A stretch of DNA of 64,000 bases, from positions 156,760 through 220,759 of the forward strand of contig QWHH01000001.1 in assembly GCA_021404785.1 (NCBI GenBank), given 5' to 3'. The DNA is from Lysobacterales bacterium PRO7. GTDB lineage: Bacteria; Pseudomonadota; Gammaproteobacteria; Xanthomonadales; Rhodanobacteraceae. Made by a program: the position numbers and the translations under genes. Shown in pieces: positions 1 through 64,000 of this stretch (positions are counted from its first letter, which is position 1; each line of letters opens with the position of its first letter). The notes beneath the pieces were generated by a model, which saw only the letters and a program-made list of their open reading frames with translations, made no database searches and had not been told where the DNA came from.

Positions 1-1370
1 TCTCCAAGCGCGTGTCCGCACTGATCAAGGAAAGGTTTCCTGAAGTCGACACGACGCTGGCGATGATTGGGCGCGCCGAAAAGGGCGAGACCGCCGACGT
101 CAACTACATGGAGATCTACACGCCGCTCAAACCCAAGGCGCAATGGCGCAAAGGGCAAACGCTGAAAGGCATTGAGGAGGCCATGCAGAAGGATCTGGCC
201 GACGCGTTGCCGACGGCGGTTGTGAGCTATACCCAGCCGATCCAGATGCGCATCGAGGAGCTGATTTCCGGCGTACGCGCGACGTTGGCGCTGAAGATTT
301 ACGGCGACGATCTGGGCGAGCTGGATCGCTTAAGCGGTCGCATCAAGAATGTCCTGGCCGGGGTGCCTGGCGTGGCGGATCTCGCGCTGGAGGCGAACAT
401 CGGCAAGCCGCAGGTGCGCATCAAGGTCGATCGCGATGCAGTCGCGCGCTACGGCCTCAATGCGGACGATGTGCTGACTGTGGTTAAAAATGGCATCGGC
501 GGCGAGCCTGTCACGTCCTTGCTGGACGGCGTCAAGCGCTTCGACATCGCCGTGCGTCTGGATGACGCGGACAAGGGCTCGTTCGCTGCGATCGGACGCA
601 TACCGATCCGCACGCCGAGCGGCGCGATCGTGCGCCTGGCGCAGGTCGCACAGATCAGCGACGCCGAAGGCTATTCCTTCATCCGGCGCGAACAGCTGCA
701 GCGCTACGCCGTGATCCAGATGGACGTGCGCGGCCGCGATATCGACGGGTTCGTCAGGGATGCGAATGCGGCGCTCGCGCAGAAGATCAAGCTGCCGACC
801 GGCTACTACACCGAGTGGGGCGGCGCGTTCGAGAATCAGCAGCGTGCACTGAAACGCCTCTCGTTGATTGTGCCGGCGACGATCTTCTTCATCTTCGTAC
901 TGCTGTACACCGCATTCAATTCGGTCAAGTACGCGGCGCTGATCCTGGCCAACGTCCCGTTTGCGACGATCGGCGGCATAGTCGGCCTCGCAATCACAGG
1001 GCAATATCTCTCGGTACCGTCTGCCATCGGCTTCATCGCCGTATTCGGCGTGGCGATGTTGAACGGCATCGTGCTGGTGAGCTTTTTGAATGAACAGCGT
1101 GGCAAAGGTCTATCAGTGCGCGATGCGGTGCTCAGCGGCACGGCGCTGCGCATGCGCCCGGTGCTGATGACGGCGAGCGTGGCGATTCTCGGCCTCGTGC
1201 CGATGCTGCTGTCGAGCGGCGTCGGCGCTGAAACGCAGCGGCCGCTCGCAACCGTCGTCGTGGGTGGCCTGATTACTTCCACCTTGCTTACGCTGGTGCT
1301 GTTGCCGGTGCTTTACGATTGGATCGAACAGCGCGCGGCAAAACAACTATCCGATGAGGGGGCGCCATGA
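1..1370 (+). CDS. CusA/CzcA family heavy-metal efflux RND permease, 5'-truncated by the window edge
   Basis: Frame is open to the window start; RND motifs SYTQPIQMRIEELISG, GFIAVFGVAMLNGIVLV, RMRPVLMTA, GAETQRPLATVVVGG. Confidence 0.95.
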   Translation, partial: SKRVSALIKERFPEVDTTLAMIGRAEKGETADVNYMEIYTPLKPKAQWRKGQTLKGIEEAMQKDLADALPTAVVSYTQPIQMRIEELISGVRATLALKIYGDDLGELDRLSGRIKNVLAGVPGVADLALEANIGKPQVRIKVDRDAVARYGLNADDVLTVVKNGIGGEPVTSLLDGVKRFDIAVRLDDADKGSFAAIGRIPIRTPSGAIVRLAQVAQISDAEGYSFIRREQLQRYAVIQMDVRGRDIDGFVRDANAALAQKIKLPTGYYTEWGGAFENQQRALKRLSLIVPATIFFIFVLLYTAFNSVKYAALILANVPFATIGGIVGLAITGQYLSVPSAIGFIAVFGVAMLNGIVLVSFLNEQRGKGLSVRDAVLSGTALRMRPVLMTASVAILGLVPMLLSSGVGAETQRPLATVVVGGLITSTLLTLVLLPVLYDWIEQRAAKQLSDEGAP

Positions 1371-1693
1371 AAGAGGTCAAGGCTTACGTGCATCGCGGCC
1401 GCATTGCGGACATCGTGCAGGAGCTGGAGGCGGCAGGCTTCCGGCACCTGTCCGTCGTTGACGTCAAAGGTTTTCTGCGCGCGCTGAGCGATCTGGAACA
1501 GAACTATTCGATCGAACTCGGTGAACGCATTATCAATCAGGCGAAGCTCGAAGTGTTCTGTGAAGACGACCAAGTGGAGCGCGCGGTGCAAATCATCCGG
1601 CAATTCGGGCGCACCGGCCAGAACCTCGCCGGCTGGGTGTACGAAAGCACGGTGGACCACGTCTGGCCCATCGATCGCTCCTCGGGAACGTGA
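1367..1693 (+). CDS. P-II family protein (czcA-associated type)
   Basis: MKEVKAYVHRGRIADIVQELEAAG...KLEVFCEDDQVERAVQII; ATGA overlap with the RND gene. Confidence 0.85.
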   Translation: MKEVKAYVHRGRIADIVQELEAAGFRHLSVVDVKGFLRALSDLEQNYSIELGERIINQAKLEVFCEDDQVERAVQIIRQFGRTGQNLAGWVYESTVDHVWPIDRSSGT

Positions 1694-1773
1694 ATCACGC
1701 GCGGGCGCCGCGTGTGTGATGTCATAACACCGGCGCGACCGCGTATCCTCGGAGACTCCAGCGGAGAAAACAC

Positions 1774-2733
1774 ATGAGTGCGCATTCGCACGATCATGCT
1801 CACGAGGACCACGGCCATGACGATCACGGCCACGGCCACGGAGTCTCGCGTGATGCGGACAAACGCTATCTCGTGCTCGCGCTGTTGCTGCTGGCGGCCT
1901 TCATGGTGGTGGAAGTCGTCGTCGGAATTCTCGCCAAGTCGCTGGCCCTGATCTCCGATGCCGGCCACATGCTTACCGATGTCGGTTCCATCGGGCTGGC
2001 GCTCGTCGCCATGCATCTGGCGGCGCGGCCGGCCAGCGGCAGCTTCACGTATGGACTCAAGCGCGTGGAAATCCTGAGTGCGCAGGCAAACGGGCTGACG
2101 CTGGTGTTGCTGGCGGTATGGTTCGTGATTGAGGCCATTCTGCGCCTGATCCATCCGCCGGCCGTCGAAGGGTTTTTGGTCATGGTCATCGCGGTCATAG
2201 GCATTGCAGTCAACCTCGTTGCGGTCTGGGTGATGAGCAAGGCGAATCGGCAAAGCCTCAACGTCGAAGGCAGCTTCCAGCACATTTTGACGGATCTGTA
2301 CGCCTTCATCGCCACGGCGATCGCCGGCGCCATCATCTGGCGGACAGGCTGGAATCGCGTCGATTCGATCGCCGCACTCATCGTCGCCGGCCTGATGCTC
2401 AAGGCCGGCATTGAACTCGTGCGCGAGTCCGGCCGCATTTTTCTCGAAGCGGCACCGCGTGGACTCGATTCAGTCGCCGTCTCCGATGCGATCCGCGGCA
2501 TACCCTCGGTGACACGCCTGGATGAATTTCATTTGTGGGAAGTCACTTCCGGGATGCCGGCACTTTCAGCGCACGTGTACGTGGATCACACCGTCGACTG
2601 CCACGATGTTCGCCGGACTGTGGAGAGCATGCTGCACGAACGATTTTCGATAACCCACACGACCCTGCAGACGGACCACGCCGCCGCCGGTCAAGCAGCG
2701 GCGCCATGCGCGTTTGAATCTCACGGGCATTGA
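1774..2733 (+). CDS. czcD: Cation diffusion facilitator (CzcD/ZitB-like)
   Basis: His-rich N-terminus, SLALISDAGHMLTD, SFTYGLKRVEILSA, HLWEVT, HTTLQTD. Confidence 0.92.
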   Translation: MSAHSHDHAHEDHGHDDHGHGHGVSRDADKRYLVLALLLLAAFMVVEVVVGILAKSLALISDAGHMLTDVGSIGLALVAMHLAARPASGSFTYGLKRVEILSAQANGLTLVLLAVWFVIEAILRLIHPPAVEGFLVMVIAVIGIAVNLVAVWVMSKANRQSLNVEGSFQHILTDLYAFIATAIAGAIIWRTGWNRVDSIAALIVAGLMLKAGIELVRESGRIFLEAAPRGLDSVAVSDAIRGIPSVTRLDEFHLWEVTSGMPALSAHVYVDHTVDCHDVRRTVESMLHERFSITHTTLQTDHAAAGQAAAPCAFESHGH

Positions 2734-2810
2734 TCACGGTGATTCCCGTCTACCGGCGGCAAGCCCCGACATGACCGAAGTCTCGCGTCACGATTATTGC
2801 GGAGAACGAC

Positions 2811-3401
2811 ATGAGTTGTGACTGCGCACAGGCAACGGCGAAGACGGAAGCAGAACGCAAGACACTGCGAATTGCACTGTCGCTGAACACGACAATGTTC
2901 GTGGTCGGCATCACCGCCGGTTGGCTCGCGCAATCGACCGGCCTGATGGCTGATGCGCTCGACATGCTGACCGATGCGGTCGCTTATGCACTAGCTCTCA
3001 TGGCGATCTCGCGCGGGCCGGATTTCAAGAGGAATGCGGCGCGCTGGACTGGCGGTGTTCTGGTCCTGCTCGGCACAGGCATCGTTGCCGAAGTGGTGCG
3101 ACGATGGTTCCACGGCAGCGAACCGGTTGGCCTGGTGATGATGGCGTACTCCGCAGTGTCGTTCGGCGTGAACCTGTTCGTACTCACGCAACTCGCGAAA
3201 TACCGTCAGGGCCAAGTTCATATCAACGCAACCTACATATGCACGCGCGCCGACGTGATTGCCAATATCGGCGTGTTTGTGTCCGGCACTATCGTTACGC
3301 TCACCGGATTGCGCGTCGTGGATCTGGTCGCCGGATTCGCGATTGGCCTGTACGTCGTCAAGGAGGCCATCGAAATCCTACGTGAGGCGGCCGAGGAGTA
3401 G
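2811..3401 (+). CDS. Short CDF-family cation transporter (no cytosolic C-terminal domain)
   Basis: MSCDC N-terminus, STGLMADALDMLTDA, CTRADVIANIGV, six hydrophobic segments. Confidence 0.85.
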   Translation: MSCDCAQATAKTEAERKTLRIALSLNTTMFVVGITAGWLAQSTGLMADALDMLTDAVAYALALMAISRGPDFKRNAARWTGGVLVLLGTGIVAEVVRRWFHGSEPVGLVMMAYSAVSFGVNLFVLTQLAKYRQGQVHINATYICTRADVIANIGVFVSGTIVTLTGLRVVDLVAGFAIGLYVVKEAIEILREAAEE

Positions 3402-3409
3402 TGGTTTTG

Positions 3410-3457
3410 GTCGTGCTGCGCCTGTTCGAACCGAAGGAAGACGCAGCTCAGGAATAA
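3410..3457 (+). pseudogene. 3' remnant of a paralogue of the 75-aa gene at 19178-19405
   Basis: Reads VVLRLFEPKEDAAQE* versus VVLRLYEPKEDAPQE* at 19358-19405; followed by the same terminator. Confidence 0.85.
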
Positions 3458-3474
3458 CCCTGCGGTTTCCGGCA

Positions 3475-3503
3475 ACCGGCGCCCTCGCGGCGCCGGTTTT
3501 TTT
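3475..3503 (+). terminator. Rho-independent terminator, identical to 19425-19453
   Basis: ACCGGCGCC-CTCGC-GGCGCCGG-T7. Confidence 0.85.
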
Positions 3504-3691
3504 ATGGCAGCGAATTCAAGATCAAATGCAGTGAGGCGGTCTTGCTGTTTCCTTCACCGTATCACGGCGTTCTCGTCGTCAAGGGCTGCGCGCGCCATGC
3601 GCGCTTGCATTGTCTTCGACCCCTGACGACATGCGCTGCGCCGTGCTGACGCCGGTTCCGGGCAATTCCGCCTGAGCAACCGGAGGACATC

Positions 3692-4081
3692 ATGAAATCG
3701 CACGTTTCGCTGGAACAGAACGTCTGCGTGATTTGTGGCACCACATTCGATACCGGATCCATTCTTCTCGACAAACGCCTGCGCGCGAGCATGGAGCGCC
3801 ACACGACGACAGGTTGGGGCTTGTGCCCCGAACACCAGAAATTGTCCGATGACGGGTTTGTTGCTTTGGTCGAGTGCGATCCGCAGCGCAGCGGCTCGAC
3901 GTCAAATGCTGCTCGCATGAGGCCCGAACACGCGTATCGAACGGGCCGGCTGGCCCATCTCAAACGCGATGTGTGCACCAAGGTGTTCAACGTTGCGATT
4001 GCGGCCGACCAGTCGTGTGTATTCGTCGAACCCGGGGTCATCGAGCGGCTCCAGAAGATGGTTCAGCCAGCGTCGGCTTGA
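3692..4081 (+). CDS. Conserved ICE hypothetical protein with CxxC...CxxH putative zinc site
   Basis: RBS ggagg; VCVICG...WGLCPEH; resembles small proteins I recall from Tn4371-like backbones. Confidence 0.75.
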   Translation: MKSHVSLEQNVCVICGTTFDTGSILLDKRLRASMERHTTTGWGLCPEHQKLSDDGFVALVECDPQRSGSTSNAARMRPEHAYRTGRLAHLKRDVCTKVFNVAIAADQSCVFVEPGVIERLQKMVQPASA

Positions 4082-4398
4082 TGGCTCGGCCTTGTGCGCT
4101 GCATCCGTTCATCGCGGATGCGGCGCACTTTTTTTGCAAGTTATGGCGTGCTGGTGCACACCGAAAAGCGCAGATCAAGATCGCCGCTTCGTTCGGCTTT
4201 TCCGGTCAAGGGCCGCTCGGCCCCCGTGTCGTCGCTTCGCTCCAGCCCGCGCCAGGGCCTCGCTGCTCACTTCGTTCGCCTTCCTTGACCGCGCCTCGCT
4301 GCGCGGCTGTGGGCGGCCATGGCCGCGATGGGACATCGCGGCCGCATTCGGCCGAGATACCACGAAGGGCATAAGCCCACAACAACGGAGGAAAGGTA

Positions 4399-4803
4399 AT
4401 GAACGAAGTAATCGAAAGCGGCCCGTTCGCGGGCTTCGAGGTGGTTCACCGCTACACGCGCGCGCAGGCCATCGACGATGGCGTGCTGGTGGACGTGACG
4501 ACGCAGGCCAAGGGGTGCGGGTTTCGCATTCCGGTCGCCATGACCTCGGCGCTGTTCAACGACTGCTGGAAATGGGCGGAAGCCGTGGCGCAGGGCGATG
4601 AGGAACCGAGCGGCGAGCGTTTTGTGAATTGGGTGCTGCGTTTCGCATGCGAAACGATCCGGGCGTCCAAGCAGACCGGCACGGATCGGCTGCCGCTGAC
4701 GTTGAGCTATTTCGCGGGCTACCCCGTACAGGCGTTCGTCCACATCGGCCCCGGCGATACGAGAGAGCCAGTCGCAACGCTCATGTACCCCGGCGAAGAA
4801 TGA
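4399..4803 (+). CDS. DUF6573-like mobile-element protein
   Basis: RBS ggagga; motif HRYTRAQAIDDGVLVDVT; C-terminal GDTREPVATLMYPGE. Confidence 0.7.
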   Translation: MNEVIESGPFAGFEVVHRYTRAQAIDDGVLVDVTTQAKGCGFRIPVAMTSALFNDCWKWAEAVAQGDEEPSGERFVNWVLRFACETIRASKQTGTDRLPLTLSYFAGYPVQAFVHIGPGDTREPVATLMYPGEE

Positions 4804-4830
4804 ACCCACATATATATAAGGAGAAATCCC

Positions 4831-6681
4831 ATGAACATCAATATCGTTGGCACCATCCAGTCCATCCCCGTAGCTTCCCTCATCCTGTCGTCGCGCAATG
4901 CCCGCAAGACCGGAGGCCAGTCCGTCGAGGACTTGGCCGCTTCCATAGGCGCACAGGGACTGATCCAGAACCTCACCGTAACGCCGGCAGAGGGCAAGGA
5001 TAAGTTCGAGGTGGTGGCCGGTGGCCGTAGGTGGCGCGCATTGCGCCACCTCATCAAGACCAAAGCCTTGCCGAAGGATCACGAAGTTCCGTGCAAGATC
5101 GTCTGCGCCGAAGAAGCGGCGCAAATCAGTCTGGCTGAGAACATCATCCGGCAGGCCATGCACCCCGCCGACCAGTTCGAGGCGTTCAAGGCGCTGGTAG
5201 ACGATGGCATGCCCATCGAGGACGTGGCGGCCCGGTTTGGCGTGACCCCGCTGGTGGTGCAGCAACGGCTAAAACTGGCAAACGTCTCGCCGGTGTTGGT
5301 CGCCGAGTTCCGCGAGGGCGAAATCACCCTTGAGCAGATGATGGCGCTGGCGGTGACCGACGACCATGCGGCGCAGGAACGGGTGTGGGAAGCCGCCCCC
5401 AATGCTTGGCAGCGCACACCGAGCGAGTTGCGCGGGGCGTTGCTCGAATCCGACATCGACGCCAATCACGACCGGCGTGCGAAATACATCGGCATCGAAG
5501 CCTACGAGAAGGCGGGCGGCGTGGTGCGGCGCGATCTGTTCTCGGAAGCCGTGTATTTTGCCGATGCGGAATTGCTCAACCGGCTAGTGGACGAAAAGCT
5601 CCAGCGTGCGGCGGAGCGCGTGCGCCGGGAAGGATGGGGTTGGGTCGAATGCCGCACGCAATACGACTATGCCGAACTGCACCAATACGGACGGCTTGCG
5701 CCGACGCGGCGGGAGGCGACCAAGAAGGAGCAAGCCTTGCTCGACAAGCTGGACGAGCAGGAAGCCAAGTTGCAACAGGACGGCGAAGCGGAAGGCGCAA
5801 CGGACGAACGGCTTGAAGAAATCGGCGAAGCGCTCGATGCGCTTGCCGAGAAGCGCGAGGCCATCGAAGAAGCCCGACTCGTGGACGACCCACAGGCGCG
5901 CGCGAATGCCGGCGCGTTTGTGGTGCTCGACCATGACGGCAAGGTGCGGATCGAGCGCGGGCTTGTGCAGCGAAGCCAGAAAGCGCCAGGGCATGAGCCG
6001 CAGGAAGCGGCGGGCGAGGTGAAGAAAAAACCCAAGCCGGAATTTTCCGATGCGCTGACGCGCCGCTTGACCGCCGAACGCACGCTGGCGTTGCGGGCCG
6101 TGCTGGCGGCGCAGCCCGAACATGCGCTGACCGCTCTCGTTCATGCGCTGGTGCTGAAGGAGTTCTACAACGACAGGCACCCCGTGATCTGCATCACCGT
6201 CCGGGACGAATGCCATTTGCAGCGTTCGGGCATCGACGTGGACAAGACCAAGGCCGCGCAGGCGTTGCATGTCCTGCGCGCTGAATTGCAGGAAGCCTTG
6301 CCTGCGGATGATGCCGACCTGTGGAACTGGATCACCGCGCAGGATCAGGCGACGCAGTTGCGTTATCTCGCCTACTGCATCGTGCCGAGCGTGAATGCCA
6401 TGCAGGATCGCGCGACGGTGTCGCACACGACGTCGGCGCAGCCTGTTGAAGCCGTGCAGGCGCTCGCGGCCTTGCTCGGACTGGACATGGCCGACTGGTG
6501 GGAGGCGACGGCAGAAAACTTTTTTGGCTCGGTGTCGAAGGCCAAGCTCGCCGAAGCCGTGCGGGAAGTCAAAGGCGACTCGACCGCTGCGGCATTGGAC
6601 GGCATGAAGAAAGCCGGTGCCGTTACGGCGGCTGCTGCGGCGCTCGAAGGCACGCGCTGGTTGCCGACCCTGTTGCGTTGA
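4831..6681 (+). CDS. Long ParB/RepB/Spo0J-family protein (leading-region type)
   Basis: RBS aaggag; GLIQNLTV, AGGRRWRAL, SLAENIIRQAMHPADQFEAF; 616 aa. Confidence 0.92.
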   Translation: MNINIVGTIQSIPVASLILSSRNARKTGGQSVEDLAASIGAQGLIQNLTVTPAEGKDKFEVVAGGRRWRALRHLIKTKALPKDHEVPCKIVCAEEAAQISLAENIIRQAMHPADQFEAFKALVDDGMPIEDVAARFGVTPLVVQQRLKLANVSPVLVAEFREGEITLEQMMALAVTDDHAAQERVWEAAPNAWQRTPSELRGALLESDIDANHDRRAKYIGIEAYEKAGGVVRRDLFSEAVYFADAELLNRLVDEKLQRAAERVRREGWGWVECRTQYDYAELHQYGRLAPTRREATKKEQALLDKLDEQEAKLQQDGEAEGATDERLEEIGEALDALAEKREAIEEARLVDDPQARANAGAFVVLDHDGKVRIERGLVQRSQKAPGHEPQEAAGEVKKKPKPEFSDALTRRLTAERTLALRAVLAAQPEHALTALVHALVLKEFYNDRHPVICITVRDECHLQRSGIDVDKTKAAQALHVLRAELQEALPADDADLWNWITAQDQATQLRYLAYCIVPSVNAMQDRATVSHTTSAQPVEAVQALAALLGLDMADWWEATAENFFGSVSKAKLAEAVREVKGDSTAAALDGMKKAGAVTAAAAALEGTRWLPTLLR

Positions 6682-6694
6682 TGTTCCTCCGTTT

Positions 6695-6721
6695 GAGGGG
6701 CCGCAAGGCCCCTCTTTTTTT
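6695..6721 (+). terminator. Rho-independent terminator
   Basis: GAGGGGCC-GCAA-GGCCCCTC-T run directly after the ParB-like stop. Confidence 0.9.
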
Positions 6722-6812
6722 GGAATGGCAACTGAATAGTGTGCGCGCATCGCTCGGCACCGATGGGGCAACCGTGTTAAAAGTTGCGCCCCTTTCCGAT
6801 GGAGTGTGCAGG

Positions 6813-7082
6813 ATGGATAAGCGAAGTATTGCGTTGATCGCGGCGGCGGGTGGACTTGTTGTCGGAGTCGTCGGCTCCAGTGTGTTGCATCACGCGCAGG
6901 CGGCGGCTCCCGCGAACATGGTGTGCATGACGGACGATCCGGTGCAGGACGCGAAGGTGGATGCGATCGTCAAACAGCTGCACGCGCACGATAACGACAA
7001 GTACATACCGCAGAAGGTGTACCCGATCGGCGAGTTGCCAAAGCCGCCACCGCCCGCTCCAAAGAAAGATTCCGCGCAGTAA
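6813..7082 (+). CDS. Small exported or membrane-anchored hypothetical protein (89 aa)
   Basis: MDKRSIALIAAAGGLVVGVVGSSVLHHAQA signal-like N-terminus; Pro-rich tail. Confidence 0.6.
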   Translation: MDKRSIALIAAAGGLVVGVVGSSVLHHAQAAAPANMVCMTDDPVQDAKVDAIVKQLHAHDNDKYIPQKVYPIGELPKPPPPAPKKDSAQ

Positions 7083-7204
7083 GTGAGCAGGGCCAGCAAT
7101 CGTGTCGTGTGTGGCATCGCACACGACGGCGTTACCGGCAGGACGAGGCCGTCCTGCACCAAGGGGAGAATTGCATATCTCCCCTTGAACCCCATCGCAT
7201 CAAA

Positions 7205-7570
7205 TTATGCGCGACGCTTGGTTGGTCGAAGGTGCTGACACAATTTTTGTGCGACATCCATAACGACCAATCGATCCGCCTCATGCAGATCGCTTAGCGA
7301 CAACGAAAGGGCAAGTGCTTGGTCGTCTGCACGAACAGAGCTTGCCGTCAAAAGTTCCGCCAAGGGGACTCGCAGAATTTGGGCGAGTGCATCAAGGGTT
7401 TTGAGCGATGCTGCGGCTGTTCCGCGTTCATATCGAGAAATTGTTTCCGTGGCGACGCCGATTTTTTCGGCGAGGTCGGCCTGCGTCCAGCTTCGCTTGT
7501 TACGCAATACAGCGAGATTCTGTCCAAGCTGTTTCGCGAACGCTGACCACTTGCTATCCCGAGATGCCAT
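7205..7570 (-). CDS. XRE-family helix-turn-helix regulator
   Basis: LRNKRSWTQADLAEKIGVATETISRYERG...SLKTLDALAQIL; start placed at the internal ATG 7570. Confidence 0.9.
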   Translation of the reverse strand: MASRDSKWSAFAKQLGQNLAVLRNKRSWTQADLAEKIGVATETISRYERGTAAASLKTLDALAQILRVPLAELLTASSVRADDQALALSLSLSDLHEADRLVVMDVAQKLCQHLRPTKRRA

Positions 7571-8075
7571 AGCTGCTGTCCTGAAGGGCAACGGCCATCG
7601 TTGTGCAGCGGCATAGCGACGCACAGGATATAATTTGTTGATAGACAACATTTCATGTTGTATTGTGCGTTCGCTCGAATACTCGAGCACGTCACCCAGA
7701 AGCTAGCGAAACTCGTGTCTCACGGTTACAGCATTACTTTTGCCTGTATCCAACAGGATGCAGTGACATCGCCCGCACTCCGCGCTGGCAGCCATGCCGC
7801 TGCGAAAGCACTCTCGGCATTCGACGCGGTGATGATGCAGCGCTTGCAGCCGCTCGCCGCACGTCCGCGCAGTGAACTCGCCGGCGCCGATTATCTGGAT
7901 GCGAGCGTGCTGGACTACGCCTTGGCCAAGGCGCTGGAGGCCGCGTTTCCGGAAAGCGGTGGTGAGCCGCCGGCACCGCTGGCGCGCGAATCTTTTATAT
8001 TGTGCATTACTGATGTGAATTCCAGCTCAGTTGTCGGGGTTTCTCCAGTAAATGCCGAGCGTGTTGGATGATGGT

Positions 8076-8099
8076 GTACCTGTAAATATTTACAGGTAC
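8076..8099. promoter_or_regulatory. Perfect 24-bp palindrome, lux-box-like (also fits the CTGT-N8-ACAG LexA pattern)
   Basis: GTACCTGTAAATATTTACAGGTAC; core 8078-8097 matches the V. fischeri lux box ACCTGTAGGATCGTACAGGT at 14/20; candidate -10 TAATCT at 8119-8124. Confidence 0.75.
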
Positions 8100-8147
8100 G
8101 CTGATTCGAGGGAGTGGGTAATCTGAACCATCGTTGAGGGGAAACCA

Positions 8148-11100
8148 ATGTCGTTGCGAATCGGAGTGGACTCCGCGCGTCTTGCCGCGCGGGGAGGAGT
8201 CGGGAGCGCGTTTTGTCTGCTGTCTTTCATCGCCGGACTGTCGGTTCCGGCACCCGCCCACGCCAGCGTGCAGTTGCAAGGCTTCGGGGTCACGCCATCC
8301 GGCCCGGGAATCAAGCCTGCCGCCACCGGTGCCGGCACACCCGCGCCGGTTCCGGCGACGTGGAGCGAACCGTTGCCATCGGCCGACGTGTATTCCGATT
8401 CGGTCGGCGCGACACCAGCAACCTATCGGACAGATGAGAGCGGTGCAGCGACGTATTCCGTGCCAATCTACGTGCCGCCGGGCACGGCGGGCCTCGTACC
8501 TGCGTTGTCGCTGGTGTACAACAACCGCGGCGCGAACGGCCCGATGGGACCGGGTTGGAGCCTGGGCGGCCTGTCGGCGATTTCGCGTTGTAAGAAGGCC
8601 ACCGAGTACGGCGATGGCGCCGGGCCGTTTCCTTCGGTCAATTTCGATGGCGTCGCCGCCGATCAAGCGTATTGCCTCGATGGCGCACGCCTGCTCGACC
8701 TGAACAATGGCGCGGGTAATTGTCCGGCCGGCCAGTCCGGCGACACCGCCCACGCGTTCGGCCTGGAACTGGATCCCGCCACGCGCGTGTGCGGCTATGC
8801 CAAGACCGGCATCACCGGCTACGCCTATTGGCTGGCGCAGCCCAAGGACGGCAGTTACCGCGTGTACGGCACGGGCGGCAATTCGGCGCTGGTCCACAAC
8901 GATGGGCAAGGCAACCCTGACGCCACCCAGTATTTCTCGTGGGCACTGAATCGTATTGCCGATACGACCGGCAATACGGTCGAGTTCAGCTACACGCAGA
9001 ACGCCGCCACCGGCGAGATGGATGTTGCCGAAGTCGACTACACCGGCAAGATGGCAATAAGCGGCGTACTCGCGGCCAGCCCGACGTTCACGCGCACGCC
9101 CTACGCGAAGGTCGTGTTTTCGTACGCGACGCTGCCGGCTGCCAGCCAGCGCATCGACTACGTGTCGGGCATGAAGCTCGCGCTCACGCAGCAGCTGACG
9201 ACCATCACGGTCAGCGGCCCATCCAACATCAACGGTGACATTGGCACGTCGCAGGTCGCGCGCACGTATCACCTGCGCTACGGCACGCCGACCGGCAGCG
9301 GTCTTTCGGCGCTGACCTCTTTGCAGGAGTGCGTGCCAAACGGCGCGGGCGAGGTGTGCTATCCACGCACGCAATTCACGTGGGACAACGCCAGCGTCCA
9401 TGCGCCCGGTTTTCCCGGCACGCCGTCCACGCAAAGCTATAGCGGTCTGCAATACGCGATCGACTACAAGGTCGGCGATGTGGATGGCGATGGCAGACAA
9501 GATTTAGTGTGGGTCAAGGATCAAAGCTGCGACAGCACGGGTTCCGGTGCCACGCGTTTCCAGATTTATGTGTCGCGCGCCACCGGCACCGGCTTTGCCA
9601 CGGCGGTCGCGACCGGCGTGTACCTGTCGCGTCCGCCGCAGACCGGCCAAGTCGCGCTGCCGACGTGCGGCGCCGACTGGCGTTCTTATCACTTCGATTC
9701 GCTGTGGTACCTGTACGATTTTTCCGGCGACGGCCGCGATGACCTGCTCGCCGCCAACGGCACGGCGTGGAACGGCACGGCGTGGACGGACATGACGTGG
9801 AAGATTTATCCGGCCATCGCCTCAGGTACGGATTACACCTTCGATCACGCCAATCCGGTTGCAACCGGAATTCCGTCATGGCCGAGCGACGACGGCCTGT
9901 TCCTCGACGAAAACGCCGATGGCCTGCCGGATCTGATGGATTCGACGGCGCAGGGCATCATCACCTCGCACCTGTTGCAAAAGCAGCCATCTGGCGCCGC
10001 GCTCACGTTCAATTTTTCCGCGACCGCGACGCCCGTCGTGTTCACCACGCCGGTGTTTGGCGGCAGCACCTCGACACAGGAACTGGGCTTTTCCACCGGC
10101 GCGGGCCGCGACGTGCTCAATGCCGATCTCAATGGAGACGGCGCCGCCGACATGGTGTTGAAGGTGACGCAGGATACCTGCGGGACGGGCGGCATGGCTC
10201 CCAGCGCCCTGACCGCGCAACCCACGTTCAGTCCGTCCTCGATCCCGGCTTCGCCAACCTGCCATACGCGCTGGTACACCTTCCGCAACGACGGCATTCA
10301 GGCCGATGGCCTGCACATGACCTACGAGACCTTTATCGGCGACACGCTGACGGTGCCGGACGACGGCAGTTTCATCAATCTGGTCGATCTCAACGGCGAC
10401 GGCCAGACGGATCTCGTCTACACCAAACTGGTCAGCGGCAACTACACGTATTACTACCGCCTCAACGCCGGCAAGTCCGGCGACGCGGCCGCGACCGAGC
10501 GCTTCCTGCCGGAACAATCCACCGGCCTGACGCTTTCCACGAACTACGCCGAGCGCGTGCAGTTTCTCGATGTCAACGGCGATCACAAAATCGACCTGCT
10601 GTACTGGGATGGCGTCAGCGACCCCAGCGGCACCTATCCGCTCAAGGCGATGCTGTGGGGCACGACGGGTTTCGGCAGCGCAGTCGATGTCGGAAATTTC
10701 ACGCTCAACGCGATGAACCCGCTGTCGACGCAATCGTTCCTGATGGACGTCAACGGCGATGGTGGCCCGGATATGGTGACTTACGCCGGCGGCAGCCTGT
10801 CCGTGTTCGGCTACGGCCCGGCCTTCGGTGGCAACGATTTCGTCACGTCGGTCGTCAATGGCTTGGGTGCCTCGACCGGCATCACGTATTACCCACTGGC
10901 GTATACGTCCGGTTATGCGCGCGCCTACGACGGCCCGGGAAAGAGTTGGGGCCGCGGCTCGCCGGTGTTCGACGTGTTCTCGGCGATCTGGGTGGTACAC
11001 AGAGCATCGAGCAGTGCGCCGCTGGCGGGAGATTCCACTGCATTTCCGTCGTCGAGTGCCGTCGTTTATCGCTACTCGGGCGCGAAGATTCAGGCGGGAG

Positions 11101-14100
11101 GACGCGGCTTCCTCGGCTTCGCCACCGTACAAGCCGAGAACCAGCAGCCGACGCAGGATACGTCCAAGTACCTCGTCACGACCACCGAGTACCGGCAGGA
11201 TTTTCCGTACATCGGCCGGCCCGATCACACGGTGGCAGAACTCGAATCGACGCTGCAACCCGATCCGTGCGTGAGCTCGCCAGGTGATTCGTGCTTCGTG
11301 CACAACCCGCCGCCCTGCGGCAGCCACGGCGTCATCTGCAACATTGCGCAGAGCGCTTCGATCGGAGTCGGTGGTCAGGTGTTGAGCGACGCGCAAGACG
11401 ACTACACGAGTACGCCGGCGTTTGCACCCGGCACTGTGCAGCCGCTGATGCCGTACCTGTCCAGTTCCGTCGAACAGAAGTTTGACGTCGCGACGCCTGG
11501 GGCATCGAGCCACGAGATCACAAGTTCCTTCGGCGAAGACATCTACGGCAACGTCACAAGTTCCTCGGTGATCAGCAGCGAGTCCGGTGTTACCGACGAG
11601 TCCAAGACGACAACGAACATCTACGGCTGCACGGTGTCGCCGCCGACGAAGAACTGTTCGACGCTCAGTACCGAATGGCAGCGACTCGGTCGCTTGTCGC
11701 TCAGCACGGTCACGAGCAGCCGGCCCGGACAGACCAATAACCTGCGCCGCGCCAGTTTCGAGTACGACCCGACGACTCTACTGCGCATCGCCGACATTCA
11801 AGGGCCTTACGACTCGACCGACGAACCGATCGTCAACGTCCTCAAGACGATGAGTCTGCGAACGGACCTCATTCGCGATGCTGATGGCAACGTGATTGAG
11901 CAGGTGCAGTGCAGCACCTATCACTTCGCCAATCGCGCGGCCTGCACGGATTTGACCAATTTTCAGCAACGCCAGTGGCAATCCGATCCGACCAAGATTC
12001 AGCGCTACGCCAAGTGGAGCTATGAATCGTTGGGACGCTTCGAGCTGTACAAGCTTGCACCATTCTATTCAGCGAGTGCGGCGAATAACACGGACGAGAA
12101 CATCGCCGAGTACGTCGGCATCGCCTTGTCCGGCAGTTCGCCGATGCGGGCGTTTACGCCGCAGGCGATTCTTCCCGTCGTCGTCAACCGCGACGTGTTC
12201 GGCAATCCGGCGAACAAGGTATCCGCCGCCGGCGATCAGTGGTCGATGGTGTATGGCACATTGGGCCGTGCGTATTTTGCCGAAGACGTAACCACTGGCG
12301 GCTTCTCGCGCACGACGTACACGTGGTGCAAGGATGCAAACAGCACCGACATTCCCGCCGCGGCGCCTCGCGCCAACTGCCCGGTCGGTGGCGTCTATCG
12401 CGTAACGACCGACAGCACCGCCAGCAGCACGTATGCGGGCCAGAGCATCGCGCCGACGACGTGGGCGTACTTCGACGTGCTCGGACGCGAGATATTGCGC
12501 ACCAAGCGCATCTACCAGCAAAGTGCTACCAGTAAGTTTCACTGGTCGAGCGTGGCCACGACCTACGACAGCACGGGCCGTAACGCGACGGTGTCCACGC
12601 CGTATCTTTCCATCGACCCGACGACGACGCAGACCGGCGTGGCATCCAGCCGCGCGGGCACATTGCAGACCGGCGCCAGCGCGCCAGGCACCGCGACCGC
12701 GACCTACGATGCAGTGGATCGGGCCACTGATCAAAGCCATCCGGAAGAGGCGGCGAACACGCCCAGCGATTCGACGTGGAATTATTCGACGTTGACCACG
12801 ACCGCAACCAATCCGCGCGGCTACAAAACGCAGCAGGTCAAGAACGCGCGCGACGAAGTCATGCAGATCGCCGCGCCGTTCGGCCAGAGCAATGCGCTGA
12901 CCGTCTCCTATGGCCGCGATGCGGTGGGCAATCTGACCAGCATTTCGCGCACGCCGGCGGACGGTAGTTCGGCCGGCCATCTCATTCAGACCTCGATGAT
13001 CTACGATCGTCTGGGCCGCAAGACCGGCATGACCGATCCGGACAAGGGCGGCTGGACATACAGCTACAACGCACTTGGCGAACCCGTCCAACAAATCGAC
13101 GCGAAGGGCCAGACGCAGAACCAGTACCGCGATGCGCTGGGCCGGCTGTATCTGCGCACGGAGAACCGGAGTAACGGCAGTGGCGGCTTCACCTCGGAGC
13201 CGTCTGGCGCGTGGGAGTTCGACACGGCGTTGCGCAGCGACGGATCGACGATTCTGGGCGTAATCCACAGCGAGTCCAACGGCATTGGCGGCTTCACGCG
13301 CACCACGGAATACAACGACTATGGCCGCGTGGATCACTCGGTCACGCAGATGGACGGATACTCGTATACCGAGCGTCAGACTTGGGATCAGTTCGGTCGT
13401 CCGTTCCAGCACTTCGACCCGAGCACCACGGTATCCAACGCGGGCGAACTGACGATCTACTCGACCGACGGCTATCCGATCCAGACCCAGGAAGCCGCCG
13501 ACAGCGTAAACGGCGTTTACTACGACACGGTGATCGCCCTGTCCGAACGCGGTCAGGTGACGGACGAGATTTTCCACAACAACGCGGCATTGGAGAGTAC
13601 ACGCACGTTCGATCACGCCACCGGGCGCGCCTTGACCATCGACGCGGGCAGCGGCGCGCTGCAGAACTGGAGCTACGACTACGATAAACACAGCAATGTG
13701 CTGTATCGGCTGAACCACGCGACCGGCTACAACCTGCGCGAGGACTTCACCTACGACAATCTGGATCGGCTGCAAACCGTGAAGCTGACGGTCAACGGCG
13801 CGGTGCAGGGCACGGTGACGAGCGCCTACGATCAACTGGGCAATCCCACCAGCCGGGGCAGCCAAAGCTGGACGTATGCCACGCTGGAAACCGGCTGCAC
13901 CCAATATGCCGGGCCGCACGCGGCGAGCAAACTCGGCAGCTCCACGTACTGCTACGACGCGAACGGCAATCAGACCACGGCCAACTACGGCGGCGGACAA
14001 ACCCGCACGATCACGTACACCGGCTACGACTTGCCGGCGCAGATTGCGACGAACGGCTACCCGAGCAATGCCACGGAAAGTTTTGCCTATGCGCCGGATC

Positions 14101-15725
14101 GCGGCATGTTCAAGCGCGTGGAAGGCATCACCGGCGGCACGAACGACAATATCTTCTGCAACGGCTTTGACACCACTACGAACACCTGTCCGAACACCGC
14201 GAGCAGTGCCGCGACGACGTACTACGTGGGCAACGTCGAGGCGCGCATCAGCGGCAGCAGCACGACGACCAAGCGCTATATCGGCGGCTACCTCGTCGTC
14301 ACCACGACGAACACGAATCCGACGCCGGTCTACGCCTACCTGTTCCGCGATGCGCTCGGCTCCATCGACGTGATTGCCAACGAACTGGCGCAAATACAGC
14401 AGCGGCAGAGCTTCGACGTGTGGGGCAATCGCAGAGACGCGAGCGCCAGCGGCGGCTGGGGCTTGCTGCCCACGGCCACGGCGGCGAGCTTCGATACCAG
14501 TCGAACCTTCCAGGGCTACACCGGACACCAGCAACTCGATCCGGTAGGCCTAGTTCACATGAAGGGCCGCCTCTACGATCCCCAACTGGGCCGGTTTATC
14601 CAAGCCGACCCGATGACGGAACGCGATCCCACGCAGGGGCTGAATCGCTACAGCTATGTCCTCAACAACCCGATGAGCCTCACAGACCCGAGCGGGGATC
14701 TCAGTTTTCGGCAAATACTTGGCATCGCGATCGCTGTTGTGGCAGCTTACTTCGGACAATACGAACTTTCGCGCGATGCGCTGGCGTGGAGCTTTGGTGT
14801 ATCGGTGGCCGGCGGCTTCCTGTCCGCCTACGTGGCGACGGGAAGTCTGAAAGCGGGACTGTGGGGCGCGTTTGCGGCTGGAGTATTCTGGGGCATCGGC
14901 ACGGCATTTTCGGACGTGGCCGGAGGACCCATGCAAGACGGCTCGGCCATGACGATGCGCTACAGCACGGGCAGCTTCGCGGCGAAGATCGCCGCGCATG
15001 CGGCTGGCGGCGGCGTCATCAGCAGCCTTGAAGGCGGTAATTTTGGATCGGGATTTTTGGCTGCCGGCGCGACAGAAGTATTGTCGCCAGCAATCGAGAA
15101 AATGGACAATGTGCCAGGGCAAATCATGGCTGCGGCTATGGTTGGTGGCACCGTCTCGAAGATAAGCGGGGGTCGATTTGCCACAGGTGCCGAAACTGCA
15201 CTATTTCAAGAATTGTTCAATCACGTTGTTCACAGCGCGATGCAGGAGGCATTAGCCAAGAACTATAGCGAGGACAAGCCTTACTACCATAGATACGGCG
15301 GCGAGGGCGAAGGCGACTGGGCAGTTTGCGTGCGCAGCGACGCGTGGTGCACTCAGCCCAACGGCTATGCAGCGTTGATCAATGGCTTTGCCTACCCTGG
15401 GCAGGATCACCCTGTCGAAGACGGTAGCAGTGAGGAAGTCTGGTTCGCTGGAGTAAGCGCTGGTCACATTTATACTTTTACCGAACCGGATACGTACTCA
15501 ATTTTCAATTTGACTGCTCCCGACCATATTTTCTACAGCGGCTACGTCTGGCGAAGCGTGGTATGGGAGGGTGACACCCTATACTTGCGGACATATGGCG
15601 AAGGTAATGATTCAGGTTTCTTGAGTTGGTTCGGCAACATGGAGCTTTGGAAACCTGGGTTTAATCAATACAACTACCAGTTCCGTTATCAGATGATCCA
15701 GAACTGGCTGAAGGAGCAACCATGA
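8148..15725 (+). CDS. rhs: Giant RHS/YD-repeat polymorphic toxin: signal peptide, SpvB-like domain, FG-GAP/VCBS repeats, RHS core, C-terminal payload
   Basis: GAATYSVPIYVPPGTAGLVPALSLVY, repeated GDVDGDGRQD/DLNGDG motifs, YDRLGR/YDQLGN repeats, GYTGHQQLD, GRFIQADP, NNPMSLTDPSG; RBS gagggg. Confidence 0.95.
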   Translation: MSLRIGVDSARLAARGGVGSAFCLLSFIAGLSVPAPAHASVQLQGFGVTPSGPGIKPAATGAGTPAPVPATWSEPLPSADVYSDSVGATPATYRTDESGAATYSVPIYVPPGTAGLVPALSLVYNNRGANGPMGPGWSLGGLSAISRCKKATEYGDGAGPFPSVNFDGVAADQAYCLDGARLLDLNNGAGNCPAGQSGDTAHAFGLELDPATRVCGYAKTGITGYAYWLAQPKDGSYRVYGTGGNSALVHNDGQGNPDATQYFSWALNRIADTTGNTVEFSYTQNAATGEMDVAEVDYTGKMAISGVLAASPTFTRTPYAKVVFSYATLPAASQRIDYVSGMKLALTQQLTTITVSGPSNINGDIGTSQVARTYHLRYGTPTGSGLSALTSLQECVPNGAGEVCYPRTQFTWDNASVHAPGFPGTPSTQSYSGLQYAIDYKVGDVDGDGRQDLVWVKDQSCDSTGSGATRFQIYVSRATGTGFATAVATGVYLSRPPQTGQVALPTCGADWRSYHFDSLWYLYDFSGDGRDDLLAANGTAWNGTAWTDMTWKIYPAIASGTDYTFDHANPVATGIPSWPSDDGLFLDENADGLPDLMDSTAQGIITSHLLQKQPSGAALTFNFSATATPVVFTTPVFGGSTSTQELGFSTGAGRDVLNADLNGDGAADMVLKVTQDTCGTGGMAPSALTAQPTFSPSSIPASPTCHTRWYTFRNDGIQADGLHMTYETFIGDTLTVPDDGSFINLVDLNGDGQTDLVYTKLVSGNYTYYYRLNAGKSGDAAATERFLPEQSTGLTLSTNYAERVQFLDVNGDHKIDLLYWDGVSDPSGTYPLKAMLWGTTGFGSAVDVGNFTLNAMNPLSTQSFLMDVNGDGGPDMVTYAGGSLSVFGYGPAFGGNDFVTSVVNGLGASTGITYYPLAYTSGYARAYDGPGKSWGRGSPVFDVFSAIWVVHRASSSAPLAGDSTAFPSSSAVVYRYSGAKIQAGGRGFLGFATVQAENQQPTQDTSKYLVTTTEYRQDFPYIGRPDHTVAELESTLQPDPCVSSPGDSCFVHNPPPCGSHGVICNIAQSASIGVGGQVLSDAQDDYTSTPAFAPGTVQPLMPYLSSSVEQKFDVATPGASSHEITSSFGEDIYGNVTSSSVISSESGVTDESKTTTNIYGCTVSPPTKNCSTLSTEWQRLGRLSLSTVTSSRPGQTNNLRRASFEYDPTTLLRIADIQGPYDSTDEPIVNVLKTMSLRTDLIRDADGNVIEQVQCSTYHFANRAACTDLTNFQQRQWQSDPTKIQRYAKWSYESLGRFELYKLAPFYSASAANNTDENIAEYVGIALSGSSPMRAFTPQAILPVVVNRDVFGNPANKVSAAGDQWSMVYGTLGRAYFAEDVTTGGFSRTTYTWCKDANSTDIPAAAPRANCPVGGVYRVTTDSTASSTYAGQSIAPTTWAYFDVLGREILRTKRIYQQSATSKFHWSSVATTYDSTGRNATVSTPYLSIDPTTTQTGVASSRAGTLQTGASAPGTATATYDAVDRATDQSHPEEAANTPSDSTWNYSTLTTTATNPRGYKTQQVKNARDEVMQIAAPFGQSNALTVSYGRDAVGNLTSISRTPADGSSAGHLIQTSMIYDRLGRKTGMTDPDKGGWTYSYNALGEPVQQIDAKGQTQNQYRDALGRLYLRTENRSNGSGGFTSEPSGAWEFDTALRSDGSTILGVIHSESNGIGGFTRTTEYNDYGRVDHSVTQMDGYSYTERQTWDQFGRPFQHFDPSTTVSNAGELTIYSTDGYPIQTQEAADSVNGVYYDTVIALSERGQVTDEIFHNNAALESTRTFDHATGRALTIDAGSGALQNWSYDYDKHSNVLYRLNHATGYNLREDFTYDNLDRLQTVKLTVNGAVQGTVTSAYDQLGNPTSRGSQSWTYATLETGCTQYAGPHAASKLGSSTYCYDANGNQTTANYGGGQTRTITYTGYDLPAQIATNGYPSNATESFAYAPDRGMFKRVEGITGGTNDNIFCNGFDTTTNTCPNTASSAATTYYVGNVEARISGSSTTTKRYIGGYLVVTTTNTNPTPVYAYLFRDALGSIDVIANELAQIQQRQSFDVWGNRRDASASGGWGLLPTATAASFDTSRTFQGYTGHQQLDPVGLVHMKGRLYDPQLGRFIQADPMTERDPTQGLNRYSYVLNNPMSLTDPSGDLSFRQILGIAIAVVAAYFGQYELSRDALAWSFGVSVAGGFLSAYVATGSLKAGLWGAFAAGVFWGIGTAFSDVAGGPMQDGSAMTMRYSTGSFAAKIAAHAAGGGVISSLEGGNFGSGFLAAGATEVLSPAIEKMDNVPGQIMAAAMVGGTVSKISGGRFATGAETALFQELFNHVVHSAMQEALAKNYSEDKPYYHRYGGEGEGDWAVCVRSDAWCTQPNGYAALINGFAYPGQDHPVEDGSSEEVWFAGVSAGHIYTFTEPDTYSIFNLTAPDHIFYSGYVWRSVVWEGDTLYLRTYGEGNDSGFLSWFGNMELWKPGFNQYNYQFRYQMIQNWLKEQP

Positions 15726-16471
15726 TGCGCATCGTGATTGCAGTCTTGTTGAGCCTTGCTATGAGCAGTTGCAGCAGCAAATCGTTTAACCCGGTAGCTC
15801 GATTCGATATTCGAGCATCAGATGTCGATCAAGCGAAGGTGATCGAGACCATGAAGAAATTTGCTGGCCGGGAAGGTTTCAAAATCTTTGCGAGAGACGA
15901 TATGCCTAAGCAAGGCCGCTTCGTATCTCAGCTCGATCTTCGGCGTGCCGACGGTGTTGCCGTAAGTACAAGCAATTTCATGAAGGCTGACACGCTTCAA
16001 ACTTTCTTCTACGCAGAAAAGCCCGGTGCGGACTGGCAACCCGTGAAGGTCGCATTGCAGCGCGAAATTGCCGCCGCCCTGGGTGGTCGCGGGAAGATCG
16101 TGGAGGTTCCAGTTAAATCAGCGCCTGCCCGAAGCAGTCCATCTACTGTCCTTGCTACGTTTCGTTTCCGCATTACGGATGGTCAGCAGTCTTCCTTATC
16201 CGCGGCGCTCAAAGCATTCGCGAATGCGAACGGGTTCAAAATGCGAAATTTTCCAAACAAGACCGGAAATGGCTTCACGGCAGAAATGTCGCGACAGGGC
16301 TTGCAAGTGATCATCGCCGATCCACTTGAACCGGAGATATTTGACATTTGGGTTGACGAAAACGGCAACGAGGCAGTGTCGGCGACGACAATTGAAGCGC
16401 TCTCGCGTTCCCTGAAGAGCGCGCTTGCGCAAGTTCCCGGTTACGCGGAATTGCCCGACAGGAATCCATGA
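15722..16471 (+). CDS. Candidate cognate immunity lipoprotein with an internally duplicated domain
   Basis: ATGA overlap with the rhs stop; lipobox-like LAMSSC; reduced GC. Confidence 0.7.
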   Translation: MMRIVIAVLLSLAMSSCSSKSFNPVARFDIRASDVDQAKVIETMKKFAGREGFKIFARDDMPKQGRFVSQLDLRRADGVAVSTSNFMKADTLQTFFYAEKPGADWQPVKVALQREIAAALGGRGKIVEVPVKSAPARSSPSTVLATFRFRITDGQQSSLSAALKAFANANGFKMRNFPNKTGNGFTAEMSRQGLQVIIADPLEPEIFDIWVDENGNEAVSATTIEALSRSLKSALAQVPGYAELPDRNP

Positions 16472-16672
16472 CTACATTTAGCCCCGTTGAGCGAATCTGG
16501 CAAGCTGAAGGCCCGATGCTCGACCGCTCATGGCGCTCGATGCGGATAGGGATGGAAAGTACACACTGACCTACCATTTGGCGGACGTTGTTCTGGTGAG
16601 CTGAGTCCAAAAATGTATTCCAGCGCAGTTGGCCTCAGAATTGGCCTAAAAGCGGAACGAGCATGTGCGCAC

Positions 16673-17182
16673 ATGAAGACGTTACCAAGAGTATTTCTTA
16701 GTATTCTGTTCTCAACCTTGGTCGCGGCGTGCGCGAGCATCGAAGCGACCGGGCATTTATTCGACGGACAGGTCGAGCGACGCGAAGGCTATGGAACGCT
16801 CGTACTATATAGGCCGCCACTATTTGTCGGGAGTGCTTGGTTTCCAACGGTCCGAATAAACGGGACGCCCGTGGCCAAGTTGGTGAGCGGCGGTTACACG
16901 TCCATCGCACTGCCACCAGGCCGGTACCACATTTCAGGGAACGGTCAATTCGATGATCTGTACGAAGCAGATTTTGCGATAAAGACGGACAGTACGACGT
17001 TTGCCGAATTCCAGTTCGATTTGCAAGGCAATGGAGGGGTGACGCCCATCGCTGGTGCTTTTGTGCCATCCGTGGGCGTGCAGATCAAAAGCATTCGATG
17101 GGTCGTGACTGAAGGGCCTGACGTGGCGCCTCCGGGGTTGGCCGACTGTCGATATTTCGACCCAATTGTTCGGGCCTTGTAG
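16673..17182 (+). CDS. DUF2846-like lipoprotein
   Basis: Lipobox LVAAC; LVLYRPP..G...VRINGTPVAKLVSGGYTSIALPPGRYHI. Confidence 0.75.
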   Translation: MKTLPRVFLSILFSTLVAACASIEATGHLFDGQVERREGYGTLVLYRPPLFVGSAWFPTVRINGTPVAKLVSGGYTSIALPPGRYHISGNGQFDDLYEADFAIKTDSTTFAEFQFDLQGNGGVTPIAGAFVPSVGVQIKSIRWVVTEGPDVAPPGLADCRYFDPIVRAL

Positions 17183-17229
17183 TTCGCGCTGAAAAATCGC
17201 GACATCCGAGGAAAAGAGGGGAGAAGGCC

Positions 17230-17658
17230 GTGCGCGTGACTTCGAGACTCTGTGACGTTGTTGCGCTGGCCGCGCTATTGGCAGGCTGCAGTCCATGCCA
17301 CGATCTAAAGGACGGCCCCGGTCTGCTCGGCGGAGGTTTTAAGGACCAGGAGATTTCACCTGGCCTTTTTGGGATTCTCGTGAAATCCGACGCGGCACTA
17401 TGGACGAACCGCGACGCTGTACGCGCGACTTGGTCACGACGCGCACACGAATTGTGCGGCGGCGATTACGTCGAGCTCGCGTCACAGGAACTTGACGAGA
17501 CGCTCAAACCGATCAACAGCGAAGTGTTGCGCGACCACGTATCGAGCCGAATCGCTTTCGCTCTGTGTAAGTCATCGAAATTGTCACAACAGGAAGCGTT
17601 GGATGTCATCGAACGGCTTGGCATGCTCCCCCCACCGCCGCGCGCGGCACCGATGTAA
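17230..17658 (+). CDS. Hypothetical lipoprotein
   Basis: GTG start after gagaagg; lipobox LLAGC; WSRRAHELCGG. Confidence 0.7.
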   Translation: MRVTSRLCDVVALAALLAGCSPCHDLKDGPGLLGGGFKDQEISPGLFGILVKSDAALWTNRDAVRATWSRRAHELCGGDYVELASQELDETLKPINSEVLRDHVSSRIAFALCKSSKLSQQEALDVIERLGMLPPPPRAAPM

Positions 17659-17728
17659 CGTAGTTACGTGCCCGGAGTTACGGCCTCTGCGACGCAAAAA
17701 AGCCAGGTAACGAGCGTTCCACGCACGA

Positions 17729-18604
17729 TTGAAATATTCGACACGTGAAATATTCGACACGTCCCGGCTCCTTCGCCATGCTGCTGGAATCTGCTCATTT
17801 ATCCGTCTGAATGCTTTCACGTGCGGCCTTCTTGCTTGTCATTCTTCTCGAACAGACTTCGCCAAGGCAAAGAGCTTGGCGACAGATGCCGTGAACGCGG
17901 GTGATGTCATGGCGAATCAGCTCCTGGGGAGGATCTACCAGGAGGGTCTTGGGGTATCACCTGACGTGGATACGGCCTTTGTGTCTTTTCCCAAAGCCGC
18001 TGATGCTGGCGATCCCGTCGCTCAGTACGATGTAGCACGGGCCTATTATTTCGGCGAAGGTGTCTCCAAGAACATCGAACTAGCGTATCGCTTTGCGAGG
18101 AGCGCATATTGCGGGAAAGTAAAGCCATCCGCGCTGATTGTTTCGCGAGAATATTTTGACAACTCGGATTCTGCTGAGAGCGTTACCACCGGCATCCGGG
18201 TATTGGACGACTTGGCCGCAGACGGTGATGGAGACGCTTGCCTGGTCATTTCAGATATCTACCTGTCCTCGAAGTACAACCGGAAGGATCCAAGCAAGGC
18301 GATCATCTACCTAAGGTGTGCGGCGAAAGCTGGATTGGTTCGGGGTAAGTACTTGTATGGAGCAACATTGCTTCGGTATGGGAAAAGCCATGAAGATTTC
18401 AACGCCGCTGAGCAATATCTTACGGAAGCGGCGAATAGCGGCAGCGTGGATGCGGCGTTCGACCTGGGAGTTGCATACCAACGTGGTATAGAACTCCAGG
18501 GCGATGTCGAAAAAGCACGCCATTGGCTAGAGGTTGCTGTTGAGCGTGGTAATGTTGACGCGGCACAAATGTTGAAAACTATGAGCCCACACGCTGACCA
18601 ATGA
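17729..18604 (+). CDS. Sel1-like repeat protein; start uncertain, possibly frameshifted
   Basis: Repeats LGRIYQEGLGV, AADAGDPVAQYDVARAYYFGEGV, AANSGSVDAAFDLGVAYQRG. Confidence 0.85.
   Translation: MKYSTREIFDTSRLLRHAAGICSFIRLNAFTCGLLACHSSRTDFAKAKSLATDAVNAGDVMANQLLGRIYQEGLGVSPDVDTAFVSFPKAADAGDPVAQYDVARAYYFGEGVSKNIELAYRFARSAYCGKVKPSALIVSREYFDNSDSAESVTTGIRVLDDLAADGDGDACLVISDIYLSSKYNRKDPSKAIIYLRCAAKAGLVRGKYLYGATLLRYGKSHEDFNAAEQYLTEAANSGSVDAAFDLGVAYQRGIELQGDVEKARHWLEVAVERGNVDAAQMLKTMSPHADQ
17730..17761. repeat. Perfect 16-bp tandem duplication
   Basis: TGAAATATTCGACACG x2. Confidence 0.95.
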
Positions 18605-19177
18605 AATCAGCGCACAGTCCGGAATTCTGATTCGCGCCGGGTCGATGAAACTGCTTGACGAAGTACACAGATGGGTCGCCTTACGGGCCGCGCTCTCGGG
18701 CTGCGCCGCGAGTCGGTTCCCGTCTCGCCCAAGAGCCGGAGCAGTGCGTCCCACAATCGCGGCGACGTGAGGGCGTCGTCAAAATCGCCGCACTTCCCCT
18801 AAGTCATCCTTGAACTCGAATATCCACGGTGCAGCCCGCCTCGCCGGGCGCGCAGCGTAATTTCTTGCCATCCTCATTCGGAATGCGCTGCGAATTTTGC
18901 GCTATTGGCCGTTGCAACTCGCGGTAGCGCCTGCCTTGTGGCACGACGTTAGAGCTTGGTGGACGCCATCTTCTCCGCCGGGTTGAGCGGGTGCTTTAGG
19001 CGGGTGATCCTGGGCGGGGCGGCATCCGCTGCAAAAGCCACACGGCCCCGTGTAGTCGCTTCGCTCCGGCCCGCGCCAGGCCGTGTTGCGCTGCGCGCTC
19101 CCTTGCACCGCACGCCGTGAACCACGCCGAAGCTGATCCCCGCGCACCCGCGCAATCAACCCAACGGAGAAAACATC

Positions 19178-19405
19178 ATGGCCAAGAAACCCACCAAACC
19201 CGCTTCCGATGCCACGCGCTTGACGGCCTACACAGTCCGCGAGTTCGAGCACAACAACGAAACCAAGCGCGACTGGATGCGCATCGGCGTTGCCTTCCCG
19301 CACGAGGATGGCAAGGGATTCAATCTGACGCTGCACGCGGTTCCGGTCGACGGCAGTGTCGTGCTGCGCTTGTACGAGCCCAAGGAAGACGCACCGCAGG
19401 AATGA
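19178..19405 (+). CDS. Conserved small mobile-element protein (75 aa)
   Basis: RBS cggaga; WMRIGVAFPHEDGKGFNLTL motif. Confidence 0.8.
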   Translation: MAKKPTKPASDATRLTAYTVREFEHNNETKRDWMRIGVAFPHEDGKGFNLTLHAVPVDGSVVLRLYEPKEDAPQE

Positions 19406-19424
19406 TCCTGCGGGTTCAATGACG

Positions 19425-19453
19425 ACCGGCGCCCTCGCGGCGCCGGTTTTTTT
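19425..19453 (+). terminator. Rho-independent terminator, identical to 3475-3503
   Basis: ACCGGCGCC-CTCGC-GGCGCCGG-T7. Confidence 0.85.
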
Positions 19454-19872
19454 GTGGCCGCGATTCAAACGGCGCACTGGCGCGCGCCGACCGGCCAAGC
19501 TAAGCACTCCGTTGCCGGCGTGTTGCTCTCCGAGCGGCAATGCTTCCGGGCCCAGGCAGTTTCCGCGTTTTTCGAGTGCCGCGGAATCGGCAAATACCGC
19601 GCCGTCGTGTAGGAAATTCCTGACAGCGTCCAATTCACGGCAGCTTTCGCCAGACGCAATTCACTCGGGTTCGGCGAGGCGATGCGGCGATTCGCGTCTG
19701 GCCGGTTCGCCTCATCGCGTGGCGATTTTCACGACGGCCTCGGCGGTGTTTTCTGCCGCCAGCGTGGCGCTTGCGGCCTTTGCGCGGCAAGGGTCAAGAC
19801 GAGCGCTACGCGCCCTTGCCGCGCGACCGTGCGCGCTTTCCGTGGCGGCCCACACCGCCCACGGAGGCCATC

Positions 19873-20358
19873 ATGCAATACCAACTCGACACTGCCGGCA
19901 ATTACCTATTCGCAGGTCCGGTCGACGAATTCACGATCCTGCACGTCGCCGAACGCATTCGTGAAGCGCGCTTTCATCGCGAAACCGTCATGCGCGATCC
20001 GCGCACCACCCGCGAGTTCCTCGTCGCCAAGCTCGCGCATCTGCCGCACGAGGTGTTCGCCGTCATCTTCCTCGACAACCGGCACGCCGTGCTCGGCTTT
20101 GAGATCCTGTTTACGGGCACGCTCGATGGCGCATCGGTGCATCCGCGTGAAGTCGTGCGGCGCGTGCTGCATCACAACGCCGCCGCCGTGGTCCTCGCGC
20201 ACAACCACCCGTCGGGCTATCCCGAACCGAGCATGGCTGACCGGAACATCACCGGTCAGCTCAAGACAGTGCTTGGAAACATCGACACCCGCGTGCTCGA
20301 TCACATCATCGTCGGCGGCTGCCAGACGGTATCCTTCGCCGAAAGGGGACTGATCTAG
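19873..20358 (+). CDS. radC: RadC-like JAB-domain protein
   Basis: HEVFAVIFLD, GTLDGASVHPREVV, LAHNHPSG, VLDHIIVG; RBS ggagg. Confidence 0.95.
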   Translation: MQYQLDTAGNYLFAGPVDEFTILHVAERIREARFHRETVMRDPRTTREFLVAKLAHLPHEVFAVIFLDNRHAVLGFEILFTGTLDGASVHPREVVRRVLHHNAAAVVLAHNHPSGYPEPSMADRNITGQLKTVLGNIDTRVLDHIIVGGCQTVSFAERGLI

Positions 20359-20375
20359 GCCGCGCTGCATGGCGT

Positions 20376-20957
20376 CTAGCCGGCGGCGCGCTGCGCACGC
20401 GCCGCCATCGCCCGAATCCGCGCGCACCATACGTCGGCGGCCTCGCTGACGAGCGCGTGCAGCCCGCCGCCTTCGGTGCATGCGGTGTTGAGCACGGTGA
20501 GGCTGTGCAGCGGCATCGCAGGATCGCTGACGGTGGTTCGCACTTCGACACGGGTGACTTTGTGATGCGTGGCTTGACGCCGGCCGCCGACGGGAACGCC
20601 GATGCCGCCGACCATAACGATGACGCCTCTGCCGGGCGCCACTGTTTTCGTGGTCCGGTTCTCGAAGACGTCCACGGCGACGACATCGGCGGCGCGGACG
20701 CAATGGGAAGTGATGGCGCCGTTCACGCGCCAGAAGAAACAGAGCGTTCCACTGCCTTCGTCGATGGTAACCGCATCGCGAGCGCCGCTGCCGATACGGT
20801 GGTAGTCACAACGAAAATCCGGTAGACCCGCAATGGCCTTGCGCATTTGCGCGTGGCGCTTGTGGTCCGCGATCAAGCTGTAGACGAACGCGGCGACGGC
20901 GAGGCCGAGCGCGATCAGGATTAGGTCGATAAGGCCCACAAGTTCCTCCCGGTGCAT
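20376..20957 (-). CDS. Hypothetical protein with one N-terminal membrane anchor
   Basis: LIDLILIALGLAVAAFVYSLI followed by a beta-rich soluble region. Confidence 0.65.
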   Translation of the reverse strand: MHREELVGLIDLILIALGLAVAAFVYSLIADHKRHAQMRKAIAGLPDFRCDYHRIGSGARDAVTIDEGSGTLCFFWRVNGAITSHCVRAADVVAVDVFENRTTKTVAPGRGVIVMVGGIGVPVGGRRQATHHKVTRVEVRTTVSDPAMPLHSLTVLNTACTEGGGLHALVSEAADVWCARIRAMAARAQRAAG

Positions 20958-21069
20958 GACGGCAGCGCAAACCCAATCGTAATCGATGCAGGCCATCCGT
21001 CGGCTGAACCGGGTGTGATGGCAGTCACGCACCTTGGGCGAAGGTCTTTCCTCTGCGGCGATTTCGCGT

Positions 21070-21089
21070 TAGATAGTCTAATTTGTCTA
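21070..21089. promoter_or_regulatory. TAGAC-motif operator candidate upstream of repA
   Basis: TAGATAGTCTAATTTGTCTA; related sites at 22386, 46115 and 57100. Confidence 0.6.
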
Positions 21090-21108
21090 GTGCGTGTAAT
21101 CTTCGGGC

Positions 21109-22026
21109 ATGACCGACTCCGGAACCGGCGCGCTCAGCCGCCACGATGCGCGCTTCATCCGCGATGCCCTGTCCATTCAGGACGCCGATCCGCGCGATAC
21201 GCACAATCTCGGCTATACGGCGCGCATTCTCACCATCGCCACGCTCCCGCACCGCGCCCAGCCGGGGGACCATTTCGAGCGCACGAATGGGAATTACCGG
21301 CTGGTCGTGCAGGCGATGCCGGGCGCCGGCCTGCCGTTCGGCAGCTATCCACGTCTGTTGCTGGCGTGGCTTGCCACGGAAATCGTGCGCACGCGGCAGC
21401 GGGAGCTTGCCATCGGCGCCTCGATGGCGGACTTCCTGCGCCAGCTTGGCCTCGGGCGTAGCGGCGGGCGTGCGGCTCACGCGCGCAGTGCCGGCACGAT
21501 CCATCGGCTTAAATGCCAAATCATGAGCCTGTTCGGCTCGCGGCTCATCCTGCACAAGCAGTCCTCGCGCGAGCAGATCGAACTGCTGCAGATCGGCGAG
21601 AGGTTTGACTTCTGGACCGATCCCGCGAAACCCGGTGTGCTGCCCGGAACCTTGCGCGTCAGCGAACCCTTGTACGAGCATATCCTGCGCGCGCCCGTGC
21701 CCGTGGACCTGCGCGCCTTGCGCGCGCTGAAACGCTCGCCGCTGGCATTGGACGTGTATACCTGGCTTACGCACCGCAACTTCGTCCAGCAGAACGGCGG
21801 ACGCAAGCAAGCCATGGTTCCCTGGGGCGCCTTGCAGCGGCAGTTCGGTTCAGATTACCCACTCGACAGCCGCGGACGCGCCGACTTCAAGAAGGCGTTT
21901 CACAGTGCCTATCGGCGCGTGCAACTGGTTTATCCGAAAGCCAGTGTCCGCGACAACGGCGATTGCCTGACCCTGATCACGACCGCGCCGCACATTCGTA
22001 CCCATCGGTTGATCGGTACGCGCTGA
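21109..22026 (+). CDS. repA: Plasmid-type replication initiator (RepA_C family)
   Basis: GLPFGSYPRLLLAWLATE, SPLALDVYTWLTHR, WGALQRQFGSDY. Confidence 0.92.
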   Translation: MTDSGTGALSRHDARFIRDALSIQDADPRDTHNLGYTARILTIATLPHRAQPGDHFERTNGNYRLVVQAMPGAGLPFGSYPRLLLAWLATEIVRTRQRELAIGASMADFLRQLGLGRSGGRAAHARSAGTIHRLKCQIMSLFGSRLILHKQSSREQIELLQIGERFDFWTDPAKPGVLPGTLRVSEPLYEHILRAPVPVDLRALRALKRSPLALDVYTWLTHRNFVQQNGGRKQAMVPWGALQRQFGSDYPLDSRGRADFKKAFHSAYRRVQLVYPKASVRDNGDCLTLITTAPHIRTHRLIGTR

Positions 22027-22076
22027 CACCTGCCGCATTTGCATCGCGCCGGACACTCGGCGCGGGTACGTCGTGC

Positions 22077-22348
22077 CTGTGGATATGTGGATAAGTAGGG
22101 GTTTTCGACCGACTTATCCACGCCGCTTCGCTCCCAGGATTGCGCTGCTTGACTCCCAAGATTGCGCCGCTTCGCTCCCAAGAAAGTAGAAATATGCGCC
22201 GCTTCACTCCCAAAACTGCGCCGCTTGACTCCCAAGAAAGGCAATTACCTCGTTGATGCGCAAAGCAAAAAAGAGCGCCTGTATTACCTGTATTTCTTTC
22301 CTGTAGCTCCGGTATCTCCGGTAGTTGGCAACAAGGGTCTGTGGATAA
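22077..22348. repeat. Putative oriV: five ~20-bp iterons, DnaA boxes and 9-bp-spaced CCTGTA/CCGGTA repeats
   Basis: GCGCCGCTT(C/G)(G/A)CTCCCAAGA-like units at 22120, 22142, 22164, 22196, 22218; TGTGGATAA at 22086 and 22340, TTATCCACG at 22114. Confidence 0.88.
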
Positions 22349-22399
22349 AACGGCTAGAGCGGGGGGGCTTGCAAAATAGATCGCATAGTTGGTCTAATT

Positions 22400-22415
22400 G
22401 GTTTCACGTGAAACA
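22400..22415. promoter_or_regulatory. parS: parS site of the chromosomal consensus type
   Basis: GGTTTCACGTGAAACA, one mismatch to TGTTTCACGTGAAACA; about 420 bp upstream of parA. Confidence 0.8.
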
Positions 22416-22430
22416 CGCGGAGCGCAAACG

Positions 22431-22814
22431 ATGAAATGCTGGCTCGTGGGATTGGTGGCTTTCGTGAACACGGCAGGAGCCGTGCCGCTGTATCTGGAAC
22501 TGGACGGCGCGTACTACACCGTCGCGCCCGGCAGTACGGTCGAATACGAAGGCAGCGCCTGGGTTGCGCCACAAACCTCCATGATCGGCTGCAATCGCCG
22601 CAACAACCAGGTGCAGCAGTTCTCCGACTTCGATCTGTTCTACGGCCCCAATCTCGACGTCGTGTACTTGTCGGCAAGCACGTATTCGTGCGTCGGCGAT
22701 GCGGTGGATGAGGCGTGCGTGCTCGCCATGACGAGCACAACCGGCGACATCGTCTGCGGCGGCGCGGTTGCCGCACCCGATCCGATATTCGCGAACGGCT
22801 TCGAGAGCCGATAG
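22431..22814 (+). CDS. Small secreted protein with C-terminal DPIFANGFE motif
   Basis: Signal peptide MKCWLVGLVAFVNTAGA; ends PDPIFANGFESR. Confidence 0.8.
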   Translation: MKCWLVGLVAFVNTAGAVPLYLELDGAYYTVAPGSTVEYEGSAWVAPQTSMIGCNRRNNQVQQFSDFDLFYGPNLDVVYLSASTYSCVGDAVDEACVLAMTSTTGDIVCGGAVAAPDPIFANGFESR

Positions 22815-22835
22815 GCCCCCGCCGAAGGATTACCC

Positions 22836-23606
22836 ATGACCCGTATCATCGCCTGCGCCAACCTCAAAGGCGGCGAGGGCAAGACGACCATCGCGCGGCA
22901 CTTGGCCTATCACGCGGCATCGCGCGGATTGAAGACATTGGCGGTCGATCTCGATCCGCAGGGCAATCTGACCGATTCCCTCATGCCCGAGGGCGAAGGG
23001 ACGTACACGCAATCTTCCGGTTTGTTCGAGTCCGGTTTTTCGCATGCGAAATTGCACCTGGCCGAATCCGACCGGAACCTCTCGCTGCTACCGGCCGACG
23101 CGCGACTGGATACGCTGGCCGAAATACCCGGCAGCCGCAGCGCGTTCGTGCAACGCGTGCGCGCGAACCTGCGCGCCATCGCGGATTTCGATGTGATTGT
23201 GGTCGATACGCCGACCAATGCGCCGATCTGCTACTTGGCGGGGTTGGCCGCGGCCGATGGTGCCGTCTCGCCGGTGCAGATGGATGTGTATGGCATATCC
23301 GGCGCGGTGCGCCTGACCCAGGCGATCCAGCGCGTGCGCGCGCACTACAACCCGCGCCTGATCCACATCGGTTTTGTGGTGAATCGCTTCAACAGTCGCG
23401 CGGCCTCGCATGCGCAACTGCTAGAGCAGTTCCGGGCCAAGCGCTTGCGCCTGCTCTCCACCGTGTTGCGCGAGCGCGTGGCCGTGCAGGATGCGCTGGG
23501 CCGGCGCATGCCGGTGTGGCGCGGCCCGCGCGGGCGGGTGAACACCCGCGCCGCGCGCGAGATGCGCGCGCTGTGCGCGGAAGTCTTGGCCGGAGTCGGG
23601 CTGTGA
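22836..23606 (+). CDS. parA: ParA family ATPase
   Basis: NLKGGEGKTT Walker A variant, DLDPQGNLT, IVVDTP. Confidence 0.95.
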   Translation: MTRIIACANLKGGEGKTTIARHLAYHAASRGLKTLAVDLDPQGNLTDSLMPEGEGTYTQSSGLFESGFSHAKLHLAESDRNLSLLPADARLDTLAEIPGSRSAFVQRVRANLRAIADFDVIVVDTPTNAPICYLAGLAAADGAVSPVQMDVYGISGAVRLTQAIQRVRAHYNPRLIHIGFVVNRFNSRAASHAQLLEQFRAKRLRLLSTVLRERVAVQDALGRRMPVWRGPRGRVNTRAAREMRALCAEVLAGVGL

Positions 23607-23647
23607 GTGCGCGCGCGACTGCGACAGCGCAGACCAAGGACTTGCGG

Positions 23648-24580
23648 ATGAGCGAGCTGGATCGACTGTCCGACATCGACCGACAGGAGCTGGTACTGGA
23701 ATTGCCGCTCGATGCGATCCAGCCCGATCCGAATCAGCCGCGTCGGACGTTCGATGAGACGAGCCTGCTGGAGCTGGCCGACAGTTTGCGCCGGCTGGGC
23801 CAGATTCATCCGGTCGAGGTGCGCGAGGTCGAGGGAAGTTATGTATTGATCGACGGCGAGCGCCGCTGGCGCGCGGCCAAGCTGGCCGAGCTTTCCGCGC
23901 TGCGCGCGCTGATTCGTTTCGCGCCGGATACGCCGGACGAAGTCCGCGACCGGCAGTTTGCGGCGAACTTCCACCGTGATGCGATGGCGCTCATCGACCA
24001 GGCACGCTATCTGCAAGCACGCATCGAAAGTCTTGGATCGGCGGCAGCGGTGAGTCAGGCCATTGGCCTGAGCACCCCGCGCATCCTGAATATCGTCAAG
24101 ACCTTGCGCGCCGAAGGCGCCGCCGCGGAACTGCGCGATGCCGGCATCACGAAAGACGCCGACACCATTGGCGCCGTGGTCGAGGTGCAAAAGCGCGATC
24201 CTGCCGCCGCCCAAGCCCTGGTCGCGGCTGCGCGCGAATCGGGCAAGCTCACGCGCCGCCAGGCACAAGATGCCGCGCGCGCGGTCAAGGGCAAGTCGTC
24301 GCGTGCGTCCGCGCAATCGCAGGCGCGGGAGGACACGCCATCCGGCCGCCGCACGGCGTCCGCCGAACCGCATCTGGTGGTGCGGCTTGCCTGCGAGGGT
24401 ACGCCGACCGAGCGCGCGCACTGGAACAAGCTCTCGCGCGAGCACGGTCGCGCGTGCCTGTCGCTTGTCGCGACGACCGCGCGCCCCGGAAGTGTGCTGG
24501 TCGAGTTCGGCGCGCACAGCGAACCGTTCCGTGCTGACGGTTTGCGCATTCTCGATACCGTGTTTGAGACCGCGCCATGA
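23648..24580 (+). CDS. parB: ParB family partition protein
   Basis: IQPDPNQPRRTF, LIDGERRWRAA; RBS aagga. Confidence 0.92.
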   Translation: MSELDRLSDIDRQELVLELPLDAIQPDPNQPRRTFDETSLLELADSLRRLGQIHPVEVREVEGSYVLIDGERRWRAAKLAELSALRALIRFAPDTPDEVRDRQFAANFHRDAMALIDQARYLQARIESLGSAAAVSQAIGLSTPRILNIVKTLRAEGAAAELRDAGITKDADTIGAVVEVQKRDPAAAQALVAAARESGKLTRRQAQDAARAVKGKSSRASAQSQAREDTPSGRRTASAEPHLVVRLACEGTPTERAHWNKLSREHGRACLSLVATTARPGSVLVEFGAHSEPFRADGLRILDTVFETAP

Positions 24581-25059
24581 AGAGCGACGCCGAAGATACC
24601 CCGCAAGAGGCCGATGCGCTGCGACTGACCGAAGTGCACCTGATGTACCGCAGCAACCGGCGCTACCGGTTGCTGTTCGGTACGCCGTTCGACGTCGTTG
24701 CGATGGACCAGCCGCACCCGCCCAGCGCACGTATTGCGTTCTTCAAACCGGGCGAACGCTTCGGTCTGGCGCTGTGGGAAGCCAACGACTTCGGCACCAT
24801 CCGCTGGCGCGTATTGGTGTGCCGCGCCTTGCATGCCGGACAGACGGGTACTCGCGTGCCGCAGGTGCGCCCCGGCGCGCATGTGTTGCTCGATATTGCA
24901 GGCGCCACGCGCGCCAAGGCAACGCTGCAATGGCTGTCCTCTTACGTTTCCTCCGGCGCCGTCATCGCGCTATCGGATACGGTGTTCATCGAGGCCGAAT
25001 TCCGTATCGCGAACACGCCGCTGTCGCGCTTGAAAGCCTACACGCGGGAGCCGTTATGA
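24577..25059 (+). CDS. DUF2840-like ICE protein
   Basis: LALWEANDFGTIRWRVLVCRA, PQVRPGAHVLL; position between par and traF. Confidence 0.75.
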   Translation: MKSDAEDTPQEADALRLTEVHLMYRSNRRYRLLFGTPFDVVAMDQPHPPSARIAFFKPGERFGLALWEANDFGTIRWRVLVCRALHAGQTGTRVPQVRPGAHVLLDIAGATRAKATLQWLSSYVSSGAVIALSDTVFIEAEFRIANTPLSRLKAYTREPL

Positions 25060-25586
25060 CGGCCCATCAATACATTCGCCTGCTGCGCTTGCTGGCGCTG
25101 GCCGGTGCGCTCGTCGTGCTTGCTTACGGTGCCGGCGCGTTGATTCGTCTGTCCGACCATGCGCTGTATGTGAACGACTCGCCGAGCATGCCGCGCGGGC
25201 TGTACTGGATACACCTGGGAGTGCTGCCATCCGAGCGCGGCGAGGTCGTCGTCTTTCGTCCGACACTGGCCTTCGCACACCTTATCTATGAGCGCGGTTG
25301 GCTGCCTCACGATATGCCGCTGATCAAATCCGTGGGCGGCGTGGCCGGCGACATTTATTGCACCATCGACGGACATTTTGTTGTCGATGGCGAGGACGCA
25401 GGCCCGATCTTCGACCGCGATGCGCAAGGCGCAGTGGTGCCGCAGATGGCGGGCTGTCATCGCGTTGCGCGCGGGACCTTCTTGCCGGTGTCCTCGTACA
25501 TCGCGCGCAGCTTCGATGGCCGTTACATGGGCGCCGTGCCGGCAGCCAATGTCATCGGCACCGGCGTCCCACTGCTGACCTTCTGA
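25056..25586 (+). CDS. traF: Conjugative pilin-processing S26 peptidase
   Basis: VNDSPSMPRGLY, LIKSVGG, RSFDGRYMG. Confidence 0.92.
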   Translation: MTAHQYIRLLRLLALAGALVVLAYGAGALIRLSDHALYVNDSPSMPRGLYWIHLGVLPSERGEVVVFRPTLAFAHLIYERGWLPHDMPLIKSVGGVAGDIYCTIDGHFVVDGEDAGPIFDRDAQGAVVPQMAGCHRVARGTFLPVSSYIARSFDGRYMGAVPAANVIGTGVPLLTF

Positions 25587-25587
25587 T

Positions 25588-26070
25588 ATGCCGCTCGCGA
25601 ACTTCTATGCGGCCTGCGGGCCGTGGGTGCATCCGGACACGATTGCCGCCGTCGCCGCGGTCGAAAGCGGCTCCCGTCCGTGGACGATCGGTACCTCGCA
25701 CGGCGCGTTTTACGCGACGAGCGAAGGAGAGGCGGCAGCATATCTCGCGCAGGCCCTGCGTACCGAATCGAGCGTCGACATCGGCCTGATGCAGATCAAC
25801 TCGCAGTGGATCGCGCGCCTGCAAATTGCGCCCGAAGCGCTGCTCGATCCGTGCATCAATGTGCGCGTGGGCGCGGCAATTCTTGCGGCCGATTTTGTCG
25901 CTGCTGCGCGTCCCGGCCGGGCACCGTTGCAGACCCTGATCGCGGCCTTGGCCGTGTACCACAGCGGATCGGAAAGCGCCGGCATTGCATACGCGCGGCA
26001 GATGCTCGAAGCGGCCATGGCATCGGCCAATCCCACGAGCAATCCGATGAAAAAATCGGGGGCAAGATAA
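25588..26070 (+). CDS. Lytic transglycosylase (VirB1-like)
   Basis: AAVESG catalytic Glu, DIGLMQINSQW, LLDPCINVRVGA, AVYHSG. Confidence 0.9.
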   Translation: MPLANFYAACGPWVHPDTIAAVAAVESGSRPWTIGTSHGAFYATSEGEAAAYLAQALRTESSVDIGLMQINSQWIARLQIAPEALLDPCINVRVGAAILAADFVAAARPGRAPLQTLIAALAVYHSGSESAGIAYARQMLEAAMASANPTSNPMKKSGAR

Positions 26071-26077
26071 AAGTGTG

Positions 26078-26193
26078 TGTACATGAGCCCTCGCAAACCC
26101 AATGGCAGCAAGGCTTTTTGATGTACATGCCATGCGCGGCATGTACATCGGACGCCGCAAACCGCGCCGCTATGCGAGTTTGCGATGTACATC
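26078..26193. other. Candidate oriT
   Basis: Intergenic region upstream of the relaxase; 12-bp perfect inverted repeat 26120-26131/26138-26149 and four TGTACAT copies. Confidence 0.6.
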
Positions 26194-26218
26194 CCCCGAG
26201 ACATGGCGTCAGGACGCC

Positions 26219-28255
26219 ATGAGCACGAAGCCGCCCGACGAGCCGACTGACCGGGTGCATCCACGATTCTCGCGCACGCGCGAATCGCGCCAGCCACGTT
26301 TGCTTGCCCGTGTCCGGCTCGGGCCAAAGTCGGCGCTCGCCGCCTCCATCCGCTTGGCAGGGCGGGGTACAGCGAGCCGTGCAGGCCGCGGTGCCGGCGT
26401 GCGCTTTGCCGGCCGGCATGCGCAGCGCGTCGTCATCAAGGCGCGCATCGTGCCGATGCGTGGCAAGTCGCCGGCCGATGCCGTGCGCCGGCATCTGGCG
26501 TACCTGTCACGCGATGGCGCGGACCGGCAGGGCGGACCGGGCAGGGTATTTGGCACCGACGGGGAACTGGATCGCGAGCAGATCGACGCCTTCGCAGAGC
26601 GCGGTTTGGAATGCCGCCACCAGTTCCGCTTCATCGTCTCGCCCGAACGCGGTGGCGAACTCGACCTGGAACGCTTCACGCGCGACCTCATGCGCCGCAT
26701 GCAGCACGATGTCGGCTCGCGCCTGGACTACGTTGCCTGTGCGCATCACGACACCGACCAGCCGCACGTGCACATCCTCGTGAACGGACGCGACGTGCGT
26801 GGCGGCGACCTCGTGGTTAGCCGCGACTACATCGGCAACGGCTTGCGCCAGCGTGCGATGGAGCTCGCCACCAACGAACTCGGCTTTCGGACGGACCTCG
26901 ACGTATTTCAAAGCTTGGCCCGCGACATTCGGACCGACCGCTACACGGCGCTGGACCGGCGCTTGCAGATGCTGCACGAGCGCGATGGGTTTATCGACTT
27001 GCGCACCGTGCCGACGGCGCCACGTGCTGTCGTGCAACGCCGGCTGTATCTGGGCCGTCTGTCGCACTTGGAAAAGATAGGTCTCGCACAACAGGACCGG
27101 CGCGGGGTGTGGCGCCTGCATCCGCAGGCGATCGAGCGGTTGCGCGGTCATACCCAGCACCGCGCTGTCCAGCAGCAGGCCGAACGGCATCTTGAACCCG
27201 GCGATCGCGGTGCGCCGCTCACGGTCATCGACAAGGCAAAACTCGCGCTACCTGTAACGGGCCGCGTGCTCGGCCGTGGCCTCGCCAACGAGCTGACCGG
27301 CACCGACTACATCATCGTGTCGGGCATCGACGGCAAGACCTATTACGCGGCGCTGTCCACGCACTCCGAACGTCACTTGGAGGCTCCCGTGCGGCGCGGC
27401 GACATCGTGAGTCTGCACCGCGAAGTGTCGCGGCCGACCGGTCAGGCGGATCGCAACATCGTCGCGCTCGCCGCTCGATACGATGGCGTTTACGACTCGC
27501 AGCGCCACACAAATGAAATCCGCGATCGGCGCTTGCCCTATGACGCGACCCCGGAACGCTTTGTCGCCGCGCATGTGGCGCGTCTGGAGGCGCTCGCAAG
27601 CCGCGGCCTCGTCGCGCGCGAATTCGAAGGCCGTTACCGGGTTCCGCCGGACCTGATCGCGCGGTTGGATACGGATCCTGCGCCGGCTCGCGACGATGCG
27701 TTCGTGAAAGTGCAGCGCATCACCGACGAGTCCTTGAGACGCCAGTCGAGCGCGCGGGCTTACACCTGGCTGGACGAGCAACTGGTCGCCGGCACGGCGC
27801 AATCGCTGCGGCAGGCCGGCGCGCGCAACAGCTTCCAGAACGAGCTTCTCGAAGCCCTCGACAAGCGCGTGCGCCAGCTTGTGCCGCTTGGGCTCGCTAC
27901 CTTTGAGGGCGAGGGCGTGAGGCTCGATCCGCAGTTGCGCGACACGCTCGGCGAACTCGAACGCCGAACGCTCGTTGCGCGGCTCAGCAAGCAGTACGGC
28001 ACCTTCGTGGAACTGGAGCAGACTGGTGACTTCGCGGGCCGCGTTGCCGCCATCGAATCGCTGCACGGAAAGCCGCATGCCGCTGTCGCGAGCGCCGCTC
28101 ACTTTACCCTCGTACCTGCCGAACGCGGCCTGCAAAAGCTCATCGGCCAGGACGTCGCGCTGAACCTGTCGCGCAACCGCGACCTGGACCATGCGCCACA
28201 GGTGCGGTTTCGGGCGCTCGATGCGCCGGATTTGTCTTTCGGACTTTCACGATGA
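26219..28255 (+). CDS. VirD2-like MOBP relaxase with DUF3363-type C-terminal region
   Basis: RVVIKARIV, HLAYLSRDG, HQFRFIVSPE, HHDTDQPHVHILVNG (HUH). Confidence 0.95.
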   Translation: MSTKPPDEPTDRVHPRFSRTRESRQPRLLARVRLGPKSALAASIRLAGRGTASRAGRGAGVRFAGRHAQRVVIKARIVPMRGKSPADAVRRHLAYLSRDGADRQGGPGRVFGTDGELDREQIDAFAERGLECRHQFRFIVSPERGGELDLERFTRDLMRRMQHDVGSRLDYVACAHHDTDQPHVHILVNGRDVRGGDLVVSRDYIGNGLRQRAMELATNELGFRTDLDVFQSLARDIRTDRYTALDRRLQMLHERDGFIDLRTVPTAPRAVVQRRLYLGRLSHLEKIGLAQQDRRGVWRLHPQAIERLRGHTQHRAVQQQAERHLEPGDRGAPLTVIDKAKLALPVTGRVLGRGLANELTGTDYIIVSGIDGKTYYAALSTHSERHLEAPVRRGDIVSLHREVSRPTGQADRNIVALAARYDGVYDSQRHTNEIRDRRLPYDATPERFVAAHVARLEALASRGLVAREFEGRYRVPPDLIARLDTDPAPARDDAFVKVQRITDESLRRQSSARAYTWLDEQLVAGTAQSLRQAGARNSFQNELLEALDKRVRQLVPLGLATFEGEGVRLDPQLRDTLGELERRTLVARLSKQYGTFVELEQTGDFAGRVAAIESLHGKPHAAVASAAHFTLVPAERGLQKLIGQDVALNLSRNRDLDHAPQVRFRALDAPDLSFGLSR

Positions 28256-30270
28256 CCACGAAATCCCGTCCGCGCACACCCGGCGGTTTGGTTCTCGCGC
28301 CGCTTGCCATCGTATCCATCGCCATTGTGATCGGTTGCTGGCTGGCTACCGAATACGTCGCCGAAGGCTTCGCCGACCAGCCGCAGCTTGGGGCGCCGCT
28401 GCTGTGGATCGGCGGACATGCGATCTATCCGCCGTTCGATTATTTCGTCTGGCTCAATCGCTGGAATGCGTATGCGCCACATCGCTTCGACATCGCGCTG
28501 TTCTGGCTGTACGGCGCCGTACTCGGCGGGATTCTCGCCGCCATCGTGTTCAACGTCTGGCGCGCGCGCGGCAGTCGCATTGCCACTACCTACGGTTCGG
28601 CGCGATGGGCCGACCAGGACGACATTGCACGCAGCGGGCTGATCGGCCGTGGTGGTGTCGTCCTTGGCCGCACGGCTGCCGACGAGTATGTGACTCACGA
28701 TGGCCCCGAGCATGTCGAGGTCACCGCTCCCAGCCGTTCCGGCAAGGGCGTGGGCATTGTCGTTCCGACCTTGTTGACCTGGCCGGGCTCCGTGATCGTC
28801 AACGACATCAAGGGCGAGAACTGGACGCTCACGGCCGGCCATCGCCGGCGCTTCGGTTACGTGCTCGCCTTCAATCCGTCGAGCCGGCAGACCTGCCGCT
28901 TCAATCCGCTGATGGAGATCCGCGCAGGGGATTTTGAAGTGCGCGATGCGCAAAACATCTGCGACATGATCGTGGACCCGGAAGGCAAGGGCAAACCCGA
29001 TCACTGGAGCCGCGAAGCCGATGCCTGGCTGCTCGCCGTTATCCTGCACGTACTCTATGCGGAACCGGACAAGACGCTCGGCGGCATTGCGCGATTCCTG
29101 AACGACCCAGATCGAACGATCCAGGATTGCCTGCTCGCCATGCTCTCGACACCGCATCGCGATGGCAGGCCGCATCCAGTCGTCGCCATCGGTGCGCGCG
29201 CCATGTTGAACAAGAGCGCGAACGAGCGCAGCGGCGTGCATTCCACCGCGCGCTCATTCTTCAGCCTGTACCTTGATCCCGTCGTCGCATCCGCCGTTAG
29301 CGAGAGCGACTTTCGCATCGCGGACCTGATGCAAGCCGAGCACCCCGTAAGCTTGTATCTGATCTCGCCGCCCAGCGACAAGGCGCGGCTGCGGCCATTG
29401 TTTCGGTTGCTGCTGAACCAGTTCTGCCGGCGCCTGACCGAAGAACTGCATCCGCCGGCCAACCGGCATCGCCTGCTGCTGTTGCTGGACGAGTTTCCCT
29501 CACTCGGCAGGCTCGACTTCTTCGAAGACGCGCTGGGGTTCGTCGCCGGCTACGGCTTGAAGTGCCTCATGATCAATCAGAGCACGAACCAGATCGTCAA
29601 ATACTACGGTCAAAACAACACCGTCATGGACGGCGCGCATGTGCACGTCTACTTCGCGCCGAACACGGAGGAGACGGCGCGAAAAATATCCGACCTGCTC
29701 GGCACGAAGACGCAAGTACACACGCAGGAGAATTTCGCCGGGCACCGGCTTGCGCCCTGGCTCGGGCACGTCATGGTCTCGCGCCAGCAGACGGCACGTG
29801 CCTTGCTGACGCCGGGGGAGGTGCGCGAGCTGCCGCCCTCGGACGAGATCGTGATCGTCGCGGGCTTGCCACCGATCCGCGCGAAGAAGCTGCGCTTCCA
29901 TGCCGATAGGCGTTTCAAGAATGCGGTGCCGCCGACGGATGCGCAAGGCCGGCTGACCGATCCGGCGCATCCGCGCAATCCGCCGACCAATTTGGCGGCG
30001 CGACCGTATCCCTATGGCCCGCCCGTGCCGAAAGTGATGTGGAGCGTTTCGCATGCGAAATCGGTCGTGCCCGCTCCGGATGAAGCGCTGGACGAGCTCG
30101 ATCGGGAACACGGTGCCGATAGCGATCTGCCGGAGCCGGATTTGGCAAACACACAAACGCAGGAGCCGGAATCCGGCACTGACGATACCGATGCCGCTCG
30201 ACGCGCGTATGGCCTCGAACAAGACAAGCGCAGATCGCACACCGATCCGGACCCGGGGTGGAATCTATGA
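28252..30270 (+). CDS. traG: Type IV coupling protein TraG/VirD4
   Basis: TYGSARWA, APSRSGKGVGIVVPTLL, LLLDEFPSLGRL. Confidence 0.96.
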   Translation: MTTKSRPRTPGGLVLAPLAIVSIAIVIGCWLATEYVAEGFADQPQLGAPLLWIGGHAIYPPFDYFVWLNRWNAYAPHRFDIALFWLYGAVLGGILAAIVFNVWRARGSRIATTYGSARWADQDDIARSGLIGRGGVVLGRTAADEYVTHDGPEHVEVTAPSRSGKGVGIVVPTLLTWPGSVIVNDIKGENWTLTAGHRRRFGYVLAFNPSSRQTCRFNPLMEIRAGDFEVRDAQNICDMIVDPEGKGKPDHWSREADAWLLAVILHVLYAEPDKTLGGIARFLNDPDRTIQDCLLAMLSTPHRDGRPHPVVAIGARAMLNKSANERSGVHSTARSFFSLYLDPVVASAVSESDFRIADLMQAEHPVSLYLISPPSDKARLRPLFRLLLNQFCRRLTEELHPPANRHRLLLLLDEFPSLGRLDFFEDALGFVAGYGLKCLMINQSTNQIVKYYGQNNTVMDGAHVHVYFAPNTEETARKISDLLGTKTQVHTQENFAGHRLAPWLGHVMVSRQQTARALLTPGEVRELPPSDEIVIVAGLPPIRAKKLRFHADRRFKNAVPPTDAQGRLTDPAHPRNPPTNLAARPYPYGPPVPKVMWSVSHAKSVVPAPDEALDELDREHGADSDLPEPDLANTQTQEPESGTDDTDAARRAYGLEQDKRRSHTDPDPGWNL

Positions 30271-30710
30271 GCGGCAACTTGCCGGCCGAGCATGTGCACA
30301 TGCGCCTGACGGCATCGCTCAAACGTGCCGCGGCACGCGAGGCGGCGGAGCGGCATATCACGTTTCGCGGTGTCGTCGAAGCGGCGTTGCGGGATCGCTA
30401 CGATCCGGAGCGGGCTTACACCGACCGGCAGCTCGTGATCCGGGAACTCAAAACACTGCGCCGAGAAATCGCCAATGTGTCCACAGGCAATACCGTGCTG
30501 TTCGAGGCGTTGGTGTTGCTGGTGAAAAACCTATTTTCCTCGCTCACCCCGCCGACCGCGGAGGGGCGGCTGGCGGGCGTTGCGTTCTATGCGCGGTTCA
30601 TCGAGGCCGTCACGGGTGCCATCGAACGCAATGAAACGGTGATGGCGCAGGTGCTGGCGCTGTCCGTCGTCAATTACGACAACCCATCAGAAGGATCGAA
30701 CGAACCATGA
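30267..30710 (+). CDS. CopG-like ribbon-helix-helix protein
   Basis: HVHMRLTASLKRAAAREAAERHITFRGVVEAAL; usual position between traG and trbB. Confidence 0.7.
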   Translation: MSGNLPAEHVHMRLTASLKRAAAREAAERHITFRGVVEAALRDRYDPERAYTDRQLVIRELKTLRREIANVSTGNTVLFEALVLLVKNLFSSLTPPTAEGRLAGVAFYARFIEAVTGAIERNETVMAQVLALSVVNYDNPSEGSNEP

Positions 30711-31714
30711 CCGACACGACGCAAGATCGCCTGATCGAGATGATGACCACCGCGATGGGTGTCGCCGTGGGCGACCTGCTGCACGATCCGGCGGTCGAGG
30801 AACTGCGCGCCAATCCGGACGGCAAGCTATGGTTTGTGCGCGAGGGCGCGCGGCATAACACCGGAAAAACTTTGAGCGACGTTGCGCGCCGCCAACTTAT
30901 CCATATCGTCGCCCACGCCGTGGGTGTCACGGTCGATGAGGACAACCCGAGTTTTCCTGCGGAACTGCCCGAATCCGGTTATCGCTTCCACGCCATCGTG
31001 CCGCCGCAAAGCCCGGACGGCCCAACCTTTGTTATCCGCAAGAAACCAATCAAGGTGTACTCGCTCGACGATTATGTGGCGGCCGGGATCATGACGGCCG
31101 AGCAAGCGGCGTTCATTCGACAGGCGATCGCGGATCGCCAGAACATCCTTGTCGGCGGCGGCACCGGATCGGGCAAGACCACGCTGACCAATGCGATCCT
31201 GAAAGAAATCGGCCTCATCGCCGGACGCGTGTTGACCGTGGAGGATACGCTGGAGCTACAAGTCGAAGCCGATGAGGTGGTGCGCCAGCGCACGGTGCGC
31301 AACGGCGATGCCGTGCGCCGCACGATGCAGGATGTGGTGCGCGACATGCTGCGCTTATCCCCGGATCGCATCATCGTCGGCGAAGTGCGCGGACCCGAAG
31401 CGATGGATCTAATCCAGGGTTGGAACACGGGGCATCCGGGCGGCGTCGCCACAATCCATTGCAACTCCGCACCCGATGCTCTGGAGCGGCTGGAGGACTT
31501 GTTGATCCAGGGTGGTTACACACCCGTGCCGCGGCAGATTGCCAAGGCGATCAATATCATCGTGTTCATCGGGCCGGTCACTGTCGATACGCCACATGGG
31601 GTTCATGTGCTGCGTCGTGTGCGCGACATCGTGCGTGTGACCGGCATTAATACCTCGCAGGCCGGCGCTGAGTACGCTTTCGAGCGGCCGTTTTCTGGAG
31701 TATCGAAATCATAA
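30707..31714 (+). CDS. trbB: P-type conjugative ATPase TrbB (VirB11)
   Basis: GGTGSGKTT, LRLSPDRIIVGEVRG, WNTGHPGGVATIH. Confidence 0.96.
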   Translation: MTDTTQDRLIEMMTTAMGVAVGDLLHDPAVEELRANPDGKLWFVREGARHNTGKTLSDVARRQLIHIVAHAVGVTVDEDNPSFPAELPESGYRFHAIVPPQSPDGPTFVIRKKPIKVYSLDDYVAAGIMTAEQAAFIRQAIADRQNILVGGGTGSGKTTLTNAILKEIGLIAGRVLTVEDTLELQVEADEVVRQRTVRNGDAVRRTMQDVVRDMLRLSPDRIIVGEVRGPEAMDLIQGWNTGHPGGVATIHCNSAPDALERLEDLLIQGGYTPVPRQIAKAINIIVFIGPVTVDTPHGVHVLRRVRDIVRVTGINTSQAGAEYAFERPFSGVSKS

Positions 31715-31932
31715 GATGGCAACAGCCACAACGCAGTCGTTCATGGGGATCCTCTGCCCGCGTAGAAGGCTAGGTCTCCACCAAACCCATGTCATTTTAC
31801 TTTGCAACATCGTCGATTTCAGGGTGTAATCGGACTTGACGCCGAGCAATCACGCAGCGAATTCGCGGACTTTTTTGGAGTATGAAAGCAACGCCTCGAC
31901 GCGCAGGTCTACTGGGCGTAGAGTAACCTGGC

Positions 31933-32253
31933 ATGAAACGCATCGCACTCCAGTTGCTGCTTTCCCTCGCCCTGATTCTTCAGGGCGTGAGTGCGTTCGG
32001 CCTGACGCCTGCGCAGCACGCGTGTTGCTGTCACGGCGGCCACGTTACGCATGCGCACTGCCAGCATGGTCACGGCACGCCATGCAAATCGAATTGCGCG
32101 CAGCACTGCATCGGATGCGCAACAGCGGCCTTTGTCGCCATGCCGACGTTAGTCACGATTGCACCGGCCGTATCCGTGGCCGCGCCATCCCTCGCGCGCG
32201 CATCGGCGCAAACGCGCGACGATCTGCCGCCAACCCGACCTCCGATCATTTGA
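31933..32253 (+). CDS. copL: CopL-like His/Cys-rich metal-binding regulatory protein
   Basis: HACCCHGGH...CAQHCIGC...DDLPPTRPPI; directly upstream of copA as in xanthomonad copLAB. Confidence 0.75.
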   Translation: MKRIALQLLLSLALILQGVSAFGLTPAQHACCCHGGHVTHAHCQHGHGTPCKSNCAQHCIGCATAAFVAMPTLVTIAPAVSVAAPSLARASAQTRDDLPPTRPPII

Positions 32254-32312
32254 CTCCCTTCGCGTTGTAACACCGCGCGGTCGCGCGGTGCGCGTGTTTG
32301 CGGGAGATCATC

Positions 32313-34103
32313 ATGTCATCGAATGTATTTTCAGGGTTCGCGTGTGGAATCGATAACCCCGCGCGCAGGCGATTTGTACAAGGTGTGACGCTTGGTGGAG
32401 TCGCCATGCTCGGCGGTTTCGTCAAGCCGGCGTGGGCGCTGACGGAAAGCGCATCGTCGAGCGTGCTGTCCGGAACCGACTTCGCGCTGGAGATCGGCGA
32501 GACGCCGGTCAACTTCACCGGCGCTGCGCGCACGGCGACCACGGTCAACGGCTTGCTGCCCGGGCCGACGTTACGCTGGCGTGAAGGCACCACAGTCACG
32601 CTGCGTGTGACCAACCGTCTGCGCGTGCCGACCTCGATCCACTGGCACGGCATCATCCTGCCGGCGAACATGGACGGCGTGCCGGGCTTGAGTTTTCCCG
32701 GCATCGCGCCGGGTGAAACCTTCACCTACCGTTTTCCGGTGAGGCAGAGCGGCACCTACTGGTACCACAGCCATTCCGGATTTCAGGAACAAACCGGCCT
32801 GTACGGCGCGCTGGTGATCGATCCGGCGACACCCGATCCGATCCGCGCCGAACGCGAGTATGTGGTCATGCTCAACGATTGGACGGACGAGGACCCGTCC
32901 GCGGTCTTCGCGCACCTGAAAAAGTTGAGCGATTACTACAACCGCGGCGAGCCGACCGCCCGCGATTTTCTAGCCGACGTTTCACGCGTGGGACTCAAGC
33001 AGGCGTTGGCGTCGCGCAAGATGTGGAACGAAATGCGCATGAGCCCGCGCGATCTGGTCGATGTTACCGGTGCGACCTACACGTACCTGATGAATGGACA
33101 TGCGCCGGCAGGAAATTGGACAGGCTTATTCAAACCCGGCGAGCGCGTGCGCCTGCGTTTCATCAATAGTTCGTCCAACAGTTTTTTCGACGTACGCATT
33201 CCAGGATTGAAACTGCGCGTCGTCGCCGCCGACGGGCAGAACGTGGAGCCGGTTGAGGTGGACGAATTCCGCATTGCCGTAGCGGAAACCTACGATGTGA
33301 TCGTTGCGCCGCAAGAAGATCGCGCTTACGCGATCTTCGCGCAGTCGATGAGCCGCGACGGTTACGCGCGCGGCACACTGGCAACGCGCACGGGGACACA
33401 AGTGCAAGTGCCCGCACTCGATCCGCTGCCGACCTTGTCGATGCTCGACATGATGGGCGCGATGGCGCAAGGCGGTGCGCATTCCATGCACGGTATGGAT
33501 CATGGCTCGATGTCTGGCATGGATCACGGCTCGATGTCCGGCATGGACATGGCCGGCATGGCGATGGCTGTGATGCCGAAGGTGCGCCACGCGCGCAGTG
33601 AATACGACAACCCGAACGTCGACATGCATGTGGACACGCCACGTATCAATCTGGACGACCCCGGCATCGGACTGCGTGACAACGGCCGCCGCGTGCTGAC
33701 TTACGCCGATCTGCACACGCTCGGTGGCTCGTTGTATCCGCAAACTCCGGTGACGCGCGAAATCGAACTGCACCTGACCGGCAATATGCACCGCTTTGTC
33801 TGGGGATTCGACGGCCTGAAGTTCTCGCAAGCCAAGCCGCTGCATTTCCGCCATGGCGAACATGTGCGGCTGGTCCTGGTCAACGACACCATGATGACGC
33901 ATCCGATCCATCTGCACGGCATGTGGAGCGAACTTGAATCGCCGGATCAGGAATTTCAGGTGCGCAAGCACACCATCAGCGTGCAGCCGGCGCAGCGCGT
34001 GACCTACCGCGTGATGGCCGATGCGCTCGGGCGCTGGGCCTACCATTGCCATCTGCTGTACCACATGGAAGCGGGCATGTTCCGCGAGGTGGTGGTGTCA
34101 TGA
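32313..34103 (+). CDS. copA: Multicopper oxidase CopA
   Basis: Tat RR signal; HWHG, WYHSH, HPIHLHG, HCHLLYHMEAGM; Met-rich insert. Confidence 0.97.
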   Translation: MSSNVFSGFACGIDNPARRRFVQGVTLGGVAMLGGFVKPAWALTESASSSVLSGTDFALEIGETPVNFTGAARTATTVNGLLPGPTLRWREGTTVTLRVTNRLRVPTSIHWHGIILPANMDGVPGLSFPGIAPGETFTYRFPVRQSGTYWYHSHSGFQEQTGLYGALVIDPATPDPIRAEREYVVMLNDWTDEDPSAVFAHLKKLSDYYNRGEPTARDFLADVSRVGLKQALASRKMWNEMRMSPRDLVDVTGATYTYLMNGHAPAGNWTGLFKPGERVRLRFINSSSNSFFDVRIPGLKLRVVAADGQNVEPVEVDEFRIAVAETYDVIVAPQEDRAYAIFAQSMSRDGYARGTLATRTGTQVQVPALDPLPTLSMLDMMGAMAQGGAHSMHGMDHGSMSGMDHGSMSGMDMAGMAMAVMPKVRHARSEYDNPNVDMHVDTPRINLDDPGIGLRDNGRRVLTYADLHTLGGSLYPQTPVTREIELHLTGNMHRFVWGFDGLKFSQAKPLHFRHGEHVRLVLVNDTMMTHPIHLHGMWSELESPDQEFQVRKHTISVQPAQRVTYRVMADALGRWAYHCHLLYHMEAGMFREVVVS

Positions 34104-35284
34104 GGACAACGACATTTTTGCTTGCGGGATTGTGCGCAGCGTTCGTCGCAGCGCCAGCATTCGCACAGGATTCGATGCGGGGCATGGATATGTCGCAGAT
34201 GCACGATCAGGCAAAGAAACCCGCCAAACCGGCCACGAAGAAGAAGTCACACACGGCGCAGAAGACGCAAACGCAAGAGCCGAAACCGGACGCGCATTCG
34301 ATGCCGGACATGGATATGTCTTCGATGCCGGGCATGGCGATGCCGCCGCCGCAACAGCAGGCACCGACCGGACCGCACACGCAACACACGGGCGCAATGC
34401 CCGGCATGGACATGTCACCCAAGCAACGCGAGCGGATGCAACCGCCGCCGAACCTGACCGGTGCGATACAACGCCTCGACGTTGGTTCACAGATTGGCGT
34501 CCGGCCCGTGGAACGCGGTTTGAATCTCGAAAGCATGCAAATGGACATGCAGGGCATGCAGATGCAGGGCGGCAAGGCACCCGCCGATGCGCGCAGTCCG
34601 GATTATTCCGATGGCGCCGGTCACGGGGACATGACCGGCATGGACATGCGCGACGACGCGCCGCTCGGCATGTTGTTGTTCGATCGTCTGGAGTATTTCG
34701 ACGGCCGCGATGTCAACGGTGCGGCACTGGAGGCGCAGGCCTGGTATGGCAACGACGCCAACAAGCTGTGGCTGAAAGCCGAAGGCGAGCGCAGCGACGG
34801 ACGCCTGCAGGAATTGCGCAGCGAAGCACTTTGGGCTCACCCGATCGGCATCTACTGGAATACGCAGCTCGGCATTCGGCACGACTTCGGCGTTGGTCCG
34901 GATCGAACCTGGGCCGCGTTCGGTGTGCAGGGCCTCGCGCCATACTGGTTCGATGTTGATGCCGCGCTGTATGTGGGCGAGTCGGGACGCACGGCGTTGC
35001 GCTTCGAGTCCGAATACGAATTGTTGCTGACCCAGCGTCTGATCCTGCAGCCGCGCGTCGAGATCAATTTCTATGGCCGCGACGATCCGCGGCGCGACAT
35101 CGGCTCGGGCTTGTCCGATGCCGAACTCGGACTGCGTCTGCGTTACGAATTCACCCGCCAGTTCGCGCCCTACGTCGGCGTGGAAGCCGCGCGCAAGTTC
35201 GGCAAGACCGCGGATTTCGCCCGCAGTGCCGGCGAATCCGCATTCGATCCGCGCTTGGTCGCTGGGTTTCGCATCTGGTTCTGA
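34100..35284 (+). CDS. copB: Copper resistance outer-membrane protein CopB
   Basis: Met-rich N-terminus, GVQGLAPYWFDVDA, LRLRYEFTRQFAPYVG, terminal WF. Confidence 0.95.
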   Translation: MRTTTFLLAGLCAAFVAAPAFAQDSMRGMDMSQMHDQAKKPAKPATKKKSHTAQKTQTQEPKPDAHSMPDMDMSSMPGMAMPPPQQQAPTGPHTQHTGAMPGMDMSPKQRERMQPPPNLTGAIQRLDVGSQIGVRPVERGLNLESMQMDMQGMQMQGGKAPADARSPDYSDGAGHGDMTGMDMRDDAPLGMLLFDRLEYFDGRDVNGAALEAQAWYGNDANKLWLKAEGERSDGRLQELRSEALWAHPIGIYWNTQLGIRHDFGVGPDRTWAAFGVQGLAPYWFDVDAALYVGESGRTALRFESEYELLLTQRLILQPRVEINFYGRDDPRRDIGSGLSDAELGLRLRYEFTRQFAPYVGVEAARKFGKTADFARSAGESAFDPRLVAGFRIWF

Positions 35285-35299
35285 CACGAGGAGAGCAAC

Positions 35300-35860
35300 A
35301 TGAAAAAGCGTACCGAATACCTTGCCGTCGTCGTCGTCGTTCTCATCGCTATCTGTGCGGGTTTGGGCATCTTCGCCTGGTCCGGTCTGTACAACATCGG
35401 CGCGGACGATCCGCACTGGAGTGTGACGTTTCGCATCATGCAGAGCGTGCGCGACCGCTCCATCCACGTGCGCTCGGAGAACATCAAGGTGCCGAATCTC
35501 GACGATCCGCAACTAATCCTCAAAGGCGCGGGTCAGTATGCGGCAATGTGCACCGGTTGCCATCTTGCGCCGGGCATGGCGACTTCCGAAATCCGCCCCG
35601 GTCTGTATCCGCAACCGCCCGTGCTTTGGCAGACGCGGGTCGATCCGCAGGACGCCTTCTGGGTGATCAAGCACGGCATCAAGATGAGTGCGATGCCGGC
35701 CTGGGGCGGGAGCCACGACGATGACACGATCTGGAGCATGGTCGCGTTCCTGCAAAAGCTTCCCGGCATGACACCCGAACAATACAAGGCGATCGTCGCC
35801 AAAGCACCGCCAGACGAGGACATGAAGATGGACATGGATCATGCGCATGCACACGAGTAG
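35300..35860 (+). CDS. c-type cytochrome
   Basis: CTGCH heme motif; FWVIKHGIKMSAMPAWG. Confidence 0.9.
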   Translation: MKKRTEYLAVVVVVLIAICAGLGIFAWSGLYNIGADDPHWSVTFRIMQSVRDRSIHVRSENIKVPNLDDPQLILKGAGQYAAMCTGCHLAPGMATSEIRPGLYPQPPVLWQTRVDPQDAFWVIKHGIKMSAMPAWGGSHDDDTIWSMVAFLQKLPGMTPEQYKAIVAKAPPDEDMKMDMDHAHAHE

Positions 35861-37139
35861 GCGACTCCTGCGTGCGAGCGGGTGCGCGCTGCTCGCGCTG
35901 TGCTGCGACGCGGCGTTCGCACAATCGTTGCACGAAGCCGATGCGATGCCGCCCCTGAGTCTTGCGGCTGCAGTCCAGCTTGCTGCCGCGCAAGCGCCGC
36001 AGGTGCAGGCGCAAATCTTGCGCGCGCAGGCGGCTCACGACGATGCGATCAGAGCCGGTCGTCTGCCCGATCCTAAACTCGTTGTCGGCATCGACAATCT
36101 CACTGCGACCGGGCCACTGGCCTTCGATGCCGCGGCCGATGACATGACCATGCGCACGCTCGGCGTGATGCAGGAGATTCCTGCACGCGCCAAACGCCGA
36201 GCCGAGAGCGCGGTTGCCAGCGCGGACGTGCGTGTGGCCGATGCCGACGCGGCCGGCATGCGTCTGACGGCTGAGCGTGCTGCGGCGCAGGCCTGGGTGG
36301 CGCTGTGGTCCGCGCAGCGCGAACACGATTTGCTCGCGGACCTGCGCACCCAATCCGGACTCGCGGCAGCGGCCGCCAAGGCGCGATTGTCCGGCGGCAC
36401 CGGCAGCGCCACGGATGCGCTGGCCGCACGCGCAGATGCGGTCGAACTCGACAACCGCATCGACGGCGCCGAAGCCGACATAGCGATGGCACGCGCTGCG
36501 CTCGCGCGCTGGGTCGGCGATCGCGCCGAGGGCGATCTCGCGCAAGCGCCGGATTTCGCGGCGTTGCCGGTGCCGCCCGCGCAGTTGCAGGGCGACGTCG
36601 ACCGGCAAGGGCCTTTGCTCGGCTGGAGCGCGCGCGAAGATCGCGCGCAGGCGCGGATCGACCTGGCCCGGGCCGGCAAGCGTCCGGACTGGAGCGTGAG
36701 CTTGAATTACGGCGAGCGCATCGGTCGCCCCGACATGATCAGCGTCATGGTTGGTTTCAGTCTGCCGTTGTTCCCTGGCAATCGTCAGGATCGCGACATC
36801 AGCGCGCGTTACGCGGAACGCGATGCCGTGCTGGCCGAGCACGAGGACGCACGCCGCGCCCAGCGCGAGGGGGTGGCCGCCGCTCTTGCCGCATGGCAGG
36901 GAGAGGACAAGCAGGTGCGGCGTTATCGCAACGAGTTGTTGCCACTGGCGCAAGACCGTTCGCGCACTGCGCTGGCGGCGTATCGCGGCGGCGCCTCGCT
37001 GCAACCCTGGCTGGACGCGCGCCGCGACGAGATCGACGCGCGCATCGCTTATGCGCAGGCGCTGGATGCCTGGGGCAAGGCCTGGGCTGCGCTGGCTTAT
37101 CTGATTCCCGATTCCGGTTCCGCGCAGGAGATGCCGTAA
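35841..37139 (+). CDS. TolC-family outer membrane efflux protein (CusC-like)
   Basis: Signal peptide, GRLPDPKL, helical repeats; precedes MFP and RND genes. Confidence 0.88.
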   Translation: MRMHTSRRLLRASGCALLALCCDAAFAQSLHEADAMPPLSLAAAVQLAAAQAPQVQAQILRAQAAHDDAIRAGRLPDPKLVVGIDNLTATGPLAFDAAADDMTMRTLGVMQEIPARAKRRAESAVASADVRVADADAAGMRLTAERAAAQAWVALWSAQREHDLLADLRTQSGLAAAAAKARLSGGTGSATDALAARADAVELDNRIDGAEADIAMARAALARWVGDRAEGDLAQAPDFAALPVPPAQLQGDVDRQGPLLGWSAREDRAQARIDLARAGKRPDWSVSLNYGERIGRPDMISVMVGFSLPLFPGNRQDRDISARYAERDAVLAEHEDARRAQREGVAAALAAWQGEDKQVRRYRNELLPLAQDRSRTALAAYRGGASLQPWLDARRDEIDARIAYAQALDAWGKAWAALAYLIPDSGSAQEMP

Positions 37140-38494
37140 TGAAACGTTTATCGTTGGTCCTGGGCACGGCGTGCGCGCTGATTGCCGCCGGTTTCATCGG
37201 TTACCTCATTGCGATGCGGTCAATGCCGATGGCAACCGGCGCCGCCGCTGCGCCAGCGCAGCCGTCCGGAGAGAAAATTCTGTACTGGTACGACCCGATG
37301 CGGCCCGATGAACATTTCGACAAACCCGGCAAGTCGCCCTTCATGGACATGCTGTTGCTGCCCAAGTACGCGGAAGAAGGCGGTGGTGCGAATCGAAACG
37401 TCGTGCGCATCGATCCGGCAGTCGAGCAGAACCTCGGCATGCGCAACGCAGTGGTCAAGGTCGGGGCGCCACCCGACACGTTGAACGTGCCGGGCACGGT
37501 CGCATGGAATCAGCAACTGGCGGTCACGGTCAGCGCGCGCACCAATATCACGCTCGAAAAGCTCTACGTGCGCGCGCCGTTCACCCCGGTGAAATCCGGT
37601 CAGCCACTGGCGGAAATCCTCGCACCGCAATGGAGCGCCGCGGCAGCGGAGTACTTTGCGCTCGGCAATGCGCAGTCCGCCGATGCGCGTGCCTTGCGCA
37701 ATGCGGCACGCGAGCGGCTGCATGCGTTGGGCATGGACGACGCGACCATCCGTGGGCTACGTGCCGGCAGCCGCACGATCGCCTTGCGCGCACCGATCGA
37801 TGGCGTGGTCAGCGAGTTGAACGCGCGCGAAGGCCAGCAAGTCGGCGAGGGCATGCCGATCATGAGCATCAACGGCCTCGACAAGGTCTGGGTCGAGGCC
37901 GCGATTCCGCAAGCGCAAAGCGGCGGCGTGCGCGCGGGCACGCCGATCGCCGCGACGGTCAGCGCACTGCCGGGCGAAACCTTCCACGGCGAAGTGGAAG
38001 CCCTGTTGCCCGACGTGGATGCGGCGACCCGCACCCAGCGCGCGCGCATCGTACTGGAGAACACGAAACACGAGCTCGCGCCCGGCATGTTCGCCGACCT
38101 GCGCATCGCGGGCGCGCCGGGTGCTGCGCATCCGCTCGTTCCCGATGAAGCCATCATCGCCGATAGCAACGATACGCGCGTGATCGAAGCTCTGGGCGAT
38201 GGGCGCTACAGGCCGGTACGCGTGCGCACCGGTCGCTCGTCCGGCGGCATGACCGAAGTCCTCGCCGGCCTGCATGGCGGCGAGCGCATCGTGACATCGG
38301 GGCAATTCCTGATCGATTCGGAAGCGAGCCTGTCGGGCATCTTGCAACGAATGGGCGCCGGCCACCAAGGCACGGACAAGGACGAAACCTCGCCCGCACC
38401 ACCTCTCCCGCAGGAGAAGGGGAGCAATGCGATGCCCGGCATGAACATGCCGACGCCTGCATCGACATCGAACGTTGGCGGAGATCGGCCATGA
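37139..38494 (+). CDS. cusB: RND periplasmic adaptor (CusB-like)
   Basis: LYWYDPM...GKSPFMDM, LRAPIDGVV, GQFLIDSEASL. Confidence 0.92.
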   Translation: MKRLSLVLGTACALIAAGFIGYLIAMRSMPMATGAAAAPAQPSGEKILYWYDPMRPDEHFDKPGKSPFMDMLLLPKYAEEGGGANRNVVRIDPAVEQNLGMRNAVVKVGAPPDTLNVPGTVAWNQQLAVTVSARTNITLEKLYVRAPFTPVKSGQPLAEILAPQWSAAAAEYFALGNAQSADARALRNAARERLHALGMDDATIRGLRAGSRTIALRAPIDGVVSELNAREGQQVGEGMPIMSINGLDKVWVEAAIPQAQSGGVRAGTPIAATVSALPGETFHGEVEALLPDVDAATRTQRARIVLENTKHELAPGMFADLRIAGAPGAAHPLVPDEAIIADSNDTRVIEALGDGRYRPVRVRTGRSSGGMTEVLAGLHGGERIVTSGQFLIDSEASLSGILQRMGAGHQGTDKDETSPAPPLPQEKGSNAMPGMNMPTPASTSNVGGDRP

Positions 38495-41400
38495 TCACGC
38501 GATTGATCCGCTGGTCGATCGCCAATCGCGGCATGGTATTGCTGGCAGCACTGACGCTGGCCATTGCCGGCATGCTCTCGCTGCTGCGCATCCCGCTCGA
38601 TGCGCTGCCGGACTTGTCCGATACCCAGGTGATCGTGCGCACCGCATGGCCGGGGCAGTCGCCGCAACTGGTGGAAGATCAGGTGACCTATCCGCTGGCC
38701 ACCACGATGCTGTCGGTGCCGGGGGCGACCGCGGTGCGCGGCTATTCGTTCTTCGGCGATTCCTTCGTCTACATCTTGTTCGCCGACGGCACCGATCCGT
38801 ACTGGGCGCGTTCGCGTGTGCTCGAATACCTGAGCCAGGCGCGCGACAAATTGCCGTCGAATGTCAGTCCGGCGCTCGGCCCCGATGCGACCGGCGCCGG
38901 CTGGGTCTACGAATACGCACTCATCGATCGCAGCGGCAAGCACGACCTTGGCCAGTTGACCGCGCTGCAGGACTGGTTCCTGCGCTATCGCCTGAAGACC
39001 GTGCCGAACGTGGCAGAAGTCGCGACGGTCGGCGGCATGGTGCAGGCATGGCAGGTGGTGCTCGATCCGCAGGCGCTGGCGGCGCGCGGGTTGACCGTGG
39101 CGCAGGTCGAAGACGCGATCAAGCAAGCCAACGGCGCCAGCGGCGGTTCGGTGATCGAACAGGGCGAAGCCGAGCTGATGATCTCCAGCGAGGGCTATCT
39201 ACAATCGCACGAGGATTTTGCGCGCGTGCCGGTCGCGACCAGCAAGGACGGCACACCGGTGCTGCTGCGCGATATCGCGACGATTCAGCGCGGCCCGACC
39301 TTCCGCCGCGGCATCGCGGAGCTGGACGGACAAGGCGAGATAGTCGGCGGCCTCGTGATCATGCGCTATGGCAAGAACGCGCTGGCGACGATCGAGGCGG
39401 TCAAGGCGCGACAGGCCGAATTGCAGAAGAGCCTGCCGGCTGGCGTGCAGATCGTGCCGACCTACGACCGCTCGCAACTAATCCATGCCGCAGTCCAGAC
39501 CCTAGGCCAACGACTGATCGAGGAGTTTATTATCGTTGCGCTGGTGTGCGCGCTGTTTCTGTGGCATCTGCGTTCCTCGCTGGTCGCGGTGGTCACGTTG
39601 CCATTGGGCGTGCTGGCCGCGTTCATCGTGATGGACCTGCAGGGCGTCTCTGCCAACCTGATGTCGTTGGGCGGCATCGCCATCGCGATCGGCGCGATGG
39701 TGGATGCCGCGGTGGTGATGATCGAGAACACCCACAAGCACCTGGAAGTTTGGCGCGAGGCGCACCCGGATCGGGACGAACCGGATGCGCGCGAGCGCTG
39801 GAAGCTGGTCGGCGATGCTGTGGGCGAAGTTGGTCCGGCGCTGTTTGTCAGCCTGCTGGTGATCACGCTCTCCTTCGTGCCCGTGTTCGCGCTACAGGCA
39901 CAGGAAGGTCGGCTGTTTAAGCCGCTCGCCTTCACCAAGACCTATTCGATGGCCGCCGCCGCCGGGTTGTCGATCACGCTGATCCCGGTGCTGATGGGCT
40001 ATCTGGTGCGCGGACGGATCCGTCCCGAACATGCCAATCCAGTCAACCGGTTGCTGATCGCGGCCTATCGGCCGCTGATCGCCTGGGTATTGCGCGTGCC
40101 GCGCATGATGCTGGTCGTTGCCGCGATCGTGCTGGTCTCCGCATTGCTGCCGCTGTCGCGGCTCGGCAGCGAGTTCATGCCACCGCTGGACGAAGGCACA
40201 TTGTTGTACATGCCGACCGCGCTGCCGGGCTTGTCCGCCGGCAAGGCCGCGCAATTGCTGCAACTCACCGACCGCATGCTGAAGACGGTGCCGGAAGTCG
40301 CCCACATCTTCGGCGTGGCTGGGCGCGCCGAAACCGCCACCGACAACGCACCGCTGGAAATGTTCGACACCACGATCACGTTCAAGCCGAAGAGTGAGTG
40401 GCGTCCGGGCATGACCATGGAGAAGCTGAAAGCGGAACTCGACCACGCGGTGCAGGTGCCGGGTCTGACCAACCTGTTCGTGTTTCCGATCCGCAGCCGC
40501 ACCGAAATGCTGCTCACGGGGGTCAAGACGCCGATCGGGATCAAGGTGATGGGGCCGGACCTCGCTGAATTGCAACGCATCGCGCAGCAGATCGAAGGCG
40601 TCGCCAAGACCGTTCCCGGCGTCGCTTCCGCGATCGCCGAACGCAGTGCCGGCGGCCGCTATGTGCAGGTGCGCGTCCGGCGCGATGCCGCCGCGCGTTA
40701 CGGCCTGAGCCAGCAGGATGTGCAAGCGTTGATCGACACCGTGGTGGGCGGTGATCCGATCGGCCAGACGGTGCAGGGGCTGGAACGGTTTCCGATCGTG
40801 TTGCGTTATCCGCGCAGCGAGCGCGACTCGTTGGCGGCGTTGCAGGCTTTGCCGATCCTCGCGCCCGGCGGCGCGCAGGTGACCCTGGGTCAGGTCGCGG
40901 ATGTGGCCGTCACCAATGGCCCTCCGATGATCGCCAGCGAGGACGGGGTGCCGGCCACTTACGTTTATGTCGATACAGGCAGTAGTGATCTTGGAGGCGT
41001 GGTGATGGCACTCAAGCAGGCGGTCGCGCAACAGGTGAAACTGCCTTCCGGCTACACGCTGGCTTGGGCCGGACAGTTCGAATATCTGCAACACGCGAAG
41101 GATCGTCTGGAACTGGTGGTGCCCGCGACGATCGCGATCGTGTTTCTGCTGATCTACCTCGTCTTCCGCGACGCCGCGCAGGCCGGGATCATCCTGCTGA
41201 CCGTACCGTTGGGGCTTGTCGGCGGTCTCTGGTTGACGTGGTTGCTCGGCTACGCGGTGTCGGTCGCGGTGGTGATCGGCTTTATCGCGTTGGCGGGTCT
41301 CACCGCGGAATTCGGCGTGGTGATGGTGCTGTACCTGCGTCACGCTTGGCAGCGCCGGATCGAGGCCGGCGAATTGTCGCATGCGGCATTGGACGATGCG

Positions 41401-41634
41401 ATTCACGAGGGTGCCGTGCTGCGTGTGCGTCCGATCGCGATGACGGTAGCCGTGGTCGTCGCGGGCCTGCTGCCCATCATGGTTGGCGGTGGTGCGGGTT
41501 CGGAACTGGTGCGGCGCATCGCGGCGCCGATGATCGGCGGCATGATTACCGCGCCGTTGCTGTCGATGCTGGTGATTCCGGCGGCGTTCCGGTTGCTCGA
41601 ACGCCACCGGATGCGCCTCCGCGCAAAGACTTGA
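38491..41634 (+). CDS. cusA: Cu/Ag efflux RND permease CusA/SilA
   Basis: DALPDLSDTQVIVRT, GPDATG, IGAMVDAAVVMIEN, RIAAPMIGGM. Confidence 0.96.
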   Translation: MITRLIRWSIANRGMVLLAALTLAIAGMLSLLRIPLDALPDLSDTQVIVRTAWPGQSPQLVEDQVTYPLATTMLSVPGATAVRGYSFFGDSFVYILFADGTDPYWARSRVLEYLSQARDKLPSNVSPALGPDATGAGWVYEYALIDRSGKHDLGQLTALQDWFLRYRLKTVPNVAEVATVGGMVQAWQVVLDPQALAARGLTVAQVEDAIKQANGASGGSVIEQGEAELMISSEGYLQSHEDFARVPVATSKDGTPVLLRDIATIQRGPTFRRGIAELDGQGEIVGGLVIMRYGKNALATIEAVKARQAELQKSLPAGVQIVPTYDRSQLIHAAVQTLGQRLIEEFIIVALVCALFLWHLRSSLVAVVTLPLGVLAAFIVMDLQGVSANLMSLGGIAIAIGAMVDAAVVMIENTHKHLEVWREAHPDRDEPDARERWKLVGDAVGEVGPALFVSLLVITLSFVPVFALQAQEGRLFKPLAFTKTYSMAAAAGLSITLIPVLMGYLVRGRIRPEHANPVNRLLIAAYRPLIAWVLRVPRMMLVVAAIVLVSALLPLSRLGSEFMPPLDEGTLLYMPTALPGLSAGKAAQLLQLTDRMLKTVPEVAHIFGVAGRAETATDNAPLEMFDTTITFKPKSEWRPGMTMEKLKAELDHAVQVPGLTNLFVFPIRSRTEMLLTGVKTPIGIKVMGPDLAELQRIAQQIEGVAKTVPGVASAIAERSAGGRYVQVRVRRDAAARYGLSQQDVQALIDTVVGGDPIGQTVQGLERFPIVLRYPRSERDSLAALQALPILAPGGAQVTLGQVADVAVTNGPPMIASEDGVPATYVYVDTGSSDLGGVVMALKQAVAQQVKLPSGYTLAWAGQFEYLQHAKDRLELVVPATIAIVFLLIYLVFRDAAQAGIILLTVPLGLVGGLWLTWLLGYAVSVAVVIGFIALAGLTAEFGVVMVLYLRHAWQRRIEAGELSHAALDDAIHEGAVLRVRPIAMTVAVVVAGLLPIMVGGGAGSELVRRIAAPMIGGMITAPLLSMLVIPAAFRLLERHRMRLRAKT

Positions 41635-41662
41635 CTCTGGATCATGCTCCAAGGTTTAGGAT
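41631..41662 (+). promoter_or_regulatory. MerR-type promoter/operator
   Basis: TTGACT-20 bp-TAGGAT with dyad ACTCTGGA...TCCAAGGT resembling the ZntR/CueR operator. Confidence 0.75.
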
Positions 41663-41669
41663 GGCGTTC

Positions 41670-42098
41670 ATGGATACGATAAACGCTTCCCACATGACTA
41701 TCGGCGCCGCCGCGCGCCGCGCCGGCGTCGGCATCGACACCATCCGCTACTGCGAGCGCGAGGGCCTGCTGCCGCTACCACGGCGGCGGCTGTCCGGCTA
41801 TCGCGACTACGACGCCGGTGTGATCGAGCGCCTGCATTTTATCCGCCGCGCCAAGGGGCTCGGCTTCACGCTCGGCGAAATCCGCGAGCTTTTGACACTG
41901 TCGTCAGATCGCGAACGCGGCGTGCGCGGCGTCAAGCAGCGCGCCGAGAAACGACTGACCGAGGTCGAAGGTCGCATCGACGAACTCAAGCGCGTGCGGC
42001 GCGGGCTGAAATTTTTGATCGACGCCTGTCCGGGACATGGTGCATTGGAACATTGTCCGATCCTGCGTACGCTCGGCAACGAGGAGAGCAACTTATGA
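41670..42098 (+). CDS. MerR-family heavy-metal-responsive regulator (CueR-like); start at 41670 or 41694
   Basis: [39 protein letters not shown]-terminal [10 protein letters not shown]. Confidence 0.92.
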
Positions 42099-44344
42099 CT
42101 ATGCACAACCATCACGACGCGCCTGCGCATGCAGGACAAGATTCCCACGCCGCGTATGGCGAGCATGGCGCGCACGCTTGCTGCGCGCATTCGTCCACGC
42201 CGGCCACGGGTGCCGCACCGGATCCGTCTGGCACGATCTACACCTGTCCGATGCATCCGCAGATCCGCCAGGTCGGCCCAGGGCACTGCCCGATCTGCGG
42301 CATGGCGCTGGAGCCCGTGTTGCCGACCACGGACGAGGACGACAGCGACCTGCGCGCATTGTCGCGGCGTTTCTTCATCTGTCTCGCACTGACACTGCCG
42401 GTGTTCGCTGTCGCGATGGGCCCGCATCTATTCGGCTGGCATCTGTCGTCGCGGTGGGATCGCATCACGGCGTGGTCGGAGGCGTTGCTCGCAACGGTCG
42501 TCGTGTTGTGGGGTGGCGCCGCGTTCTTTGCACGCGGCTGGCGTTCGCTCAAACCCTGGTCGCCGAACATGTACACGCTGATCGCGCTCGGTACCGGCGT
42601 CGCGTGGTTGTACAGCGCGATCGCGTTTGCCGTGCCCGGTGTTTTCCCGGCTGCATTCCGCGACGCGCACGGCGATGTTGCTGTGTACTTCGAGGCGGCG
42701 GCGGTGATCGTCACCCTGGTACTGCTCGGCGATTTCCTCGAACTGCGCGCGCGCCGCCGCACTGGCGCGGCGTTGAAAGCGCTGCTCGGCCTCGCGCCGA
42801 AAACTGCGCGTCGCATTGAACCCGACGGCAACGAGCACGACGTGCCGCTGGCCGAGGCGCACGTCGGCGACGTGTTGCGAGTGCGCCCCGGCGAGAAGGT
42901 GCCGACCGATGGCGTGGTGCTGGAAGGCACAAGCTATATCGACGAATCCATGCTCACCGGCGAGCCGATGCCTGTGGAGAAGAGCATCGGCGACAAGTTG
43001 GCCGGGGGCACCATCAATCAAGAGGGTGCGCTGACGATGCGCGCGGAAAGGGTCGGCGGCGAAACCTTGCTGGCGCAAATCGTCGCGCTGGTCGCGCAGG
43101 CGCAGCGCTCGAAGGCGCCGTTACAGCGTGTTGCGGATCGCGTCGCCGCATGGTTCGTGCCGGCAGTGGTTGCGGTCGCTGCGCTGGCGTTTGTCGCGTG
43201 GGCGGCGTTCGGCCCCGATCCGACGTTTGCGCATGCGCTGATCGCGGCGGTGTCGGTGCTGATCATCGCCTGTCCGTGTGCGCTCGGTCTTGCGACGCCG
43301 ATTTCGATCATGGTGGCGACCGCGCGTGGCGCGCAGGCTGGCGTGCTGTTTCGCGACGCGACGGCGATCGAAGCATTGCGCGACATCGACACGCTGGTTG
43401 TCGACAAGACCGGCACGCTGACCGAAGGCCGTCCCGCATTGAAAACCGTGCACGCGCTCGGCGGCTTTGATGAAACCCGCGCGCTCGCGCTGGCCGCCGC
43501 GCTGGAGAAGCCGAGCGAGCATCCATTGGCACGCGCCATCGTTGCCGGCGCACAGGTGCGCGGCATAGCGATTCCCGCGGTCGGCGATTTCCAGTCGTTG
43601 ACCGGTCGTGGCGTACGCGGACGTGTCGATGGCCACGACGTTGCGCTCGGCAACGCGAAGCTGATGGACGAGGTTGGCGCTGGCGTCGATTCCGCTGCAC
43701 GCGAACATGCGGATGCGTTGCGCGGCGACGGCGCCACCGCGATGTTCGTCGCAGTGGATGGAGTCCTCGCTGCGCTGATCGCGGTGGCCGATCGCATCAA
43801 GCCGAGCACGCCCGGGGCGATTCGCGGTTTGCACGCGGCCGGATTGCACATCGTCATGCTGACGGGCGACAACGCCACCACAGCGCAAGCGGTGGCGCGC
43901 GAGCTCGGCATCGACGAAGTGCGCGCCGATGTTTCGCCGGCGGACAAGGCCGCCGCCGTAGTGCAACTCAAGCGCGAGGGCCGGCGTGTGGCGATGGCGG
44001 GCGATGGCGTCAACGATGCGCCCGCGCTCGCCGCCGCCGACGTCGGTATCGCGATGGGCAGCGGCACGGATGTGGCGATGGAAAGCGCACAGGTGACATT
44101 AGTGAAGGGCGAACTGACTGCGATCCTGCGCGCGCGTGCGCTGTCGCAGGCGACGGTGCGCAACATTCGTGAGAACCTGTTCTTCGCCTTCGTCTACAAC
44201 GCGATCGGCGTTCCAATCGCGGCGGGTGTGTTGTATCCGGCGTTCGGTATTGTGTTGTCGCCAATGATCGCGGCGTTGGCGATGAGCCTGTCGTCGGTGT
44301 CGGTGGTGACGAATGCGCTGCGGTTGCGCAAGGCCGGGGTGTGA
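42095..44344 (+). CDS. P1B-1 Cu(+)-transporting P-type ATPase
   Basis: YTCPMHP...[27 protein letters not shown] and MxxSS motifs. Confidence 0.96.
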
Positions 44345-44419
44345 TCGCCGCGGAGCGGATGTTGGTTTCCGCAAACGTGGGTGCATGCGTTTGTTAACGT
44401 TGAAATGTAGTGCCGCAAC

Positions 44420-45478
44420 TCAGGCGTGCCGGTGCTGGTGATGGACGTCTGGGTAATGCGGATGGCTGTGCGTGATCGGTTCGTGGGTGTGTGGATGCGT
44501 ATGCGGCTCGCGTCCGTCCCAGTCGAAGTCGTGCACATGCTGATGATGCAAATCGTGTACGTGGCGATGGGTATGGGTGATCGCCTCGTGGGTGTGCAGG
44601 TGCTCGTGGCGCTCGATCAAATGCAGCCACACGCCGCCTCCCATCAGCACCGCTGCCAGCCAGAACAGCGGCGAGGCGTGCTCGCCGAAAGCAAGGGTCG
44701 CGATCGCTGCGCCCACGAATGGAGCCGTCGAAAAATACGCGCCGGTGCGCGCGGAACCCAATCCGCGCAAGGCGAGTACGAACAGCACGAGGCTGACGCC
44801 GTAGCCGAATAACCCGAGCATCATCGCCTCGCCAACCACGAAAGCCGCAGGTAGATGCGCTCCGAGCGACAACGCGATCGCGGTATTCGTAGTACCGGCC
44901 ACGACCCCTTTGAGTCCGGCCAGAAACAGCGCGTCCGAAGCCGAGACCTTGCGGGTGAAATTGTTGTCCAGCGCCCAGCACAGGCAGGCGCCGGTTATCA
45001 GCACCGCGCCCCAGCCCAGACCCGCACCTTTAGATGAGCTGGGCCACGCGAGGAGTACGGCACCCGCTACAATCAGCGCCATACCCAGCATGACACGGCG
45101 ATCCGCGTTTTCGCGGAAGACCACCCATGCCAGCAGCGCGGTCAGCACCGCTTCCAGATTCAGCAAAAGCGAAGCTGCTGCCGCCGACGTCGTCGTGAGT
45201 CCAAGCATTAGCGCCAGCGGACCGAGCACCCCGCCGAAGCTGATCGCGAGCAGCAGCCAGAGCCACTCGCGCCCGGACATGGACGGGGTGTGCCAGCCGC
45301 GATCGCGTATCAGTCTGATCAACCCGAGTCCGATGCCACTCCCGAGGTAAAGCAATCCCGCAAGCAGGACCGGGTGCAAATCGTGCAAGAGTTGTTTTGC
45401 AAGAGGGGTGCTGGCGCCGAACAGCAGCGCCGCGACAAGCGCTGCCGCTACAGCCGGTGAGAAAGCCACGCGAGTCAT
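44420..45478 (-). CDS. DMT/EamA transporter with His-rich C-terminal tail
   Basis: About 10 TM segments, CWALDNN, tail HEHLHTHEAITHTHRHVHDLHHQHVH. Confidence 0.9.
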   Translation of the reverse strand: MTRVAFSPAVAAALVAALLFGASTPLAKQLLHDLHPVLLAGLLYLGSGIGLGLIRLIRDRGWHTPSMSGREWLWLLLAISFGGVLGPLALMLGLTTTSAAAASLLLNLEAVLTALLAWVVFRENADRRVMLGMALIVAGAVLLAWPSSSKGAGLGWGAVLITGACLCWALDNNFTRKVSASDALFLAGLKGVVAGTTNTAIALSLGAHLPAAFVVGEAMMLGLFGYGVSLVLFVLALRGLGSARTGAYFSTAPFVGAAIATLAFGEHASPLFWLAAVLMGGGVWLHLIERHEHLHTHEAITHTHRHVHDLHHQHVHDFDWDGREPHTHPHTHEPITHSHPHYPDVHHQHRHA

Positions 45479-45525
45479 GCGCCAAGCCTACCCGCTTTCC
45501 GGCGTCAGCGAGAAATCTCCGTGTG

Positions 45526-45984
45526 TCACTTGAGCAATGCTCCCAAGTTCTCCATTGTTTCCTCTATGTCGGACAGCCGTTGGGTTAGCCAATAGCAATC
45601 CGGATGATCGAGCGGTAGTTCATCGCGCCTTTTCGTCAGTATCGCGTATTTCATCTTCAGCCGGTCGACCTCGCGTTGAGTCCGTTCGGACCATGCGTTG
45701 TGCTCTCGGGCGGCACGCGCTACGAAGGCGGACGCAACGAGATTTCCACCAATTGCAGCAATGCTCACATCGATGGGTCTGCTCATTCCAGGCAGTGCGT
45801 AAGCGTAAAGCACTGTCGCGATGAACATGAACACGAGTCCGAGAATGAGAAGCGCCGTCGGATATTTGTGCAGCCAGCGTCGGGCACAAAATTCGTACGC
45901 GAACACAACGACAAATAAGCAAACAAGTGTTGTGGCCAAGTAGATAAGATGGGTTAAAGCTGGGGCAGTCGCTGGTTGTTCCAT
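45526..45984 (-). CDS. Hypothetical membrane protein (about 3 TM plus helical tail)
   Basis: RBS-like ggag upstream; hydrophobic segments; reduced GC. Confidence 0.65.
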   Translation of the reverse strand: MEQPATAPALTHLIYLATTLVCLFVVVFAYEFCARRWLHKYPTALLILGLVFMFIATVLYAYALPGMSRPIDVSIAAIGGNLVASAFVARAAREHNAWSERTQREVDRLKMKYAILTKRRDELPLDHPDCYWLTQRLSDIEETMENLGALLK

Positions 45985-46114
45985 GACAATCTCCGTTGCG
46001 GGAATTTTGGTGGGTGTCGCGAATATTTTTACGCACTTTGTTCGCCCCGAGTTTTTTGCGTCAAGTCCACTGAAGTCCCGTATCTACTCGTATCGTTCTG
46101 ATCGACGATCGCAT

Positions 46115-46134
46115 TAGACAAAATAGATAGTCTA
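46115..46134. promoter_or_regulatory. TAGAC-motif operator candidate upstream of trbC
   Basis: TAGACAAAATAGATAGTCTA; shares TAGATAGTCTA with the repA site. Confidence 0.6.
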
Positions 46135-46183
46135 TGTGTAGATTCCCGCCGCCGCTGCTTCGCGGTGCGCCGTCGAGGAATCC

Positions 46184-46495
46184 ATGCACAACCGCCGTCG
46201 TCTTGCCGCTGTCGTCGTCCTGACTGTCCTGCTGTTGCCAGTCCTTGCGCATGCTTCCGGTTCCGGCATGCCCTGGGAGTCCTGGCTGCAGAAAGTGCTC
46301 GATTCGATTTCCGGTCCCGTCGCCAAGATCGTCGGCGCAATCGCGATCATTCTGGCGGGCCTGGGTATGGCATCGGGCGAGGGCGGGCGGGGCGCGCGCA
46401 AGTGGATCGAGCTGGCCTTCGGATTGTCGATCGCGTTCACCGCGGTGAGCTTTTTCCTGAGCTTCTTCGGCTTTGCCGGCGGCGTGGCGTTTTAA
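46184..46495 (+). CDS. trbC: Pilin TrbC/VirB2
   Basis: AHASGSGMPWESWLQKVLDSISGPVAK. Confidence 0.93.
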   Translation: MHNRRRLAAVVVLTVLLLPVLAHASGSGMPWESWLQKVLDSISGPVAKIVGAIAIILAGLGMASGEGGRGARKWIELAFGLSIAFTAVSFFLSFFGFAGGVAF

Positions 46496-46499
46496 GACC

Positions 46500-46766
46500 A
46501 TGCAGAGTGCCGATCACGTACCGGGATTCGAGATTCCGGTTCACCGCAGCCTGACCGAACGCATCCTCGTTGCCGGTGTGCCGCGCGAGGCGGCGCTGCT
46601 CAATGCGACCTTCACCGCTGCGTTCGTGTTCGGCTTGCAGTGTTGGTATGCACTCCCAATCGGTTTCGGCCTGCATTGGCTGGCGATTCGTCTGACCCGG
46701 CGCGACGACCGTTTCTTCGACGTGCTGCGGCGCAATTTGCGCTTTGGCGTGTTCTACCGCGCCTGA
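46500..46766 (+). CDS. trbD: TrbD/VirB3
   Basis: PVHRSLTERILVAGVPRE...DDRFFDVLRR. Confidence 0.9.
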   Translation: MQSADHVPGFEIPVHRSLTERILVAGVPREAALLNATFTAAFVFGLQCWYALPIGFGLHWLAIRLTRRDDRFFDVLRRNLRFGVFYRA

Positions 46767-46788
46767 TATTTCGCATGCGAAATCCCCC

Positions 46789-49395
46789 ATGACTCTGATC
46801 TCGTATCTGTTGCCCGTCTTTTCCGGCCTGACCGGTTCGATGGCCTTCGGCCTCGCCGGCTGGCTGGGCGTGGAAACCATTCGCCTGAACCGCTCGCGCC
46901 GGGGGCAGGCGCCGGCGACGCTCGCCGACCTCGTGAAGTGGGCTGCGATTGTTTCGCCCGGCGTGGTGCTGAACAAGAACGGCAGTTTTCAGACCACATT
47001 CGCCTATCGCGGCCCGGACCTCGACAGTTCCACCGAGTCGGAACTCGTCGCCACCTGCGCGCGGCTGAACAATATCGTGCGGCGGCTCGGCGCTGGCTGG
47101 GCACTGTACGTGGATGCTGTGCGCCGCGAGACGACCGCGTACCCGCACTCGCATTTTCCCGATCCAATCAGTGCATTCATCGACGAGGAGCGCCGTGCGG
47201 CGTTCGAGAGCGGAGAGCACTTCGAGAGTGCGTACTACTGCACGTTAATCTGGCTGCCGCCGCCGCTGATCGAAGCGGCAACGGAGGCGCTGTTTTTCGA
47301 CGACGATACGGAGCCGGATGGACACTCGCGTCGCGAGGCCGGCGTCAGGCGCGCCGATCGTGCCGCGGCCGAATTCCTCGCCGCGTTCATCGGCGAGCGC
47401 AACCGCCTGATCGCGCAGTTCGCCGGCATCTTTCCGAGTGTCGTGCCGCTGGACGATGCACAGACGCTTTCCTATTTGCACTCGACGATCTCGACCAAAG
47501 TCCACCCGGTCGCGGTTCCCGACGTGCCCGATTGTCTGGATGCGCTGCTGATCGACGAACCGCTAACAGGTGGCGGCAAGCCCAAGCTCGGGAAGAATTA
47601 CATCGGCGTCCTGTCGATCAAGTCGTTTCCGAACGAAAGCTACCCCGGCATCCTCGACGCACTCAATCGCCTGGGCTTCGTCTATCGCTGGGTCACGCGC
47701 TTTGTGTGCCTGGATAAACCCGAGGCGGAACGCCAGATCGACGCGTTCAAGCGCAAATGGTTCGCCAAGCGCAAGAACCTCTCCACTCTGATCAAGGAAG
47801 TCCTCGCCAACCAGCAAAGCGCCTTGGAAGACTCCGACGCCATCAATCGGGCCCAGGATGCCGATGCGGCGCGGCAGGAACTGTCCGCCGATGCGGTGCG
47901 CTATGGCTATTTCACGCAAGTCCTCGTCGTGTTCGATCCCGACTATGAAGTGCTGGAGAAAAAGCTCCTGCTGCTCGAACGCGAAATCAATGGCCGTGGC
48001 TTTGTAGTGGCCAACGAACTCACGAACCTCAATGCACTGGATGCCTGGTTTGGCAGCGTTCCCGGCAACTGCAACCACAATGTCCGCCGTCCGCTGGTCA
48101 ATACGCTCAACCTCACCCACATGATGCCGGTGTCGGCGGTGTGGGCGGGACCGCGCACCTGTCCGAACGATCTGATGCCGGTTCATTCGCCGCCACTGCT
48201 GACTGCGGTCACCGGCGGCACGACCCCGTTCCGGTTCACGAACTTCGTCGGCGACGTCGGCCATACCCTGGTGCTCGGCCCCACCGGCTCCGGCAAGAGT
48301 GTCCTGCTCAATCTCATGGAAGTGCAATTCCTGCGCTATCCGAACGCACAGGTCTATATCTTCGACAAGGGCGGCAGCTCGCGCATTACCACCCACGGCA
48401 TCGGCGGCACGTTCTACGACCTGGGTGCTGAACATGGCCTCGCCTTCCAGCCTCTCGCTGACATTCATTTGGGAACAGAGCGCACTTGGGCGAGCGAGTG
48501 GCTGCTCGACATGCTCGCCGCCGAGAACGTCGCGGTCACGACGGCAACCAAGAAAGCGTTATGGGAAGGACTGTGTACGCTGGCCGAAAGCCCACGACCG
48601 CAGCGCACGCTCACGGGCTTGTCGATCCTGGTGCAGGACAACGAGATCAAGCGCGCCCTGCACCCGTACACCATCCAGGGCGCGCATGGCGCACTGCTCG
48701 ATTCCAAATCGGATTCCTTGAGTCTCGGACATTGGATCGCGTTCGAGATGGAAGAACTGATGAGCACCAAGGGCGTGGTCATGCCCGTGCTCGCCTACTT
48801 GTTCCATCGGCTGGAACAGCGCTTCGCCGCCAGCGCACCAACCTTGCTGGTGCTGGACGAGGCGTGGCTGTTTCTCGATCACCCCGCGTTCGCCGCGAAG
48901 ATCCGCGAATGGTTGAAGGTGCTGCGCAAGAAGAACGTATCCGTGGTGTTCGCCACGCAATCGCTCGCGGACGTGGATGCTTCGCCGATCGTCGCGACGA
49001 TCAAGGAAGCTTGCCTGACCAAGATTTATCTGCCGAACGCGAATGCGCTGAATGACGACATCGCGGCGATCTACGCCAAGTTCGGCCTGAACGACCGTCA
49101 GCTTCGCATTCTGCAACACGCACGGCCGCGCCGCGACTATTACCTGACCTCCCCGGATGGCAATCGCCTGTTCGACTTGGGGTTAGGGCCGCTCGCGCTC
49201 GCCTACTGCGGTGCGACCAGCGCCGAGTTGCAGGCAATTGCGAAGACGATCCAGCGCGAGCATCCGCACGACTTCAACGCACGCTATCTGGCCGCACGCG
49301 CGAATGAATCGGCGCCCGACCGGCGCCTGATCGTCGAATGGGCGATCGCGGCGCTGCGCGAACGCCAGATTGCCGAACCCTCACACGTCCACTAG
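46789..49395 (+). CDS. trbE: Conjugative ATPase TrbE/VirB4
   Basis: VGHTLVLGPTGSGKS, VLDEAW, IREWLKVLRKKN. Confidence 0.96.
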   Translation: MTLISYLLPVFSGLTGSMAFGLAGWLGVETIRLNRSRRGQAPATLADLVKWAAIVSPGVVLNKNGSFQTTFAYRGPDLDSSTESELVATCARLNNIVRRLGAGWALYVDAVRRETTAYPHSHFPDPISAFIDEERRAAFESGEHFESAYYCTLIWLPPPLIEAATEALFFDDDTEPDGHSRREAGVRRADRAAAEFLAAFIGERNRLIAQFAGIFPSVVPLDDAQTLSYLHSTISTKVHPVAVPDVPDCLDALLIDEPLTGGGKPKLGKNYIGVLSIKSFPNESYPGILDALNRLGFVYRWVTRFVCLDKPEAERQIDAFKRKWFAKRKNLSTLIKEVLANQQSALEDSDAINRAQDADAARQELSADAVRYGYFTQVLVVFDPDYEVLEKKLLLLEREINGRGFVVANELTNLNALDAWFGSVPGNCNHNVRRPLVNTLNLTHMMPVSAVWAGPRTCPNDLMPVHSPPLLTAVTGGTTPFRFTNFVGDVGHTLVLGPTGSGKSVLLNLMEVQFLRYPNAQVYIFDKGGSSRITTHGIGGTFYDLGAEHGLAFQPLADIHLGTERTWASEWLLDMLAAENVAVTTATKKALWEGLCTLAESPRPQRTLTGLSILVQDNEIKRALHPYTIQGAHGALLDSKSDSLSLGHWIAFEMEELMSTKGVVMPVLAYLFHRLEQRFAASAPTLLVLDEAWLFLDHPAFAAKIREWLKVLRKKNVSVVFATQSLADVDASPIVATIKEACLTKIYLPNANALNDDIAAIYAKFGLNDRQLRILQHARPRRDYYLTSPDGNRLFDLGLGPLALAYCGATSAELQAIAKTIQREHPHDFNARYLAARANESAPDRRLIVEWAIAALRERQIAEPSHVH

Positions 49396-49404
49396 GAGAG
49401 TCCC

Positions 49405-50148
49405 ATGCTTGCACGCCACCGCGTGACTGCGGCCATCGTTGCCGCGCTGATTCTTGTTAGCCCAATCCACGAGGCGCACGCGCAGTTTGCCGTGATCGAC
49501 GTGGCGAACCTCATGCAGAACTACCTGAACGGCGCCCAGGAAATCCTGACCGCGGCGCGCACGTTGCAATCGAACATCAATGAAGCGCAGATGATCGCCA
49601 ATCAGCTGCAGAACCTCAAAAACCTGCCGCAGCAGATCATCGACTCCTATGTATCGCGCTTCCAGCACATCCTGTCCGACATCCAGAACCTGACCCAGCT
49701 CGTCGGCAATTACGACACGCTCTCGCAAACCTTTGCCGCGCGCTACCCGAACCTGCGCAACGGCACCGTCGAACCCTCGCAAATCTTCGCGTTGCAGGCG
49801 CAGTGGGGCGACCAGCAGCGCCAGAACCTGCTGCAAGCCATGCAGCAAGGCGCCGGGGTACTGAAGGATTTGCAGGCCGCGGTCGGCGATACCCAGTTCA
49901 TGGCTTCGAGCAGTCAAGGCGCGGCTGGCGCATTACAGGCGATTCAGGCCGGCAACCAGCTCACGCTGCGCGTCAACGACGACCTGCAGCGCCTCAACGC
50001 GCAGGTCGCGACCTTCAACGGCGTGGTGCTGGAAAAGATGGCCCGAGAACAGGCCGAAGACGATGCGGCCGAAGCCATGCGCAAGCAGTTGCACGCTCAC
50101 GACGCCGATCCTTATCAGCCTGCGCCCGCGCGCGATCCGCGCTACTGA
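49405..50148 (+). CDS. trbJ: TrbJ/VirB5
   Basis: Signal peptide AHAQFAVIDVANL, SQGAAGALQAIQAGNQL. Confidence 0.9.
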   Translation: MLARHRVTAAIVAALILVSPIHEAHAQFAVIDVANLMQNYLNGAQEILTAARTLQSNINEAQMIANQLQNLKNLPQQIIDSYVSRFQHILSDIQNLTQLVGNYDTLSQTFAARYPNLRNGTVEPSQIFALQAQWGDQQRQNLLQAMQQGAGVLKDLQAAVGDTQFMASSSQGAAGALQAIQAGNQLTLRVNDDLQRLNAQVATFNGVVLEKMAREQAEDDAAEAMRKQLHAHDADPYQPAPARDPRY

Positions 50149-50181
50149 GCCATCCGTCTACAACACGCTTCGAGTCTATCC

Positions 50182-51765
50182 ATGACCCCCGATACCGGCA
50201 TTCTCACGCATCTGTTGAGCGCTTTTCTCACCGTGTTCGACGGCGGTTGGGGTGCACTGCGCCCATCCGCCATGTCCTTGTTCGGCATCCTCGTCGGCAT
50301 CGAGCTGACCCTGTCCGGCCTGTGGTGGGCCATGAGCGGGGAGGATGCGGTCAAGGGCCTGATCCAGAAGATCTTGCTGATCGGCATTTTCTTCTTCTTC
50401 ATCCAGCAGTGGCAGATGCTGGCGACGACGACAATGCAGTCCTTTGCTCGTGCGGGCGCCACGGCTGGCAATGCCTCCGCCGCGCCGGGCAGCATCGACC
50501 TGTCCGATCCATCGGCGATCGTGGAAATGGGCTTTGCGGCCATTCAACCATTGAGCAACAAGGTCGATGCGCTGACCTCCGGTTCCTGGTCCACGCTGAA
50601 GAACCTGGGGCTGCTCATGCAGATCGGCCTAGCCATGATCGGGATTCTGTTCTCGTTCTTTCTGCTCGGCATCCAGTGTTTTCTCGTCTACATCGAGTTC
50701 TACATCGTCGCGATCCTGTCGCTCATCCTGTTGCCGTTCGGCGTATTCCGGCACACCGCCTTCATGGCCGAGAAGGCGTTCGGCGCGGTGATCGCGCACG
50801 GCATCAAGCTCATGGTGTTGGCGTTCATCATCGCGATCGCGCAACCGGTGTTGCAGCAGATCACGGTGCCGGTGGATTTTTCCATGCGCGATGCGTGGTG
50901 CACCTTGCTTGCCGCGATGACGATTTGTTTTCTGTCGTGGCATGCGCCGGGCATAGCGGCGGGCCTGCTCGCCGGGTCGCCGACGCTTAGTGCCGGACAT
51001 GCGGCCAGTACCGCATTTAACACGGGCAGGGCCGTCGCGTTCGGTAGTGCCGGCGTTGCCTCGCTTGGTCGTTCGGCGGCGAGCGGGGCCGGCGCAACCG
51101 TGCAAGCCGCCTCGGCGCTCAAAACCGGAGCCGGTGTCGGCGCAGCAAATGCTGCGCAGGCCGGCGCCGGACCGATAGGCCAGGCGATGGGCGCCGCTGG
51201 CGGTGCCGCGAAGGCGGTGAACCCATTCGCCAATGTGGCCGCACGCATGCGCAAGCGCGTTGCCGAAGGTGAAGTTCAAGGCTTTGCCGCGCATGACATC
51301 GGGACGCAGGACGCTGAGTCCGCGCCATCAAACTCCCGTTCCCCCGCAGCGGACGGCGGCGCCGTCCCCTCCCGGCCATCCCCCACGCCGTCCGCTGCGT
51401 CTTCTTCCGCTTCGCCATCGGCCAGCGCAGATAACGCGCCGCGCGCCAGTGGAACGAAATTGGCGGCCGCCGCAGCGGTGACAACACATCGTCCTGTCAG
51501 CAATACGCCGATGGATGGCAAACCCGGTACACCGCCTGCAGCGGCGCAGGCGCTTGATGCCGCGCGGATCGCGCCGGGCCAGCGCCGGCTCGACGATGCG
51601 CGGGATGCCGGTTCAAACGAGAGCATTCATCTAGCTACCACGCGCGACGCTGCGACCGATCCGGTCATGCGAGCGGCCAAGGCCGCTCGACCGGATGAAA
51701 CGCCGCCATCCGGCGAACCGCAATTGAAGGTGGCCGAGCCGCCTTCGCCAAAATCGGAGGATTGA
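50182..51765 (+). CDS. trbL: TrbL/VirB6 with long Ala/Pro/Ser-rich C-terminus
   Basis: IEFYIVAILSLILLPFGV, PGIAAGLLAGSPTL. Confidence 0.92.
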   Translation: MTPDTGILTHLLSAFLTVFDGGWGALRPSAMSLFGILVGIELTLSGLWWAMSGEDAVKGLIQKILLIGIFFFFIQQWQMLATTTMQSFARAGATAGNASAAPGSIDLSDPSAIVEMGFAAIQPLSNKVDALTSGSWSTLKNLGLLMQIGLAMIGILFSFFLLGIQCFLVYIEFYIVAILSLILLPFGVFRHTAFMAEKAFGAVIAHGIKLMVLAFIIAIAQPVLQQITVPVDFSMRDAWCTLLAAMTICFLSWHAPGIAAGLLAGSPTLSAGHAASTAFNTGRAVAFGSAGVASLGRSAASGAGATVQAASALKTGAGVGAANAAQAGAGPIGQAMGAAGGAAKAVNPFANVAARMRKRVAEGEVQGFAAHDIGTQDAESAPSNSRSPAADGGAVPSRPSPTPSAASSSASPSASADNAPRASGTKLAAAAAVTTHRPVSNTPMDGKPGTPPAAAQALDAARIAPGQRRLDDARDAGSNESIHLATTRDAATDPVMRAAKAARPDETPPSGEPQLKVAEPPSPKSED

Positions 51766-51768
51766 AGG

Positions 51769-52488
51769 ATGTCGCTTGCCGATGAACTGTTGCACGAGAC
51801 CATGGGCCGCAAGCCTGATGTCGCGCCGGTCACGCCTTACAGCGCCGCGCAGCGCCAATGGGACGATCGCTTGGGTACTGCGGCGACGCATGCGGCGCAC
51901 TGGCGGCTGGGATTCTTCGCATTGTTGTTTGCCGTGTTGTCCCTTGCCGGCGGCATCGTCTATGCGATGACGCGCTCGCTCGTGGAACCGGTCGTGATCA
52001 CGGTCGACAAGTCGAGTGGAGAAACGCGCGTACTCGGCAAAGCCTCGGCACAAGCCTATGTGCCGCAGCAGGCCGAGGTCGCGTATTTCCTCGGGCACCT
52101 GGTGCGCCTGGTGCGCACGGTTCCGCTCGATGCGGTGCTCGTGCGTAAACAGTGGGACGAGGCTTATCGTTTCCTGCGCCAATCGGCGGCGATCAAGCTT
52201 AATGCCTGGGCGCGCGCGCCGGACAGTCCCTTGACCCGCGTCGGCCAGGAAACCGTCACGCTGCAACTGCAAAGCGTGTTGCCGATCGCCGCCGATACCT
52301 ACGAGTTGCGCTGGTCGCAATCGACCTATGGACGCGACGGCGCTCCGAAGGAGTCGGCGACCTGGACCGCGACCTTCACCGTCGAGTTTCAGACGCCGGC
52401 GACGGAAGAGGCCATCGCCGTCAATCCGCTTGGCATCTACGTAACCGATTTTGCCTGGCACCGGGATCTCGCACCCGCGTCCCACTGA
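51769..52488 (+). CDS. trbF: TrbF/VirB8
   Basis: AQRQWDDRLG, NPLGIYVTDFAW. Confidence 0.92.
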   Translation: MSLADELLHETMGRKPDVAPVTPYSAAQRQWDDRLGTAATHAAHWRLGFFALLFAVLSLAGGIVYAMTRSLVEPVVITVDKSSGETRVLGKASAQAYVPQQAEVAYFLGHLVRLVRTVPLDAVLVRKQWDEAYRFLRQSAAIKLNAWARAPDSPLTRVGQETVTLQLQSVLPIAADTYELRWSQSTYGRDGAPKESATWTATFTVEFQTPATEEAIAVNPLGIYVTDFAWHRDLAPASH

Positions 52489-52529
52489 TCCGACTTCCGT
52501 TTCATTCCCGCACTTATATAAGGAGTGTT

Positions 52530-53582
52530 ATGCGCATTGTTTTCTCTGTTCTGCTGTCATTGAGTCTCGTCGCTGCAGCCCACGCGGCAGATAACGGGCC
52601 AATCGTGCCCTCGATCCGCGAGGTGCTGCCGACCTTGCCGACCGTGACGGTCAATCCCGCACCGCCGATTTCCCTTGCGGCACCCGCGCCACAGGCAAAA
52701 GATGCGCCGCCGCCGTGGTCGGTATCTTGGCTGCCGGCGGATCTGGCGCCTGTTTCGCATGCGAAATCCCCCCGCGAGATCGCCGCCGACCGGGCATACG
52801 AGGAGTGGCAGGATGTTTTCGATACGAAGCAGCGCGCGCGCGTAGCCGAGTATGTCGGCCGGGCGACCGTGCATCCGACGAATGCGCGCAGCGCGGGCAG
52901 CGCGACCGTCTACGGTTATCGCGACGGAGCAATCTATCTCGTTTACGCAGGACTCGACCGGCTGACCGACATCGAACTGGAACCCGGCGAAACCCTCACC
53001 GCCGATCCGGTCGCCGGCGATACCGAAGGCTGGATCAAGGCGCAGTTCACCAGCGGCAGCGGAGCGAGCACGCGCACGCATATCGTGATCAAGCCGCGCG
53101 ACGAGGGTATCGAGACGAACCTGATCGTGCCCACGACCAAACGCGTGTACGAACTCGATCTGCGCGCGAAACCGGACTGGTACATGCCCGCCGTGCGCTG
53201 GTTCTATCCGGATGAGGAGCTGGCGGTTGCTGCCCGGCAGCGCGCCGATGCACAGGCGACTGCGCAAAACACCCAAGCACTCGCCGTATCGCCGGAACAT
53301 TTGAACTTCCGCTACAAGATTCGCGGGCGTGATGTGCCGTGGAAGCCGTCCCAGGTTTTCGACGACGGCACGAAGGTGTATCTGGAAATGCCCTCTGGCA
53401 TGACGACTAGTGATGCACCAGCCCTGTTTGTGATGGAGGACGGCAAGCCACTGCTGGTCAATTACCGGATCAAGCAGCGCCTCTACATCGTCGACCGATT
53501 GTTTGCCGACGCCCAGCTTCGAGTCGGCGACCGGCAGGTCGAGATCGAACGCTGCACGGCGCACACCTGGTTCTGTCATTGA
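52530..53582 (+). CDS. trbG: TrbG/VirB9
   Basis: LTDIELEPGE, TNLIVPTTKRVY, WKPSQVFDDGTKVY. Confidence 0.93.
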   Translation: MRIVFSVLLSLSLVAAAHAADNGPIVPSIREVLPTLPTVTVNPAPPISLAAPAPQAKDAPPPWSVSWLPADLAPVSHAKSPREIAADRAYEEWQDVFDTKQRARVAEYVGRATVHPTNARSAGSATVYGYRDGAIYLVYAGLDRLTDIELEPGETLTADPVAGDTEGWIKAQFTSGSGASTRTHIVIKPRDEGIETNLIVPTTKRVYELDLRAKPDWYMPAVRWFYPDEELAVAARQRADAQATAQNTQALAVSPEHLNFRYKIRGRDVPWKPSQVFDDGTKVYLEMPSGMTTSDAPALFVMEDGKPLLVNYRIKQRLYIVDRLFADAQLRVGDRQVEIERCTAHTWFCH

Positions 53583-53591
53583 GGAGCCGTC

Positions 53592-54809
53592 ATGAGTACG
53601 AACGAGCACGGCTACGTGCCGCCCGAGAGCGCGCCACCCATCGACCTGCGCGCGCCCGATCCACGCGTCAAGCGCCTGAATCGCGCGGCGATCATGGTCG
53701 TCGTGGCCGGCTTTGCGATCTTGATCGCGTTTGCGCTGGCGGCTGCCTTGCGCCCGCCTGTGGCGAAACCGACGCAGGAGAAAGCCAACACCTCATCGGT
53801 GTTGCCCTCGGACGCCTTGAACGATTTGCCGGACGACTATGCTGCAGCGGCGCGCGAGCGCCGCGACGTCCCGAAACTCGGCGCGCCGATTGCGGGCGAG
53901 TTCGGGGTGGCGCAGCTCGACGTGCGCAACGAAGCGGCGGCACGCACGGGCGAAGCACAAGATCCAATCGCCAAGGCGCTGGTCGATATGGAGCTGGCGC
54001 GCATGAAGCGCCGCGCGGCGGCGCGCGATGCCAAGCCGCAGTTCGGCGACACCAGCATGGCGGCAACGGTCACAGCGTTAGGACGCACACCGACCAGTGT
54101 GCCCGTGATGCCGGGCGATTCCACAAAACCTTCCGCGCGCGATGCGGACAACCGGCAGGACGACAAAAAAGCGTTCGCGACGAAGCGCCGTGTGGCCGAT
54201 CCGTATCTCGACCAGGCCGTGTTGATACCGGCCGACACGGTGTATGTCGGCGCTGGCACAATAATTCCGGCGGTGCTGCTGACCGGTATCGACAGCGATC
54301 TTCCCGGCATGATCACGGCGCAAGTGGCCGAAACGGTTTACGACACCGTAAGCGGCGCACACGTGTTGATACCGCAAGGCTCGACTCTGATCGGCGAATA
54401 CGATAGCCGTGTTACCTACGGCCAGGCGCGTGTGCTGTTCGTGTGGACACGCATCCGTTTTCCGAATGGCAGCAGCGTCAGTCTCGAAGGCATGCCCGGC
54501 ACGGACCTGTCCGGTTACGCCGGTGCGCAGGATCGCGTGGACAACCACTGGTGGAAGCTCGCTCAGGGCGTCGTGCTCGGCTCCCTGCTCGGCGCTGCCG
54601 CACAGCAGTCCTACGGCGGCGGTATCAGCGCAAGCAACCCGTCGCTCGGACAACTTGCTGCGGCCGGCGCCGCGCAGAACATCAATAGTGCGGGGCAAGT
54701 CATCGTGCAGAAAGATTTGCAGGTGCAGCCCACCCTCGTCATCCGGCCCGGCCAGCGCGTGGCCGTATTCGTGACCCGTGATATCGAATTGCCGTCGTAC
54801 CGAGGCTGA
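53592..54809 (+). CDS. trbI: TrbI/VirB10
   Basis: AGTIIPAVLLTGIDSDLPG, QPTLVIRPG. Confidence 0.95.
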   Translation: MSTNEHGYVPPESAPPIDLRAPDPRVKRLNRAAIMVVVAGFAILIAFALAAALRPPVAKPTQEKANTSSVLPSDALNDLPDDYAAAARERRDVPKLGAPIAGEFGVAQLDVRNEAAARTGEAQDPIAKALVDMELARMKRRAAARDAKPQFGDTSMAATVTALGRTPTSVPVMPGDSTKPSARDADNRQDDKKAFATKRRVADPYLDQAVLIPADTVYVGAGTIIPAVLLTGIDSDLPGMITAQVAETVYDTVSGAHVLIPQGSTLIGEYDSRVTYGQARVLFVWTRIRFPNGSSVSLEGMPGTDLSGYAGAQDRVDNHWWKLAQGVVLGSLLGAAAQQSYGGGISASNPSLGQLAAAGAAQNINSAGQVIVQKDLQVQPTLVIRPGQRVAVFVTRDIELPSYRG

Positions 54810-54813
54810 ACCC

Positions 54814-55098
54814 ATGTCCCGATCCCACACATTGCCGGCGATCCCGGTCAAACATGCCATTGCGCGCAAGGTCCTGAATCTGTCCGCACCGCTGGAGGCG
54901 AGGCTGCGCGCGTATATCGCCTACTACAGCGAGCAGCAGGGCTTGCAGCCGAAGCAGGTTCCATCCGAATCCGACACGATCATCGCGCTCATCGAAAATT
55001 TCCTGGCCCGCGATGTGGGATTCAACCGCTATCTGCGCAACAAGACGACAGCAACCAAGTCGGCGACGAAGAAGGAAGCCGGCGGCGTATCTGCATGA
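54814..55098 (+). CDS. DUF2274-like protein
   Basis: Position after trbI; LRAYIAYY...FLARDVGF pattern. Confidence 0.65.
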   Translation: MSRSHTLPAIPVKHAIARKVLNLSAPLEARLRAYIAYYSEQQGLQPKQVPSESDTIIALIENFLARDVGFNRYLRNKTTATKSATKKEAGGVSA

Positions 55099-55563
55099 GG
55101 GCGATTTGCGTACGCATCAAGACGTCAGCCGGGCAGGGCGTAATGCAACCCGCGCTGAATGCCGACCCTAGCAGATTGGCTAGGTACACAAGCGGCCAGT
55201 GCTCCGGAGAGAATTGGCGCATCGCAACGAACCGTCGATGGACTCGCATGCCCACCTATCGCCGCGCCACCCGTATTGCAGCACTCGAAACTCTGATCGC
55301 TCATTTTCCCAACCCGTCCCTGACGGCGCGGGGCATGGAGCACCGCTATGGTTGCGCGATCGTGCGCGAACTGCCGCGACAGTTGCGCCGGGTGCGCGAG
55401 GAACTCGCGCTGGAGCTGCGCCGACTCAAATCGACCAACAAGACCAAGCGTGCAATATGAGCATCACTTGCCTATTGCCGTCCATCGGGATACAAAGCGG
55501 ACTCGGGACGGCGCGGGAGAACCGCGCGCCACCCGGTTCATTCGATTTCCGGGAGACAGGGCC

Positions 55564-55794
55564 GTGGAACACCCCGCAACACGCAGCCGCAAGAAATTGC
55601 AGAAGGTGTACGCGCTCATGGGCCAGAAGACCCGCGCGCGCATCAAGCTCATCGCGGGATTCAAGGGCATGCAGTTTTTCGACCTACTCGACACGATCTG
55701 CACCGATTACATTCGCGGCTGGGAAAAGGCCAATAAGATCGATCTCGACAAGCTGCGAGACGTCGAAACCAAGCGCACCGCCAAGCGCCGCTGA
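55564..55794 (+). CDS. Small hypothetical protein, possible ribbon-helix-helix
   Basis: GTG start after gggag; KVYALMGQKTRARIKLIAGFKGMQFFDLLD. Confidence 0.55.
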   Translation: MEHPATRSRKKLQKVYALMGQKTRARIKLIAGFKGMQFFDLLDTICTDYIRGWEKANKIDLDKLRDVETKRTAKRR

Positions 55795-55801
55795 GTTCCG
55801 C

Positions 55802-56533
55802 TTATACCGGGCTGATCAGTCCGAGGCGCATCGCCTTGGCGATCGCGAGCGTACGGCCGCGTGCGTCGAGTTTGGTTGCGGCGTTAGCCAAGTGGAAGTT
55901 GACCGTGGCGACGCTGATCGAGAGCAATTGACCGATCTCCCAGCTCGACTTGCCCTTGGCCGCCCAGCTCAGGCAGTCGCGTTCGCGCCCGGTAAGCTTT
56001 GGAACCTCGGTTGTGGCGTTGCGTTCCGGAAGCAGGATCGACGGCGCCACGCTGTGCAGGTACGCCGCAAAAAGCTGCGTGTACGGTTCCACCCGGCGCT
56101 GCTCGATGGTCGACATCGGCTGATCGCGCGAGAAGGACACGATCGCATAATCGAATGCGCCGGTGCGATCGAAGATCGGCGCGGTCACGCCCGAACGGGC
56201 GCCGACATCCCACCGCTGGCCCATGACAGACCTTTCCATCCGGTCCATGCGCTTATCGAACGGCTGCGGGCGGTGCAGATCCCACGCCAGGGCGCGGCGT
56301 ACGCGGCCGACGGCATTGATCAGCGGATCGTAGCCGCGATGCCAGCGTTGCTGCTTGTAGCTATCAACCACGCCGGGCGGGTAGTTCGTCAGTGCGGTGT
56401 CTGGGCCGGCCAAGCCATAGATCCAAATCGAAAATCCGTATAGATCGCAGAAGCGCTCGGCAGCGGCGCGTAGATCATCGACGCTGCCACAGGCTATGAC
56501 CGCATTGAGCAAATCCAAGTCGAATCCCAACAT
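55802..56533 (-). CDS. luxR: LuxR-family regulator with autoinducer-binding domain (LuxR solo; no luxI in the window)
   Basis: NYP...Y...DP...W...G ligand domain; LTGRERDCLSWAAKGKSSWEIGQLLSISVATVNFHL HTH. Confidence 0.93.
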   Translation of the reverse strand: MLGFDLDLLNAVIACGSVDDLRAAAERFCDLYGFSIWIYGLAGPDTALTNYPPGVVDSYKQQRWHRGYDPLINAVGRVRRALAWDLHRPQPFDKRMDRMERSVMGQRWDVGARSGVTAPIFDRTGAFDYAIVSFSRDQPMSTIEQRRVEPYTQLFAAYLHSVAPSILLPERNATTEVPKLTGRERDCLSWAAKGKSSWEIGQLLSISVATVNFHLANAATKLDARGRTLAIAKAMRLGLISPV

Positions 56534-56558
56534 CGCTACGATCCCTCGAAATACCGCT

Positions 56559-57071
56559 ATGGCACAACCAACAACCTGTTCGCCCCTGGATACCGTACTT
56601 GGCCAGTCCCTCGCAGCGATAGCGCGGGCCGACTGCGAAAACAAATGCTCAGTCGATCACCTGACCGCCGTGCTGGCACGGATTGCGCGGTATTACCGAT
56701 CGTGTACCGGCGTTCTCGCGCAATGTGTCGTCGAACAGGGTGCGCCACAGGTCGAAATCGAAGGTCGCCCGATTCCGTGCGCGCGCTTGCTCGTTCAGTG
56801 TGCGCGTCGCGACTTCATTACCTCGCGTCCCTTAACCCTCATCTACGTGCCGACCTGGATCGATCGGATCACACTTCGAATCGATTATGGCGACGCGATT
56901 CGCGAAGCCGCTGACTTCATCCAATGGGCGCCCGCGCGCAACGCCTGGTGCGTTTCCGGCACCAGCGACGAGTTGCACGGCGACAGTCACGCGCACTTCC
57001 TGCGCCGCGCCTTGTACGAGGCGGGGCTGTTCCGTGCGCAGACGATGACGCTGGAACCTCTGCGCGGGTGA
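56559..57071 (+). CDS. Hypothetical protein divergent from luxR
   Basis: About 170-aa ORF, no recognised family; start uncertain. Confidence 0.55.
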   Translation: MAQPTTCSPLDTVLGQSLAAIARADCENKCSVDHLTAVLARIARYYRSCTGVLAQCVVEQGAPQVEIEGRPIPCARLLVQCARRDFITSRPLTLIYVPTWIDRITLRIDYGDAIREAADFIQWAPARNAWCVSGTSDELHGDSHAHFLRRALYEAGLFRAQTMTLEPLRG

Positions 57072-57099
57072 AGTCGGGCATCGAAAATTTGTCCTCGCA

Positions 57100-57115
57100 T
57101 AGACCAACTAGACCA
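57100..57115. promoter_or_regulatory. TAGAC-motif operator candidate upstream of alpA
   Basis: TAGACCAACTAGACCA; TAGACCAACTA also at 22386-22396 on the minus strand. Confidence 0.55.
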
Positions 57116-57168
57116 CAACGTACCGCGGCACCCGAATTATGGCCGCGGACTACAGGAGCCAACTGAGA

Positions 57169-57408
57169 ATGAATTCGCAAAACGAGATACAGACGCTGCC
57201 GCAGGTGTGGATGCTGCGTCTGCCCGAGGTGATGAAAAGAACGGCGCTCAGCCGCAGCCAGATCTACCGGCTGATCGACTTTGGAGAATTTCCGAAGCAG
57301 GTCCCGCTATGTGAGCGAGCTGTCGGCTGGATAGAGGAAGAAATTGATCTATGGCTGAAGAGCCGCATCGAGCACTCCCGCAATCCGCAGCCCGCGTCGA
57401 AATGCTGA
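57169..57408 (+). CDS. alpA: AlpA-family regulator / putative recombination directionality factor
   Basis: MLRLPEVMKRTALSRSQIYRLIDFGEFPKQVPLCERAVGW; next to the att site. Confidence 0.92.
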   Translation: MNSQNEIQTLPQVWMLRLPEVMKRTALSRSQIYRLIDFGEFPKQVPLCERAVGWIEEEIDLWLKSRIEHSRNPQPASKC

Positions 57409-57550
57409 CGAGTGTCTTGTGCTGTTCAACGCGATTTGTTGCGCTTTGCAGACTCTGCCCTGCCCTGATTGCGGTCGCTGGGGTAAAAAGTGGGGTATTC
57501 GCGGATGGCGAGGTATCTAACCATATCCAAAACAGGACGTTGTAGCCTGC

Positions 57551-57574
57551 GTTCGAATCCTAGTCTCCCAGCCA
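57551..57574 (+). other. Attachment site: displaced 3' end of a tRNA, probably tRNA-Gln
   Basis: GTTCGAATCCTAGTCTCCCAGCCA = T-loop, 3' T-stem, acceptor strand, A72, G73, CCA; the matching 5' half is absent. Confidence 0.85.
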
Positions 57575-57576
57575 GA

Positions 57577-57612
57577 AAAACAAACGGCCCCTTTTTGGGG
57601 CCGTTTGTTTTT
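57577..57612 (+). terminator. Rho-independent terminator of the original tRNA locus
   Basis: AAAACAAACGGCCCC-TTTTT-GGGGCCGTTTGTTTT perfect 15-bp stem. Confidence 0.9.
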
Positions 57613-57756
57613 CGTTGCCGCACTTTCCGCCCGGCTTGCAAACACGTCCGTCTGTCAGTTTCGCGGTGGGCGTGATTTTGGATTGTGCGCTTAATCACGC
57701 ACGCCGCGCCGCAGTATGGCTACCCTGAACACGTCGCATTTTGCGTGGAGCGGATC

Positions 57757-58281
57757 ATGTTCAAATTCACAGCGCTGCGGCAGGCGGTGAAGGAAATCGA
57801 TGCGCCCGGGATTCCGCCATCATGGAATTTGCCGGTGCAATACGACGCCACGCTTGTGCCGGGCCTGGTTGCCGAACACGATGAACTGGATGCGCGCTTT
57901 GCCGCGATGTCCGGCAGCTTGGCGCGCGACCCGGCGATCGCCGAGTTCGCCGTGCGTGATTGCGCCGAACGCCTGCACCGCCTGCGCCACACCGAGGCCT
58001 TGCAGTTGTATCCGGTCATTGCGCATGCGCTGTCCGGCGATCCGATCCAGCGCCGCCTGTTCTGGCAATCACGTCTGGTCATGTTGGGGCTGGCGCGGCG
58101 CGCGCTGCGCCGTTTCGAGGATCTCGAGCGCGCCGTGCAAACCGGAAACGGCATTGCCGCTGCTGCCGGTTACGTCGTCGCGGGCATGGCCGAATACCGT
58201 CGCCGCAATGAAACCACGATGTATCCGATGTACGAAAGGATCGGGCGGCGCGGCGTCGCCCGCAAGCCGCACGTCGCTTGA
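57757..58281 (+). CDS. Hypothetical protein, possibly a degenerate hemerythrin-like four-helix bundle
   Basis: LVAEHDEL...RHTEALQLYP...NETTMYP pattern. Confidence 0.6.
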   Translation: MFKFTALRQAVKEIDAPGIPPSWNLPVQYDATLVPGLVAEHDELDARFAAMSGSLARDPAIAEFAVRDCAERLHRLRHTEALQLYPVIAHALSGDPIQRRLFWQSRLVMLGLARRALRRFEDLERAVQTGNGIAAAAGYVVAGMAEYRRRNETTMYPMYERIGRRGVARKPHVA

Positions 58282-58299
58282 GCGGCGGACGCGGCTCGC

Positions 58300-60012
58300 T
58301 CAATCAAAACCGTTCGCGAAGATCGTGTCGACGCTCATCTCCACGACGTATCCGCTGGTGCCGCCGTCGACATCCAGGCGCCAGCCGGAATAGTAGGTTT
58401 CGTTCGCATCGCTTTGCGTGGTCCAGTCGAGTGCGCTTAGGGTGGCGTTCGCCGGCGCGAGTACGCGGATCAGCATAGGGCCGGCCCGCGCGGTCTTGCC
58501 ACTGATGACAGGTTGCACCGGCGTATTGACCTGAAACGTCGCCGTGGTTCCGCTGCCGAGCGCGAATGCATCGCTGACCGTCAGCTTGTGTCCGCCGAAA
58601 TCGATCGTGCGCTGCCACGAAGTCAGCGCAGCGCTGCCGTTGTAAGCGGGCGTGAGATTCGCCACCGCATGCACCGCGCCGCCCGCGCCCGGCGTCACGG
58701 TCATCGTCGATGTCGTGCCTTCGCGCTGCGGCACGATAACCCCGGACTTTTCGAAGCGCACGACATTGTTGGTGTCGGTGCCCTGCTGGATGCCGCTGTG
58801 CGTCCAGATGTTCTCGGTTACCGCGAGCCAGTCGTCCTCGAACAGCGTGAATGCGCCCTGATCCTGGTGCGCATGACTTTGCACATACGGCCCGGCGCTG
58901 AAGTTCAGCCACATCGCCTTGGTGTCCCAACCGGTGCGCGAAAACAGCTGCCCCGTTCCCGATGCGTAATAAGTCAACGACGCGGGCGGTGCACCGGCAT
59001 CACCTGCCGGCAGCAGGTTGTGCCGATAGTTGAAGCTGCTTTGCATGTCCTGGTCGGAAATCGAATGCAGCCACCACGATGCGTTTTCGCGCGCCGTCGC
59101 ATTGTTCGTCAGATAGCGGGCTTCGAGCATCAGGTGCCGGTGGTAGTCGTAGATCACCGGCTCGGACACGCGCGCCTGATCACCGATCGCGGCGACGCGG
59201 TCGAGCGTTGGCACGGTGGCATGAATCCACCATTGGATGCTGTCGGTCAGGTGTGCATTGGCATTGGCGAGGTCGCCACCCATCGCGTCGTGCCACACGC
59301 GATACAACGTGAACAGCTCGCGGTGCGACAAACCGTAGGCGGTGCCTTCCTGGCTGCCGCCGCCGGGGATACTAGCCGTGTAGGCCATTTGTTCCGGCCA
59401 ACGCGTGTTGGTCAGGTAATTAAGGCACGTCACGCCGGTCACGCAGGGCGAACTGTTCGAGGCCAGGCCCCAGTACATCGACGCACGCAGGAAGCTGTAG
59501 TGATAGTTGTTGGCCGGATCGTCCACGCCCCAGCCGCTCCACGGAAACGCATTGCCGCCCCATTGCGCCTGACCGGCATGCCATACGTTCCAGACCGCTT
59601 GTTCGGCATAGGCCGCCCAGCGTGTGCGTTGGCTGCCCGATACATGATCCGCGCACCAGTCGTAAGTCAGCGCGAGATCCTCGATCATCGGACCGACTTC
59701 CAGATACGAATCGCCGGAAATATCCGGACGGCCACCACCGGCGATGGCGGTTTCAGCAGCGGATACCTGCGCCTCGACCGTGTTCACCGCCAGCGTGGCG
59801 TATTGCGGCTGTCCGGTGAGCTTGTACATGTACGCCGCATCGGCGGCGGAAAAACCGTAGTCCGGATTGCCAGCGACGGCCTTGTCCACGAAACTCTTGA
59901 AGCGGGTGAACTCGGCCGAGTTCTGATTGACGTAGGACAAGTCGATATCGATCGCGGCCCGGGCCGGGAGACTCGCCAACAGCCAAATCAGCAGCCAGAG
60001 TTTTCCTGTCAT
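58300..60012 (-). CDS. Secreted protein with heparinase II/III-like C-terminal region and DTIFANGFD tail
   Basis: Signal peptide ending PARA; HAHQDQGAFTLF motif; FSRTGWD. Confidence 0.75.
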   Translation of the reverse strand: MTGKLWLLIWLLASLPARAAIDIDLSYVNQNSAEFTRFKSFVDKAVAGNPDYGFSAADAAYMYKLTGQPQYATLAVNTVEAQVSAAETAIAGGGRPDISGDSYLEVGPMIEDLALTYDWCADHVSGSQRTRWAAYAEQAVWNVWHAGQAQWGGNAFPWSGWGVDDPANNYHYSFLRASMYWGLASNSSPCVTGVTCLNYLTNTRWPEQMAYTASIPGGGSQEGTAYGLSHRELFTLYRVWHDAMGGDLANANAHLTDSIQWWIHATVPTLDRVAAIGDQARVSEPVIYDYHRHLMLEARYLTNNATARENASWWLHSISDQDMQSSFNYRHNLLPAGDAGAPPASLTYYASGTGQLFSRTGWDTKAMWLNFSAGPYVQSHAHQDQGAFTLFEDDWLAVTENIWTHSGIQQGTDTNNVVRFEKSGVIVPQREGTTSTMTVTPGAGGAVHAVANLTPAYNGSAALTSWQRTIDFGGHKLTVSDAFALGSGTTATFQVNTPVQPVISGKTARAGPMLIRVLAPANATLSALDWTTQSDANETYYSGWRLDVDGGTSGYVVEMSVDTIFANGFD

Positions 60013-60090
60013 GGCCTTCTCGCGTCCCGGAAATGTTCACAGCCTAGACGAGTCAACGCCAGTTGGCCGTGAATTGCGACACGCTTGGTG

Positions 60091-60468
60091 CTAGAAGGCG
60101 TCGATATCACCCAGCGCGTGAATCAGCCGTCGCGCGCGCTTGTCCGGTTTTGTCGGCGGCTTGATGTAGCCGGTTGCGTTCAAGCGTCGTTGCTCGGCTG
60201 CTTGCGCGCGCGCTGCGCGGCTTGTTTCCGTCTCGCGATAACAGGACTGGGCGACGACCGCAGAACCGCGTTGCGCCAACAGCACCAGTACATCGACCTC
60301 GAATTGTTCCTCGCCACGCGCGATGCGCAGGCGATCGCCGACATGCAGTAATTTCGATGCTTTGCCCGCGCCATCGTGGATGCGGATCTTGCCACTCTCG
60401 ATCGCCTGCTTGGCCAGCACGCGCGTCTTGAAAAACCGCGCGGCCCACAGCCACACGTCAAGGCGCAC
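60091..60468 (-). CDS. hslR: Ribosome-associated heat shock protein Hsp15 (S4 domain)
   Basis: RLDVWLWAARFFKTR, KPDKRARR. Confidence 0.93.
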   Translation of the reverse strand: MRLDVWLWAARFFKTRVLAKQAIESGKIRIHDGAGKASKLLHVGDRLRIARGEEQFEVDVLVLLAQRGSAVVAQSCYRETETSRAARAQAAEQRRLNATGYIKPPTKPDKRARRLIHALGDIDAF

Positions 60469-60508
60469 GCTGCCGGTTTGTTGTGCGATGGGGTTAATCA
60501 GAAATTTT

Positions 60509-61312
60509 TCACCCGCACTTGCTGTAGCCGCAATTCAGGCAAGTCGCGCAGCCGTCCATGATGATGACGGCGCTGGTGTTGCACTTGTGGCACTGGGTGG
60601 CGCCGGGCGGGAAGGTGCCGGCAGATTCCAATGTGGATGCAGTGTGCGTGTTCTCGTCGGCGACGGATGCAGCGCCGATCATGGCGCCGCCCATCTCGCC
60701 GGCGGTGCTTATTTCAGACTTTTTTTTTGTGCGGCCTTCGTAGGCAGCGCGCTTCTCGGCGATCAGCTTGCGCTGTTCGGGGCCGAGTTCCGGATCGTGC
60801 AGCAGGCCGATCATCTTCAGGTGCTGCTCGACGATCGCGCCGAGCTCGGCCACGATCGAAGGCATGTACACACCGCCGGCCTTGAAGTAGCCGCCGCGCG
60901 GATCGAACACGGCTTTCAATTCTTCGACAATGAAGGTGACGTCGCCGCCCTTGCGGAACACCGCGCTCATGATGCGGGTCAGCGCCACGATCCACTGGAA
61001 ATGGTCCATGTTCTTCGAGTTGATGAAGATCTCGAAGGGCCGGCGCAGTTCGTATTCGGTGCCCTGGTTGAGCACGATGTCGTTGATCGTCACGTACATC
61101 GCGTGTTCGACCAGTGGCGAGCGAATCTTGTAGGTCGCGCCGATCAGCACTTCCGGACGCTCGACCTTCTCGTGCATCTGGATGACTTCGGCGCCGGGCG
61201 AGCGTGCCACCTCGATGGCGTCGACGGGATCGGGACCGACGGTCGCAGCCTTGGCGTCATCGGGTTTGGCGACGCTGTAGCCCTTGATCTTGCGTGAAAT
61301 CTTGATGGTCAT
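60509..61312 (-). CDS. nrdJb: Class II ribonucleotide reductase subunit NrdJb
   Basis: RPFEIFINSK, ALTRIMSAVFRKGG, C-terminal CHKC...CATCLNCGYSKCG. Confidence 0.9.
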   Translation of the reverse strand: MTIKISRKIKGYSVAKPDDAKAATVGPDPVDAIEVARSPGAEVIQMHEKVERPEVLIGATYKIRSPLVEHAMYVTINDIVLNQGTEYELRRPFEIFINSKNMDHFQWIVALTRIMSAVFRKGGDVTFIVEELKAVFDPRGGYFKAGGVYMPSIVAELGAIVEQHLKMIGLLHDPELGPEQRKLIAEKRAAYEGRTKKKSEISTAGEMGGAMIGAASVADENTHTASTLESAGTFPPGATQCHKCNTSAVIIMDGCATCLNCGYSKCG

Positions 61313-61371
61313 GGCAGATGCTTGGGTAGGGAAAACGGGCGGAACCGTGGTTGCGGCTCCGCCGCGGGGGA

Positions 61372-61857
61372 TCATTTTTTCTTGGCTTTCTTTTTCGCAC
61401 CGGCGGTTTTTTCCGCCTTGGACTTGCGCTTCATGTCCATCGAATGCGCGCGCTTGTAGGTCTGGATGTCCTTGAAGTGGCCCTTGGCATCGCGCACCGC
61501 GTACAGCTTCTTGCCCTTGCTGCTGTACAGCGTCGTGCGCTGGCCTTTTTTCTTCGCGGCCTTTTTTGCGGTTTTCTTCTTCGCGGCTTTCTTCGCGCTC
61601 TTTTTCGCCGCTTTGCGGGCATTGGCCACGGCCTTTTTCACGGCTTTCTTCGCCGCGCCCGCGCGCTTGGCGGCCGTCTTCTTCACCGTGGCGGCGCGTT
61701 TGGCGACGGCCTTGCTCACTTCCTCCGCCTTTGCGGCAACTGCGGTCCTGACCTCGGCGACTTTCTCGGCCATGGCCTGACCCATTTCCTGTGCCTTCTC
61801 GACGACCGCATCCACCGGACCGGACGGGTTGTCGCCCCAGCTGTGTTCGCTTTGCAT
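61372..61857 (-). CDS. Histone H1-like Lys/Ala-rich protein with a distinct C-terminal segment
   Basis: KKAAKK repeats followed by RTTLYSSKGKKLYAVRDAKGHFKDIQTYKRAH. Confidence 0.8.
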   Translation of the reverse strand: MQSEHSWGDNPSGPVDAVVEKAQEMGQAMAEKVAEVRTAVAAKAEEVSKAVAKRAATVKKTAAKRAGAAKKAVKKAVANARKAAKKSAKKAAKKKTAKKAAKKKGQRTTLYSSKGKKLYAVRDAKGHFKDIQTYKRAHSMDMKRKSKAEKTAGAKKKAKKK

Positions 61858-61964
61858 GGTTTCTCCGACTCGTTTGCGTTAGTGCCGATTCCGGTTCTGT
61901 GCGCCATGAATCGTCAGGCGCGCCAGAACACCCCGTGAGCCTTCGCCAAGTTCAATGCGATACC

Positions 61965-64000
61965 CTAGAACTTGCCGTAGTAGCCTTCCTTCAAGGCATC
62001 GAAAAGATTGGCGGCGGTATGTGTTTCGCCGTCGTATTCGATCTCGTCGTTGCCCTTGGCTTCCACTACGGTACCGTCATCCAGCTCGAAACGGTAGAGG
62101 GTGTTTTCCAGATCCGCTTCCTTGACCAGCACGCCCTGGAAGGCGGCCGGGTTGAAGCGGAACGTGGTGCAGCCCTTCAGCCCTTGCTTGTGCGCGTAGC
62201 GGTAGATGTCCTTGAAGTCCGCGTACGGATAGTCGGTGGGTACGTTCGCGGTCTTGGAAATCGATGAATCCACCCACTTTTGCGCGGCAGCCTGGATATC
62301 GACATGCTCCTTCGGCGAGATGTCGTCGGCAGCAACGAAATAATCCGGCAGTTTCTGCTCGGCAATTTCCGAAAACGGCATGGCGTCGGCATTGATCAGC
62401 TCGCGGTAGGCGAGCAGTTCGTAGCTGTAGACCTCGACTTTTTCCTTGGATTTCTTGCCCTCGCGGATCACGTTGCGGCTGTAGTGATGGGCGAACGACG
62501 GCTCGATGCCGTTGCTGGCGTTGTTCGCCAGCGACAGCGAAATCGTGCCGGTCGGCGCGATCGACGAATGGTGCGTGAAGCGCGCGCCGGTTTGCGCCAG
62601 GTCCTCGACAAGTTCCGGCGCGACTTCCGCCACGCGCTGCATGTAGCGCGAATACTTCGCGTGCAGCAGGCGGCCGGGGATCTTGTCGCCGGCCGTGTAG
62701 CCGTCGGCGGCCATTTCCGGACGTTGCCGCAACATCTGCGCGCTGACCGTGAATTCCTCGGTCATGATGGGAGCAGGGCCCTTTTCCTGGGCCAGCGACA
62801 GCGCGACTTCCCAGCCGGCCACGGCCATGTCGCGCGCGACGGCTTCGGTGAATTCGCAGGACTCGGCGCTGCCGTACTTCATCTTCAGCATGGCGAGCGT
62901 GGAGCCCAGGCCGAGGAAGCCCATGCCGTGGCGGCGCTTGCGCGTGATCTCGTCGCGCTGCTGCGCCAGCGGCAGGCCGTTGATCTCGACCACGTTGTCG
63001 AGCATGCGCGTGAACACGCGCACGACTTCCTTGTATTCGTCCCAGTCGAAGCGCGCCTTCGGTCCGAACGGATCGCGCACGAACGTGGTCAGGTTCACCG
63101 AGCCGAGCAGGCACGAGCCGTACGGCGGCAGTGGCTGCTCGCCGCAGGGATTGGTCGCGCGGATGTTCTCGCACCACCAGTTGTTGTTCATCTCGTTGAC
63201 GCGGTCGATGAGGATGAATCCGGGCTCGGCGTAGTCGTACGTCGAGCTCATGATCATGTCCCACAGGTGCTTGGCATGAACGTGGCCATAAACCTTGCAG
63301 GCGACCATGCCGTCTTCGCGCGTCACGTAGTTCTTGTGCGTGGGCCAATCGCGCCAGACCACGCTATTGCCGTCGTCCAGGTCGTTTTCGTCGCGTTCCT
63401 TGATGTTGATCGGGAACACCAGCGGCCAGTCGGCATCGTTCTCGACCGCTTCCATGAAGCCGTCGGTGATGAGCAGGGAAAGGTTGAATTGGCGCAGGCG
63501 CCCGTTTTCGCGCTTGGCGCGGATGAAATCCTTCACGTCCGGATGCGACACGTCGAACGTGCCCATCTGCGCGCCGCGGCGCCCGCCCGCCGAGGACACG
63601 GTGAAGCACATCTTGTCGTAGATATCCATGAACGACATCGGGCCGGACGTGTAGGCGCCGGCGCCGGCGACGAACGCGCCGCGCGGGCGCAAGGTCGAGA
63701 ATTCGTAGCCGATGCCGCAGCCGGCCTTCAGCGTCAGGCCGGCCTCGTGGACTTTCTCGAGGATGCCATCCATCGAGTCCTCGATCGTGCCCGACACCGT
63801 GCAGTTGATCGTGGACGTGGCCGGCTTGTGCTCGAGCGCGCCGGCATTGGAGGTGATGCGTCCGGCCGGGATCGCGCCACGGCGCAGCGCCCACAGAAAG
63901 CGTTCATACCAGTATTTCTGCTTTTCCGTGGTGACTTCGGCCTCGGCCAGCGCCTTGGCGACACGCTGGTAGGTGTGATCGATGTCGGCATCAACGGGCT
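61965..64000 (-). CDS. nrdJa: Adenosylcobalamin-dependent ribonucleotide reductase NrdJa, 5'-truncated by the window edge
   Basis: IPAGRITSNAG, INCTVSG, ATNPCGEQPL, SSIAPTGTIS, SSISKTAN; frame open to the window end. Confidence 0.96.
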   Translation of the reverse strand, partial: PVDADIDHTYQRVAKALAEAEVTTEKQKYWYERFLWALRRGAIPAGRITSNAGALEHKPATSTINCTVSGTIEDSMDGILEKVHEAGLTLKAGCGIGYEFSTLRPRGAFVAGAGAYTSGPMSFMDIYDKMCFTVSSAGGRRGAQMGTFDVSHPDVKDFIRAKRENGRLRQFNLSLLITDGFMEAVENDADWPLVFPINIKERDENDLDDGNSVVWRDWPTHKNYVTREDGMVACKVYGHVHAKHLWDMIMSSTYDYAEPGFILIDRVNEMNNNWWCENIRATNPCGEQPLPPYGSCLLGSVNLTTFVRDPFGPKARFDWDEYKEVVRVFTRMLDNVVEINGLPLAQQRDEITRKRRHGMGFLGLGSTLAMLKMKYGSAESCEFTEAVARDMAVAGWEVALSLAQEKGPAPIMTEEFTVSAQMLRQRPEMAADGYTAGDKIPGRLLHAKYSRYMQRVAEVAPELVEDLAQTGARFTHHSSIAPTGTISLSLANNASNGIEPSFAHHYSRNVIREGKKSKEKVEVYSYELLAYRELINADAMPFSEIAEQKLPDYFVAADDISPKEHVDIQAAAQKWVDSSISKTANVPTDYPYADFKDIYRYAHKQGLKGCTTFRFNPAAFQGVLVKEADLENTLYRFELDDGTVVEAKGNDEIEYDGETHTAANLFDALKEGYYGKF

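What the first reader, a model, noticed from the sequence alone, without database searches (positions are those of the whole stretch)
22431..22814. D-x-I-F-x-N-G-F-D/E C-terminal tag shared by an ICE gene and a host gene: candidate protein-sorting signal
Seen: two otherwise unrelated signal-peptide proteins end in the same motif, DPIFANGFESR (ICE, 22431-22814) and DTIFANGFD (chromosome, 58300-60012). I recall such tails on many exported proteins of Rhodanobacteraceae-like genomes but know no characterised function. Inference: a C-terminal sorting or anchoring signal analogous in logic to PEP-CTERM or T9SS CTDs. The ICE copy heads the par-tra gene run, so the element may use a host export or anchoring pathway.
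Basis: partly seen in the sequence, partly recalled or inferred. Interest (0 to 1): 0.65.

Follow-up and report, generated by a model that had tools for sequence, protein, structure and literature searches.

The report
Short GFE tag on exported proteins
About forty unrelated exported proteins of this soil bacterium, one of them encoded on a mobile element, end in the same nine-residue peptide (D-x-I-F-x-N/D-G-F-E/D); it behaves like an undescribed address or docking label, and what reads it is still unknown.

Summary
Both ORFs end as described. A whole-genome scan finds 46 copies of the core motif, 36 of them within 12 residues of a stop codon. Shuffled proteomes give 1.5 and 0.045. Nearly all carriers have Sec signal peptides, and they belong to at least 15 unrelated families.

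The tail is disordered and conserved in orthologues through synonymous codon change. It sits where homologues carry membrane-anchor sorting signals.

In about 900 sampled Pseudomonadota genomes, multi-copy tails occur only in this order (Lysobacterales/Xanthomonadales). There they are present or absent even within one genus.

The ICE gene belongs to a family of small exported proteins that nearly always carry one to three tails. In its close relatives it is syntenic between repA and parA, and I found it only in tail-positive hosts.

The tail has no membrane helix, also occurs at N-termini, internally and in tandem, and meets no known sorting-signal definition.

I tested and rejected three candidate readers: Ser/Thr kinases, a legumain-like peptidase, and type II secretion as a requirement.

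Most likely it is a non-covalent docking or sorting tag with an unknown reader. The scan has already reported this tag on at least nine other genomes.

The parts
22431..22814 (+). ICE gene for a 127-aa exported beta-rich protein ending in the tag. It is the first gene of the parA-parB run.
   Evidence: There are 34 close homologues (50-91% identity), and 28 of the 29 aligned keep ...APDPIF[AG][ND][GS]F[DE]x. The gene is syntenic in RepA-[gene]-ParA-ParB-DUF2840-S26-SLT-relaxase and abuts or overlaps parA.
22779..22805 (+). Codons for the tag D-P-I-F-A-N-G-F-E of the ICE protein. Two more residues (S, R) follow before the stop.
   Evidence: pattern hit at G000:C16:179544-179563. Homologues keep the same peptide with synonymous changes in most tag codons. 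AF2 gives pLDDT below 50 for most of residues 112-127, including the whole tag.
58300..60012 (-). Host (chromosomal) gene for a 570-aa exported polysaccharide-lyase-like enzyme ending in the tag.
   Evidence: AF2 gives pLDDT 82.9 and pTM 0.84, with an alpha-toroid plus a beta-sandwich. Top Foldseek matches are GAG lyase 8khw (TM 0.69), alginate lyase Atu3025 and heparinase II. All 120 best homologues (63-100% identity; Rudaea, Dokdonella, Lysobacterales) keep the tail or a near variant.
58303..58329 (-). Codons for the tag D-T-I-F-A-N-G-F-D, directly before the stop codon.
   Evidence: pattern hit at C16:215063-215082. The last beta strand of the fold is residues 554-561, and the tail residues 564-570 have pLDDT below 50.
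14145..14171 (+). Internal copy of the tag (D-N-I-F-C-N-G-F-D), followed by a Thr-rich stretch, inside the ICE's 2525-aa signal-peptide RHS protein (8148-15725).
   Evidence: C16 + strand, 2532-aa segment, motif at residue 2006. It shows that the ICE carries a second tagged exported protein and that the tag need not be terminal.
21109..22026 (+). ICE RepA, the gene upstream of the tagged gene.
   Evidence: PF04796, E = 6e-23.
22836..23606 (+). ICE ParA, starting 22 bp after the tagged gene's stop.
   Evidence: AAA_31 and CbiA hits.
57551..57574 (.). Right-end copy of the 24-bp direct repeat that bounds the 66.6-kb ICE. It places the 570-aa gene outside the element.
   Evidence: GTTCGAATCCTAGTCTCCCAGCCA at C16:147757 and C16:214310.

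Best explanation
The peptide D-x-[I/V/L]-F-x-[N/D]-G-F-[E/D/G] is a short, flexible linear tag that Lysobacterales/Xanthomonadales bacteria attach to Sec-exported proteins. It usually forms the last 7-15 residues, right after the final secondary-structure element of the fold.

Most likely a still unidentified envelope component binds it non-covalently. That binding would hold or route otherwise unrelated hydrolases, lyases, beta-helix and beta-propeller proteins at the cell surface (a docking or retention label, or a hand-over label for an outer-membrane route).

The ICE encodes its own tagged proteins: the small protein ahead of parAB, and an RHS protein with an internal tag. The element's exported products would therefore be handled by the same host system.

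Shown here: existence, enrichment, restriction to exported proteins, purifying selection, disorder, the taxonomic on/off pattern, occupancy of the sorting-signal slot, and tolerance of position and tandem copies. Inferred: that a dedicated reader exists, that binding is non-covalent, and that the destination is the cell surface.
For: - Enrichment: 36 C-terminal copies against 0.045 expected. Signal peptides on 29 of 35 carriers against a 29% background.
- The carriers belong to at least 15 unrelated families: choice-of-anchor Q x8, delta-60 propellers x3, S8 x2, M36, M12, GH44, endonuclease I, beta-lactamase fold, GSDH, PEBP and lyase.
- Selection on the peptide: S8 orthologues at 44-86% identity across about ten families of the order all keep a tail at the exact C-terminus, with sequence drift. 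All 120 lyase homologues keep it or a near variant. The ICE homologues differ by synonymous changes in most tag codons.
- Slot equivalence: homologues in tail-negative genomes of the same genus end in ...PAPGPG-TM-RR or ...PALDTW-TM anchors.
- The tail is disordered in both AF2 models.
- Binding-like behaviour: there are copies straight after a signal peptide, internal copies followed by Thr/Pro linkers, a variable 0-8 residues after the motif, and tandem double or triple tails in many members of the ICE protein's family.
- System-like distribution: counts per genome run from 0 to 133. In the close-relative sample, 4 of 18 genus members have none and the other 14 have 11-59. Reverse-pattern controls are about 0. 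No genome outside the order has more than 3 coding hits, among about 690 sampled.
- ICE link: the family is always tagged, is syntenic, and was found only in tail-positive genomes, 9 of 9 including this one.
Against: - No reader was identified. The recurrent neighbours (Pkinase-TPR kinases plus ECF sigma factors) occur in all 31 relatives, tail-negative ones included, and pair with choice-of-anchor Q proteins whatever their anchor type.
- The legumain-type peptidase is present in tail-negative genomes and missing from tail-positive ones.
- Type II secretion is associated with the tail but is not required.
- Localisation is untested. Some carriers (PEBP, GSDH, endonuclease I) belong to families that are periplasmic in other bacteria, so 'surface' is not established.
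- Presence/absence profiling cannot detect a reader that is a universal envelope protein or a glycan.
- The DNA pattern finds only the Ile-type tails. Some 'negative' families use variants (VFTDGYE, MFSDRFE), so the on/off picture is partly a detection effect outside the own genus.
Confidence: 0.5

Rival explanations
1. The tail is a covalent sorting signal. A transpeptidase or endopeptidase would cleave within it, for example after the Asn/Asp of [N/D]-G-F, and attach the new C-terminus to a lipid, LPS or peptidoglycan. This is what sortase, PorU and rhombosortase do with their signals.
For: - The tail occupies the slot of such signals.
- The invariant [N/D]-G followed by a hydrophobic residue resembles the Asx-Gly-Leu sites of legumain-type ligases (my own knowledge).
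- At least three residues always follow the Asx.
- The genome encodes a Peptidase_C13 homologue.
Against: - The C13 gene is present in all 18 genus members, including the four tail-negative ones. It is absent from tail-positive G020, G022 and G027.
- There is no TM helix to hold the substrate at a membrane enzyme.
- Tandem double and triple tails and N-terminal copies make little sense for a single-cut signal.
Confidence: 0.15
2. The tail is a targeting signal for the type II secretion system (Xps type), marking periplasmic folded proteins for export.
For: - In 201 genomes of the order, 84 of the 85 with at least 10 tail hits have GspL, against 31 of 68 tail-zero genomes.
- In the own family, all 8 tail-positive genomes have a strong GspL hit (E <= 1e-20). 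All 20 tail-zero genomes have none or a weak one.
- The own genome has gspI, L, M and N.
Against: - G042 (18 hits, 14 of them true C-terminal tails) and G039 (9 hits, 8 of them tails) lack GspL, GspM and GspI.
- G007 and G010 keep an orthologous T2SS locus but have no tails.
- Tail-zero genera of family f2 (g13, g55) have GspL but no tails.
- Related genomes are not independent data points.
Confidence: 0.1
3. No dedicated reader exists. The acidic-aromatic hairpin acts on its own. It might stick to LPS or the outer leaflet (possibly through Ca2+), or it might cap flexible C-termini against tail-specific periplasmic proteases.
For: - No co-varying gene was found.
- The motif has two Phe flanking an N/D-G turn, plus acidic residues.
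- It works at either end of a protein and in tandem.
Against: - A generic physicochemical role does not explain such strict sequence conservation: G and the second F in 36 of 36 copies, D at -2 in 31 of 36.
- It also does not explain the confinement to one order or the all-or-none pattern within a genus.
Confidence: 0.15
4. The tail is an artefact: a repeated DNA element or chance ORF extension at gene 3' ends.
For: None found.
Against: - Codons differ freely between copies while the residues are kept.
- The x positions vary.
- The reverse-pattern control is about 0.
- Shuffles give 0.045 C-terminal copies against 36 observed.
Confidence: 0.01

Closest known systems
GlyGly-CTERM / rhombosortase (for example Vibrio cholerae VesB; my own knowledge)
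   Same: It is a C-terminal tag on Sec-exported enzymes of Gammaproteobacteria, and it leads to cell-surface retention of secreted hydrolases. The M36 peptidase here is related to the 'rhombosortase-dependent M36' family. Tail abundance also tracks T2SS presence statistically.
   Different: GlyGly-CTERM is tripartite (motif, TM helix, basic residues) and is cleaved by an intramembrane protease. The GFE tail has no TM segment, ends 0-8 residues after the motif, and also occurs at N-termini and in tandem. Rhombosortase itself was not searched for.
PEP-CTERM/exosortase and IPTL-CTERM
   Same: These occupy the same slot on the same protein families. Choice-of-anchor Q homologues in tail-negative genomes of the same genus end in Pro-rich motif + TM + Arg anchors. 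The own genome also has about 6 [IV]PTP[AM]L-TM-RR proteins.
   Different: The tripartite architecture is absent from the GFE tail. Both kinds coexist in this genome, so one is not simply a replacement for the other.
T9SS C-terminal domain (CTD)
   Same: It is a C-terminal label on many unrelated Sec-exported enzymes in one lineage, with dozens of copies per genome.
   Different: The CTD is a folded beta-sandwich of about 70-100 residues that PorU removes. Here the label is 7-9 disordered residues, in Gammaproteobacteria.
Dockerin-cohesin and other peptide-docking systems (PTS1/PEX5, EEVD/TPR)
   Same: This is what it most works like: a portable label added to unrelated enzymes, tolerant of position, sometimes duplicated, and presumably read by binding rather than by cleavage.
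   Different: No cohesin-like or TPR receptor has been identified. The periplasmic/TPR kinases next to some carriers do not co-vary with the tag. The tag is also far shorter than a dockerin.
NCBIfam sort_motif_YLP (NF050076, an 'ultrashort' putative sorting motif)
   Same: It is an 11-position sorting-motif model, comparable in length to the GFE tail.
   Different: Its best hits in this genome score 12.8 bits (cut-off 15), and none lies on a tail protein. It is a different motif.

Membership tests
Tripartite C-terminal sorting signals (LPXTG, PEP-CTERM, IPTL-CTERM, GlyGly-CTERM, MYXO-CTERM) | A signature motif followed by a hydrophobic TM helix of about 15-20 residues and a basic cluster at the extreme C-terminus. 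| tested here: not met
   0-8 non-hydrophobic residues follow the motif in all 36 C-terminal copies. Genuine tripartite tails exist on other proteins of this genome.
Tripartite C-terminal sorting signals (LPXTG, PEP-CTERM, IPTL-CTERM, GlyGly-CTERM, MYXO-CTERM) | Match to the curated NCBIfam/TIGRFAM sorting-domain models. | tested here: not met
   The NCBIfam scan of 37 tail proteins listed the 25 most frequent of 36 matched families, and none is a sorting-domain model. Neither of the two finding proteins has such a hit.
Tripartite C-terminal sorting signals (LPXTG, PEP-CTERM, IPTL-CTERM, GlyGly-CTERM, MYXO-CTERM) | Co-occurrence with a dedicated sortase, exosortase or rhombosortase. | not tested
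   These enzyme families were not profiled against the tail.
T9SS CTD | A folded C-terminal beta-sandwich domain of about 70-100 aa (TIGR04183/PF18962). | tested here: not met
   The tail is 7-9 residues with pLDDT below 50 and starts right after the last strand of the catalytic fold. No such Pfam or NCBIfam hit was found.
Type II secretion substrates with a linear signal | The tag occurs only where a T2SS is present. | tested here: not met
   There is a strong association (84/85 against 31/68). However, G042 and G039 carry true tails without GspL, GspM or GspI.
Legumain-type (C13) Asx-specific transpeptidase substrates | Co-occurrence of the tag with the C13 enzyme. | tested here: not met
   C13 is in 18 of 18 genus members, including 4 tail-negative ones. 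It is absent from tail-positive G020, G022 and G027.
sort_motif_YLP (NF050076) | Score above the model's cut-off on the tails. | tested here: not met
   The best score is 12.8 bits (cut-off 15), and the hits are not on tail proteins.
Tn4371-type ICE backbone (context of the tagged gene) | RepA-ParA-ParB, a DUF3363 relaxase, the TraG coupling protein, trbB/E/L/G/I genes and flanking direct repeats. | tested here: met
   Assignment to the Tn4371 family by name rests on my own knowledge of that gene order.
Polysaccharide lyase, (alpha/alpha) toroid + beta-sandwich (heparinase II/III-like), for the 570-aa protein | The fold, and a match to the family profiles. | tested here: inconclusive
   The fold is met (Foldseek E = 1e-18, TM 0.69 to 8khw). 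The sequence profiles score below their cut-offs (PF07940 16.4 against 24 bits). Catalytic residues were not checked.

The most novel reading that the evidence does not exclude
The GFE tail is the address label of a previously unrecognised envelope sorting or docking system, confined to Lysobacterales/Xanthomonadales with a longer cousin in Acidobacteria. Its reader is a dedicated receptor or outer-membrane route that works independently of type II secretion. Conjugative elements have adopted the label so that their own exported proteins (a small ParAB-linked protein and an RHS toxin) are placed by the host system.
Probability: 0.4. Interest if true: 0.85.

Novelty: new variant of a known kind. 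Interest (0 to 1): 0.65.

Why it matters
Known terminal sorting signals (LPXTG, PEP-CTERM, GlyGly-CTERM, T9SS CTD) each led to the discovery of a dedicated machine. This tag marks 30 to more than 100 exported proteins per genome across most families of a large order of soil and water bacteria. Many of those proteins are polymer-degrading enzymes.

The tag was not found in most sampled genomes of one large family of the order, or in most genera of this genome's own family. That may explain why the tag has gone unreported.

Finding its reader would explain how these bacteria keep or route their exoenzymes. It would also give a very short portable tag for surface display. It would further show that mobile elements tailor their exported proteins to a host-lineage sorting code, which could limit or reveal ICE host range.

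Tried and rejected
1. Six kinases and two sigma factors flank tail genes. But kinases occur in all 31 relatives (4-33 matches per genome), tail-negative ones included. In tail-negative G011 a kinase-like gene sits next to a choice-of-anchor Q protein that has a TM anchor. The link is therefore to that protein family, not to the tail.

2. Legumain (C13) Asx-Gly transpeptidase. The distribution is wrong.

3. T2SS as a requirement. Rejected by G042 and G039. Only a statistical association remains.

4. Slam/T11SS (PF04575). No hit in the own genome, but nothing rang in the control genomes either, so this is uninformative.

5. Other recurrent neighbours (the DUF1800-DUF1501 pair twice, LysR, SDR, deaminase, thioredoxin-TPR). 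Uninformative.

6. Extra genes at the T2SS locus (an M16 peptidase and others). Not shared by other tail-positive loci.

7. S8 subtilase as a universal tail-bearing core component. Present in only 18 of 31 relatives.

8. ICE RepA in tail-negative hosts. Only three distant homologues were found, in unrelated plasmid-like contexts, so no test was possible.

9. AF2 of the small ICE protein. The model was too poor (pLDDT 54) for a fold search.

10. Scaffoldin-like repeat proteins. My self-BLAST screen returned nothing usable.

11. Literature. No paper contains the tail strings or describes the motif.

12. Full gene-by-gene phylogenetic profiling.

Full report
**Observation**

Both ORFs are as described. 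Window 22431-22814 (+) encodes a 127-aa protein. Its ATG is preceded by GGAG 9 nt upstream, so the longer TTG start at 22398 is unlikely. It has a Sec-type leader and ends ...APDPIFANGFESR. Window 58300-60012 (-) encodes a 570-aa protein with a leader and ends ...SVDTIFANGFD.

The two proteins are unrelated. The small one has no Pfam or NCBIfam match. The large one models confidently (pLDDT 82.9, pTM 0.84) as an (alpha/alpha) toroid plus beta-sandwich. Its best structural matches are glycosaminoglycan and alginate lyases and heparinase II (8khw, TM 0.69, E = 1e-18).

**Is it more than chance?**

I had the whole genome laid in the Python box: 2.81 Mb, 19 contigs, 63% GC, with the window at C16:156760-220759.

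- A slightly wider core gives 46 hits in called genes, 36 of them C-terminal. Two hundred residue-shuffled proteomes give 1.54 and 0.045.
- The logo is sharp. D at -2 occurs in 31 of 36, then I 30, F 35, x, D 19 / N 17, G 36, F 36, and E 18 / D 10 / G 8. Between 0 and 8 unconserved residues follow.
- Essentially every full-length carrier starts with a signal peptide. A crude predictor passes 29 of 35 against 29% of other proteins, p = 1e-10.
- The 37 carriers I scanned belong to at least 15 unrelated families. These are choice-of-anchor Q (8), delta-60 propellers (3), S8 subtilases (2), M36 and M12 peptidases, GH44, endonuclease I, a beta-lactamase-fold esterase, PQQ-dehydrogenase-like, PEBP, BNR/sortilin and the lyase.

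**It is selected as a peptide, not as DNA**

- Copies use different codons and different x residues.
- Orthologues of one S8 protease, at 44-86% identity across about ten families of the order, all keep a tail at the exact C-terminus, with drift. Examples are ADTIFKNGFE, EVIFMDGFDGG, DVIFIDGFDD, ETIFTDDWEGNAP, LIVVSGFE, EPVFTDGYEN, HLVFSNGFE, WLFWNGFE and DTLFFSGF.
- All 120 best homologues of the 570-aa lyase (63-100% identity; source names Rudaea sp., Dokdonella fugitiva, Lysobacterales) keep the tail or a one-residue variant.
- In both AF2 models the tail is unstructured (pLDDT below 50). In the lyase it begins two residues after the last beta strand.

**The ICE gene**

The surroundings are a Tn4371-type conjugative element:

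- RepA, the tagged ORF, ParA and ParB;
- a DUF3363 relaxase, TraG and TrbB;
- a copper/Cus/P-type ATPase cargo;
- TrbE, TrbL, TrbG and TrbI.

The element is bounded by a 24-bp direct repeat 66.6 kb apart. The right copy lies at window 57551-57574, so the lyase gene is a host gene about 730 bp outside the element.

The small ORF is a real gene.

- It has 34 close homologues (50-91% identity). 28 of the 29 aligned end ...APDPIF[AG][ND][GS]F[DE]x, and the exception, P0032, diverges into a longer unrelated C-terminus.
- The homologues lie in the same place, abutting or overlapping parA.
- They differ by synonymous changes in most tag codons.
- A profile search of 1.8 billion representatives finds a wider family: 84 clusters of small signal-peptide proteins. 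At least 67 of the 83 beyond the query's own cluster end in the tail, often in two or three tandem copies.
- The own genome has only the ICE copy.
- Every genome found to carry the family is tail-positive. These are two uncultured Gammaproteobacteria MAGs (35 and 25 pattern hits) and six of 201 order genomes. That makes 9 of 9 including this one. This is weak evidence, because the profile includes the tail itself.
- The ICE's signal-peptide RHS protein carries an internal copy of the tag at 14145-14171.

**Distribution**

The DNA pattern for I-F-x-[ND]-G-F-[DE] has a reverse-pattern control of about 0.

- In 31 close relatives the count is bimodal. Fourteen of 18 genus members have 11-59 hits, and four have none. 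One of those four is 100% complete.
- In 201 genomes of the order that are at least 90% complete, 133 have hits, up to 133 per genome. Some families are all positive (7/7, 27/27, 10/10, 26/27, 16/16). The own family is mostly negative (7/27), and another large family almost wholly so (2/28).
- Outside the order, about 300 Gammaproteobacteria and about 390 other Pseudomonadota never exceed 3 coding hits.
- Caveat: the pattern detects only Ile-type tails. Two 'negative' families actually use variants (VFTDGYE, MFSDRFE).
- The tail-negative genomes in the own genus look truly negative. They lack the S8 gene altogether. Their choice-of-anchor Q homologues end in Pro-rich motif + TM helix + Arg anchors.
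- The own genome also has about six [IV]PTP[AM]L-TM-RR proteins, so both kinds of ending coexist.

**What reads it?**

I tested the candidates I could.

- Kinases. The only recurrent neighbours of tail genes are Pkinase-TPR kinases (6) and ECF sigma factors (2). They do not discriminate. All 31 relatives have them, and the kinase/choice-of-anchor-Q pairing persists where the anchor is a TM tail. The link is to that protein family, not to the tag.
- Type II secretion. GspL is found in 84 of the 85 genomes with at least 10 tail hits, against 31 of 68 tail-zero genomes. Within the own family the match is perfect. But G042 (14 true C-terminal tails) and G039 (8) lack GspL, GspM and GspI. G007 and G010 keep an orthologous T2SS without tails. 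T2SS is therefore associated, not required. Related genomes are also not independent data points.
- A legumain-type Asx-Gly transpeptidase, suggested by the invariant [ND]-G-F. A C13 gene exists, but its distribution is wrong.
- NF050076 (YLP motif) is a different motif. The Slam search was uninformative, because nothing rang in the control genomes either. Other neighbours and extra genes at the T2SS locus gave nothing.

**Mechanism**

Several features fit a short linear motif that is bound, and fit a signal that is cut once less well:

- the tag tolerates 0-8 trailing residues;
- it sits directly after a signal peptide in one protein;
- it occurs internally, followed by Thr/Pro linkers;
- it is duplicated or triplicated in tandem in several lineages.

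It also sits in the slot that NCBIfam's 'choice-of-anchor' concept reserves for surface-sorting signals. My best reading (about 0.5) is a non-covalent docking or sorting label for exported proteins, read by an unidentified envelope component. The rivals are:

- covalent processing (0.15);
- a T2SS signal (0.1);
- a reader-less physicochemical role (0.15);
- an artefact (below 0.01).

**Comparison and novelty**

The tag works most like a dockerin-type or PTS1-type docking label. It occupies the slot of PEP-CTERM, IPTL-CTERM and GlyGly-CTERM signals. It fails the defining architecture of all of these and of the T9SS CTD.

No paper in the searchable library mentions the motif. This scan has reported the same tag on at least nine other genomes.

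New here:

- the order-level confinement and the within-genus on/off pattern;
- rejection of the kinase, C13 and strict-T2SS hypotheses;
- a tail-obligate small-protein family on ICEs.

Noticed in passing
G000:C16:147757-147780 and window 57551-57574: A 24-bp perfect direct repeat, GTTCGAATCCTAGTCTCCCAGCCA, which looks like a tRNA 3' end. It bounds the ICE at 66.6 kb. No tRNA gene is called inside the window itself.
   Followed up: partly
G000:C1:104471-107983, C1:112188-115666, C4:79771-83266, C4:152664-155216, C7:21955-24747, C16:348036-351113: Large Ser/Thr kinase + TPR proteins lie next to choice-of-anchor Q beta-helix genes, and two of them have an adjacent PF07638 ECF sigma factor. A kinase query gives 14 matches in this 2.8-Mb genome and 4-33 in each relative. 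This looks like a conserved sensing module whose partner protein can carry either anchor type.
   Followed up: partly
G000: C1:150825-151466, C2:118774-119808, C4:61990-64635, C6:10545-11522, C9:23266-23853, C13:59469-60884: Six proteins end in [IV]PTP[AM]L[SD]-x-hydrophobic helix-RR(R). These are IPTL-CTERM-like tripartite anchors, and they coexist with the GFE tails.
   Followed up: no
G000:C6:74562-75125; also remote homologues P0155, P0207 and P0218 of the ICE protein: Tandem tails such as ...DHIFGDGFEVTDRIFADGFGP, with up to three copies in some homologues. The tag is duplicated as a unit.
   Followed up: partly
G000:C1:245463-249314 and C16:282899-286606: A DUF1800-DUF1501 gene pair occurs twice. 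In C1 it is followed in the same orientation by a 176-aa tail protein.
   Followed up: no
G000:C18:20542-20955: A Peptidase_C13 (legumain family) homologue is conserved in all 18 sampled members of the genus. Its function here is unknown, and it is unrelated to the tail.
   Followed up: partly
G000:C4:139026-141680: An 884-aa choice-of-anchor-Q-like protein ends ...AYDRIFADNFDGTPTP. This is a variant tail with Asn in place of the otherwise invariant Gly.
   Followed up: no
window 32298-44344: The ICE cargo between trbB and trbE is a copper/metal resistance block: a multicopper oxidase, an outer-membrane efflux protein, an AcrB/CusA-type pump and a heavy-metal P-type ATPase.
   Followed up: no
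G375 (another Gammaproteobacteria genome), five sites: The identical 20-mer ATTTTTTAAGATGGCTTCGA occurs five times. It contains a stop codon, so it is a dispersed non-coding repeat and not a tail. It is the only non-order genome with more than 3 pattern hits.
   Followed up: no
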